NCBI RefSeq assembly: GCF_001194135.2
Contig: NC_068987.1
Span: 62,993,085-63,054,708 of the forward strand
Length of the DNA: 61,624 bases
Origin: Octopus bimaculoides
Lineage: Eukaryota
Direction of reading: 5' to 3'
The notes beneath the pieces are model-generated. The model had not been told where the DNA came from, searched no databases, and saw only the letters and a list, made by a program, of their open reading frames with translations. Both the position numbers and the translations under genes were made by a program. Shown one piece after another: positions 1 through 61,624 of this stretch (its first letter is position 1; each line of letters opens with the position of its first letter).

Positions 1-311
1 GGGAGTTTTTGATTTTCATACAACGGGAACTACGATAGTAAAAGATATAAAAAAAATTTTTTTCCAAGGTTCCTATTTCTTTTAAAATTTTGCGTCCCAT
101 CCCCGCTTAAGGGTGCTTAAGCGGGGGTGGGATGCAAATTGGGTTCCCATGAGATAAAAGTCTTAGAAACTTAATCCATAAATCCGTCAAAAGGCTCCTA
201 CTCTATATGATTGCTATTTGAGCGCCCTTTTGCCTGTTATTTTGCTGTATTTCTCCAATGCTTTTGACAGTTTGTTTTCCTTTTAAAGTTTATCCTATTT
301 TATCTTTCTAA

Positions 312-525
312 TTTTGGCACAAGGCTAGCGAGTTTAGTGGGTGTTGGGTTAGTCGATTACATAGACCCCAGTGCTCGATAGGTATTTATTTTAACGGCCC
401 CGAAAGGATGAAAGGCAAAATCGACCCTACGGAATTTGAACTCAGAATGTACACAACTAGAAGAAATCCTGTTGAAGCATTACTGTTCGACCCAGTAATG
501 ATTCTGCTAATTCGCTGTCTTTTCC
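312..525 (-). mobile_element. SINE family B (tRNA-derived) copy
   Basis: Plus strand ggcacaaggc...gaccccag...aaggatgaaaggcaaaatcgacc...gaatttgaactcagaa is the reverse complement of a GAGTTCAAATTCC B-box SINE. Confidence 0.85.
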
Positions 526-544
526 TTTTTAAATACACAATAGA

Positions 545-668
545 GACTTTTCGCGACCCCAGGTATTAAATGTTTGTGAAATAACATATAAACTGAAATT
601 CAAGTGTTTGAATTTAATTTTCGCGACCCCAGCATTTCATTTCGCGACCCATCGTTTAAGAAGCGCTG
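545..668 (+). mobile_element. Right end of a hAT (Charlie-like) non-autonomous element
   Basis: Three TTCGCGACCC subterminal repeats and terminus GTTTAAGAAGCGCTG (reverse complement CAGCGCTTCTTAAAC, Charlie-type TIR). Left end not seen. Confidence 0.6.
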
Positions 669-1854
669 CAATAGAAAATAGTTGAAATGATGATATACTA
701 TATCAGTAATGCATAGACTCTACCCTCTTAGGTGGGGTCATTCGATATGACGTTCGGTTTAACAACACCAGCCCAGAGCTCTCTTTAGCTGAAGAACCTT
801 TACGCAAGCACGCGGCAGCTAGAAACAACAGCCAAACCTCCCTCAAATCGTACTTCAATAAAATATATATTAGACAATGATATAAAAAAGACGTGATAGT
901 CGTGGCTGGAATACTTTTGATCATAGCTCTGCTCGAACAGGGCTAACTTGGAGTTAAACATTATCAGCTACACTAACGATCACTCAAATCGGGGATATGG
1001 ATCACTTCTCTGACAAAGCGGGAGGAAAAAATAACAATATGAAAGTTAATAAACTATTTCGGTTGTGAGTTTGAAATTGGGTCATTTCACATTACGCTTG
1101 AAGAATTGTGGATAAAATAAAGAAATGATATTAATAGTTTCTATTAACCGCGTGAAATACCTAACTTTCGATAAGTTATAAATGTTTTGTTTTTTTTTCG
1201 TTCAATAAAATTACGATAAACCTACCGTAGACTCTGATAGTTGCGAATAGATTGAATTCTCCGGTGTGCTTGAAATGACCGTTCTATAAACAGACACTTT
1301 TAGGAAAGAAAATTTCTCAACAAGTCTAAGCTTCTGTTTTCATAAAAATAACTAAACTGCTCAACGCCTCCTCACTCCTCACACTGCAACAACTAACTAC
1401 CTCCACAGTTGCATTATAATTGCCATATTATCTAACACTGCTACTATTGACAACGGATGCATGTGTAGTGCAATAGAACACATTATAGATTAATTGATTG
1501 ATCAATCGATCGATTCGCTGTTGCTAGAATGGGGATGTTATATAACCACGGGTCAACGCAGACAGGGCAAAGCTATTTATGACCAAAGAGATTGCTGTTG
1601 TGACCATCTTGTCTTTTTTTGTCAAGTGTAGGAAGCCCAGGACCACATTATCAAGCTTGTCCTTCACAAAGACAGTAGGGTATGAATCAAGAAAGATTGG
1701 CTGCTGTTTCTAGCTGGTAGGACGATGACCACGTAGAGGTTTCCTTGGTGCTCAATATTGGTTTAGAATATTCTGATAAATAGCAGAGTTCAAAAAACAA
1801 ACAAAACTCTCTCTCTCTGTCTCTCTCTCCCTCTCTATCTCTATCTCTTTATCT

Positions 1855-1916
1855 CGTTCCCGTTCATCGGACAGTTTTGTTAGATTTCTAACAAAACTGT
1901 CCGATGAACGGGAACG
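1855..1916. repeat. Perfect 29-bp inverted repeat, 4-nt loop
   Basis: 1855-1883 is the exact reverse complement of 1888-1916. Confidence 0.97.
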
Positions 1917-1965
1917 TGAAACTCAGAGTAACGGTTTTTTTGTTAGATTTCTGCTGCTTTTAAAT

Positions 1966-2187
1966 TATAGGAGAGTGGATTATATATCTTTAGATATACA
2001 CCTAACTTTCCTATATAAAATTATAGAATATAACGGAACGCTGAACTCCAGACTATCAACTTAAACAACATTTATTCAGGTGGTAAATATATACATCTTT
2101 AGCTCTTGTTGTTACAGCTTCTATGTGTGTGAGCATAGTTGTTGGGACGTTGTTATGTAGATGTGAGCGAGCTGTCGAGTGTAAGTC
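1966..2187 (-). repeat. Third copy of the same LTR (3' part; cut by N gap)
   Basis: Reverse complement matches the 3' ~220 nt of the LTR and also ends CCTATA; no PBS follows. Confidence 0.9.
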
Positions 2188-2896
2188 NNNNNNNNNNNNN
2201 NNNNNNNNNNNNNNNNNNNNNNNNNNNNNNNNNNNNNNNNNNNNNNNNNNNNNNNNNNNNNNNNNNNNNNNNNNNNNNNNNNNNNNNNNNNNNNNNNNNN
2301 NNNNNNNNNNNNNNNNNNNNNNNNNNNNNNNNNNNNNNNNNNNNNNNNNNNNNNNNNNNNNNNNNNNNNNNNNNNNNNNNNNNNNNNNNNNNNNNNNNNN
2401 NNNNNNNNNNNNNNNNNNNNNNNNNNNNNNNNNNNNNNNNNNNNNNNNNNNNNNNNNNNNNNNNNNNNNNNNNNNNNTTTTATTTAGTGTTTATTTCGTG
2501 TGTTTTCTACCGAAACACTTTAAAATTTCGTATACTTGTATATTTTGTCTTATAGAACAGAGAAAAAATTTTATATTCGAAGTTATTTCATGTTAAAAAG
2601 TTGTCGTATTTCAGTAATTTCAAATAATCACTGATGTCTATTGAGGTGAAAACAATTACTGCTGTGGATTGTCAACAACACGTTGTGACGGTGTAATGGG
2701 ATCGTTTCCCTTGAATAAAATTAGTGCCGTTGTTTGTCAACAACAACTATCGGCGGTGCTGTTATTTATGACATCGTTCGTGCATTTGTACTGGTTTTAG
2801 CTTTAGGGTTTTAGGGTTAGGGTTTTAGAGTTAGGGTTATGAGTATTTTTGCCAAATTTGGTGAAAAATTTGTGGCGGTTTATTGAACAGATCTAT

Positions 2897-3285
2897 TACA
2901 ACCACCATCACAACCACCACCATTACTGCCATCATTCCCACCACCACCATCATAAGTACTACCACTGTCGTTCCCACTAGTGCATTGCCACAGTAACAAC
3001 CACCATCATTGTTATCTTCACCACCACTATGATCATCACTACCATCATTGTCATCGCCACCAACAATGTCACCACCACCACCACCACCACCATCTCCACT
3101 CTCACCACTACTTGCACGTTAATATCATAACCACCAACACTACTACCTTCAAGCAACCTCTGCCACTACAGTAAAATACCTCACACCCGGTAGATTATCA
3201 ACACCCCTATCACTACCATATCACCACCGCCGCTGCCACCACCAACAACAACAACAACAACAAAAATAACACCACCACCATCATC
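2897..3285. repeat. (CAC/CAT/CAA)n low-complexity tract
   Basis: Degenerate trinucleotide repeats; source of the spurious His-rich ORF. Confidence 0.9.
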
Positions 3286-3899
3286 TCATGTTATGGCTTA
3301 CACTGTAGGTTATCAATTTGTCATTCCTTCGTTGCTGTGGTTAATTTTACTATTTCATCCGTTGCTGTGTAATCAGTTAACTTTGATTGCATAACTTCAG
3401 AGTCGATTGCAGAGGGAGGAGAGCTGGGCGCCAAGTTTTCAAGCTGCCCCATAAAAAGAAAAAGAAAAATGCTAATAGAATGACAGAAATGTAAGACAAT
3501 GCAAGCATGAAGGTTCATACCAAGTCGTGATTGAAATGAATGAAAGCCGACAAGAAGTTCAATTCCAGATGAAGAGCTTGATTTTGAGTATGTGTAAAGA
3601 GTGATGATAAATTGTCCTAAATAAATTGAAGTAAATTATAATAGAACCCGGAAGTGATGACAGTGACATACCAAAATTTCATTAAAAAAAACATAATGAT
3701 GTTTCCTTCAACATTCATTACTTGGACCAACTGTCAGCGCCCTATTTTTAAATCAAAACTGCCTTCCATACCTTGAGTTGAGGATTCTGGCAACTGATTT
3801 TCAACAGGTTCACAGTTTTCCAAATCTGGACATTCACTTTCTCACCTCCCATTATCTCAGTGTTTTAGTTATCTTGAGAGTAACAAAAAAATTAGAACT

Positions 3900-5216
3900 A
3901 TAGTATGTATTACAGGAAAGGTCTTTCCAATGTAACCATGTTGGAATCACCTATCAACAAGTGAACATCCTCAGGTGTTTGTCCTGTCTCTCATGCAATC
4001 ACATTTCAACCACTAGCAATACCTACTCGATCATGCTTGTCAGCAATTCACAACCAGGTCTACATTTAGAAGTTGTCAAGCTTTTGTTTCATATTTTCAA
4101 TTCGAAATGTAAAGCCAGCCTTATTCTCTGCATGGGGCTGCTAAGGGTACCAACAAACTGGACAACTGGCTGGGGATCACATGTTGGAGAGGCCACCACC
4201 TTTTGTGATCTTCGAAACAAAAGGAAAAAAAAAATGAAGATTATTAATAGACCTTTTATTCAAATAGTTAATAAATTGTTCTAAACACTTTATTCCTTCA
4301 TTTTCGTGTTTTATTCCTTGTGCAAATTTTAAAATAAGATACTTGTAAGGGTGCTGAAATTCAGCTTACCTGGTGCATTAGTAGCTTTCGGACTGGTTTG
4401 TCTCCACATTGCAAAACACGCTGTGTCTCTCACTTCTCTTATTGATACAGTCCCTCATAAACCATTCAATATTTGTGCTTGGTAGTGACTATTCCATAAC
4501 CACTTAATGTTCTTACTTGCAAGAATTCGCCTTCAATATTGCTTAAACTTGACAAAGTTTCCTTGTATCACAGCCTATTCTAGGTAACAGTTCTCCAAAT
4601 TAATATTTGTTAGTTTCTCATCCTCTGTCTCAGTGCTTCAATTGCCCAAAGGTTAACAGAAGAATGAAAACTATTCATTGTGCAATTTGTAAAAGTCCTT
4701 TTCATTGCATCTGTGTTAAAATCACTTACTGACAAGTCAAATTTCAAGCTCTTTGGATCAAGTCTTTGCTGCCACCTGTTGACCTTAAAACTTCACACGT
4801 TCATCCAAAATCCATCAACTGAATCAAGAATCACAAAAGACTAGCTAATATCAAGTTACAAAAATTCAGTATACCATGTGCAGTTTGTCTACATTCTTCT
4901 AACAATATGTTTGTTCATCACATATTGATCACGTCAACTTTTGTGATCGAAACACTCTTCATCACCCTATAAGATTAATATTCTCAGTGCATCTTCATCA
5001 CCTATTCACTTTGTAACAGTTGCAGAGCATGAACTCAAACAGACTATTCTTTCCCCACGCCATTGGATCAAGATCTGTGACTGATATCACATCAAGAGTT
5101 TCATTTCCTTACAGATTTGTGAGGTGGGGATTGGTTTGATTCAGACAAATTTTCTTCTGCAGAGTTTGCTACCAAAACATATTCATGAGTTTACGTACAA
5201 CATTGAATATTTTACC
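3900..5216 (-). pseudogene. Highly degenerate Mutator-like (MULE) transposase remnant
   Basis: Frameshifted pieces IGDEDA..GDEECF / SITKVDVINM / WRQTSPK resemble the LGDGDS..I.K.ECVGHVQKRM..W...PK motifs of invertebrate Mutator-like transposases; many stops. Boundaries approximate. Confidence 0.45.
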
Positions 5217-5299
5217 TTAAAAAAAATGCAATGTAAAACTGATCACTATCGGTAATATTTATGGCAAACTGTTAACAAAAACAACCCTCCTCCGTCCAT

Positions 5300-6062
5300 T
5301 CAATTCATCTCTAACTATAAACTTCCTTCTAATACAATTTGGCGTGAGTACACCTCCTAGGATATGAAGTGGCAGCATATGCAATGCGCTTATTCCTCAG
5401 AAAATGTAGAACCCACTCCCCAACAGATAATTCCACTTTCATTTCTTCCTAACCCTCTGAGCTGAAGTGTCATCAATATGCAACCTGGACATCTCATGCC
5501 AAATTTGTGCCATCGCCTTAATCAGCGACCTCAAAAACATTCTCTAATGGAGCTGTAACAATTTTGTTTACATCAACAGCACAAAAAATATGATCACAAC
5601 TCATATCAAGAAAACAGTTCACACCTAAAAAAGGTGTGAACACGTAACTAGAAACCTTAAAGTCACTTCAAGTGGTGGATCTCACGATCAATGACTATCT
5701 CTCCTGGCGTTCACATGTCCTCAATATAACAAAATAAATTTTTCCACAACCCACTTGAGACTTAGAAAATAATTTATCCTCAACGACTACTAATCTACGA
5801 CAAAACTCTGATGCGATTTGCAATGGAACACTGCTCTCATAACTAGCAGAGTGTTAGTGATAGATACTACTAGATGCTCTGGGCTGCCTCCAAAGTATGG
5901 CAACTCGACCGATTGACAAGAAGTCACTCACAAAACCCCTTCAGCCACTAATTCATAGACGTGTTGTCTCCTCTCTCGACTTTTGCTATCACTACTACAG
6001 TGGCATCTGCTCTCAGAGCTGGTCGGTGTTAACCCTTCTCAATACCCAGATATTCTTGAATC
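5300..6062 (+). mobile_element. Degenerate CR1/L2-group LINE RT C-terminal remnant (continues ~8116-8200 after the LTR insertion)
   Basis: Fragmentary translations LISDLKNIL*WSCNNFVYINSTK, LTINDYLSWRSHVLNITK and LQPLIHRRVVSSL..YHYYSGICS resemble CR1-type ORF2 ends. Confidence 0.8.
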
Positions 6063-6418
6063 TGTAGTAACGCTGTGCGCATGCGTAGTCTCACACATGC
6101 GTGGAATTCAACAAGCAAGCGTTCCCGCTTCTATTCTGTCTCTTTCTTGCTGGCCAGCGATTGAGCATGGACGTGTTTAGCTGTCTCTCCCCATCTTTCG
6201 AAGTTACGCTCGACAGCTCGCTTACATCTACATACCAACGTCCCAACAACAATGCTCACACACACAGAAGCTGTAACAAGAGCTAAAGATGTATATATTA
6301 ACCACCTTAAATACATGTTGTTTATGTTGATAGTCTGGAGTTCAGCGTTCCGTTATATTTCTTAATTTTATATAGGAAAGTGGTGTACATCTAATGATGT
6401 ATAACCCACTTTCCTATA
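6063..6418 (+). repeat. 5' LTR
   Basis: TGTAGTAACG...TTCCTATA, followed by aag and the PBS. Confidence 0.88.
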
Positions 6419-6421
6419 AAG

Positions 6422-6454
6422 TGGTGACCCCCGACGTGATTCGAACATGCAGCC
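6422..6454 (+). promoter_or_regulatory. Primer-binding site complementary to the tRNA-Trp 3' end (extended)
   Basis: TGGTGACCCCCGACGTGATTCGAACATGCAGCC versus the reverse complement of the metazoan tRNA-Trp 3' end TGGTGACCCCGACGTGATTCGAACACGCAGCC (reference recalled from memory). Confidence 0.85.
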
Positions 6455-7752
6455 CGCTGAGCTACAATAACCCACTTTCCTATAAAGTGGTGACCCCGAC
6501 GAAGAAAAAACGCAGCATGGATTCTGGACTACCAACCTATAACTGGTGAACCCGACTAAAGAACAAATGCGGCCATGGAGACTGAACTACCAAGCAACGA
6601 TGACCACCAACATCTCCAACCATAGTCAACACAACTAGTGATAAGTTCTGCCAAACATACGCCTCACTTNNNNNNNNNNTGTCGCATTCACACTCTCACA
6701 TACACATACATCGTTTATGCCACACTAAATATCTCTTGTTATTCATTTCATACGGTTGTCTTTTCTATCGTCTCTTCATTACTGGTATTTACGAATTCAC
6801 TAATGTTATCGAAGTATAACATTATTTGTATATCATCATTGATATATATTTTGTGTTCGACCGTGTGACACGTTTAAATAAAAGGAGTCCTCTGTTTTTC
6901 CATTCGTCACCATTTCTCCTTTTTGAGTTCACACGGTCGTTCTTTCATCTTGGGTTAAGAAAATTTTCTTTGAGGTTTTCGCTAATGGTCGTACAGAGAT
7001 TTGTCTGTCGACCGTCTGTAAAAGGGCACCTCTTCAAACACCATCACCAAGCAGCCTTTTCGCCACCAGCTTCATTCAACCAAGATTACCACCGCGACGA
7101 CGACAACTACTACTACCAACTACAAGCATTCCCCAGACGTCGCCAAGTTTCAACAGGACATCATTACCACCACACATACAGAACACAGCTATATTACAGT
7201 TCCTGCACCGACGTCTTCACCATCAATGTACTGTCTACCACAATGTCGTGCGCCAACAACCCCACCACCAGGGACACACCAATATCAACTCTGTTAGAGT
7301 GGATGTTTCCACTCACGATCAACAGACCAAATTTCCTTGTGTAACTTTTATAGAATATTCCGTACCAGGTAACCGGTCACAACTAGCATTCCGACGCTCA
7401 ACTATAGCTCTGCTCACCGGACCACGACTTCCTGAGTACAGACATTCTATCTCCTTGTGGAATTTTAATACGAACNNNNNNNNNNNNNNNNNNNNNNNNN
7501 NNNNNNNNNNNNNNNNNNNNNNNNNNNNNNNNNNNNNNNNNNNNNNNNNNNNNNNNNNNNNNNNNNNNNNNNNNNNNNNNNNNNNNNNNNNNNNNNNNNN
7601 NNNNNNNNNNNNNNNNNNNNNNNNNNNNNNNNNNNNNNNNNNNNNNNNNNNNNNNNNNNNNNNNNNNNNNNNNNNNNNNNNNNNNNNNNNNNNNNNNNNN
7701 NNNNNNNNNNNNNNNNNNNNTATCGTGCGTTTCCGCACTGGCAAGGGAGCCC

Positions 7753-8115
7753 TGTAGTAACGCTGTGCGCATGCGTAGTCTCACACATGCGTGGAATTCA
7801 ACAAGCAAGCGTTCCCGCTTCTATTCTGTCTCTTTCTTGCTGGCCAGCGATTGAGCATGGACGTGTTTAGCTGTCTCTCTCCATCTTTCGGAATTACGCT
7901 CGACAGCTCGCTTACATCAACATACCAACGTCCCAACAACCATGCTCACACACACAGAAGCTGTAACAACAAACAAGAGCTAAAGATGTATATATTTACC
8001 ACCTGAATAAATGTTGTTTAAGTTGATAGTCTGGAGTTCAGCGTTCCGTTATATTCAGTAATTTTATATAGGAAAGTCAGGATACATCTAATGATGTATA
8101 ACCCACTTTCCTATA
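7753..8115 (+). repeat. 3' LTR
   Basis: TGTAGTAACG...TTCCTATA; first 127 nt identical to the 5' LTR; contains AATAAA. Confidence 0.88.
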
Positions 8116-8801
8116 AATCATTCCTTTCTCCTTCACTCTTCAAACATTTTGTATTTTCTCTCTAGACCTGCATCAACCACTATCCCCAGTCCATCTTCTC
8201 TATGACATCGAGATTCTCCCTCTATTCATGTTTTCAACCTGCAGCTGTTCAGGAACAACTTTAACTCCATCAAACTCATTGGACTTATAAGAGCTGCGAA
8301 GGCCGTAAGGACAGCCCAGACTAACTCAATAAAATTAAACAGATGTGGCTGTTAATTATGAAGAATAATTTTTAACAACTTCAATGCCTATTTCCAAGGG
8401 GACCGATAAGGAGGGGCTAAAAATTTAATGATATAATTAAAGGAAGAAGGACCGCCCATGACATTGTGGCACGGGAGTACTCCAAGACTGGTGGGAGAAA
8501 GTTATATTCTCACCAACCTCGGAGGTTCTGAAAATAATTGAGAGCTGGCCTGAATATTTGCAAAAGAGAGGACTCAGCTACAGGCATCCAAGGATAATTG
8601 CTCTCTGATTAACTTATTATCTTGCATAGTTTCTAGAGACAGAGTATTTATACATTCCATTCTCTGTTAAGATATTTATAATTTGAATACTATCAGATAG
8701 AAGTTTCCTTGTTGCACTCAAATGAGGCCATGTGCATTTGATGTCACAACTGCACTAACCAAGTCTATATACAGATATATATATATGTGTGTATTTGTAT
8801 G

Positions 8802-8847
<46 letters not shown>

Positions 8848-9519
8848 TATATGCATGTATATATATATTATATATATGTATACATTATATATATTCATGT
8901 ATGTATATATACATTATATGTATGCATGTGTGTGTGTATGTATATATATATAAATATAAATGTATACATAATAGACTGACATCTTACTGCCGTTTTGCTA
9001 TTCACTGGGACTCTAGTCACAGCAGCTATAACATGTAAACAAAATTAAGTTTATATATATATTCTAGTAGAAGCTGGTACATTGGTTCTTAGTGGAGGTT
9101 TGTGGTTATATGATACGGAGAGGAAAAGGCGGTGTATTTATTCTGTCTCTGACCATCTTGCAATTGGATATTTTCTAGGTCAGACATACACAAATAGTCA
9201 GATTCTTATTATCTTCTCTCTTTAATGTAAACAGACACAGACAAGCATGCATACACACACACACACACACACATTAACCACATTACTACATCACTACTGT
9301 CATAGATAGGTAAATACACACACCCATCTAGATATCTCTTTGTAGGGGGTGTATATGTCTTTATGTATATATTTACATTACGTGTGTGTGTGTGTACATG
9401 TATCTTTGTTTCTGTTCTTTTGTCCCCACACCACTTGAAACTGGTGTTGGTTTGTTTATGCAACTTAGCAGTTCAGCAAAAAAATCTAAATGCAATAAAT
9501 TGTTCCCTAATGAGCGATT

Positions 9520-10420
9520 GTGGTTAAGCAACCAATTGTACTTGGAATGTCCAATGGAGAATTCCAAACAACCACAATGATGAAAGGTACGTAGGGACAA
9601 ATGAAGTTGGTAGGAGTGGACACCAGATCCGGACTGTATGATGGATGGAGGACCACTGATTATCCCAGTTTGCCGATTGCCTAATTTATTGCCACAGATG
9701 TCATAATGAATATGAATGGTTTTAAAATTCTTGCTTGGTCTCTTCTTCCTAATCTCTTCTCTAAGCTTTTTATGTACTGCTCATTGTTCACGGTAGAACC
9801 AATGCCACGTTATAGAAAATCATGAAAAATGACACCCTTGTCATTCTCCAAAATACTCACCATAACTTTCTGAGCAGAATTTCTTAGGCTTTGAGAAGAG
9901 GTGTGATACCATTCCATGAACTGGCACTTCATTTCTGGTTCATAAAGATACGCCCACTTTTTTTATACCCAGTTACCAAATAAGAAAAAACCTGTCATCT
10001 GCATTGGCCTCAAATGATTGCAATGATCAGAGCAGACATACACCTTTCTCTCTTCAAATTGAATATCATCTGCCGAGGTATCCACTCCACATACAATTTC
10101 CAGTGGTTTTCCACCATCTTCTGTAGTGCACTGTGACCACAGTCCAGTTATGCAGCAATCTCATTGGGTTTTGACTCACCTGTCCATGCAAATAATTCTG
10201 TCCACTCACTGGATATTCGTATCAGTGGTTACAGTTGATATAGTTTCCTCAATGCATAGTTTATTTTCATAGGTGGTTTCCCTTGCTATAAATTTTTTCA
10301 TTCATCTGCGCTCATTGCATTTGTCAATGACGTCACCACCATAGGAAACCCTACACTCCTCCTTCATCAAGAACTCAATAAGGGCAAATTGATTCCACTT
10401 GAAAGACATTTTTTCACCTG
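9520..10420 (-). mobile_element. Degenerate mariner transposase
   Basis: YSPDL motif (plus strand cagatccggactgta, 9624-9638), N-terminal ALIEFLMKE, and intervening mariner-like fragments; multiple stops and frameshifts. Confidence 0.75.
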
Positions 10421-10496
10421 CATTGATGAAGTAAAGGAAGAAAAGTTACAATAGAGAAATAATTACTCTATTAACATGTACAATTTGAACTATCCT

Positions 10497-10810
10497 TTTA
10501 TTCTTTTACTTGTTTCAGTCATTTGACTGCAACCGTGCTTTTGCCGAAATGCTAAGTTATGGGGACGTAAGTACTCCAACATTGGTTGTCAAGCGACGGT
10601 GGGGGGACAAACACAGACAGAAACACAAATATACACACACACACATTATATATATATATATNNNNNNNNNNTTCTGTCTACCAAATCCACTCACAAGGCT
10701 TTGGTCTGCCTGAGGCTATAGTAGAAGACACTTCCCCAAGGTGCCATGCAGTGGGACTGAAGCCAGAACCATGTGGTTGGGAAGCAAGCTTCTTACCACA
10801 CAGCCACACC
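10497..10810 (-). mobile_element. SINE family A copy
   Basis: Reverse-complement match to family A, with a 10-N gap. Confidence 0.85.
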
Positions 10811-12677
10811 TTTAAAAAAAATAAGTTACGCCCACATTTATATTGCTTTTGTCACAGCCCGCATTTGATTAAGAATTGCTAAGTTTTAAATTTTCTGGAA
10901 ATAAATTCTCATTCTAAACCTAGCCTAACTGGGTTATCTGATTAATTTGTAAGATAAGTGGAAGTGCCTCAGATCTCTTCACTTTATAGTTTCCTCAGGT
11001 AGCTATGGCACCAGTTACTGGAAATGGATTTCGATAAGCAGCTGGTATTTTTTTCTGATGAGCATTACATGATACACACACACATGCTGATAATATACAT
11101 ACATATGTACATACATACATGTACATATGTACATACATACATGCACACACACACACTGATCTGCAATAACCTTCACCAAGTGGTTCCTCATTAGATAACA
11201 TCCATTGTAAGCATGTATGGAATTTTTACATCTGACAATACACTACTCTTCTGCATTAGTGATTTGTATTTTCAAGGTTTCTTGTGCCAGATATCCATAT
11301 CTTTTCAAAGACTGCTAACCTGCAATGAATATTGCCAAATATATCTTCAACATCTCCTTTCTCTCTTTCATTCAACAGTCACCATTTGAGCTAACAGCTG
11401 AATCTCTTTACAGTCACTCAAACCTACCTATAGCAGCCATATCCCTCCCAAATCATGCACTATTGTCTTTAAAAAATGATGAACACCTAAGAACAATGCA
11501 TTATGGACAAAGTAAGTGGGACACTTTGGATCTCCTCATCTAGGTTAACTTCAGGCTAAGCAATATGAACCAATCTTTAAAGAGTGAAGTGAATCATCAT
11601 CTTCCATGTTTTGTTCTTTTTCTCTCACACACACAATCTACGACTGTCATTTCTTCACCACCCTATAAACATTCCTTCTTCCTCACATTTTCATCAGTGT
11701 TTGAATATGTGGCTTTTAAATTTCTTCTCTCACAGAACTTTAAAAATATTTTTTATGCCAGTGTTGTGTTGTAATTCATTTTTCTTCAACTTTTCTATTT
11801 TTCTCTCACTTCTTTCTCTTCATGAACTCACAACTTTTCCCTCTTTTTCGCTTCTCTTGCTCATTTTCTTCTTTTCCCCCCTTCCATTTATAAGCTTTAC
11901 AACCTTCCATGTGCCTCGCTAAGTGTCTTTCCCCACAGAACCAAAAAAACAAATTATTTTTGTATCATTGTTGTATTGTAATTATTCTTTCTCCAATTTT
12001 TATTTCCCGTCTCTCACTTCACTTCTTTCCCTGACTTATCTACCTTCCGCTTTCATTCCTTTGTTTATGCCTTCCTTCCATACAACTGCATCTCGCACTC
12101 ATACTCTTCTATTACACCGTCAAGCTTCTTTTTACTTCAAACTTGACCCTACTTCTCTCTTCTATGCTTTTCTCAAGAACACCAACACTTCATATACTAA
12201 CCCATACCACTACACTTCTGCACTTGCATACCCTGCCAAAAATCACATGCTACTTACCTCCTTAGGCCCATCTCAAAACACAGATAAATTCCAACACTTG
12301 CAAACACATACATCCAGCATTAATTTCCCTGCCACAGAATTGCTTTAACATCTGGCTCTCAACCCTTCATCTGTTTTAATTTTCCTCATTTATTTCTCAA
12401 CCACTTTTTCTTTTTCTGACTCTCAATCTTTTCTTTTGATGTAGGACTAATGTCCAAAACATTAATGTTCCTTCTTTTCGTTTTTTAAGCCTTAAATTAA
12501 TACAATAATTGTTAACACTTGTTCCTCATGTATTGTTAGTTTTCTTTTTTTTTTTTCAGTTTTTGTTAATTTCATTTCCAATATAACTATAATGCTTACT
12601 TTACATATATAATTAAAATAATATTTCCAATATAATTATAATGCCTACAATATTATATGTATGTATATATAAACACA

Positions 12678-12741
12678 GGATAATGCTAATAATATAGCCG
12701 GAACAGGATAAGCTACCCTGGCTATATTATTAGCATTATCC
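12678..12741. repeat. Perfect 22-bp inverted repeat, 20-nt loop
   Basis: GGATAATGCTAATAATATAGCC / GGCTATATTATTAGCATTATCC. Confidence 0.97.
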
Positions 12742-12891
12742 AGCATTTGAGAATTTAAAATCACTTCTTTAAGTTTCTAAGACATTTCAGCGCTTCTAAA
12801 GCAAACTTTGTTTGTTTACGTTCATTATAATTTGTATTTTATATATATATATATATATATACTTACTCTTCTACTTGTTTCNNNNNNNNNN

Positions 12892-12941
<50 letters not shown>

Positions 12942-13689
12942 GCAGATAGATAGATATATACACTATGTGTGTTTCAATGTTAGAAGAACAATGTGTCACT
13001 GCATGTTGTAAGAGGTGAATAAAAGGGTTTATGATAAGAGGGGCACCCAACAACTAAACACTGTCTCAGAAAATCTGTCCACCCTGTGATGAAGACAATA
13101 AAGGTATTTATATCAGAACATTTGAACAAAAATCTCCTGCAACATTTGCATTGTTTTTCCCCTTATGCCAACCTCCATGTTGTATTTTGTATCTTAAGAC
13201 ACTGGAGAGTAGCAAATGTACTGCTATCCATGTAAACTATAACCCTTGAAATGTTACCCCAACATGACCATAGTCCAATGACTGAAACCAAAAAAGAAAA
13301 AAAGTTGCATCAAGTAGTTATTAAGCATTAATAGCCTTCTTTGCAAGTGTAACATAGAAATAAACACTATATGAGAGCCTTTAATGAAGAAAGAGAAAAG
13401 CATTAAGCCTACAAAAGGGCTAGGTTTTGAGCTCCTAATTTTTCTCATCTAATTAATTTGAAGGCCAATAAGATAGGGAATATACTCAATGACTAAGTTT
13501 AGCCAGAGAGCATGTGTTCAATCCTTGGATCAGTAAATTTTATATACAAGGAGAATGAGAAGGCAGCATCACAAGAATAAATAATGCAACATGGACAATG
13601 AAATGAGATGAGAAAAACCTAGCCCATCTTTCTGGAAGTAATACAGAGTGTTATTTAACATTCCAAGAGAGTTCACTAAACATGAACAA

Positions 13690-14190
13690 TGCCTGAAGTA
13701 AAACACACAAAGACTAGTTTAAGTGGGACAGACAATACTCTCCAACCATTAGGTGATCATGCTCTATTTACAGAAAACATAGGGAACTTTGTTTAATGAA
13801 TATAAATTATGGATGCACAAGAGATGCAATGGAATCACAGGCAGGCTGAAGGCAATGGTAGATTTCAAACATAGTAGATGTACAAGTGTAGTTAGCAATA
13901 AGAGCACTCATGAAACAAATGCACAGAAGGCTCCATAGAAGTAGCTAATAGTTTTCAGTCACCTAATTAGAAGTGGAGATGGGTGTTCTGAAAGTATAGT
14001 AGCCAGGGTAAGGAAAGGATGGAAAAAGTTCAAGGTTCTGTTACCTTTGCTAATAACAGAGGGGTTGTCTCTTTAGATTGTGGGTCAATGTTATGTTACA
14101 TGGTAGTGAAACAAGAGCATTGAATACACAGAATGTCTGAATGGTAGAAAGAAATGAAGCAAGTATGCTCTGCTTGTTGTGTAATATAAG
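13690..14190 (+). mobile_element. RTE-clade LINE RT C-terminal fragment
   Basis: Fragments resembling WMHKRCNGITGRL, GCSESIVARVRKGWKKF..LLPLL, LHGSET and ERNEASML. Confidence 0.85.
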
Positions 14191-16874
14191 TATGTATGAA
14201 TGACAAAGCACAAACAAGCTTTGAAGAGTAGCAAAGGACCTCAACAAATGTCAAAATACTTTGCTAAAATAGTTATGCAACAATGGATAAGTGAAAAAAA
14301 ATGTTATGATAGTATGCATGTGAGTGTGTGTGAGTGAAAGAAAGAGAGTACTGTGGCCAATAGTGAAATACTGATGTGTATATATACATCAGTGTATGCA
14401 TGTATTCATATATATGTATACATAAATATATGAGCATATGTGTTTGGGTAAACAGGTGTTTGGTGACACACACTGAGATGTCTAAATGGTGAAGTTATGA
14501 GTACATCTAAATATGAATATTATACTAAAAGTGTCTGTTTTCTTATTTGTTTTCTTTCGGGTGTGACTAAGTTTCTTTTCTATTCCACCCCAAATAGCTT
14601 GTCATCATTTCATTTCTTTATTCCTACTTCAACAGACAAATGAACTGCATTAAAAAGTGCAAGAGTTTTCTTTTCTTGAAGCAAAAATGGATTTGATACA
14701 TTGCTATGATAAAAAAAAAAAAAGCATTATTATACTGACCACAATAATGATATGATTTGCAATTTTAGAAATGGCAATACTCAATAAGAGCAATGATAAT
14801 CAATTGGATTTCTTCCAACCACGACAAGAGGGAGTATGGGCATGGTGGTAATTGTAGTCAGTCAGGACTAGATAAAAATAGGTGAAGCAATAATGCAGAT
14901 TTGCCAAGAGGAAGTGAGTAGGCATTATAATCAATCTTGTTGAGAGGGAGGGTGCAAAGAGGCATTGACATCGTGTGAGTGGAAGGGTGCATTATAGCAA
15001 CAATGACAACGTGCTAGTTTATTATTGACATTCAAGTGTGTTATTACTGTGACTGATTATATTACTGGGCCAGACAACATGATTAGTCAAATTTACAAAA
15101 TCAGATGAGAAAGAGAGAGAGCATGAAAGAAATAGAGAGGCAGATAAACAAATTGAAAGTTGACAGAACCAGAAGTTGCATTAACATGAAATTCTGTATA
15201 TCAATAAAGGTGGAGGAAAATATAAGAAGGAATTGAATTCAAGAGGCTATAGCTCTAGGACAGAATAATTAAGCAAAGAGTGGATGGAAAACAAACATCA
15301 ACCCAAAGTGTTAATATTTGAAAATCAGAAATATAAGGTGTGGTGGAATTAGATTATATCAATCAAGTGCCCCACCATCTAAATGTATTGTATTTATATT
15401 GAAAATATTTATTTTCTAAAAGAGAGTGACATAGATGAATCAGATCCTCAGTTGCTATTTAGCCCCAGGTCAATTCTCATTGAGCAGTTCTATGATCACA
15501 AGCATTCAAGCAGTGAATATCCTGTCTTTTTCAAGACTGTAGGATATGATTTGAGGGAGAATTGGTTGTTATTTCTAACAAGTTCAGTGACCACATATGG
15601 GCTCTCTTAGTGACACGTAAAACAAACCATTGTTTATGGCAAATGAATATAAGTTGTAAAGAAGTTCAGTTTGCAAAGGTTTCACATTCAATTCCAAAGC
15701 ATATCTTGAAGAAGTACCCGTTAGTCTCTGAATTGAAATTGTATGGAAGTCTATCAGGACTTTCCGTACAGTCTACTCCATTGGAAGCATTCAAGTAAGG
15801 TCTCTACTCAGAGGATAACCTCCCCTCTTACTTCTCAGAGTCTCAGAAACCCTGCAAAAAGAGATAAATGCTATCTTTTCTATTTTAATCCTTTAGGATT
15901 TAAACCAGTCATATCTGATCCAAATGTTCTACTTGCTTTGTGTTCAAACTTGTTACATCTGACCTCTCACACCTACCATACAATGTCAGTTGCTTTAAGC
16001 ATTTAAACTGGTCTAATCCAACCTCTCACACCTACCTGGCAATGTTGTTCTAAAACCAAACAATTACATCATTGAAATCTCACAGCTACAATGTAATGCA
16101 AGATTCAATTCAAAATGATGTGAAGAAATAAGCATTACATTTGACAGTAATGTGAAAGCTGAAGGGTTAACTATGCCATTAAAAATCCCTATAAGGTAAC
16201 ACTTTATTAACAGAAAAGCACCAGTCATGACTTATTCCAGGGATGGGGTAATGTCCATCCCATGACTTTTGCAAGCTCTCTTAGAATAGAGCAATCAAGA
16301 GTTAATATTCTGTTTGAACTTCTGTACGGTAGCAAATTTGAGGAAGATAAGAACATGGAGAGAATCCCAGAGAACTGCTGTCTTCTGAGGCAGGATTGAG
16401 CAAGTATTTAATGTAACATTTAAGCATGGAACATGGTAGAAATGATGACAAGGTTTATATGGAGATGTTAAATGGCTAGATGTTCACGAGTTTAAATCTA
16501 GAGGCAGTGAGTTCGATTCCCAGACCAGGCTGTGTGTTGTGTTCTTATGCAAGATACTCTATTTCACGTTGCTTCAGTTCACTCATCTTTAGAAACGAGT
16601 TGTGATGTCACTGGTGCCAAGCTGTATTGACCTTTGCCTTCCTTTGGATATTGGTGACATGGAGAGGAGAAGCTGGTATGCATGGGCAAATGCTGGTCTT
16701 CCAACCTTGCCCAGATATGTGCCTTGGAGGGAAACTTTCTAGGTGCAATCCCATAGTCATTAATGACCAAAAAAGGGTCTTTACCCTTGTCTGCCTATTC
16801 ACTACGTGGAATAATTGCTTTCTATTCAGGCACAAGGTTAGTCTTTTTCTTTTTTTTCTGGTAGGAGAGGGTTA

Positions 16875-17110
16875 GACGATACTGTCAACCTCAGTTCTTG
16901 ACTAATACTTTATTTCATTGACTCCTAAAAGGATGAATGGCAAAGCTGACCTTGAATTCAGAACATAAACAGCTGGCACAAATACTGCAAAGTGTTTTAA
17001 CGAAATTCTAATGATTCAGCCAGATTGAGGGACTTGGTTATCAACTCCAGCATATGACAAGTACTTTATTTTGTTGACCTGAAAGGATGAAAAGCAAAGC
17101 TGACCTGGAT
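16875..17110 (-). mobile_element. Family B SINE pair
   Basis: Two adjacent aaggatgaa..gcaaagctgacc cores. Confidence 0.75.
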
Positions 17111-17847
17111 TTCTTGTGGTCAAAAAGCAATATTTTTTAGAATGAGTCAACTAAAAATCTATGATATTCGTGATTTTCCCAAGAGAATTAGCATTACAGA
17201 ATGAAACTGCTTTGCTTAGAATTGATGTCAAAGTCATGATGATGACTGCTCTACTAATATGAAATGATCTTTATGCAAATCTTAATCTGGAGCTGAAGAT
17301 ATATGTTTTCCCTCAGGGTCAGACATGGTATTGTAACTAAAGAACTTGCTTCACAGTCATATCATTCATCATCATTGTTTAATGTCCACTTTCCATGCTA
17401 GCATGGGTTGGACGATTTGACTGAGGACTGGTGAAACCAGATGGCTACACCAGGCTCCAATCTGATTTGGCAGAGTTTCTACAGCTGGATGCCCTTCCTA
17501 ACGCCAATTCCACATTCAAATCTACAGCACAGTACACTGGGTGTTTTTCATTCTTAAACTCAGGCTGACCAATACCTTGGAAGGGGAATTTTTAGATGGA
17601 ACCTTGTTGAAATACATCGAGTGCATTTAAACACACACATATATATATATAGATAGATATACATATATATATATATGTGTGAGAATAGATAGAAAAGAGG
17701 ATAGACAAACAGATTCAGAGAGTCCCTGCAAAAGTGTGCTGCATCTGAGAAAGTAACAGTTAGTTCATGATATATATGTTTATGTATGTATTTAAGTGTG
17801 TAGACGTATCTGCATGTGTACGTACATGTAAACGTATCTGTTCAAGT

Positions 17848-17891
<44 letters not shown>

Positions 17892-18829
17892 TCTTTCACC
17901 ACCATCTAACCATGAACAGATACATACATGCATAAACACATATATATCATGAACTAAATGATACTTTCTCAGATGCAGCACAAAATTTTGTCAGTGAACA
18001 GGTCGCAGTTTCAAAGTGATGAAAATATTTTGACACATTAAATTTAAATGTTGAAGTGAAACTAATGATATTTTGTGTGTTCTTAAATGGCTTATAAACA
18101 TCTTCCACGCTGCAATTGTTTTTTGTTTCAGCACACAATCTCAGATCAAGTCACCTGCTATGCAAGTACATCTTCATAGTATATATAACACACATCATCA
18201 CTGTTTTCGATGCTGGCAGAGTTTGACAGTGAGCCAGAGAACAACACCAAACTCCAATGTCTTGGTATAGTATATTTATAGCTGGATGCCCTCCCAAATG
18301 CCAACCACTTTATAGTATACTGAGTTCTTTTTAGCATGGCAATGGCACTGGTGTGAACACCAAGTAACTTCAAGACATGACTTCTCAACTGAGTGGGTGT
18401 AGTATTGAGGGATAGGAACAGGTGTTTTGCTACAGAGGAGACATATGGCAAAATAGTGTATTATATATCAAAGGTGTATGAAGCTTTTGACAGTATATAT
18501 ATTAGCATAGGATATAAAAATAAGTGAGAAAACTGAAAAAAATCATTGCTTTATAAATGAAGTACTTGAGATATTTGTTTAACATTAACACTTGCTTCTC
18601 ACCACCAGAAATGCAGTGGATTAACCTTATTGAAAACCTGTAAGTCATCATTCTAGTGTTCACAAGTGACAACATGTAATGTCACCGTTAACGAGTGTGC
18701 GCGTGTATGGGTTACCATAGTCACAAACAAAACTGGTCTGGGCAACCAAGGTATAAAGCAGTGCTCCTTTGTTGCACCTGGAGACTTAAGAGTTTAGATA
18801 TTGATCCTAGCATACTGACAGCTGCCAGA

Positions 18830-19200
18830 GTCTTTTATCTTTTACTTGTTTCAGTTATTAAATTGTGGCCATGCTGGGGCACTGCTTTGAGGAATTTTAG
18901 TCAAATTAATTGACCCCAGTACTTATTTTATTTTTTAAAGCCTGAACTTATTTTATTGGTTTCTTTTGCAGAACTGCTGTTATGGAGATGTAAACACACC
19001 AACACCAGTTGTCAAGTAGGAGATGGGGTCAAACACAGACAGAAAGATGCACACACAGTAGGCTTCCTTCAGTTTCCATCTACCAAATCCATTTAGGCTT
19101 TCGTCAGCTTGAGGCAATAGCAGAAGACACTTGCCCAAGGTACCATGCAATGGAACCATGTGGTTAGGAAGCAGACTTCTTATCACACTATCACTCCTGA
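18830..19200 (-). mobile_element. SINE family A copy (diverged)
   Basis: Reverse-complement match with CpG decay. Confidence 0.8.
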
Positions 19201-19519
19201 ATATCAACATTGGAGGCACGTGGCTTAGTGGTTAGGGAGTTGGACACATGAGCATAAGATTGTGGTTTCGATTCCTAGACCAGGTGACACATTGTGTTCT
19301 TGAGCAAAACACTTCATTTCACATTGCTCCACTCCACTTGGCTGACAAATGAGTAATCCAGCAACAGACCAGCATCCCATCCAGCTGGAGAATTTATGTG
19401 CCATGAAACCAGGAAGTCTGCATGACTTGAGAAACCTTATGAGTCAGCATGACTCAAGAATGTAACTAACTTTAATATCAACATTTTCAAACTATCTTCG
19501 TGAATTACATTGAATACTA

Positions 19520-20815
19520 TCAAGACAAAATATCAAACAAATGTGTAACTCTGTTAGACACTGTATGCTCTAGCATCTTTGAGTACATCAAAGGATGTAA
19601 GAACTTTGACTTGGCTATCTCTGAACTAAACAATCTATGTGAACATTCTCAATGCAAAATTTTGCTGAATACTTACTGAATATCAGGTGACAAAAGCCTG
19701 TAATATCCCTGGATAAATTTTCATGGAATTAGAGAAGCTAAAAAAGAACTGCAATTTCCAGGATTGTAGTGAGGGTAACAAGGCACTGCATGACATGTTC
19801 ATTACCAACACAGCTTCATTAACCATGCACACCACAGAGGATATGAAACATTGGACTTGACTTACAGATTTGCCTGTAACCAAGCCTTTGCTGTAGATGT
19901 AGCTTAGTACAATACTGTGTATGCAATCCCAGTGCCTAGATAGCTGCAATAGTGTATCTTGGGAAGCCAACTATGGCTGCCATTCACAAGATAAGACAAA
20001 AATGTTTTTTTTTTTTTTTTGTATGTGCATGTGTGGTTTCTCTTACAATTTACAAGATATCTGTCTAGCATGCAAGACTTACTAGCAATGACTATTTCAA
20101 AGGACGTAATGCTTGTGCGTGTGAATCTAAAGCCTCCTAAATTTCAGTCAATTCAAACACACTGACCACACTTACGTATGAGAGGAATCAATGCAAGATG
20201 AAACATGTGATTGTGTATAGAAAAAGGTTAAGTACTCAAGAGAGTACTTAACCTTTTTCTAAAGCACTGATAACAAGGAAGTAGTGTGGAAGCTAAATTT
20301 AGAGGTTCTCCCATTCAGTAGAGACATCTCTATGGCTCAGAAAACATTAATTATAAGCTCCAAAAAAGCTAGTTTTGTTGTGAACCTAACCTTTGACCTT
20401 AATAACCATATGTACATTGCTATACAGTTTGGTGTTTTGAGATACATGTGTTCTGATCTGATAATTGGTCAAGAATTGCTGTGCAAACATCTGAGAGTGA
20501 AACAGTCTGAATTAACTGTGGATGGTGCTGATAATTTCTGTATTGGTATCAAAAATTGATCTACTATTTTCCAGACTTGTCTCCATGATGTAAGCCAACT
20601 GCTACCAAATCAAGGCAATTCAGCTGTGATGTTCCAAACTTCATTGCAAGGGAAGTTTGCCATTTACTTTCAGAAAGCATAATTGAAACAAGCATATCAC
20701 TATGGTATAAATCCAAGTGATAGCAGTGAAGGACCCTACCCACCAACACAAGTGAATGTGTATAAATGACTTGGTCAACCAATAAACAGAAGTGGGTGCT
20801 TACTCTTTGCAAAGT
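19520..20815 (+). mobile_element. Gypsy LTR-retrotransposon internal remnant (gag, protease, start of RT)
   Basis: gag-like SSIFEYIKGC...ELEKLKKNCNF; protease-like ISMAQ..VVNLTF...GVLRYMCSDLIIGQE (ORF 20284-20559); RT-start KPTATKSRQFS..FIAREV..LLSESIIETS. Confidence 0.8.
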
Positions 20816-21535
20816 TGACTTCAGCAGGATATGAGCTCAGAATGTAAAGAGCTGTAATTAAATATCACAAGGCACTTTGATCAGCATTCTCATAATTCTG
20901 CCATTTCAATGGCCTATTAATAAGTTTCAAATTTTGTTACCCATAAATTTATTAGTGGGGCTAAGTCAATTAAATCAACTCCAGTACTGAACTGGTACTT
21001 ATTTCATTAACCCCAAAAGAAAGAAAGGCAAAGTTGACCCCAGCAGAATTTGAAATCAGAGCATAAGGACAGACAAAATGCCAAGTTGCTACCTCCAATA
21101 CCCTATTAATAATGGTCTCAGATTTAGGCACAATGCCCATAATTTTGAGTTGGGGGGGGGGGTATAGTCAGTATCATTGACTACATTGAAAGAATGAAAG
21201 GCAAAGTTGACCCTGGCAAGCTTTGAACTCAGAACAGAAAGAGCTGGGACAAATACTGCAAGGCATTTATTCTTTGATGCCTTAAGAATTCAGTCATCTC
21301 ATCACCTTCACCTTATTAATAATAACTGTTTCTAATTCAGGCACGGGGTCAATAATTTTGAAGGGTTTTAGCTGATTACATCAACCCCCAGTGCTTGACA
21401 TGTGCTTTATATTATCAAGCTTATAAAAATGAAATACAAATTTGACCTCAACAGGATTTGAACTCTCAACATAAAGAGCTGGAATATCAAAAGGTGTTCT
21501 GTCCAATGCTCTAGCAGCAATTCTATCAATTCACA
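20815..21535 (-). mobile_element. Head-to-tail array of ~4 family B SINEs
   Basis: Repeated aaaggcaaagttgacc...tttgaactc cores at ~190-nt spacing. Confidence 0.85.
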
Positions 21536-23344
21536 ACCCTAATAATAATAATAATAATAATAACAACATTGTATGACAAAATTAAAATCTATTTTTTTAC
21601 TATGGTCAGTAAGTGTTATTTCCGTTTTGCTTCTATCTAGAAATCAAAGGAAATGACAACCATTCCCTTCAAACTTCGCTTTTGTGACCTGGACATAAAT
21701 AATTTGAAACTGATCTATTTTCCATTACATTTCAAACAGACTCAATGCTAAGTTGCTGAAGCAGATATATCGTTATAGTAGCAGAGATTTGCTTGTCAGT
21801 TGCTTCACCTTAACCACTTGAGCATGTCCCTTAGTGGCTGACAATATGTGCATCTCTGATTATGAGTAGGAGGAGTGGGGGAGTATCATAACCATGTGTT
21901 GAGAGGGATTCTTTGGGGTTTGAATAAATATAGCAAAAGTAAGGTTTGAAGGAAACAGCCATTTTCCATACTTTCTAGGAGTACACACATAAGGAATAAC
22001 AGCTGCTACCCAAGGACAAAAATTGTGTTACACAGTGTAATCTGTGTTTATACAGATTTTTAGATTGGCATCTAGAAGGGTATCCAGCCATATAAGTCAG
22101 CAAAAATTCTGTTCAACCAATGCCAGCACAGAAAAGCAGGCATAAAAAAACAATAATGTCCAAGGTTAATCTTTGCAGAGAGATATACAGTTGGTTATTT
22201 TAACCATAGTCATTATTTCAGCAACCCCTAGTGACATAATAGGCAAAGCTAAGCAGGAACTGAACTCAAAGCCTGAGATGAAATAACAGTGTGATCACAA
22301 TGTTTAAGGAGAAAAGTATACTGATAATAAGATATTAATTACTTGATTACTTAGTCACTAACAAGAATATTGTTGACAATGACTTTGAAATTTCGGCCAC
22401 TTAAACCATCATTTGGATATACATATATTATCATTATTGTTTTAACGTCCACTTTTACATGCCTGCATGGGTTAGAATTTGTTGAGATAGATTTTCTATG
22501 GCCAGATGCCATTCGTGTCACCAATCCTCACCAGTTTTCAAGTTAGGTAATATTTCCCCATGACCATACAATCTGTCATAGAAAATTGGAAACAAGACAC
22601 CACTTGCATGGCACTGACACTCCTTTACAACTATCATGCAATGTCAAGGCAAGGAGACAGTAACACACATACGATAAACTTCTTTCAGTTTCTGCCAACC
22701 AAATCCACTTATAAGGATTTGGTCAGCCCAGAGATGCAGTAAAAGACAATTGCTCAAGGTGCAACACAGCGTAACTCAACCCAGAACCATGTGGTTGGGA
22801 AGCAAACTTCTTACCACACAACCATGCTTATGCCTTCATATATATGAAGGATTCTCCCATAGATGACGTATGAGCATTTAGCTTTTGCTGAACGACCTGC
22901 ACAAATGATTTGTTCATAGTGATCAAGTGTTTGTATCAAACATTAGCCCACTCTCTCCATCAAATTGATGCTGCCTGAACAGGTGCACAGTGTACCACAC
23001 ATCAGGTGTTGAACTGATTGCAGAGTGACACGAGATGAAGTGTTTTGTTCAAGAGCACAACACACCACCCAGTCTAGGAATTGAAATCACAATTGCTAGA
23101 TCATGAGTGCAACACCCTAACCACTAAGCTATACACCCTCATGTGTGTGTGTGTGTGTGTGTATAAAGGTCCAATGTATACACACACACATATAGTATAT
23201 AGATAGGGTTATGATCCAAGCTGTGTCCTCATGAAGCAAATCTGAATATTTTAGTATTTCAAATTATATTTGCAAATGTTATATTTTATATGAGAGTTGA
23301 AAATACTGGAAATTACCCTTTGCAGAGAAATTACATACCAAAAT

Positions 23345-23566
23345 GAAGAACACTGAAAAACTTTGATATTATCTATTTCCCCATTACATATGTTTTGTTA
23401 CCTAATAGGAGTTACAGAGGTACACATGCAGAAAGACAAGTGAGACATTTCCTATTACTAATAGATGTCTTACATGTTTTTCTGCATGTATACCTCAGTA
23501 ACTCCTAGAAAGTAATGAAATATATGTAATAAGGAATAAATAATACCAAATTTTACCAGTCTTCTG
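23345..23566. repeat. Old ~100-bp-arm fold-back (probable decayed MITE)
   Basis: Inner 43 bp match 38/43; outer arms less similar; 16-nt loop. Confidence 0.8.
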
Positions 23567-24104
23567 TTCTGTGTGTGAATGAAATGAGAATTTTTTTTAC
23601 TTCTAAATGATGTAAATTAAAAATTTTAAATAGTATACTACAATTACATTTACAGCATTTAAAGCAGTAAAAAGTCTGAATACTGAGTTATTAAAATAGA
23701 CAGAAATAATTAACGATTAAATAATCAATAGCCTCTTATCTTTCAACTAAGTGATTACAATATATAATTGTATGCTGAAATAAGCAACTAAAGTAATCCT
23801 ATTATTGGCAAAAGATATAAACATTGGTGAAACTTAAAAACCAATACTTTATGAATGAAATTCCTTGAGATATTTGTTCTGAATCGAGTTATAGATACTT
23901 CCAAGTTACAGTCAGAAACTGCAGAGAACCAGTGTATATAATATAGTTCAGTATTTAATCTAACACCCTCCTGAATGAACCAACTCATCACCATTCTCCG
24001 TACTTATAACAACAGTATTATTATTATTATTGTTATTATTATCAATAATTTATAAGGCCAGTAATCCTTAAGTAAAGGGTAGAGTTGATACCATCAACCT
24101 TAGT

Positions 24105-24670
24105 ACTTACAATATTAATAATAATACTAATTTTGGCACAAAACCGGCAAGAGGGGCAAGTCAATTATATAGATTCTGATGTTCAACTGGTACTTATTAT
24201 ATCAACCCTGAAAAAAATAACAAAAAGAAAAATCCTTTCTATTATAGGCTCATGGTCTGAAATTTTGGACAAGCAGGATGGTCAATTATATCAACCCCAG
24301 GATCTGACTGGTACTTATTTCATTAACCCAAAGGAATGAAAGGCAAAGTTAACTTTGACTGAATTTTTAACTCGGAATGTACAGATGGATTGAAATTCTG
24401 CTAAGCATTTTTGTCCAGTATGCTAAAATTTCTACAAGCTTACCAGCTTAATAATAATTGTTTCTAATTTAGAAACAAGGACCAACAATTTTGAAGATAA
24501 GGGTTGTTGATACCATCAGTCCCAGAGATAGACTGGTAGCTTGTTTTACCAAACCTGGAAGGATGAAAATGTAAAGTTGATTTCAGTGATATTTGAACTC
24601 CTTGCATAAAGAGCTGGACCAAATACTACAAAGTATTTTTTCTGATGCACAAACAATTCAGCCAATCCAC
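24105..24670 (-). mobile_element. Head-to-tail array of 3 family B SINEs
   Basis: Same cores, joined by (TAA)n tails. Confidence 0.8.
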
Positions 24671-25949
24671 AATCCTCAGAAATAATTCATCCCATCAAAA
24701 TTCATAACCTAAAGAGAGGACAGAACTGCACAACACTGTTGGTTTCAGTAGAGTTAGATAACTTACCTGGTGGTACCTGTCTCAGTGAACAAGCTCCCCC
24801 CCCCCACTTTCTCAAGTTTTGTTTTTAATACAGTTGGTTGCCCACCTCCCTCTCACCTAGTAAACATATATTTCATTAAAGTCAGTTTTATAAGAAACTT
24901 GGTGCACTTAAAAAAACTGACCCTGGAATACTTTTCTTTTTTTACCTGACTGGCCAGAAAGCCTTATAATTCTAGAAAAACTTAGATAACTGGATGCAGC
25001 AATGGTCATAATTTTCCCAACTTCATTAGTGCTGTAAATCAATTGAAATGGCTTTTAAGTGAGAATCAAATCTATAATAAACTATTCTCTGGAAGATTAT
25101 CGTTTTGCCTTTTAGAATTGAACAAGTGATCTACCACTAGTTATCAACTGGGAGCTTCTACAGGGTTGCTTGATCTGCTAAAAATATCAGCTAAAATTTC
25201 TTGCAAATTATAACAGACTGTCTTTAAAAAAAACAAAGGGAATGACATATTCAATAATTTAGTCCTCGATATGAAAGGAAGCCACACACATTAATTAGAG
25301 AGATATGGCACAGCCATCATTTTGTTTGAGCCGAAGTTGAACAGAATCTTTCCATAAAAGAAAAAAACCTAGAATGATCAGTTGGAACATCTTTGATCAC
25401 TGATCTGTTCAAACATGACTGACCTGGGGCTAAACAATACCAGAAACAACCCTAAATGGAAAAGTAAAAGCAATTCCCAATCCAAATCAAGAATTGAGGT
25501 ATATGTAATGAGATACTGCAAAATAGTCATGGGTATCAAGCAGCCCACAGGATTTTCCACATGGCATACTTAACAAAAAAAATTACCTTGAATTTTTAAG
25601 TAGTGAGGCCTGTCTGATGACAAGCTATGCCACATGCAGTCCATTTCTTGAAAACTGTTGCCCTAGGCTACTGTAAAATATGTAATGGGAGCTTTCCACA
25701 GCAATACATCTAGCAATCATATAGGTTTCAACTGACTAGATGGTGCAAAGAGTTAGAATTTTAGAGACGAAATGAAGGTAAACTTTGTAGGTATTTTATA
25801 AAGGCCTTAATGAAGTAAATGAAAGAAAAGCACCACAGCTTCTACCTGACTTGACTCAGGCAAAATAACAGACAAGTGCTGTTTATCTCACAAATTAGAG
25901 GATGTGTATGGCCTTCTTCCATCATTATGTTTCTCAAAGCTAAATAATA

Positions 25950-27115
25950 GTTTCAACTTTTGGCACAAGGCCAGCAAGTCTGGGGGACGGAGGTGAGTTG
26001 GTTACATCAACCCCCAGAGTTCAACTGGTATTTATTTTATCAACCTCAAAAGGATGAAAGTTGAAGTCAAATTAGGCGGAATTTGAACTCAGAATGGATG
26101 AAATGCTGCTAAGTATTTCACCCAGTATGCTAATGATTCTGCCAGCTAATACTCGAGGTAGCTACTTCTCACAGTAACATTGTGGTCATTGACGTAAACA
26201 CTTTCATCTGTTTATAAAGTGTATGCAGCACTAAAAAGATTCATTCATGATTCTTGATCATAATCTCATTGCTTGCAGGAACCTGGGTAACACCAGTATC
26301 AATCAATCATATTAAATCTACCCCAGTATATTACTGGTACTTTATTGTATCTAGTGCTCCAAGTTGCTATAAGTCTAACAGCTTCGGCAGTAACTGCAAG
26401 AATGACTGATTTGTCACATGGGACAATGTAATATTGTATGTGGAAGTAGTAGCATTCATACCTTTGATGAAGAATTTTAGTGAAATGAAATGTAGGATAA
26501 ACATAAATATTATGATCAAGAAACAAACATTCACACAGTGGTCCTATGTCTATTAATTATTTTGTCACCATCCACTAGACACAATAAGAACCATGAATTG
26601 AAACCAAGCCAAAGACTCGCTTTGCTGAGAACTTAGCTCTGCCCTATGTAAACTAACCCCTATAACCACCAATAATAGCAATAATATCCATTGTAATAAT
26701 AATTCCTTCTACAATAGGTTTGAAATTTGGGGAGAAGAGGCTAGTCAATCACATCAGCCCCAATGCGCAACTGGTACTTATTTTATCAACCTCTAAAGGA
26801 TGAAAGGCAAAGTCAACCTCAGAAACATTTGAACTCAGAACATTAAGCCAGAAGAAATGCTACAAAGCATTTTGTCCAGCATGGTAATGATTCTACCAGC
26901 ATATTTATCATCATCATAATAATAATAATAATTTCTAAGGGGAGGGAACAGTCAATCATATCAACCCCAGTCCTCGACTGGTACTTTATTTTTCGACCCT
27001 GGAAGGATGAAAGGCAAAGTTGACCATGATGGGATTTGAACTCAGAACATAAACAAATCTAACTAAAATACCGCAAGGCATTTTGCCTGACACTCTACTA
27101 CTTCTGCCATCCATC
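25950..27115 (-). mobile_element. Family B SINE copies (25950-26145, 26710-26895, 26935-27110)
   Basis: Same cores, same orientation. Confidence 0.8.
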
Positions 27116-28013
27116 ACTCCCAATAATAATCAATAATCAATAATAAAAGCTCAAGATGAAAAAGAAATCATAAATTTCGTTAGAATGTGACATTTACATG
27201 AATTTTCTCACACGGAACACTCACACCCATCTCTGTTACTTAATGTTTATTTTTTTTTCATTCATCATCAGTATTTATGTGTATGTGAGCTATGTCACCA
27301 GGAGTCAGGGAAAGGTAAGATGAGGGAAGAGATTTTCTTTTGATATTTGTTTCATTATATATATATCATGTCCAGCAAACGTATGCATAAATTGTCTTCA
27401 GTAACTGAAAAGCAGGCACAAAGTGTCTTTGTATACATAGTCTTTTCCAAATGGTGACATTTATTTTCTTTACTGTTTTTACTTTTTCCGATTTTTTATA
27501 GGTGTTTTTTCTTTGTGTGTGTGTACAATTGTAATTGCTGTTATTGTTCCATTAACCAAACTCCATAAGTCTTCTTTAACAATGTATGTTTTCCCTTTTC
27601 TTAGTTTTTTAGTCATTCAAACTTTTGTTGTTGCTTTATTTTTGTGTTTTATATTTTTTTTAAAAATGTAGGAAGAGGGATGGGGTGGAGTGGGGAAGGG
27701 CGTGTGGCATGGCTGTGTGCTTAGAAGGAAAGCAAGAAGAACAGATTCTTCATGTCCATCCTCCCATTATTATTATTATTATTATTATTATTATCATTAT
27801 AATCAATATTATCATTTCTCTCACCATCATAACAACCACTGCCCCAACATCGCAACCACCACCACCAACACCCATCAAAAGCACTGGTCTTGGATTGGTT
27901 TTATCTCATTCTCAAACTTCCATCCTTCATAAGAAAAAATAACAACGAAAATTAAAATAATAAAAATAATAATAATAGTACTTGTAGTAGCACTTATAGT
28001 TGTAGTAGTAGTA

Positions 28014-28048
<35 letters not shown>

Positions 28049-28092
28049 TAATAATAATAATAATGAATGACACAGATGTGTTCTATAGTCCC

Positions 28093-28218
28093 CTAGCTTG
28101 GAGCTGTTTCGATGTGTTTCTGGTCAAATCTGCTTTTGAAATTCTTTGTCATGTAAATGAAGAATGTCAAAGTTTCTTTCTCTGCCACGGGAATTGTTTT
28201 AAAGTGCCGAGCCACACT
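28093..28218 (-). CDS. SAP30: SAP30/SAP30L homolog, coding exon 4 (aa 135-175 + TAG)
   Basis: tttccag|SVARHFKTIPVAEKETLTFFIYMTKNFKSRFDQKHIETAPS*; matches VSRHFRNIPVNEKETLAYFIYMVKSNKSRLDQK. Confidence 0.96.
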   Translation of the reverse strand, partial: SVARHFKTIPVAEKETLTFFIYMTKNFKSRFDQKHIETAPS

Positions 28219-28410
28219 CTGGAAAGAAATAAATAAGAGAAAAGTAAAGTAAGGCATTTAAAGACACCAGAAGAAATACTATAAGACAGAGACAAAGAAC
28301 AAAAGAAATCTGCTGTATGGAGAAGAGAGAGCATGAAAAGGAAAATAAGGAAAACTTTGTAGGCTATCAGGAATAAGGCTTTGCCACTGGAAGATAATCA
28401 AGAAACTATA

Positions 28411-28807
28411 GGTGTAGGAGTGGCTGTGTGGTAAGTAGCTTGCTTACCAACCACATGGTTCCAGGTTCAGTCCCACTGCGTGGCACCTTGGGCAAGTATC
28501 TTCTACTATAGCCTCGGGCCAACCAAAGCCTTGTGAGTGGATTTGGTAGATGGAAACTGAAAGCAGCCCGTCGTATATATGTATATATATATATATGTAT
28601 GTATGTATGTGTGTGTATATGTTTGTGTCATTGCTTGATAACCGATGCTGGTGTGTTTACGTCCCCGTAACTTAGCGGTTCAGCAAAAGAGACCGATAAA
28701 ATAAGTACTAGGCTGACAAAGAGTAAGTCCTGGGGTCGATTTGCTCGACTAAAGGCGGAGCTCCAGCATGGCCACAGTCAAATGACTGAAACGAGTAAAA
28801 GAGTAAA
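28411..28807 (+). mobile_element. SINE family A, full-length (tRNA-like head, central microsatellite, LINE-like tail)
   Basis: ggtgtaggagtggctgtgtggtaag...ggttcagtccc...(TA/TG)n...ggcggagctccagcatggccacagtcaaatgactgaaac; more than 12 related copies in the window. Confidence 0.9.
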
Positions 28808-29447
28808 CTACAGGTGTAGGTGATGGCTATGTGGTTAAGGTGTTTGCTTCACATGCAACGATAATTTTTCACGTTGAATCAATGATCATTCATTCATTAT
28901 TGTAATAATAGCATGAGAAAGCAAAATGCTTTCAATTCTGTCAGTATACAAGCGACCCTCAAAAAACTTTCTGTGATTAAAGTGGCCCAGAATGCAATTC
29001 AAGTTGGCCAGGCCTGATTTAGGACTAAAGCTCCATCAAAAAGACAAACTGTGGGGTCCGGGGGAATGTGCCTGACATAGGGAGAGCATAACTGCTCACA
29101 ATTTAGGATTCTCAGCAGATACTACAGCTTCAGTGTTTCCTTACGCTTCATCAGTTAGCTCATATCAAACTTTCTGTAAAACCACACTTGAGTTTGGATC
29201 AGGTGCTGAAGATACCAGGATTTATTACAAAATTAAGAAGCTTTTGAGTCATATAGTATTTAATGTATTTAAACAGATATTAATAAACCAGACAGCTAGT
29301 TGCATTCATAAATATGGAACATGAATATATGAATAACATATCTTCATATCAAGCTCTCTTTACAAACACATCTGAGTCTGATTAGTTGTTGAAGATACAA
29401 GGACTTATTACAAAATTAAGTAGCTTTTAAGTCATAAACTATTTAAT

Positions 29448-29806
29448 GGTTCCGGGTTCGGTCCCACTGCGTGGCACCTTGGGCAAGTGTCTTCTACTAT
29501 AGCCTCGGGCCAATCAAAGCCTTGTGAGTGGATTTGGTAGACGGAAACTGAAAGAAGCCCGTCGTATATATGTATATATATATGTGTGTGTGTGTGTGTG
29601 TTTGTCCCCCTAGCATTGCTTGACAACCAATGCTGGTGTGTTTATGTCCCCGTCACTTAGCGGTTCGGCAAAAGAGACCGATAGAATAAGTACTAGGCTT
29701 ACAAAGAATAAGTCCCAGGGTCGATTTGCTCGACTAAAGGCGGTGCTCCAGCATGGCCGCAGTCAAATGACTGAAACAAGTAAAAAAAAAAAAGAAAAAG
29801 AAAAAA
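29448..29806 (+). mobile_element. SINE family A, 5'-truncated copy in SAP30 intron 3
   Basis: High similarity to 28411-28807. Confidence 0.9.
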
Positions 29807-29870
29807 GAGACATTAATAAAACAGACAGCTAGTTGCATTCATAAATATGAAATATTAATAACATATATAC

Positions 29871-29969
29871 CTCAGCTAACTGGGCCTTATTAGTTCCGGG
29901 CCGAGTAGGTAACTTATAATGCCGTCTGTATCGACGAAGTGTGTTTACAGGCATTTGGAAAAAGTCAAT
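29871..29969 (-). CDS. SAP30: SAP30/SAP30L homolog, coding exon 3 (aa 102-134, Sin3-interaction domain)
   Basis: ttttcag|IDFFQMPVNTLRRYRRHYKLPTRPGTNKAQLAE|gtatat; 99 nt, phase 0-0; matches [33 protein letters not shown] of SAP30L. Confidence 0.97.
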
Positions 29970-31149
29970 CTGAAAAGGAAATGAAAGTGGGAAAATGGGT
30001 AACAAAGAACAGAAAAGTAAAGTGAATTTAATAAATGCAGATGTCAATGTATGTACATACAGATATAGAACGCTTTGTATCAAATATGTCATACATATGG
30101 AGACCTGTATATCAAAAATAGCTAAATGTAGCAAAAAAAAAAAAAAAAAAAAATTCAGAATATAAATTTTATCAATCAAGATATAAATGAATGAATGATG
30201 AGATGGGTGTGCTTATGTATGGATGGATGGATGAATGACTGCAAATTTCACTACCCAACCATGTAGTTTTAGATTCAATCCTACGACATTTTGGAAGTGT
30301 GCACTGCCTTAGGTCTTGTGAGCAAAACTGCAAAATCGTGTGTGTGTGTGTATGTGTTTAACTTTCTGTGTGACTATACATTGTCAATGTTTGAGCAAAA
30401 ACGGTGACAAATGTAAACAATGCCTATAACTATTACATCATATAATTTGATAGTTTTAAGGTATCGATGCATGAAGATCAGCAGAATATCTAACATAAAA
30501 AAAAGTAGGTGGTGGCAATAGGAACGGCATCTATCCACAGAAATTTGCCACTTGGTCTCAATATATTTCATCTAACCAAAGCCAAGAAATCAGGCATAAA
30601 AATAGTAATAATGAAATTGTGTGTGTGTGAGAGAGAGAATTCCTTTTGGCTGGTATTTGCCTAGCTATAAAGCAAAAAAAAAAAAAAGAAAAAAAAAAGA
30701 TCTGGTCAAAAGTGAATAACAAACTAATTATGTTCATATTGTGTCTCCTATGCATTTTACTCTTAACATCAACTACCTCAGACTACATTTGGTTCTGTGA
30801 CACAAGCTTCCCATTTTGAATTGGTCTTAACAAAATCTTCCATCAATATTTCATATTCATTTATGTTCCAAACACCAGATTTAAAAGTAGCAGTTATTTT
30901 TTCCTAAATTCCACATTATTAAAAAAAATTAATTGAAATAAAAAGTTTGTGTATTTTGCAAAAGAAATATAGTAACAAAAAAAAGGGTTTGTTTAGTCAA
31001 ACTTATTTTACAGACTCCAACAGGATGAAAAGCAATTTTAGCCACAAAAGGACTTGAACTGAAACAAAGAACACAAAGTCTTGTAATCTGATAGTGATAT
31101 GACACTTCAATTCCCATTTTATTAATAATACATAATATATATAATAATA

Positions 31150-31965
31150 GGAGCAGGTATGGCTGTGTGGTAAGATGCTTGCTTCCTAGCCACATGGTTC
31201 TGGGTTCAGTCCCAATGTGTGGCATGTTAGGCAAGTGTCTCCAGGCCAACTATACAGCCTTGTGAGTGGATTTGGTAGGTGGAAACTGAAAGAAGACCGT
31301 CGTGTGTATGCGTGTGTGTGTGTGCATGTACACGTATTTGTGTTTGTCCTCCCATCACCACTTGACAACTGGTGTTGGGTTTTTTTTATATACCCATAAC
31401 TTGGCAGTTTGGCAAAAGAGAATGATGGAATAAGTACTAGGCATAAAAATATGTCCTCAGGTCGATTTATTTGACTAAAATCCTTCAATGTGGTGCTCCA
31501 GCATGGCTACAGTCAAATGACTGAAACAAGTAAATGTGTAAAAAGAAAAGAACAAAAGAATAATATATTAATGTTTTATATCACTTTCTATTTGTTTCAG
31601 TCATTGCATTGTGGGATACTTACTTGCCTTGCAGATGATGTTTTAATCAAACACATCAACATGAATAATTTATATATTTTCTAAGTGTGGTACTTACTCT
31701 ATCTGTCTCTTTTGCCAAACCGCTATGTTTCAGGGGCATAAACAAACACTGGCTGACAAGAAGCGGAGAGAGGGCAGTGAAACAAAAAGATACAGACACG
31801 TGTGCATATATTCAGTTTTCATCTACCACATCCACCCACAAGGTTTTTGGTTGCCCTGAGGCTATATAATAAGTAAGACACTTTATTTGCTCAATGTGCG
31901 CCCCAAGCAGTGAGTGGGACTAAATATGAAACTACGTGGTTGAGAAGCAAACTTCTTACTATGCC
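31150..31965. mobile_element. Two family A SINEs tail-to-tail (+ 31150-31545, - ~31685-31965)
   Basis: Head, body and tail motifs of family A in opposite orientations. Confidence 0.8.
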
Positions 31966-31976
31966 TGTGCATATGC

Positions 31977-32009
<33 letters not shown>

Positions 32010-32314
32010 CACACACAAAATAAAAAAAAAACATTTATTTACGTTATACACTCACACCTTGTAACCTGAGGCCTAAGCAGTAAAGGATGTGGAGCTAATC
32101 AAAAAGGTCTGGAGTTTGATTCTTAGAATATGGCAAGCATGTTGTGTCTTTTTGCGTAACCACTATATTTCATGTTGCTCCAGCCTATTCAGATGCAGAG
32201 CTACAGAATCAAAAGGGATCTATTTGCAGTTACATAGGTAGTAAGTAGGCACCGAAGACAATCAAGCCTTCTTTTATATTTTTACATACTTTATAAATTA
32301 AACAGAAAAAATAT

Positions 32315-32345
<31 letters not shown>

Positions 32346-32865
32346 TAATTACACATATCATTTGATATTGATTTTAAATTACAAATAAATAATTATATAT
32401 TTTGATATTACATATAAAATATATATAACATGATGTATAAAAAATTATAGNNNNNNNNNNNNNNNNNNNNNNNNNNNNNNNNNNNNNNNNNNNNNNNNNN
32501 NNNNNNNNNNNNNNNNNNNNNNNNNNNNNNNNNNNNNNNNNNNNNNNNNNNNNNNNNNNNNNNNNNNNNNNNNNNNNNNNNNNNNNNNNNNNNNNNNNNN
32601 NNNNNNNNNNNNNNNNNNNNNNNNNNNGACGCTATCTGATGTCGCTACTTTGTCTTGCTGACAAGAGGGAAGTCACTCTGATTTTCATATTCAACTAAAA
32701 GCAACGGTAAGATCCAACTAAAGGGCCGTCACTCTAATTCAGAAACGTTTAACAGACAGAGGAAGGTGGATAACTCTTTTTCGAAGAAATACAACGAAAG
32801 TAACTGCAACTAACGGAATGGCGGCGGCGGCGACAGCAGCGTCACCACAATCTTGGCATACTTAC

Positions 32866-32894
32866 TATTCCCGCTTAGTCCCGGATCAATCGTC
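32866..32894 (-). other. Candidate 29-nt poison (PTC) micro-exon in SAP30 intron 2
   Basis: Pyrimidine-rich acceptor ctatttcaaattctctccag, perfect GTAAGT donor, in-frame GAC GAT TGA; 65-nt upstream intron. Confidence 0.55.
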
Positions 32895-32959
32895 CTGGAG
32901 AGAATTTGAAATAGAAGAAATATTAAAAATAAATAAAGAGTAACTTAAATTAAATTTAC

Positions 32960-33082
32960 CTCTGGTATCTCTTCGTCACCCTCTAGTGATCCACGATCGT
33001 CTTCACTATCTTTCCTCTTCCGCTTTGAGCGAACATTATGAATGACATTTTTATGATAGTCGCAAATGTAGATATGAGAAAC
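32960..33082 (-). CDS. SAP30: SAP30/SAP30L homolog, coding exon 2 (aa 61-101: C-x2-H, NLS, acidic region)
   Basis: ctgcag|VSHIYICDYHKNVIHNVRSKRKRKDSEDDRGSLEGDEEIPE|gtaaat; 123 nt, phase 0-0. Not in the ORF track; found by manual reverse translation. Confidence 0.97.
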
Positions 33083-33231
33083 CTGCAGGGCGCAAAATGA
33101 AATTCTTAAGTGACAAACACGGGTATATTTTCAGATTTTCAACAATAGAAGAAACAGTAGCAAGTAAATGTTAGTAAACTTGTTTCATCATCTGGCTTCA
33201 ATAAATTCATCACTCTTTGATACTTTTAGTG

Positions 33232-33444
33232 CAAGGGGTGCTGAAAAAAGTTCCTGGCTTTAATGGTATCAAGGAGTGCCTGGCTGGAGGCCCAAGCTTT
33301 TGATTTGCTTTTACAGGGATTAGAAAAATTGAAGGACCACTGCAATGTGCGAATCTGAGAGGGCAATAGGTTGAATAAAAAATCATATTTAACTGGTCCT
33401 CCTGTATTTTCTTTTACCTAAACCAGTAACTTTTCAACACCACC

Positions 33445-33448
<4 letters not shown>
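33232..33448. mobile_element. Mariner-derived MITE, copy 1
   Basis: Imperfect ~30-bp TIRs (aggggtgctgaaaaaagttcctggc / ccagtaacttttcaacacc) around a mariner 3'-end remnant. Confidence 0.7.
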
Positions 33449-33506
<58 letters not shown>

Positions 33507-33820
33507 NNNNNNNNNNNNNNNNNNNNNNNNNNNNNNNNNNNNNNNNNNNNNNNNNNNNNNNNNNNNNNNNNNNNNNNNNNNNNNNNNNNNNNNNNNNNNN
33601 NNNNNNNNNNNNNNNNNNNNNNNNNNNNNNNNNNNNNNNNNNNNNNNNNNNNNNNNNNNNNNNNNNNNNNNNNNNNNNNNNNNNNNNNNNNNNNNNNNNN
33701 NNNNNNNNNNNNNNNNNNNNNNNNNNNNNNNNNNNNNNNNNNNNNNNNNNNNNNNNNNNNNNNNNNNNNNNNNNNNNNNNNNNNNNNNNNNNNNNNNNNN
33801 NNNNNNNNNNNNNNNNNNNN

Positions 33821-33868
<48 letters not shown>

Positions 33869-33949
33869 TGTGAAATATAGTTCACACATGAACACACATT
33901 TACATCAATCTATCTAGCTATTATGTGTTTGTGTGAATGTATGTGTATA

Positions 33950-34262
33950 TGTGTTTCTATATCTGGCACTCAATCGGTTATGATGATGAAGGCACCAGTT
34001 GATCTGAGCAATGGAACAGCTTGCTTCATGAAATTAACATGCAAGTGGCTGAGCACTCCACGGACATGTATACCCTTAATGTATTCACTGGGAACTTCAG
34101 CATGATAGACAATGCGCCAAGGCTGGCCCTTTTGAAATACTCTTTTTTGCTAGCTGAGTGGACTGGAGCAACGTGAAATAAAGCATCTTGCTCAAGAACA
34201 CAACACGTCGCCGGGAATTGAACTTACGATCAAATGCCCTAACCACTAAACCATGTGCCTTC
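33950..34262 (-). mobile_element. SINE family D copy in SAP30 intron
   Basis: Reverse-complement match to 49296-49616. Confidence 0.82.
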
Positions 34263-34284
34263 ACACACACGCACAAATATACAT

Positions 34285-34495
34285 AAGGGAACGCTGAAGA
34301 GTTCCTGGTTTTAAGGGTGTTGCAAAATGCCTATTTGGAGGCCCAACCTTCCGAGTTCTTTTACAGGGGTTAGAAAAACTGAAGGACCACTGCAATAAAT
34401 GTGTGAATCTGAGGAGGAAAATACATAGGATAGCATCATCATTAACTGATCCTTTTGTATTTTCTTTTACCCAAAGCCAAGAACCCCACTTGTAG
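34285..34495. mobile_element. Mariner-derived MITE, copy 2
   Basis: Colinear with 33232-33448 (gttcctgg...gaaggaccactgcaat...gtattttcttttacc). Confidence 0.7.
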
Positions 34496-36496
34496 TGTGT
34501 ACTTTGTTATAAATATTCAGCCCCGGTCTTCAGATGGAGGATATTTTAATACCTTGATGTGTTGCTACCTATAGAACCTTGTTCTTGTACATTGACGCTG
34601 TTTGTTGGAAGATACAAGTGGTTCTAAAGAGGGAACCTGCTGCTCGATGTGAAGGACTCAGATCCATGCGTGATGCATGGAGGGGTTGCTCTATTTGCTG
34701 GTAGTGGGGGCTACCTACAGCCACTAATTTCCAACTGAATTTTTTAGAGGGAATGAAGTAGTGATTAGCAGTAATCCAACGCATAGTGGTTTTGCTGCCA
34801 CTTGTCATGTCAGCATTGAAAAGGATAAGTTGAATGATGATGCACCAATTCATACAAGTCTTTGAGACAATGCAGAGGTCACTGTGGAGGCACGTGGTTT
34901 AGTGGTTTGGGTGTTGGACTCAAGATCGTAAGATTGTGGCCTCAATTTCTAGACCAGTGATGCATTGTGTTCTTGAGTGTAAAACTTCACTTCACATTGC
35001 TCCAGTCCACTCAGCTATAGAAGTGAGTTTAGCCGAGAGAGGGATGGGCTCCTTCAAGCTTTCTCACTCTAGATACACTGCATGGCTGCAGTGCCCCTCA
35101 ACTTCCCAAGAGGTTAAGGGACTTATCAGTCGTCAAAGGTCATTAATGCTGCACTCTTTTAACTAAACAAAACAGAGGCAACCTTTTGCAGGAAGCAGGT
35201 CATATGACTCAGCTTATTATCAGGTGGGCTGTACTACTAAAAAAATTCACAGGAATTTTTTGTTGATGTGCCATTCAGAAAGTCCAGTGAGCCAGTCTGC
35301 CCAAGAATGAACGAAACTATAAAAAAGAAATAAGAGATTTATTGGCATTCATGCCTGTTTTAAATTCAACCACCAAACCAAAGTGTTCTTGCAAACATGA
35401 ACTATATCATGTTTGTCTTTTAATGCAATGATTCTTAAACATGGGTGAGGACACATGGCTTAGTGGTTTGACTATTTGGCTCATGATTGCAAGACACTTT
35501 ACTTCATGTTGCTCCAGTCCACTCAGCTGGCAAAAATGAGTATTACCTGTATTTCAAAGGGCCAGCCTCGTCACACTGTGTCACACTGAATTTCCCTGGG
35601 AACTACATTAATGGTACACGTGTTTGTGGAATGCTCAGCCACATGTACGTAGATTTCAAGAGTAGGTTGTTCTGTAGATCAGATCAACTGGAATCCTTGT
35701 TGTCATAACCGATGAAGTGTCACTCTTAAACATGGATATTATTACTAAGCGGGACAAAGAGATAAAATAACTAAGAGTGAAGGAAGCATAAGTTTATTCC
35801 TCTAAATAAACAATATTTATTTAGAGGAAGAAAAATCAACACATCATACTGTCCCTCACTGTATTGTATTGCTAGATAAAGTCTTGGTGTGAAATTTTTC
35901 ATATCAAGAGCTATTAAAACTGACATAGCTTCATCTCTATTGATCAAACACTACTTCAAAATATACAAGTAATTTGTTTCACTTTTTTTATGTAAATGAA
36001 TTTTGACATCACTCTTACTATTCTGACCCTCTTTCTTGCTAAATTAAATCACATTTTACCTCTAACCATACTCTCTCTCTCTCTCTCTCATCACCTTGCT
36101 TTAACTCATCAAACTTTCCCTCCTATTTCTCTCCAGTTTTGTAAATTGCAAAACCCTATTAGTGCTACTGCCACAAGGTAAAAATAATAAAAATTTAAAA
36201 AATCAATACACTCCGTAAACACACACACACACACAAAACAGATCCCTTTTTTTTTTTTTTTTAGTTTCTTAAAGCTTTGGTCAGCTTGAATCTACAGTAG
36301 AAAAACATTTACCCAAAGTGCTGCACAAGGGACTAAACCTAAAATAATATCATTGCAAGGCAAACTTCTTAACTATACAGCCATGCTGGCTTAAAGTCCA
36401 CTAGGCTGTTCTCTTGATCCTTGTCAATGCCCAGAACAATCAACACTTGAACATCATCACTCCCAGGCCACAACCAGAAGAAATGAAACAACTTAC

Positions 36497-36676
36497 ACAA
36501 TCATCCCTCGTCAGTTTTAATTTTTTCTGTTGCACTGTCTTCTGTATCCGTTTGCTATAGCTTGCATTACCTGCTGGACGCCTGCAGCGCTCACCATCAT
36601 CTATAAGGCTGCAGATCTGATCATGCCCACTCCGGCTGTCGTCTTCCGTACTGAAACCGTTCACAGAACTATTCAT
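36497..36676 (-). CDS. SAP30: SAP30/SAP30L homolog, coding exon 1 (aa 1-60, N-terminal half of zinc finger)
   Basis: [60 protein letters not shown] matches the SAP30L N-terminus (NGFSTEED...CCLIEDGERC.RPAGNASFSKR). GTAAGT donor at 36496; CAAAATG start context; tandem TAGTAG acceptor just upstream, so the exon starts at 36684 or 36681. Confidence 0.97.
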
Positions 36677-36702
36677 TTTGACTACTACGGAAGAAACAAG
36701 AA

Positions 36703-36733
<31 letters not shown>

Positions 36734-36944
36734 AATTAATAAAACATACAAATAACCAAAAGAAATTTAGATTCAAATGAGGAATTCCTGAAACTGATAC
36801 CTTTCCCAAAATTGTTAATAACTTAACTACAACTGTAATGGCTAGGAAGCAAAATGTAGTGTCAGAAAAAAAAGCTTAACTGACAATATCATTTGCTGAA
36901 CCAAGATTGATCTGGGCCCAAGCAACAACAACAACAACTCTTCT

Positions 36945-37130
36945 AAATTTGGCACGAAGCCAGCAATTTTTGAGGAGAGGGAAAAGTCGATCCCAGTGCT
37001 CAGCTGGTACTTATTTTATTGACCTGAAGGATGAAAGACAAAGTTGATCTTGCTGGCATTTGAACTCAGTATGTAAAGCTGGAAGAAATGCTGCTACTCA
37101 TTTTGTCCAGCCTACTAACAATTCAGTCAG
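36945..37130 (-). mobile_element. Family B SINE copy
   Basis: Same core. Confidence 0.85.
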
Positions 37131-37139
37131 CTCACCATA

Positions 37140-37700
37140 ACATTCCTCATGATCGTTTAATGTCCGCTTTCCATGCTGGCAGGAACCAGCCAGGCAGAAG
37201 CCTGCACCAGACTTTTGTGGCTGTTTTGGCAGGATTTTTACAGCTGGATGCCCTTCCTAACACTAACCACCGAGCAGAGTGGACTAACAATAACATTCAT
37301 CATCATCATCATCGTTTAACGTCCGCTTTCCATGCTAGCATGGGTTGGACGATATGATTGAGAACTGGTGGAACCCGAAGGCTACACCAGGCTCCAATTT
37401 GATTAGGCAGAGTTTCTACAGCTGGATGCCCTTCCTAATGCCAACCACTCTGAGAGTGTAGTGGGTGCTTTTACGTGCCACCAGCACGAAGGCCAGTCAG
37501 GTGGTACTGGCAACGGCCACGCTCAAAATGGTGTATTTTACGTGTCACCTGCACAGGAGCCAGTCCAGCGGCACTGGCACGATCTCGTTCAAATGTCTTT
37601 ACACATGCCACCAGCACAAGTGCCAGGAAGGCGACGCTGGGCACAGGTGCCATCACGATTTCGCTTGCCCCAACAGGTCTTCACAAGCCGAGTTTCGTGT
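37140..37700 (-). mobile_element. Two 3'-end fragments of a probable RTE-type LINE with (GAT)n tail
   Basis: catcatcatcgtttaacgtccgctttccatgc...cagctggatgcccttcctaa. Other copies at 17365-17510, 18215-18380, 22425-22640, 41056-41330, 48950-49240. Confidence 0.75.
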
Positions 37701-39512
37701 CCAATGAAGGAGTTGAAAATGGAAATAATGATAGTTTGTACTATAAATTTATTTATTGGAGATGGGAGAGAAAGAAATCGTTTATCCATTTGTATTAATT
37801 TCAATCAAGTTTGGAAAAATTTCTTCTTTTTTTTTCAAACTTTGATTTAAATTAATAATTTCTAAAGTTTGACAGAAAACCATTAAAAAAATGTTGGAAA
37901 GGTGATGGAGAGGAATCAAACTTGCTATTTAAACTAGGATTGGTAGTGGTTGTGATAGTGTTTCTTGTAAACTGGGCTTTCTCCAAAGGTGAGAAAGTGT
38001 AAAAATTAACTCCAGCAGAAAATAAAAGTAAAGGGAGATAACTACATACAGCAAGACATTTAGCCCAGCACTTCAAAATATTTCAGTGATTCTGCCGACC
38101 TATATTAACATAATAGATAAATTGTCATAATTACATTATTTATTTACTTTTCTTTGGTATTTAGTCATGAGAAAGGGCAGATCACATTACTCTTTGTAGG
38201 ACTTCTGAAACGTGGAGGGTGGGAGTCATCATCACACTAGAGACCTGGCCAGCAGGTCTACTAAAAGCTTTCTATGAGCCAGTTGCTGTTGTCAACTATT
38301 TCCTGTCCAAAGCATTTTCCTAAGTTTGTCCTAAACGTCCATGTTTGTTTTCAAATTTTTAATTAGCTTTGCTTCACACGTTCTGAAGTAAAAGTATAAA
38401 GCTTTCCTTTTTGTAAGTCCCCAGACTTTGTTGGTTGAAAAAGTATCTGGAATGATCATATATGATGCTTGGATGCCAAGGAAATATGTTTTGTGCATTA
38501 CATGTGATACACAAGAACAGGCAAAGGGTTTAAACTAGAGAATGGATCAAGTCTTTCACTCTTAGAACAAGAACAGTCCAACAGACCTCTACACAGTTTT
38601 GCTGTTTCATTACAAAGCTTGGGTCAATCTGAAATCTTGATAAAAGACACTGGTAACATATAGTACATACTATTCTATAGTTCTACATTAAGTATACATC
38701 ACAACAGTAGTGTACTTACTACATATTATCCTGATAATGTATTTTCGTCCTGGGTAGAACAGAAAACTGCTTCTGGTTGCAAAGCTACAGCTTGGGAGTT
38801 CAAGAGTTTTAAGTATGGCATTACCCGTTAGTCACTTCAGATCAGCTCTGATTGTGAACGATTATGATCAAAAGCAAGCAGTAACTATTCTACCTTTAAC
38901 AGTTTATCTAACAATACATTAAATGCAGGTATTATTTTTTTTAAAGTTGGTTGCTTGTAATTTTAGGAAAGTTTGGCTGGTGTTTCTATCAGGTCAAGTG
39001 ACAAAATAGAAGGTCTCTTGTCAACTGGAGACATGTATTGGTTCATATTCCATCACACAGTGGTAATGGACTAAAGATGATCAATATACATATATCTGAC
39101 ACAGAGAGGGAGAGAGAGAAAAGAAATGGAAGGAAGGTGTAATAGTTGCATTGGGTTGCTGATTTTGATGTATTGATATATATANNNNNNNNNNNNNNNN
39201 NNNNNNNNNNNNNNNNNNNNNNNNNNNNNNNNNNNNNNNNNNNNNNNNNNNNNNNNNNNNNNNNNNNNNNNNNNNNNNNNNNNNNNNNNNNNNNNNNNNN
39301 NNNNNNNNNNNNNNNNNNNNNNNNNNNNNNNNNNNNNNATATATATATATATATACATAACTCTCAAGTTTCATGCAACCACATAAAAACCATGAGATGA
39401 GAGATGTGTGAGCTGACAGCCATAAAAGGAGCGATAAAACTACACACAGAGAGGATGAGGCTAGGAACTGCACAGTGTAACTTGCAGTTACGAACATTCA
39501 GTATATTTTCTA

Positions 39513-39690
39513 ATGAGTGAAACAGAACATATTGTGATGAGAAGGACATCCGGAAAACATTTAAACTTGAACAACTTGAAAGAAGCTAATGCTTGGTTGA
39601 TACAGTTCGAAGCAAACACTGAATGTGATGATGTTGAAGATGTCAGAAAGAAGCCAACATTTCTTTCTACCTGTGGAGTTGAAGCCATAA
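39513..39690 (+). mobile_element. Gypsy gag N-terminal fragment (followed by RTE-like 3' debris)
   Basis: WLIQFEANTECDDVEDVRKKPTFLSTCGVEA resembles the Gypsy gag W..Y.EQFE...V.D.KK..FLS.CG motif. Confidence 0.5.
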
Positions 39691-39905
39691 TAAATAATAG
39701 AAGAAGGAAAAAGGAACAGCCTGAGTGTACCTGGCTCTAGGCATTCTAGGAAGACCTCAAATACATGAGGACCAGTTGGACAGGAATGGAGAGAACTGTG
39801 ACAAATTGACTACACTAGAAGAAACTTGCTTTCTTACGCATCTTACAGTGTAAGTAGCACTAAGTCAAAATATATGTGTTAGTAGGTGAATGTATTTATG
39901 CTTAC

Positions 39906-39953
39906 CAATGTAAACTGATGTGTCAGGTTACAGCTTTTATATAAAAACCATAA
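39906..39953 (-). other. Candidate 48-nt untranslated exon
   Basis: T-rich acceptor (tttttttag) and TTG|gtaagc donor; splice signals are the only support. Confidence 0.25.
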
Positions 39954-41053
39954 CTAAAAAAATTTCAAAATAGAAATCAATAAGATAAGTATTAGACTCA
40001 CAAAAATGCTGAGGTTGATATAATTTGCTAAAAACTTTGGAAGACAGTAGTACCCCAGCATGATCATAGTACAGTGACTAAAACCAATGAAACAGTAAAT
40101 TAATTGTTCACCTTAATATGACAATTGCTACAACAGAGAAAACAGTTAACCAATTCACAGGTAGAACAATAACTACAAAGAAGAATTTGTGTAGTCAGTC
40201 TATAACAAAGATATATATATATATATATAATCCTTTCTAGTCAAGACACATCTAGTATGTACAAGCCCCTTTGAATAATAGACTACGAACAGACCAAGAG
40301 AATCTTCACACAGCTGATTAAGCTGCTAAAAATAGCAGCCAAATCTCACTTAAATCTGGATTTACTACAAAAATAAACAACAAAAAGATGGAGGACACAT
40401 TGAATAATGTAACTCTAGATATACAATAGCTGCAAAACACGATATACACTCACACAGAATGGAAGGAATGCTTTTGATTTCAGATTTACTCGATCAGAGG
40501 TGACTCAGTTTCGACCAAACAACTAGGTTTTCTTTCATCCGAAGTTGCAGTAAAAATACCTTTGAGGCTGAGAACAATTTTTGTTGTTACTGTTTCACGC
40601 CAGATCAGCCCTGATTAAGCCCACCTACAACCAAAGGTATAACAACCATTACAATCCCATCTTTTCCCTTTCTTATTTTTTTTTTTTTTTTTTCCTTTTC
40701 AGATAAATATTAGTAGAACTACATATCCAAGATATCCTTTTTAAAAATGGCAGTGTTGTATTAGGTAGATTTAGCCCACTATTTCTATCAGTAATAGTAA
40801 TCATATAACCATACAGATGCCACCACATTGTCTAAAACAACACTTTCTGTGACTTTGTTTCACCTCACAGTGAGGCCCATTTTTCTTCCAATTGTATTCT
40901 TAATACATTTTGGTAAAATATGCATGCCACACTTCCAAGTTTTCTCTTTTTCAAACTTTGTAAGGGTTCATGCATACACATTCACTTATGGTCATTAGCT
41001 TGGGGAGAGAATGATAGGTGATATCACACTAACTGAAAATTGTCAAGGGGGAG

Positions 41054-41087
<34 letters not shown>

Positions 41088-41324
41088 TACTATCACCATC
41101 ATTTAACAGCCACTTTCCTCTGCTTGCATGGGTCAGATGGAGTTTATTTGAGGCAGATTTTCTATGGCCAGATGCCCTTCTGATTGCCAGCTCTTAGCAG
41201 TTTCCAAGTAGGGTAATATGATTTCTCCATGGTCGAGCATATTCTAACAGAATATTGGAAATGAATGACACTGCTTGTATGACAGTGACAACCATTTTAC
41301 AGCTATCACATGATGTCAAGACAA

Positions 41325-41970
41325 GGAGACACTCACACACATACATACAATGGGCTTCTTTCAGCTGCCATCTACCAAATNNNNNNNNNNNNNNNNNNNN
41401 NNNNNNNNNNNNNNNNNNNNNNNNNNNNNNNNNNNNNNNNNNNNNNNNNNNNNNNNNNNNNNNNNNNNNNNGACACTCACACACATACATACAATGGGCT
41501 TCTTTCAGCTGCCATCTACCAAATCCACAAGGCTTTCATCAAGCTCAGAGTCATAGTAGAAGATACTTGCCCAAGGTGTCACACAGTGAGATTGAACCCA
41601 AGACCACATAGTTGAGAAGCAAGGCTCTAAACCATACACAACCACAACTGTGGCTATTAACTAAAAATAATTATGTGGCAAAAAAAACAAAAAAACAATC
41701 TTGGTCAATGACCAGTATTGATTATATGCCAAACAAATAACATCATTTGTATGATGGTAACGTTTGTTTACAATTAGTATGGGATGTCAAGTCAAGGAGA
41801 CACACACACACAATGGATTCTCTTCAGTTTCCTTCTACCAAATCCATTCACAAAGCATAATTTGACCTGGGGCTATAGTTGAAGGCACTTTTTCAAGGTA
41901 CCAGGCAGTAGGACTGAACTCAAAAACCACATGGTTCAAAGTGAGCCTCTTTAGCCACACAGCCATACCT
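41325..41970 (-). mobile_element. Family A SINE 5' halves (two copies)
   Basis: ttctttcag...ctaccaaatcc...ccaaggt...accacat motifs on the reverse strand. Confidence 0.7.
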
Positions 41971-43077
41971 CTGTCCAAATGAGTATGAAAAAAAAAACAA
42001 AATGAAGAGTAACATTCATGAGCCTTTCCAGAGCCTTCATGACCAGTGGGGGAGGGGAAAGGAAGAAGTCATTGTCAGATTGAAGACATGACACAAATGC
42101 TTACAATGGAGTGAACTTTACTAAAAGCACCCAAGGTGCTAGATTAAGTCTACTGACCAAATAGGAACAAACCTTCTGCTGGTCAGTTTCTGTCCACCAA
42201 ATTGCATTTACTGTCTTTAGTCAACTCAAAGCTATGTTAAAAGACACTTACCCAAGGTGCCAATCAGCATATCCACATGCTCTTGTTTAGACCTTAATTT
42301 GTCATGATCAAGCAGACAGGTCTATGATATAAAGTATTCCAGCCATGACCATAGAGTCGGACCAGGAAAAATCCTACTACTGGTACCATGCAACTCAGAA
42401 CTACCCGTTTTATGGTTGGATGGTTGGCAACTAAACCAGCTCCTCAACCTGGCTTGTCAGGTGAGGATGAGGGTGTTGTGGACATTCTGCAGGACTAGAA
42501 ACAAGACCAGCCAAAAGTGGTGTCTCATAAAAACATTGCAAATGATGCAACATCATAACCACAAAAACTCCAATGAAAGCCATTCTGTGCTCTTGAATTA
42601 GAGTAGACAACTGATGTGGCATGGAGATAGAAGCTGTGACTATCATGCAGGCATGGTTGTATGATTCAGAAGTTTGTTTTCTAGCCACATGTTTTCAGGT
42701 TTAATCCCACTGCATGGTGTCTCAAGCAAGTATGTTCTGCTATAGCCCAGGGTCGACCAAAGCCTCTGTCCCATGCAAGCGCGAAAAAGCAGATGTTAAA
42801 ACAACAATGATGATGATGTTTCTTGGACCACTTTATTTCATGTATTCTTCCTTTCTCTTCTTTTCATAGCAGGGTGTGGTTTGAGGCAGATTTAGCTGCA
42901 CTTCTAGCAGGCCAAACAAAGAGGCACCCTTGCTGGTTGATGATAGTGCTTCATGAACAAGACCAGTTTGTCACATCTCCATGAATTCTGGGTTACAGTT
43001 GATAGAAGACACAATATAGAATGCTTATAGTCTGCAAATGGTATTTAAATAGCAGTGATTCACTTCAGTAGGCACAT

Positions 43078-43111
43078 CACTACTACTACTACCACCACCA
43101 CCACCACCACC

Positions 43112-43160
<49 letters not shown>

Positions 43161-43175
43161 TTGCTACTGCTACTA
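43078..43175. repeat. Compound (ACT)n/(ACC)n microsatellite
   Basis: Directly visible. Many further (TA)n, (TG)n, (GA)n and (TAA)n runs occur, most N gaps being flanked by (TA)n. Confidence 0.95.
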
Positions 43176-44322
43176 TAGTTAACACCTCAGGAGTAATGTG
43201 ATCTCAGTCACTTAAACACCATGGAAACCAAGTGACAGGTCCTATGAGTCTTAGGACTCGAGACAATAATGTCCAGGGGTGGATGATGGTGATGATGATA
43301 GTAATGGTGATGGTGGTAAGTGGGTGGTATGTAAGCAACAAAAGATTTTTTGTCCGGGTAACAGAGAGAAGATGGAGATTGCCTGAATAATCTGTCCCTC
43401 ACTGTCTCTGCTGCCTGTCTCAATATTTCTGCCATTGTGTTTAGTTATGGATCTCCTCTATATTTGTCTTGTTATCTATCAATCTCCCTTTCTATTGTAG
43501 TATACAGTTCTCAACTGACTTTGCATTTTCTCTTCAACTATTATAGTATGCTGCTGTTGTTGCTGCTCCAATTCCACTGAGAAACCTCATTGAATAAATA
43601 TGAAATCAGGTGTTCGTGTAGTGATTAGCATCCAGTATTTTGCTTAAGGTACATTGTATCCAAGACTACATCCTCGATGGACACACACACACACATTCAC
43701 GCATGTATCCTTTCTTTTTTTAAATAATATGGTGATTTATGGGAGATTTAGCAGGCATTTCTAGCAGGTCAAGCAACCACATATGGTCCTCTCTCAATAC
43801 CCTACTCTGTAACAATACTCAATAGTATGTTAGTGTAGCTTGTGAAACCACAAGAACAGAAATAATAAAGAAGTATTTGAATATTACCAAAAATAACCGG
43901 TACTGTTTTATGCCTTAGAAGCTATGAAATGTAGTTCTGTGTGGGAGAAATAACATACAAAACATTTGTAAGTACTTATGTTGAACTCATAGACTGGAAT
44001 ATTTCTCCAGTTTGGCTTATATAGATATGAATGACTGAAAGACATTTTGAAAGGAGTGAAGACTGAGTGGATGAATGGAATAAAGGATTGAGTGAATGAA
44101 TGAATGAATGAGTAAAGAGTGGAATGAATGGATGGAATAATGACTAAGAGGATGAATGGGTAGAATAAAGAATGGAATGAAACAATGGAATAAAGATTGA
44201 ATAAATGAATAAAGACAGAATGGAATAAAATGTGGACAATAATGGAATAAAGGTAAGACACACTTAAGAAAAAAACAGAGAATTAAATGAGAAAGGGGGG
44301 ATGAAAAACAGAAAGATGGGGA

Positions 44323-44364
<42 letters not shown>

Positions 44365-44979
44365 CATGAATAAGAAAGTGCATACATAAAATGAATGATT
44401 AAAAAGCAAACTTGAATGAAGGGGAAAAAGCCAGATGAATAAAAGACAACAAATTTATGAAAGCTGGTCCTTAAAACTGTGATGTATGAAATTATTTATT
44501 CCTCAACCAACAAGGGAACTAATAAGGAAGACTTTTCATGGCACCCTCAGCCATCCATTACCACTTTTTATTTTGATACAGGTACACCACCAACTTTCCT
44601 GGCACTGATGGTTTGGAATCTCTTGTAATCCACTCTAATTTATGCACAGTAACTACAAATTTCCACAGCTGTCAGGTTAGTTTACTGGTACCTTGCACAG
44701 ACTAGTACTTTGCATGGTACAGTATTAATAAACTTGTATCATTTATACTAATGTATAGGTACCTGTATTCCATTTAATTATTTAATATCTTTACCTTTTA
44801 CATGTTTCAGTCAATAGGCTGCCACCATGTTGAATTTAGAGTTTGACTATCCCTGGTTTGGAAAGATCAGCAGTCTGGAATCGCTTTGGAACCAAAGGTT
44901 CCGAAAAGTCAATGTTGTACTTTTACTACTAAGCCCCACAGGAATTCAGTTGACCATACTTGCAAAATTTTTTTGTTAC

Positions 44980-45036
44980 CTCAGGGAGGCCTTATCATCT
45001 GTCTACGAAGGTCTTGTGTGGTAACTTAAATTCCCT
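44980..45036 (-). other. Candidate exon (REFKLPHKTFVDR* in frame 0, then untranslated)
   Basis: atattttttcag acceptor and GAG|gtaaca donor; 57 nt. Confidence 0.3.
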
Positions 45037-46124
45037 CTGAAAAAATATTAATCCATATTGCAACTTAAGAAAAAAAAATTCACTTGCTAGATAAACAGTC
45101 ACTATTTGGAACAGCAAAGTGAACTGTGCCATTCTAATGTTAAATGTCCTGGCCATTGACACATATAGAGCTGCTGTCACTGCTTAAAACAAGGTGGACT
45201 GTGCCAATTCAGTATTAAATGTTTTGGTAAGTAGCAGCATTTCATTCATGAGGGTCAATGTAATCAATTTACCCTCTCCTCCGAAATTGCTAGCCCTGTG
45301 CCCAAAATTTGAAACTAATATTAAATGCCATTTTCACTGACACAAACAGTGCTTCTGTCACTGCTCTAAACAAGGTGGACTATGCCATTTTCATGTTAAA
45401 TCTCCGACTACTGACGCAAACACAGATCAAGAACAAGCAGCTGGACACTCAGCTAACTGTCCACAATCCTATCAAATTTAGTTGAAGTCTCTTTTCATTC
45501 TAGGTTTCAAATCTCAGCAACAGCTGCTTTTCCTGTTTTCCCTTCCTTGCTATGTCAGTAAAATAATTAACCATAGCATGAGTTGATTCAAGTCACTATA
45601 TTCTCTCTCTCTCTCGTGCCAAACTCCTTCAAACCATTCCCTTCTATCTTAAAAATCAAAGGATGCATTGGAAAGATTACAATGTTTGCAAAAAAAAAGT
45701 AAATAAAAATCATGATAGCCAAAACTGAATCATCTTTGATTACAAGCTTGATGAAGGCCGATTCCTCAAAACTAAATGCCAAGGGTAACAAACTGCTAAC
45801 TTACAACAAAGATGAAATGGTCAAAGATAAAAGGGGCAGCCATACAATAGAAACCTAACCTACCAATGAAGGAGGCCTCAATTTTCCCCTATCTATCATT
45901 TTAATCCTTTGATATCAACCCACCCTTGTTTAGCTCTAATCATGCAAACTTTCTGTTTGTAAAATGGATCTAAATAAAAGTCTTTCATCAAAATTTCATG
46001 CTAATTTAAGTTTTAATTACTAGATGATAATGACTAAGCTATTTTACTAACTTCGTCATTATATTCAAAATGAATTGAAACAAAGGCAGTGTTATTCAAC
46101 AGAGACATGATAACAAAAGGATAA

Positions 46125-46500
46125 GTGTGTCTGTGTGGTTAAGAAATTTCTGGGTTCAGTTCCACAGCATGGGACCTTGGACAAGTCTTGTCTACTATAG
46201 CCCAGGGTCGACCAAAGCCTTGTGAGTGGATTAGGTAGATAGAAAGTGAAGGAAGCTCCTCGTATATAATTATTATACATGTGTGTGTGTGTGTGTGTGT
46301 GCCCACGCCCCCTCCCCAATACTGCTTGACAACCAGTGCTGGTTTGTTTATGTCCTGTTTGGCAAAGAGACTCATAGAATAAGTACCAGGTTTACAAATA
46401 AAAATAAAATAAAATAAAAAAAAGTACTGGGGTCGATTTATTTGAATAAAACCCTTCAAAGTAGTACATTCTAATATGACTGAAATAGCTAAAAGATAAA
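46125..46500 (+). mobile_element. SINE family A copy
   Basis: Matches the family A consensus. Confidence 0.85.
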
Positions 46501-47151
46501 AAATAGATAAATTAAAATCTTCCAAAATTTCATGCTGAATTAAGTTTCAAATACCAGATTAATAATGACTAACCTATTTCACTAAATTCTTCATTATATT
46601 CAAAACTAATTGAAACAAAAGCAGTAAATTCATTAGAGATATGACAACAAAAGGGTTAAACAGAAAACTTGATTCAATACACACATAAATATAAACAATG
46701 CAGGAGATCTATATATTGTAATATAAACATGACTCAAAGCATGTGATATCTTTATATACATGACTCAAAACACATGATTTATTTATAAACATGACTCAGC
46801 AACACACACACGTTATCTTTACAAGTTATGAAGGCATATGGCCAAATGGTTAGTGTGTTTGCACTCACAATTGCAAGAACATGGGTTCAATTCCTAGAGC
46901 AGGCAGTGCATTGTGTTCTTAAGCAAAAACACTTCCTCTCATGGTGTTCTGTGATCACTTCAAAGTGTGGCACACCGTGCACCTACCTGTACAGGTAATG
47001 TCAATTTGATGAAGGGAGTGTGCTAATGTACAGCATAAACATTTGGCAATTATAAACAAAGCATTCGTGCAGGTTGTTCAGCAAGAAATTGCAGAACTGA
47101 CTTTTTGGGACTTGAGAGACAACCTCTATCCTTACAAATATGATTCAATGC

Positions 47152-47765
47152 ACGCGTGGCTGTGTAGTAAGTAGCTTACTTACCAACCACATGGTTCCGG
47201 GTTCAGTCCCACTGCATGGCACCTTGGGTAAGTGTCTTCTACTATAGCCTCGGGCCGACCAAAGCCTTGTGAGTGGATTTGGTAGATGGAAACTGAAAAG
47301 AAGCTTGTTGTATGTATGTGTGTGTGTGTGTGTGTGTGTGTCCCGTCTGACAACCGATGCTGGTGTGTTTACGTCCCCGTAACTTAGCGGTTCGGCAAAA
47401 AGAGACCAATAGAATAAGTACTAGGCTTTCAAAGAATAAGTCCTGGGGTCGATTTGCTCGACTAACGGCGGTGCTCCAGCATGGCCACAGTCAAAAGACT
47501 GAAACAAGTAAAAGAGTGTCTCAATACATTCTTTTACTTCTTTCAATCATTTGACTGCGGCCATGCTGGAGCACCGCCTTGAAGGGTTTTAGTCAGATAA
47601 ATTGACCCCAGTACTTATTCTAACGGTTCAGCAAAAGAGACCGATAGAATAAGTGCTAGGCTTACAAAGAATAAGTCCTCAGGTCAATTTCTTTGACTAA
47701 CACCCTTTAAGGTAGTGCTCCAGTATGGCAGCAGTCAAATGACAGAAACAAGTAAAAGAATGAAA
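47152..47765 (+). mobile_element. SINE family A full copy plus two tail fragments (one inverted)
   Basis: 47152-47520 full (+); 47527-47625 tail (-); 47625-47765 tail (+). Confidence 0.88.
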
Positions 47766-48170
47766 TAATTTGCTAAATTTTAGAATGACGTTGTTTTCTA
47801 CTCTAGGCACAAGGCCTGAAATATTGGAGGAGGGGGCCAGTAAATTAGATCGATTCCACCGGTCTGAACATGAATAGGTAGGGTATATGGGCCAGATACA
47901 GTTGGTTTAAATGCTAGAGTTAATAATCTTTTCATATATTATTCTATTTTTATTACAATTTTAGCTACTTTTATCTAATCAGTAAAATCTATTTCTCCAC
48001 CCACATATGGTATTTATTTTATACCGACATCAGCAGTTTTACAATGTTGTTTCTTCAATAAAGGAGCTACACATTATATTGTTACCTCTTTACAAAAGGC
48101 CAGCTGACAAACTAACACACCCCAGCATCTGGAGCAAAGATATGCTGAGTCCTCACTCTTTCTCTCTGTA

Positions 48171-48477
48171 GGGTGAGTGGGTGGGTTGCTAAGCAAAGCT
48201 GTTAGTGCATGCATTGCAGAGTAGGGGACCCAATATGGATGATGAAAAAGCAGAGAGACAAGTGAGTCAGGTGGCTCTTAGATGAATGTGGCACAAGATG
48301 TGTGTCTCTGTTGCTACATTAATGGCTTTTGCCCTTTGGAACTCATTCTTCTTGTGCCACATTCATCTAAGAGCCACCTGACTCACTTGTCTCTCTGCTT
48401 TTTTATCATCCATATTGGGTCCTCCACTCTGTAATGCATGCACTAACAGCTTTGCTTAGCAACCCACCCACTCACCC
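48171..48477. repeat. Long inverted repeat: 128-bp arms, 51-nt loop
   Basis: 48171-48298 versus reverse complement of 48350-48477: 124/128 identical; all 4 differences are A/G transitions. Confidence 0.97.
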
Positions 48478-48646
48478 AATTTGGAAATTCTGGAATGTCC
48501 CTTCTGCTCATATTTTTCATGTGGCCTTTCATTTGAAGTTGTTCAAGAACATCAAACATGTCAATTTCATCAGTTTCAGAAAACCTGCAGAAGCCATGGG
48601 CACAGTTCCCTTCCACCAGACTAAATCGATCATCTGGAATGTGTAT
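48476..48646 (-). CDS. Candidate internal coding exon of an unidentified small protein upstream of SAP30
   Basis: cttttgaataacag|171 nt fully open (IHIPDDRFSLVEGNCAHGFCRFSETDEIDMFDVLEQLQMKGHMKNMSRRDIPEFPNW)|GTGAGT; phase 0-0. No family recognised. Confidence 0.45.
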
Positions 48647-48796
48647 CTGTTATTCAAAAGACCAGCCATATCATTATACAGTGTCAGACTGATTCTGTCT
48701 GAAGATTATGTTACAGGTGCCCACTTGCACTATGTTATAATAAATCCATTGATAAATAAATGGAATACTTAAGGTCAAAAAAACAGAGGACACATT

Positions 48797-48850
<54 letters not shown>

Positions 48851-49295
48851 TAACCATCTTTCATACCTACATCTAGCTCTTTAGCATTTAAACCAGCCAA
48901 TGTCCTTCTAAAATTAAACAAGATAATGCATGATAATTCAAAACAATCATCATCATCATCGTCGTTTAACATCCGCTTTCCATGCTGGACGATTTAACTG
49001 AGGACTGGTGAACTGGATGGCTGCACCAGGCTCCAATCTGATCTGGCAGAGTTTCTACAGCTGGATGCCCTTCCTAATGCCAACCACTCCGAGAGTGTAG
49101 TGGGTGCTTTTACGTGCCACCTGCACAGGAGCTAGTCCAGCGGCACTGGCAACGATCTCGCTCAAATGTTTTCTAATGTGCCACTGGCACAAGTACCAGT
49201 AAGGCGACGTTAGTAACGATCAGTCTCAAATGGTGCTATTTCAATAAATAAGCATTGTATTTGAATGAGTAATCCGAGTGCTAAAGGGCTAGTGT

Positions 49296-49616
49296 AGGCG
49301 CATGGCTTAGTGGTTAGGGTATTCAGCTCACAATCGTAAGGTCATGAGTTCGATTCCTGGCAGGGCATTGTGTCCTTGAACCAAACACTATTTCATGTTG
49401 CTCCAATCCACTCAGCTGGCAAAAATGAGTTGTACCTGTAATTCAAAGAAGCCAGCCTTGTTACATTCAATGTCATGCTGAATATTCGTGAGAATTATAT
49501 TAAAGATACGCATGTCTGTGGAATACTCAGCCACTTGCATGTTAATTTCACAAGCAAGCTGTTGTGTTGATCGGAACAACTGGAACACTTGTCGTTGTAA
49601 CCGACGGAATGCCAGT
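49296..49616 (+). mobile_element. SINE family D, near full length (tRNA head with A and B boxes)
   Basis: A-box TGGCTTAGTGG, B-box GAGTTCGATTCC. Related copies at 33950-34262(-), 34886-35020(+), 35450-35725(+), 57262-57455(-). Head-sharing variants at 16480-16720, 19212-19470, 22860-23140(-), 46835-47095. Confidence 0.88.
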
Positions 49617-49744
49617 TTTATTCAGACATCTGTATACCAAAACACTGAATCTGTGCAGGCATGATTTTCTAAGACACTTTCTGCATGAATGTAGGTACAG
49701 AAATTTTCAATAAACATATTTATGCATATTGTTATTGTAGCTTA

Positions 49745-49950
49745 GCTTCCCGCAGCCCAGATCAGCACCAATGCAGCAGATATACAACCAAAAGCGTTCC
49801 AGTCATGAACCTCCAGACTGAAGGTTTTTAAAAAAACATTTTTTTGTATTTTTATATTTCCAATTCTTTCTTTAAATTGGCAGAGAATGATAGAGTAATT
49901 TAGCTGTTATTTCTAACCGGTTAATGGACCGTAGAGAGGCAGAGCTCCTC
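49745..49950 (+). repeat. Unclassified interspersed repeat (core gatttggctgctatttctagcag)
   Basis: Related segments at ~770-880(-), 1570-1750, 15440-15600, 25135-25260(-), 40290-40440(-), 40600-40790, 42870-42940, 43660-43790. Confidence 0.6.
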
Positions 49951-50045
49951 AATGTACTCGTGTGTATGTGTTAACGTTTAATACTGTAACCATGAAATAG
50001 AGAGAGAAAACATTGTATAGTACACGAAGAGAGAAATCTTACACT

Positions 50046-50190
50046 CAGTGCTATCTGAAGGCATAAGCACACTGGGCAGCTGCCCAGGGATCCCATGGGT
50101 CTAGGGGTCCAATTCGAATCTATGTACAATTTGCTATAGGGCCCAGTACATTTGCCCGGGGTGGGCTACAACGCTGCTAAGATGGCCCTG
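50046..50190. mobile_element. hAT (Tip100-like) MITE with 8-bp TSD
   Basis: Ends CAGTGCTATCT...AGATGGCCCTG; flanks CTTACACT / CTAACACT (7/8 match). Confidence 0.75.
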
Positions 50191-51166
50191 CTAACACTAA
50201 ATTTTTTTAACCAGGAGACGTGTCAGATATTAGTATACACAAACAAATGCAACAGCACTGACATCCGAAAGTGCGCGCATGTATAAGAAATACATTACAC
50301 TCAGTACAAAGCAAAACTTACAAGCAATGCCCATTCATTCACGCAGCGTATCCACCCACCTCAAGCTGTTCCCAAGCAATAAACTATTTTCTGTTGGTGA
50401 CATTCCCACTAGAACAGGACATATGAGTACATATATCGATATATACAATGATTGTGGTGAATAATCTAGTATAATGTTTTCATAAAGTGGCTTTATTTTT
50501 AGTCTTTTATTTTAACAACTCCTCCACAACTAAAATATATTTTGATCCTTGAAAACTTCAGTTTCCAACATTGTGGGATATGTTTAAAAGCGTACAGATG
50601 GAAGGTGAGGCAAGGAGAAATAATTCCAAAATCACAAGAGATCGAATCTATCAAAGGTCAGTTATTCGAAGGATTGCTTTTTAAAATTACAAAAGAAAAA
50701 TATATAGAATAAAATGCACATTCTAACACCTGACGGCCTGTTAGAAGAATATAAAACAACAGATAATGCTATCCTCTGTTCTTACCAAAATTAATAAATA
50801 ACATACCGAAAGAATGCCTAACAAATAATAACTAATACATACAGACAGATTTAATTCCTGAGGGATGACAAAAAAAGGAGACGCTTTTGCATATAAACTG
50901 TAAAACAGAAACAGTAAAGCAATCTGCTTTAAAAGGATTTTCCAACCCAAAAATAACGATGGCGATGATAACAAAGTGTTTGACTATGTAAACGACATAG
51001 GCCAATGGAAAGAGGTTGTGTCTTTTTTGAAATAAGAGTGAGAAAAAAAATACGAGATATGTCAAGAGGGCGGGCAAAGTGCTACGATCAGGCAGTCACT
51101 GTACATTTCGTATAATGTTCTTTCTTGAAACTAGCAATAACAAACTGTCAGTGTGTTATTGCTTAC

Positions 51167-51202
51167 CAAATTACTTTTTAAACAGTAACTAATATTGACC
51201 AT
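51167..51202 (-). CDS. Candidate first coding segment of an upstream small ORF (MVNISYCLKSNL)
   Basis: AAAATGG start about 40 nt after the TATA box; 12 codons ending in phase 0 at TTG|gtaagc. Confidence 0.3.
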
Positions 51203-51240
51203 TTTATCTATATTAAATTTAATGTCCCCCACCACTTTCT

Positions 51241-51296
51241 CTTTTATATGTATCTACCTCCTGTTCGCCAATATATCACATCCCTTCTTACGTGGC
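51241..51296 (-). promoter_or_regulatory. Candidate TATA-box promoter for the SAP30 locus
   Basis: TATAAAAG on minus strand at 51248-51241, CCAAT at 51268-51272, TACGTGGC at 51289-51296, E-box CACGTG at 51457-51462. Sits at the edge of a CpG-retaining region; GTAAGC donor at 51166. Confidence 0.45.
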
Positions 51297-51506
51297 GTGT
51301 GCCCTTTTTCTTTATCTCTTTTCCATCTACTGGGTTTGTATTTGTAGACGAAAAAGTGACAAAGAAAATATAACATTAAAGTACAAGAATATCGAAAACA
51401 CAAGTCTTTCTTCAACCCATTTCGGACATACAACCGAAAATGTGAGCGCGCCCATGCACGTGATACTATTTGTTCGTGTGCATGTATGTATGCATGTACG
51501 TATGTG

Positions 51507-51551
<45 letters not shown>

Positions 51552-51989
51552 NNNNNNNNNNNNNNNNNNNNNNNNNNNNNNNNNNNNNNNNNNNNNNNNN
51601 NNNNNNNNNNNNNNNNNNNNNNNNNNNNNNNNNNNNNNNNNNNNNNNNNNNNNNNNNNNNNNNNNNNNNNNNNNNNNNNNNNNNNNNNNNNNNNNNNNNN
51701 NNNNNNNNNNNNNNNNNNNNNNNNNNNNNNNNNNNNNNNNNNNNNNNNNNNNNNNNNNNNNNNNNNNNNNNNNNNNNNNNNNNNNNNNNNNNNNNNNNTA
51801 TATATATATCCATCCGTATTAAAATAGAAATCTTGGTAAATATTTTGATCAAGAAAAGCTTTTACACAAGGCAACATCTGTACAAGGAATTCCTGAAGAG
51901 TTCAAGACACACTTTCGAAAGGACCGAATTGCAACAACTATCCATGTTTGCAACTCTCATGTCCACTGCGTTAAGCAATCAATGCACAC

Positions 51990-52150
51990 ATTAAAATGCT
52001 TAGCGGCATTTCTTCCGGCTTTTCATTTTAAGTTCAAATTCCGCCGGAGTCTAATTTCGTGATTGATAAATAAGTACAAGTCGAGCACTGGAACTCGATG
52101 TAACCGACTAACCCTTTTCGCTAATATGTCAAGCCTTGTGCCTATAATAG
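51990..52150 (+). mobile_element. Family B SINE copy (plus orientation)
   Basis: gcttagcggcatttcttccg...aagttcaaattccgcc...ccttgtgcct. Confidence 0.8.
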
Positions 52151-53031
52151 AAGCAATTATTATTACTATTACCACAATCGTCAGTACACCGTAACTACTT
52201 TTCAACATTGTTATGATGCTCCAAAAAACACTGGTTATAGTTTTTTATGTTTTAATTCATGCTTTTAACTTAGTAGAAACTATTATCTGATACCAAACTA
52301 CTAGTATCACTAAACATTTGCTCTCGCGCCATCAGCCAAATTTCATGCCCACCTCAGTCAGTGCAACATGCCCGCTACTCGTCCTGTGGAAAAACCCACC
52401 GATATTGTAATTTACCGGATTTTGCAACCATAACGTACATATATCATTATTATTATACTGTCAAGCAAAACCCGTCAGCAGTATTAAATTATAGTTATTT
52501 GCAGCAGATAATTGAACAACGAACTAACTGGCATGGTATTTTGAAAGCGTAATAAACGATTTCTTAGACTGACGACACCAAGGTTTCAGTATTTTATGCA
52601 AGAGGAAGGGAATGGAGATTGTGTTAGGTTTATGCTTTCCTTGAGGACATTAGCGACACAAGTGAATCGGCATTTCTCATTGTTTTTCCGAAGCGTGAGT
52701 GAAGGGAGCAGAATTTGCTTGCAAAGGCTTCCAGATTTATTTTTGAAAAGAGAAAAAAGAAAAAAAAAGGAAATGCGTGACATTTCTGCCTTTCTCGAAG
52801 ACATTTCCGTCATGTTACAAGGCAAGGTGTGTGATATCAGCGATAACCGGGAAATGAAAACCCGTGTTGGGGAAGGACTATATAGTACATAGCAGTCTAT
52901 ACTCGCACTTAACAATGAAACTATAATCATGAACATTAAATAACGATCAAGAAGCATGAGTAAAAGGCTGGACATTCTGAAATTGATTGGGTCTTACACA
53001 CCAGTTCAGAGTGGACATGAAAGACCCGGGG

Positions 53032-53073
<42 letters not shown>

Positions 53074-56000
53074 CGAAGATGAAACCCGAGTTGCTAAAAG
53101 GAATGATGTAAAGAAGCCAATGGAAAATATTAATGGGCGTTTTCATATAACAGACGCTAAGAGAAGGGAATGAATGAATAAAGGGGCAAAGAGACGGTGA
53201 GGTAAGGACCGCAATGTACTGAATGGAGTAATAGACTGAAGAAAAAGCAGTGAGAAAGGGAGAAATAGGACCAGGTACGGACGGACATTTCGAAGAGAAA
53301 GATGGATTAGATTAGCTTGTTTCTAACCATAGAAAATACTGGATAGACAGACAGTTGAAGAAAACAAACACACATATGGACGAATGTTCAAGCAGACAAC
53401 GGATAGATAACAGCGGTAGAAATAGAGAGATGGAAGTAACGAGAAAACGGACGAATGAAGATAAAAGTGTTATATAGAATTAGGTGGATAGATGACGAAT
53501 ACAATAAAGGACAGATGTCTGCAATGGGAAAAACGAATATAATAAACTAATTTCGAAATAAGTGGATAGATCGATGGCTGCAGTGAGAAAGGTGGACGAA
53601 TGCAATAAACTAATAAATAGATGGATGTAGAAACAAAAACGACGAATATATTAAATAACAGATGGCTGTGGTGGAAAAAAAAAACGGAGGAATGTGAAAA
53701 ACTAATACAGAAATAATTAGATGGGTGTAGTATGAAAAATAAACGAATGTAATATATATTGATATAAAAAATAACTGGATTACATACATTAAAATTTAGC
53801 AAACAAAACAGACGTGGGCCACCGGTTTTAGAGAAAAATAAACACAATATTAGAAAGGACATGGCTCGGTTTGATAATATTTCTTTATTTTTAAGGAGGG
53901 GGGGGGGAATAAATTTCATCGGTGAATTTAATGCCAAACTTAATAACAAACATGAGTAAGATGAATGATTGTTTACATCCTTAATGCCTTCGTCTTCGTT
54001 TCTTTCATGACTACCTTCAAAGTGTGGGTGTAGATTGCGATAATTATTCTGTAATCAGTTTTAGCCAGAGGCTGTGGCCATACAGGGGCACTGCCATTAA
54101 AAATTGAGGTTCCAATGTAATGAACCGAACCTGAGCCACCTGGGTGAAAACCATATGTTGACAAAGAAAAAAAAAAACTCAGTCGAATGGAGGAGTTTCG
54201 TTACAGATCGTCCGGACTTCGTTACCACAAATTTCTAAAAACTTCAGCATTTTCACTTTTTTTTCTTCCTCCTTAGATTTAGGTTGGCAACATCAAACTG
54301 AAATAATCTGCACACTCGAAAACCAATTTCTTATTAAAGAAAGATGCATTTTAAAAAAGAGAATCATGAGAAAGAAGAAAGTAAGGACAATGTTCAGAAA
54401 CTACTTTAAAAAATGTTATTGTTGTTTTAAATACTATCAACCTAATCGTTATCTACACTCCCAAAAATGTATCTGCAAAATTTCATTAAAGATATGTATT
54501 CTAAGAAAGTTATACGGAACCAGACATAGGCACCAATCTGTAGTTAGCCCTAAGTATGTATGTACATCTATGAATATACACACACACTTTTATAGATTAA
54601 GTCAAGGGATTAATGAGTTTCGTTGATTGCACTAACTCTAGTACTTATTTTATCATTCTCTATTTATCGAATGGCTAACTTACACACACACACACTGGTG
54701 TTCATCGTACATCGAACTTCACTATGTGTAGAGTGTGAGGCAGAAAATGTTGGTTTTAGTAATCAGAGTTGATCAAACTCATGAGATCACAGCTAATGTT
54801 ATTGATTTCTGGCATGTCACATGGCTTTCTATTCACAGGAGAGGTTTGCAAATAGAAACGAGACTCTATGTGGTTCATCATGCCTTTCACAACAGTATAT
54901 CTAACCACAGTGTAAAAATGAAAACAAAATGAAGATACGCTCGATAAACCACATAGCCACACTCTAACTAACTAGCTGGCGGTTCAAATCAATTTACGTT
55001 AGAGAAAAAGAAAATGAAAGAGGGGTGACTTCTATGCCTTATACCTCTAAGCTACATTAAAAATAACTAACGTAGAAGACATAAGCAAGCATTAAACACT
55101 TAACTAAAGGAGGTAAAGTTGATGAAACAGATAGTAGTCGGTATGATGGATTACGGACAAGTCTTAACAATAGAATCTGGTTGTTTCATATGAAGGGATC
55201 ATTGAGCCGATCGTCTTTCCCTTACATTCATCAATCCAGGATCGGTAGAAATAAGAACCACGTATGTATTGGATCGATTTAATAACCCATCATACGCCTT
55301 GTGCTAGTTTAAAATTGAAATGACTGACACCTTTCGCGTGTTAACTAATCATATCCTGGCATTAAAAAGAAGAAAACGACCGTTTCTAGTTTTACGAAGG
55401 AAGGCTTAACTGCAGCAGTTCGTGAGAGAGGGTTTAGCAGGAAATTGGACAGACGTTATTGCCAGAACAAGCTAACCTGAAGATCCAATCTTAGGAGAGA
55501 TGTAATAAAAAAAAAACCGCTTCCTGTATGCAAACTTGTGTCGATGTAAGAAACGATCATTTCAATATCCTATTATAAACTGTCAGAATAAAAACCATGT
55601 GCAGTCACAACGATCGAGTGAACAATTCCAATTTTCACTAGTTTATTTATCTATTTGTCTTTACACCTTGTGCTGTATTGAACTCCTGGTGTGGGTTTTA
55701 GAGCCAGGTTTTGACTGCTATTTCAAGCATGGTGGTATCTCTTAGATACCCTTATTTATAATTTTAATAATAATTATAACCTATAAGGTTTTTCTTCCCA
55801 TGCTGCCACTCCATTTGATCGTTATTTAAAATAACGATTTATATCCTTAATTATATANNNNNNNNNNNNNNNNNNNNNNNNNNNNNNNNNNNNNNNNNNN
55901 NNNNNNNNNNNNNNNNNNNNNNNNNNNNNNNNNNNNNNNNNNNNNNNNNNNNNNNNNNNNNNNNNNNNNNNNNNNNNNNNNNNNNNNNNNNNNNNNNNNN

Positions 56001-56824
56001 NNNNNNNNNNNNNNNNNNNNNNNNNNNNNNNNNNNNNNNNNNNNNNNNNNNNNNNNNNNNNNNNNNNNNNNNNNNNNNNNNNNNNNNNNNNNNNNNNNNN
56101 NNNNNNNNNNNNNNNNNNCGAAAATAAGTTCTATATATAATAAATATATCATCACTTGTACGTGTTACATATCCGAAAGTCCGCTATATTCGACAAATTA
56201 GCAATTTTTTTTTTTTTAATTAAAAAAAAATACATTTAGAAAGAAACAAGTTGTAATTCATAAGGATACATAATTGAAAATAGGGAAAATGCGTTTTTTT
56301 CCCCCTCGTAAAAAAAATACCTTGAAAAATTGCAGCATATCCTTACATATTAGGGATCAAGAACAGTGATTAGTATACAGAGAGAGGAAGGTATTCTTGA
56401 GAATGAAACAGCAGAATTAGGGAGGGGGGGGAGAACAAGACAAGAGGAGCATAAAATTGAGAGGAAGAAAAGCAAAAGAATCGGGAAGAAATAATGAGTA
56501 AAAAGAAGGCGCAGTATGTAAGGGTGTTTTGTTTCTGCGTAATGGAAATTTCTAACATGAAAAGCAAGGCGAAGGCAATTCGCTGACGAGATCGTATTAA
56601 GTTTGAATAACAAATAAATGAATTGCTGGATGGAAGAAATGAAATGATCCCTGTTAATTAATAATATTGAATGTTTCCATATAAGTATAAAGCATATGCA
56701 TTAATAAACTTCATTTTGACAGCGCGATACCGGTACATGCCCAAACACATAAACAGTTAAGTGTTGACATTTAACAGCAGATGGTATTAAAAGGCCATAT
56801 GTATATAAGGCATGGCCCAAATGA

Positions 56825-56949
56825 ATATGAGGCATGGCTCCAGTCGAATGACTGAAACAAATAAAGGAATAGAGTGTCTTCTACTATAGCCTCGGGCCGA
56901 CAAAGCCTTGTGAGTGGATTTGGGACACGGAAACTCAAAGAAGCCCGTC

Positions 56950-57013
<64 letters not shown>

Positions 57014-57200
57014 TTGTGCATGTTTGTCTCCCCACCATCGCTTGACAACCGATGTAGGTGTATTTACGCTCCCGTAACTTACCGCTTCTGCAAAAGAGAC
57101 CGATAGGATAAGTACTCGAGTAAGCCCTGCGGTCGACTTGTTCGACTAAAGGCGGTGCTCCAGCATGGCCGCAGTCAAATGACTGAAACAAATAAAATAA
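56825..57200 (+). mobile_element. SINE family A copy (CpG-retaining)
   Basis: Matches family A; preceded by a further tail fragment. Confidence 0.88.
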
Positions 57201-57238
57201 TAATAGAATATATAATATATATGTATAATATATGTATA

Positions 57239-57269
<31 letters not shown>

Positions 57270-57583
57270 AGGCACTACGTCAAACACGACGACGAGGGTT
57301 CCAGTTGATCCAATCCACGGAACAGCCTGCTAATGAAATTAACGTGCAAGTGGCTGAGCACTCCAAAGACACGTGTATCTTTAACGTAGTTCTCGGAGAG
57401 ATTCAGCACGACACAGAGTGACAAGACTGGCCTTTTAAAATAGAAGTACAACAGAACCAGGGAGAAAGAGTGAAAGAAGGTTGCAGTGAATGAGTAGAGC
57501 AGGGTTCGCCACCAGCCCCTACCGGAGCCTCATGGAGCTTTAAGTGTTTTCGCCAAATAAACACTCACAATGCCTGGTCTGGT

Positions 57584-59830
57584 CTGAACTTCCACAAACC
57601 AGACTGGAAATTGATTGAAAAAGATCCTCACACAGGACTGGCCAAAATGTCTCTCCACACCAGACATTGGCATGAAACTAGAATATTTCATGTCTGTTGT
57701 GCAAACTATATGCCAGAAATATGTCTCAGAGTACAAGGTCAAAACAAATAGAAACAAAATTCCAAGGGAAAGGAAGATCCTCATGAGACGACGGATGAAG
57801 GTTGCAAATCACCTCAACCAACATCCCAAAAGTAGCGAAAGGTCCTGCCTAAAAACAACACTGATGGAGATTGAAAAAAGCCTGCAACAATCCTATGCGA
57901 GGGAGAGAGCAGACAGAGAAGCCCGGGTTATAAAAAACATTAAGTCAAACCCAAAGGCCTTCTTTCATTATGCAAAAGAAACAGCCTCAGTACACTGCAA
58001 GATAGGACCCCTCTTCCAAAAGGAAGGCTCCCTCACAGATAGTCCAACCAGGATCAGTGGCGTACTGAATGACCAGTTAAAAAGTGTCTTTACCACCCTG
58101 TTGGAACACAGACAAATGAACGAACCAGTGGAGTTCTTTGCCGCCTCACCGAAAACCAGCGAGGCAGTTACAACGGAATACATCGACATTCGCGAAGAAG
58201 ATATACTACTAGCCATAGATGAGGTGGACGTAAACTCAACTGCTGGTTTCAATTGATTCCCATCGATCCTCCTCAAAGCATGCCCTGGTAAAACCCCTTC
58301 AGATTCTCTACCAGAGCTTTTTTGCAAATAGCAGGCTGCCAAGCAAGCTGAAGGAAGGAATAATATGCCCAATCCATAAAGGAGGAAGCAGAGCAGATGC
58401 CAAAAACTATAGGCCTATCTCTCTGACTGCACATCAGCAAAGTCATGGAACGGATAGTCAGAGGGAAACTAATCACATTCCTTGAAGAAAATAACTTGCT
58501 GAGTGATACCCAGCAAGGCTTTCAACCAGGTAGGAGCTGCCTGACCCAGCCCTTACAACATTATGACTGGGTGTTGAGGCAGCTACTCAACAACTCACAT
58601 GTGGACATAATACACCTTGATTTTGCAAAAGCTTTTGATAAAGTGGATCATGGTATGATATGCCACAAACTGCATGATCTCAGCATAGCTAGAAAACTTG
58701 GAGAGTGGTTACATGACTTTCTGAAAGATAGAAAGTCAGGCAGTAGTGGTCAATGGAGCCACCTCGATGAAAACAAAAATAGCGAGTGGTGTTCCACAGG
58801 GCATTGCCTTGGGACCACTGCTTTTCATAGTGGCCCTCTCAGATATGCCCTCAACTGCCCGGATAGCCCAGTGACGAAATGAAAGTCTCACAAGAAATAC
58901 AGAGCCCCAGCAATGTTGCACATCTGCAGCGGGAGTTGGATTCAATTTACAGATGGGCTGAGAATAATAATATGCAGTTTAATGCTCAAAAATTCCAAGC
59001 CCTGTGCTACCAGCATCCAAACCTGAATATGAAACTTACAGGGTACACTGGTCCACAGGGAATTACAATCCCAGAGCCTAAATCAGTGAGGGGCCTGGGT
59101 ATCAACATGCGTGATGATACCTCTTTTCAAGTGCACATTACCAGGATGGCGACAAAGTGCAGACTGGTGGGATGGATCCTGAGATAAGGAAACCATGATG
59201 GTCCTCTGGAGGACATTCGTCCTCAGCTGTATGGATTACTGCTCCCAGCTATGGTCATCCAACAGTGTAAAATTAACAGCGGACCTTGAAGCAATCCAGC
59301 CAAGCTTCAGAAAGAAGATCATATCTTTGCAACAGATCAGCTACTGGGAAAGGCTGAAACAGCTAAGACTCTACTCCCTGGAGCGAAGGCGGGAGAGGTA
59401 TACAGTAATATACATCTGGAAGAACCTGGAAGGAATTGTGCCAAATTTAGGTATTGAAAGCCACACCAATGCCAGAACAGGTTGACAATCCACAAGGCCA
59501 AAGATCCCAGCAATGCCATCACGCTTCAGGACCAGTTATTGCAACAGCCTGAGGTTGAGGGGTCCACAGCCTTTTAATATTCTCCCAAAGAGCTTGAAGA
59601 ACCTACACAAAAGTAGACACAGGCATTTTCAAATCAAGGGTGGACCTCTTCCTGTTGAGAGTCCCAGATGCACCTATCTCACGGCAAGAGGACCAAATGA
59701 GGATAGCTACGTCAAACTCCATCCTTCACCAAGTGCCACATATTAGAGGAGGCTCTCAGTAACAAGTGTTAACCAAACGGCGGTGCTCTAGCATGGCCAC
59801 AGCTGAGCTGTAACGACAAAGTAAATAAAC
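57584..59830 (+). mobile_element. 5'-truncated, inactivated CR1-group LINE (ORF2: RT)
   Basis: LNFHKPDW, NIKSNPKAFFHY, NYRPISLT, QQGFQPGRSCLTQ, LDFAKAFDKVDH, SGVPQG, MDYCSQLW, LRLYSLERRRERY. Frameshifts are present and the YADD region is deleted. 3' end with GGCGGTGCTCTAGCATGGCCACAG. Confidence 0.95.
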
Positions 59831-59899
59831 AAATATATATAGTACACATATATAACATATACATATAATATATATATATATAATACATATATATATATA

Positions 59900-59937
<38 letters not shown>

Positions 59938-60622
59938 CATATATATATATATATATATATATATNNNNNNNNNNNNNNNNNNNNNNNNNNNNNNNNNNNN
60001 NNNNNNNNNNNNNNNNNNNNNNNNNNNNNNNNNNNNNNNNNNNNNNNNNNNNNNNNNNNNNNNNNNNNNNNNNNNNNNNNNNNNNNNNNNNNNNNNNNNN
60101 NNNNNNNNNNNNNNNNNNNNNNNNNNNNNNNNNNNNNNNNNNNNNNNNNNNNNNNNNNNNNNNNNNNNNNNNNNNNNNNNNNNNNNNNNNNNNNNNNNNN
60201 NNNNNNNNNNNNNNNNNNNNNNNNNNNNNNNNNNNNNNNNNNNNNNNNNNNNNNNNNNNNNNNNNNNNNNNNNNNNNNNNNNNNNNNNNNNNNNNNNNNN
60301 NNNNNNNNNNNNNNNNNNNNNNNNNNNNNNNNNNNNNNNNNNNNNNNNNNNNNNNNATATATATATATAATGCATAAATATATAATATATACATAATATA
60401 TGCAATATATAAATATATATTATATATAATTATATTATATAGATGGAAAATACACCTTTTGTGGCAGTTATAATAAAATTGCTTTCTTATATCAGAGTAA
60501 TAAGGCATTTCAATAAAACATCTTTACCCCCAGGAATTAACGGGTACACCAGCTAGTATATATATATGGTATATATATATAGCATATATAGTATATAGTA
60601 TATATATATATATATATATATA

Positions 60623-61520
60623 ATGGTCTGATTGGTGGCAGTTGAGTACAGGGTATTTGAAAGCTCTGATCCAGACTCCATATGATGTGCATCCGTCTCC
60701 AGCAAATCTTAAAAAATGGGGTATCCAAGGGAGTCCACAGTGTCACTTGTGTGAGAAGTATGACAGCCTCAAAAACATGCTGTCAGCTTGCCCAAAAGCA
60801 CTCCAGTCTGGATGGAAAACACTAAGACATAATTTAGTGCTAAATGTTGATCCTTCAGCTGCAACAGAAGGTCAAGTGCCTGAACTGAGCTTGCTCAAGA
60901 CAGCATTTGTGAAGCAAGGTGTGATGCCAAAGAGACAGAAACCTCGGCAGGGCAAAGACGGAATATGGGAGGTGCTCGTGGACAAGCCATTGCCTGATAG
61001 CATCATTGTGTCAGTACTCCGGCCCGACCTGGTTTTGGTAGATGAAGGTCAGAGACGTGTGGTCTTTGGACAGCTTACTGTACCATGGGAGGACAACATT
61101 GCTGAGGCCCATGAGCGGAAGCTGTTGGGCGGTGAAGAGCTGGTAGCTGAGATTCAGGAGAAGAGTTACATCTGTGAGCTGGTTGCGTTCAAGGTCAGCT
61201 GCAGTTGCATTCGAGGTTTCCCAGCAGCTTCTCTCAGACGGTTTCTAAAGGTGGCTGGTGTATCTGCTGTGAGGAAGACCATCAAGGAATGTGGGGAGAA
61301 AGCAGTTGATGGTAGTTCTTGGATTACCAGGAGGTTTATGTTGGTATTCCTCACAGCAGATACACCAGCCACCTTTAGAAATCTTCTGAGAGAACTGTCA
61401 TACATCCAGCAGTTGCAGGCCAACCATGTAGAGAGATGCAGAGCTTGATGGGCCAAAATCTTGTTGAAGCATGGCACTCAGCTGATGACTGCAGCCGGAT
61501 GAGAAATGGAGCACTCGGTG
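60623..61520 (+). mobile_element. 5'-truncated HERO-like non-LTR retrotransposon (CCHC knuckle + restriction-like endonuclease)
   Basis: ORF 60642-61448: YDVHPSPANLKKWG, CHLC..(x)..SAC, LRHN, LRPDLVL, QLTVPWEDNIAEAHERK (PD-(D/E)xK-type RLE). Flanked by (TA)n on both sides. Confidence 0.85.
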
Positions 61521-61568
61521 TTTACTTCTACTCTCTCTCTTTCTCTATATATATACATACACACATAT

Positions 61569-61624
<56 letters not shown>

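What the first reader, a model, noticed from the sequence alone, without database searches (positions are those of the whole stretch)
48166..48477. 128-bp RNA hairpin that starts exactly on a 5' splice site and ends at a 3' splice site
Seen: arms 48171-48298 and 48350-48477 are 124/128 complementary. On the minus (SAP30-sense) strand, the 5' arm begins with the last 2 nt of the open 171-nt candidate exon and its donor (TGG|GTGAGT at 48476/48475). The 3' arm therefore base-pairs over the whole U1-binding site. Just past the stem base the strand reads ...CCCACTCACCCTACAG|, an acceptor at 48166, defining a 310-nt intron that is almost entirely one hairpin. This is the GTGAGTGGG...CTCACCCTACAG architecture of mirtrons, but about 4 times longer. 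Three of the four mismatches are A:C pairs in the minus-strand RNA, a context known to favour ADAR editing, which is extensive in coleoids. Inference: a fold-back duplication created a structure-controlled splice switch, an editing substrate, or an endo-siRNA/hpRNA source inside the SAP30 leader.
Basis: partly seen in the sequence, partly recalled or inferred. Interest (0 to 1): 0.8.

Follow-up and report, generated by a model that had tools for sequence, protein, structure and literature searches.

The report
Near-perfect 307-bp palindrome upstream of SAP30
A real 307-bp inverted repeat in non-coding DNA 11.5 kb upstream of the SAP30 start codon is most likely a young local fold-back duplication that would form editable double-stranded RNA if transcribed, and nothing shows it is a hairpin intron or splice switch.

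Summary
The sequence observation holds. Arms 48171-48298 and 48350-48477 pair at 124/128 around a 51-nt loop. The RNA fold is about -250 to -261 kcal/mol (z = -28). GTGAGT sits 2 nt inside the minus-strand 5' arm, and TACAG| follows the stem.

- The donor motif is mirrored on the plus strand, where it scores better. A second GTGAGT lies inside each arm.
- The "open 171-nt exon" is one of 251 equally long stop-free stretches in the window. It has no real homologue and no Pfam hit.
- The 3:1 split of A:C to G:U mismatches is not significant.
- Arms are single-copy in the window, lack any target-site duplication, and hold 0 CpG against 16.7 expected. That matches the unique flanks and not the neighbouring SINEs, so a local fold-back duplication is favoured over a recent transposon insertion.

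Indirect evidence places the hairpin inside a transcribed SAP30 5' region. A pyrimidine tract plus YAG directly before the ATG is shared by three species. A CpG-depleted domain runs from the SAP30 body to about 49-50 kb.

The likeliest consequence is passive: a long intronic dsRNA and ADAR hyper-editing substrate, a class reported as unusually common in octopus. Transcription, splicing, editing and genome-wide copy number could not be tested.

The parts
48171..48298 (.). Left arm of the inverted repeat (128 nt). It is the 3' arm in minus-strand RNA.
   Evidence: the repeat finder I1, 97% complementary. Four transition differences from the other arm. No CpG.
48299..48349 (.). 51-nt unique spacer, the loop of the hairpin.
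   Evidence: It is unpaired or only weakly paired in the predicted folds of both strands.
48350..48477 (.). Right arm of the inverted repeat (128 nt). It is the 5' arm in minus-strand RNA.
48470..48475 (-). Donor-like GTGAGT (TGG|GTGAGT), 2 nt inside the minus-strand 5' arm.
   Evidence: Sequence. Ranks 24th of 3645 minus-strand GT sites in a simple consensus score. A second, higher-scoring CAA|GTGAGT lies at 48386 inside the same arm.
48173..48178 (+). Mirror-image donor-like GTGAGT (AGG|GTGAGT) on the plus strand.
   Evidence: Ranks 8th of 3180 plus-strand GT sites. It shows that the motif belongs to the palindrome end and not to one strand. On the plus strand a U-rich tract and an AG follow about 59 nt past the stem, near 48536.
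48166..48170 (-). Acceptor-like TACAG| directly after the stem on the minus strand.
   Evidence: Sequence. The tract is C-rich: 68% pyrimidine but only 10% U. 243 of 3438 minus-strand AG sites are at least as good.
48476..48646 (-). No evidence that it is an exon or coding.
   Evidence: Translation. No Pfam hit. No homologue in 5.8 billion proteins. The only hit among 1.84 billion representatives is a six-fold repetitive junk ORF. The window holds 251 stretches of at least 57 codons.
47770..48941 (.). 1.17-kb island of DNA that is unique within the window and strongly CpG-depleted. It holds the hairpin and is flanked by SINE-like repeats (47150-47769, 48942-49620).
   Evidence: Self-BLAST. CpG 5 observed against 44 expected in the island, compared with 19/31 and 22/34 in the flanking repeats.
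36682..36720 (-). T-rich tract plus CCGTAG|TAG| directly before the SAP30 ATG (36676). Probable 3' splice site of a 5'-UTR intron.
   Evidence: Sequence. The same arrangement (poly-T plus CAG or TAG 2 nt before the ATG) occurs in L001 and L002, whose other non-coding DNA does not align.
36497..36676 (-). SAP30 first coding exon (zf-SAP30).
   Evidence: Pfam PF13866, E = 2.5e-21. Homologues. tblastn with L001 peptides. Donor TGT|GTAAGT at 36496.
8000..49500 (.). CpG-depleted domain (o/e about 0.05-0.3 outside repeats and exons). It contains the SAP30 coding exons and the hairpin. CpG-normal DNA lies at 1-3, 6-8 and 50-57 kb.
   Evidence: 1-kb CpG o/e map. Read in the light of gene-body-restricted methylation in octopus (PMC9476566).

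Best explanation
The feature is a genuine, non-coding, near-perfect 307-bp palindrome. It is most likely a young local fold-back (inverted) duplication of about 128 bp of resident DNA with a 51-bp spacer.

It lies 11.5 kb upstream of the SAP30 start codon. This is probably inside the long 5'-UTR intron or leader region of the SAP30 transcription unit (inferred, not shown).

It has no demonstrable function of its own. If it is transcribed as part of the pre-mRNA, it must fold into a 128-bp duplex. In an animal with active ADARs, such a duplex is the standard substrate for promiscuous A-to-I hyper-editing, after which it would be degraded with the intron.

The splice-site look of its ends is a by-product of the terminal motif GGGTGAGTGGGTGGG / CCCACCCACTCACCC. 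That motif reads as a donor on both strands and as a pyrimidine tract on both strands. A chance TACAG follows on the minus strand.

Shown: the repeat, its uniqueness within the window, the absence of a TSD, the CpG decay, and the lack of coding or Rfam identity. Inferred: fold-back origin, intronic location, transcription, editing.
For: Structure: 124/128 complementary, z = -28.

Origin:
- The arms occur nowhere else in 61.6 kb, whereas true SINE-like families recur 6-12 times.
- No direct repeat of 2-12 bp flanks the element, even with +/-6 nt slack at the ends.
- The element holds 0 CpG against 16.7 expected. That matches the unique DNA around it (5 against 44) and not the adjacent transposon copies (19/31, 22/34).
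- All four arm differences are transitions, K about 0.032. With the 4.4e-9 per site per year quoted for insects and molluscs in PMC12130899, that is a few million years.

No other identity:
- No Rfam family reaches its gathering score.
- No Pfam domain in six frames of 47401-49300.
- No protein hit for any ORF or frame in or around it.

Location:
- SAP30 is on the minus strand.
- A pyrimidine tract plus YAG directly before the ATG is shared by three species.
- The CpG-depleted domain is continuous from the SAP30 body to about 49-50 kb, with CpG-normal DNA at 50-57 kb.
- Octopus methylation is confined to the bodies of broadly expressed genes (PMC9476566).

Consequence:
- Octopus shows an exceptionally high hyper-editing rate and an exceptionally high fraction of loci able to form long, near-perfect dsRNA (PMC5625713).
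- This window alone holds at least six other complex local inverted repeats.
Against: - Genome-wide copy number is unknown. A family with hundreds or a few thousand copies would still look unique in 61 kb.
- Most hyper-edited dsRNAs are reported to come from paired repeat copies, so the base rate favours a repeat origin.
- A strong donor motif 2 nt inside the stem together with YAG 5 nt beyond it has a chance probability of roughly 4e-4 per inverted repeat (my estimate). That is low enough that a real intron cannot be dismissed.
- Transcription of the region is inferred only from composition.
- The source organism could not be identified with the tools. The closest SAP30 exon matches are unnamed contigs.
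Confidence: 0.6

Rival explanations
1. It is a low- or middle-copy palindromic transposon (a foldback or MITE-like element), or two inverted copies of one. It may be of the introner type that carries splice signals at its ends.
For: The whole element is one long terminal inverted repeat with a G-rich end, and splice-like motifs sit at the ends. Palindromic repeats and inverted repeat pairs are the commonest source of long dsRNA in animals (PMC5625713). Introners with TIRs or TSDs create introns in many aquatic eukaryotes (PMC9860276). Copy number outside this window could not be measured.
Against: - No TSD of any length from 2 to 12 bp, although the arms are only 3% diverged.
- No second copy in 61.6 kb.
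- CpG content is zero, like old resident DNA and unlike the TE copies next to it.
- No exact 22-mer match in the viral, metagenome or prokaryote collections. This is weak evidence, because none of these holds cephalopod genomes.
- Introners were found in only two animal groups, and no mollusc is mentioned.
Confidence: 0.22
2. It is a genuine 310-nt spliceosomal intron (GT 48475 to AG 48166) whose two splice sites are base-paired in one stem. This would be a giant mirtron-like or structure-gated intron in the SAP30 leader, possibly tuned by ADAR editing.
For: - TGG|GTGAGT ranks in the top 0.7% of minus-strand GT sites.
- A CTAAC lies 36 nt before CACCCTACAG|.
- Candidate flanking exons carry their own splice-like signals: AACAG| at 48647, AAAGAG|GTAACA near 48084, and a neat mini-exon at 45036-44981.
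- SAP30 very probably does have an upstream non-coding exon.
- The hairpin lies inside the CpG-depleted, presumably transcribed domain.
Against: - There is no transcript evidence of any kind.
- The donor motif is mirrored on the plus strand with a higher score, and a stronger one lies inside the arm.
- The acceptor tract is C-rich with 10% U, and 7% of all AG sites do as well.
- The 'exon' is no more open than 250 other stretches and has no homologue.
- In a duplex of about -250 kcal/mol, the donor, branch point and pyrimidine tract would all be sequestered once the 3' arm is made.
- It is four times longer and far more perfectly paired than known mirtrons.
Confidence: 0.07
3. It is a small-RNA gene: a hairpin-RNA source of endo-siRNAs, or an unusually long microRNA precursor.
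For: A 128-bp near-perfect stem is an ideal Dicer substrate in principle. Long hpRNA loci of this shape exist in Drosophila.
Against: - Mollusca are reported to have lost Dicer-2 and siRNA-class Argonautes, and oyster small-RNA libraries show no endo-siRNA signature (PMC11114477).
- No Rfam miRNA family matches: MIR1511 scores 22.7 bits against a gathering score of 100, E = 0.5.
- The arms resemble no gene that could be a target.
Confidence: 0.04
4. The second arm is an assembly artefact of a gapped short-read draft assembly.
For: The window is a draft with many N runs. Inverted joins are a known kind of assembly error (general knowledge).
Against: The arms differ at four positions and enclose a unique 51-nt spacer. 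The repeat sits about 3 kb from the nearest N run, not at a contig end. Other local inverted repeats of the same style occur in the window.
Confidence: 0.05

Closest known systems
Intronic or UTR inverted-repeat dsRNAs that are ADAR hyper-editing substrates (for example inverted Alu pairs, the palindromic Harbinger repeat of Xenopus, and the octopus hyper-edited loci of Porath et al. 2017, PMC5625713)
   Same: A long, nearly perfect intramolecular duplex (128 bp, 97%) in non-coding DNA that probably lies within a pre-mRNA. This is one of several such repeats in the window. Octopus is reported to have an exceptionally high density of such loci.
   Different: The arms are not copies of a repeat family detectable in the window. 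The element looks like a local duplication of unique DNA. Editing itself was not observed.
Mirtrons (Ruby et al. 2007; Okamura et al. 2007)
   Same: A GUGAGU at the 5' end pairs with ACUCAC in the 3' pyrimidine tract, followed by YAG, so that the hairpin ends coincide with splice-site motifs.
   Different: It is 310 nt with a 128-bp almost perfect stem, against about 55-100 nt with an imperfect stem of about 25-35 bp. No evidence of splicing or of a miRNA duplex. The motif is mirrored on the other strand.
Drosophila hairpin RNAs (hpRNA endo-siRNA loci)
   Same: A long inverted repeat with a short loop that probably arose by inverted duplication.
   Different: hpRNAs depend on Dicer-2 and AGO2, which molluscs are reported to lack. 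hpRNA arms match a target gene, and none was found here.
MITEs, foldback elements and introners
   Same: A palindromic element of a few hundred bp with splice-like ends.
   Different: No TSD, no other copy in the window, and CpG-decayed like resident DNA. Family membership could not be tested genome-wide.
Structure-controlled 5' splice sites (tau exon 10 stem-loop, SMN2 TSL2), and introns whose ends are bridged by RNA structure
   Same: The donor motif would be sequestered in a helix, and the stem would bring the two intron ends together.
   Different: Those are short, marginally stable, conserved stems next to proven exons. Here the helix is about -250 kcal/mol and the exon is unproven.

Membership tests
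ADAR hyper-editing dsRNA substrate | Long, nearly perfect intramolecular duplex | tested here: met
   128-bp stem, 97% paired, -250 (minus strand) and -261 (plus strand) kcal/mol.
ADAR hyper-editing dsRNA substrate | Both arms lie in one transcript | tested here: inconclusive
   Only indirect evidence: a CpG-depleted domain continuous with the SAP30 body, and a shared acceptor before the ATG. No RNA data.
ADAR hyper-editing dsRNA substrate | Clusters of A-to-G mismatches between RNA and DNA | not testable with these tools
   No RNA-seq reads are available.
Mirtron | Hairpin ends coincide with the splice sites of a spliced intron | tested here: inconclusive
   The motifs are present at 48475 and 48166. 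Splicing could not be tested. The motif is also on the plus strand.
Mirtron | Intron of pre-miRNA size (about 55-100 nt) with an imperfect stem of about 25-35 bp | tested here: not met
   310 nt, with a 128-bp stem and only 4 mismatches.
Mirtron | Yields a discrete miRNA/miRNA* duplex of about 22 nt | not testable with these tools
   No small-RNA data.
hpRNA / endo-siRNA locus | Long inverted-repeat hairpin | tested here: met
hpRNA / endo-siRNA locus | Host has a Dicer-2 / siRNA-Argonaute pathway | tested here: not met
   From the literature only. Mollusca are reported to lack both, and oyster shows no endo-siRNA signature (PMC11114477). This applies if the window is molluscan, which was not verified.
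hpRNA / endo-siRNA locus | Arms are homologous to a target gene | tested here: not met
   No DNA match in the window and no protein match for any arm frame. A search of the whole genome was not possible.
MITE / foldback transposon | Terminal inverted repeats | tested here: met
   Met trivially, because the whole element is an inverted repeat.
MITE / foldback transposon | Target-site duplication flanking the element | tested here: not met
   No 2-12 bp direct repeat, with +/-6 nt slack at both ends.
MITE / foldback transposon | Many dispersed copies | tested here: inconclusive
   One copy in 61.6 kb. The genome is not available. Exact 22-mers are absent from collections that hold no cephalopod genomes.
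Introner | A family of near-identical elements that form introns in unrelated genes | not testable with these tools
   This needs the whole genome and its annotation. Only two animal groups are reported to have introners.
Rfam RNA families | Score at or above the family's gathering threshold | tested here: not met
   No match in the whole window at gathering thresholds. The best match on the hairpin is MIR1511, 22.7 bits against 100.

The most novel reading that the evidence does not exclude
A fold-back duplication of a pyrimidine-rich stretch created a new spliceosomal intron in the SAP30 5' leader. The copied ACTCAC became GTGAGT. The donor, branch point and acceptor tract of this intron are locked in one 128-bp helix. 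Its removal would then depend on co-transcriptional kinetics, helicases or ADAR editing of the stem. This would be intron gain by inverted duplication, and a giant mirtron-like intron.
Probability: 0.05. Interest if true: 0.7.

Novelty: new member of a known kind. Interest (0 to 1): 0.25.

Why it matters
As it stands, this is one more long, near-perfect inverted repeat in a genome type already known to be rich in them. Its value is as a clean, single-locus example: unique arms, no TSD and a datable divergence. It shows how such dsRNA-forming structures can arise by local fold-back rather than by paired transposons.

If the splice-site reading were confirmed, it would document a new route of intron gain and an extreme case of structure-gated splicing in the leader of a chromatin regulator. 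Existing RNA-seq, small-RNA and long-read data for the species could test that directly.

A by-product is useful for annotation. SAP30 in these animals very probably has a 5'-UTR intron, with a promoter about 14-17 kb upstream of the ATG.

Tried and rejected
- **Coding exon.** The 57-58-aa peptide has no Pfam hit and no word-sharing protein. An exhaustive HMMER search of 1.84 billion representatives gave one hit, P0121. This is a GC-rich junk ORF whose repeated motif matched six times, and I rejected it as spurious.
- **Fetching orthologous or paralogous copies through called ORFs.** A 1459-aa concatenation of every ORF or frame in the hairpin, its flanks and unique ORFs within 5 kb gave no hit at E <= 10. 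Exact look-ups of window ORFs found nothing.
- **Comparative test through SAP30.** The related contigs L001-L004 are about 79-82% identical in exons only. They carry at most 1 kb upstream of exon 1, so they cannot reach the hairpin.
- **Exact 22-mer scans.** Two arm segments gave zero matches in the metagenome, prokaryote-genome and viral collections. This is uninformative, because none of these holds cephalopod genomes.
- **Species identification.** Cluster members carried no names, and a literature search on the run accessions found no paper.
- **Six-frame translation passed as DNA references.** I repeated it with X in place of stops.
- **A larger element.** A 34-nt, 76% inverted match (47760-47793 / 48898-48931) might bound a larger element. 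I judged it a chance match in AT-rich sequence that overlaps the end of a SINE.
- **Strand asymmetry.** AT and GC skew did not help to find the end of the transcription unit. The A>T excess on the plus strand continues past 50 kb.

Full report
**1. The observation**

- Arms 48171-48298 and 48350-48477 are 128 nt each, 97% complementary, with 51 nt between them.
- A 31-mer from the arm end occurs only in the two arms, against 0 expected in shuffles.
- The minus-strand RNA 48150-48500 folds at -256.3 kcal/mol. Shuffles give -96 +/- 5.6, so z = -28.
- The four differences between the arms are all transitions. In minus-strand RNA they give three A:C mismatches and one G:U. In plus-strand RNA they give three G:U and one A:C.
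- The splice-like strings are also as described. The minus strand reads ...AAATTGG|GTGAGTGGG with GT at 48475. It then reads ...CACTCACCCTACAG|AGAG with the AG ending at 48166. That is 310 nt from GT to AG, and a CTAAC lies 36 nt before the AG.
- The stretch 48646-48476 is stop-free and is preceded by AACAG|.

**2. How much of this exceeds chance**

The repeat itself does, overwhelmingly. The open frame does not: the window contains 251 stop-free stretches of at least 57 codons.

The splice motifs are less special than they look.
- The element is a palindrome, so the terminal GGGTGAGTGGGTGGG is present on both strands.
- The plus-strand copy, AGG|GTGAGT at 48173, ranks 8th of 3180 GT sites. 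The minus-strand TGG|GTGAGT ranks 24th of 3645.
- A second and stronger CAA|GTGAGT lies inside the same arm at 48386.
- The pyrimidine tract CCCACCCACTCACCC is simply the reverse complement of the G-rich end. It is 68% pyrimidine but only 10% U. 243 of 3438 minus-strand AG sites are YAG with at least as pyrimidine-rich a tract.
- On the plus strand, a U-rich tract and an AG follow about 59 nt after the stem. An equally good 'intron' could therefore be drawn on the other strand.

My rough estimate for a random inverted repeat showing a donor this good within 3 nt of its end, plus a YAG within 5 nt beyond, is about 4e-4. That is unusual for one window but expected many times in a genome rich in such repeats.

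The 3:1 split of A:C to G:U mismatches is what neutral transitions give (p about 0.3 for a named strand). The plus-strand RNA is the more stable of the two, at -261.2 against -250.2 kcal/mol.

**3. What it is not**

- No Rfam family reaches threshold in the window. The best match on the hairpin is MIR1511, at 22.7 bits against a gathering score of 100.
- Six-frame translation of 47401-49300 hits no Pfam family.
- The 57-58-aa 'exon' peptide has no Pfam hit and no word-sharing protein among 5.8 billion.
- A 1459-aa concatenation of all ORFs and frames in and around the hairpin gave nothing at E <= 10.
- An exhaustive search of 1.84 billion representatives returned one hit. It is a repetitive junk ORF matched six times.

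**4. Origin**

- Self-comparison shows that 47770-48941 is unique within the window. It is bracketed by SINE-like repeats that recur 6-12 times elsewhere. The hairpin arms occur only once each.
- No target-site duplication of 2-12 bp is present, even when the ends are allowed to move by 6 nt. With arms only 3% diverged, a TSD should mostly have survived.
- The element contains no CpG against 16.7 expected. The unique island around it shows the same decay (5 against 44). The neighbouring repeat copies do not (19 against 31, and 22 against 34).

Together these results favour an inverted duplication of long-resident local DNA over a recently arrived transposon. With K about 0.032 and the 4.4e-9 substitutions per site per year quoted for insects and molluscs (PMC12130899), the duplication would be a few million years old. 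This assumes no gene conversion between the arms, and it is only a rough figure.

Genome-wide copy number could not be measured. The searchable DNA collections hold no cephalopod genomes, and exact 22-mers of the arm were absent from them.

**5. Context**

SAP30 is on the minus strand.
- The first coding exon is 36676-36497 (zf-SAP30, E = 2.5e-21).
- A second exon lies at about 33103-32954.
- The Sin3-binding exon is 29971-29868.
- The hairpin is therefore 11.5 kb upstream of the ATG.

- The ATG is preceded within 5-8 nt by (TTTA)n-CTTGTTTCTTCCGTAG|TAG|. In two related species (L001, L002) a poly-T tract plus CAG or TAG lies 2 nt before the ATG, although no other non-coding sequence aligns. 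This looks like a conserved 3' splice site, which implies a 5'-UTR intron and an upstream non-coding exon.
- A 1-kb CpG o/e map shows a depleted domain (mostly 0.05-0.3) from about 8 kb to about 49 kb. It includes the SAP30 exons and the hairpin. DNA with normal CpG content lies at 1-3, 6-8 and 50-57 kb.

In Octopus bimaculoides, methylation is reported to be confined to the bodies of broadly expressed genes. It is scant in promoters, intergenic DNA and transposons (PMC9476566). On that basis the hairpin probably lies in a germline-transcribed unit continuous with SAP30, with a promoter near 50-54 kb. This is an inference from composition.

The source species could not be identified with the tools.

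**6. Likely behaviour**

If the minus strand is transcribed through the element, the 128-bp duplex will form. Long, nearly perfect intramolecular dsRNA is the canonical substrate for promiscuous ADAR editing.
- Octopus is reported to have an exceptionally high hyper-editing rate.
- It also has an exceptionally high fraction of loci able to form such structures, 4.4e-3 of random 50-bp loci (PMC5625713).
- This window alone has at least six other complex local inverted repeats. Three of them also have arms that are unique within the window.

The simplest reading is a passive intronic hairpin that is edited and then degraded with the intron.

An endo-siRNA role is disfavoured. Molluscs are reported to lack Dicer-2 and siRNA-class Argonautes, and oyster libraries lack the endo-siRNA signature (PMC11114477). 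[quoted passage not shown]

**7. The hairpin-intron idea**

It is not excluded. The donor is strong, a branch-point consensus sits at a canonical distance, and plausible flanking mini-exons can be drawn. These are 48165 to about 48085 with AAAGAG|GTAACA, and 45036-44981. SAP30 probably does have leader exons.

Several points weigh against it.
- There is no transcript evidence.
- The 'exon' has no support.
- The motifs are mirrored on the other strand.
- The donor, branch point and tract would all be buried in a helix of about -250 kcal/mol once the 3' arm is transcribed.
- The element fails the size and stem-imperfection criteria of mirtrons.

I put this reading at about 5-7%.

**8. Comparison and novelty**

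The feature works like the inverted-repeat dsRNAs that ADARs hyper-edit. It resembles mirtrons only in the GUGAGU/ACUCAC pairing at its base. It fails the TSD test for MITE or foldback elements. The multi-copy criterion for introners could not be tested.

It is a new member of a known kind: a local near-perfect inverted repeat in a repeat-rich, editing-rich genome.

**9. Verdict**

| Item | Result |
|---|---|
| Observation | Confirmed |
| Supported parts | Fold-back origin; probable leader or intron location; plausible editing substrate |
| Unsupported parts | Splice switch, mirtron analogy, A:C argument, endo-siRNA source (unsupported or disfavoured) |
| Interest | 0.25 |

Decisive data already exist in principle for the species. 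They are a genome-wide BLAST of the arm, stranded RNA-seq junctions and A-to-G clusters, small-RNA libraries, bisulfite data and long reads.

Noticed in passing
window 36682-36720 (minus); L001 about 840-864; L002 about 1005-1032: A long T-rich tract plus YAG lies directly in front of the SAP30 ATG in the window and in two related species. No other non-coding sequence aligns between them. This is probably a conserved 3' splice site, so SAP30 has a 5'-UTR intron and an unlocated non-coding first exon.
   Followed up: partly
window 1-61624 (domain about 8000-49500): The CpG o/e map shows sharp domains. It is depleted (0.05-0.3) from about 8 to 49 kb. It is near 1.0 at 1-3, 6-8 and 51-57 kb. This fits mosaic gene-body methylation and suggests a promoter near 50-54 kb.
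   Followed up: partly
window 23377-23536; 17735-17982; 61229-61394: Three further local inverted repeats have arms that are unique in the window: 72 nt at 82% with a 16-nt spacer, 45 nt at 96% with a 158-nt spacer, and 56 nt at 93% with a 54-nt spacer. Local fold-back structures seem to recur here. The last one lies inside a 268-aa ORF with a weak zf-RVT hit.
   Followed up: partly
window 47433-47762: Several SINE-like repeat copies lie in alternating orientation and form palindromes (95 nt at 85%, 53 nt at 91%). They give a sub-threshold Rfam MIR6140 match (54.8 bits against a gathering score of 140). This is a second dsRNA-forming cluster only 400 bp from the hairpin.
   Followed up: partly
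window 44981-45036 (minus): A neat candidate 56-nt mini-exon: ttaatattttttcag|AGGGAA...CCCTGAG|gtaaca. It may be part of the SAP30 leader. It could not be tested here.
   Followed up: no
window 57615-61448 (plus): A broken non-LTR retrotransposon. RVT_1 lies at 58445-58879 (E = 2e-9), split over several ORFs. A weak zf-RVT hit lies at 60642-61445.
   Followed up: partly
window 48795-48850 and 47309-47342: (TG)n microsatellites flank the unique island that holds the hairpin. The window also has many N runs, typical of a short-read draft assembly.
   Followed up: no
window 37144-37636 and 48942-49209: The GC-richer stretch just upstream of SAP30 exon 1 is a copy of a repeat that also lies next to the hairpin island (about 81-86% identity). 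It is therefore not a CpG-island promoter.
   Followed up: partly
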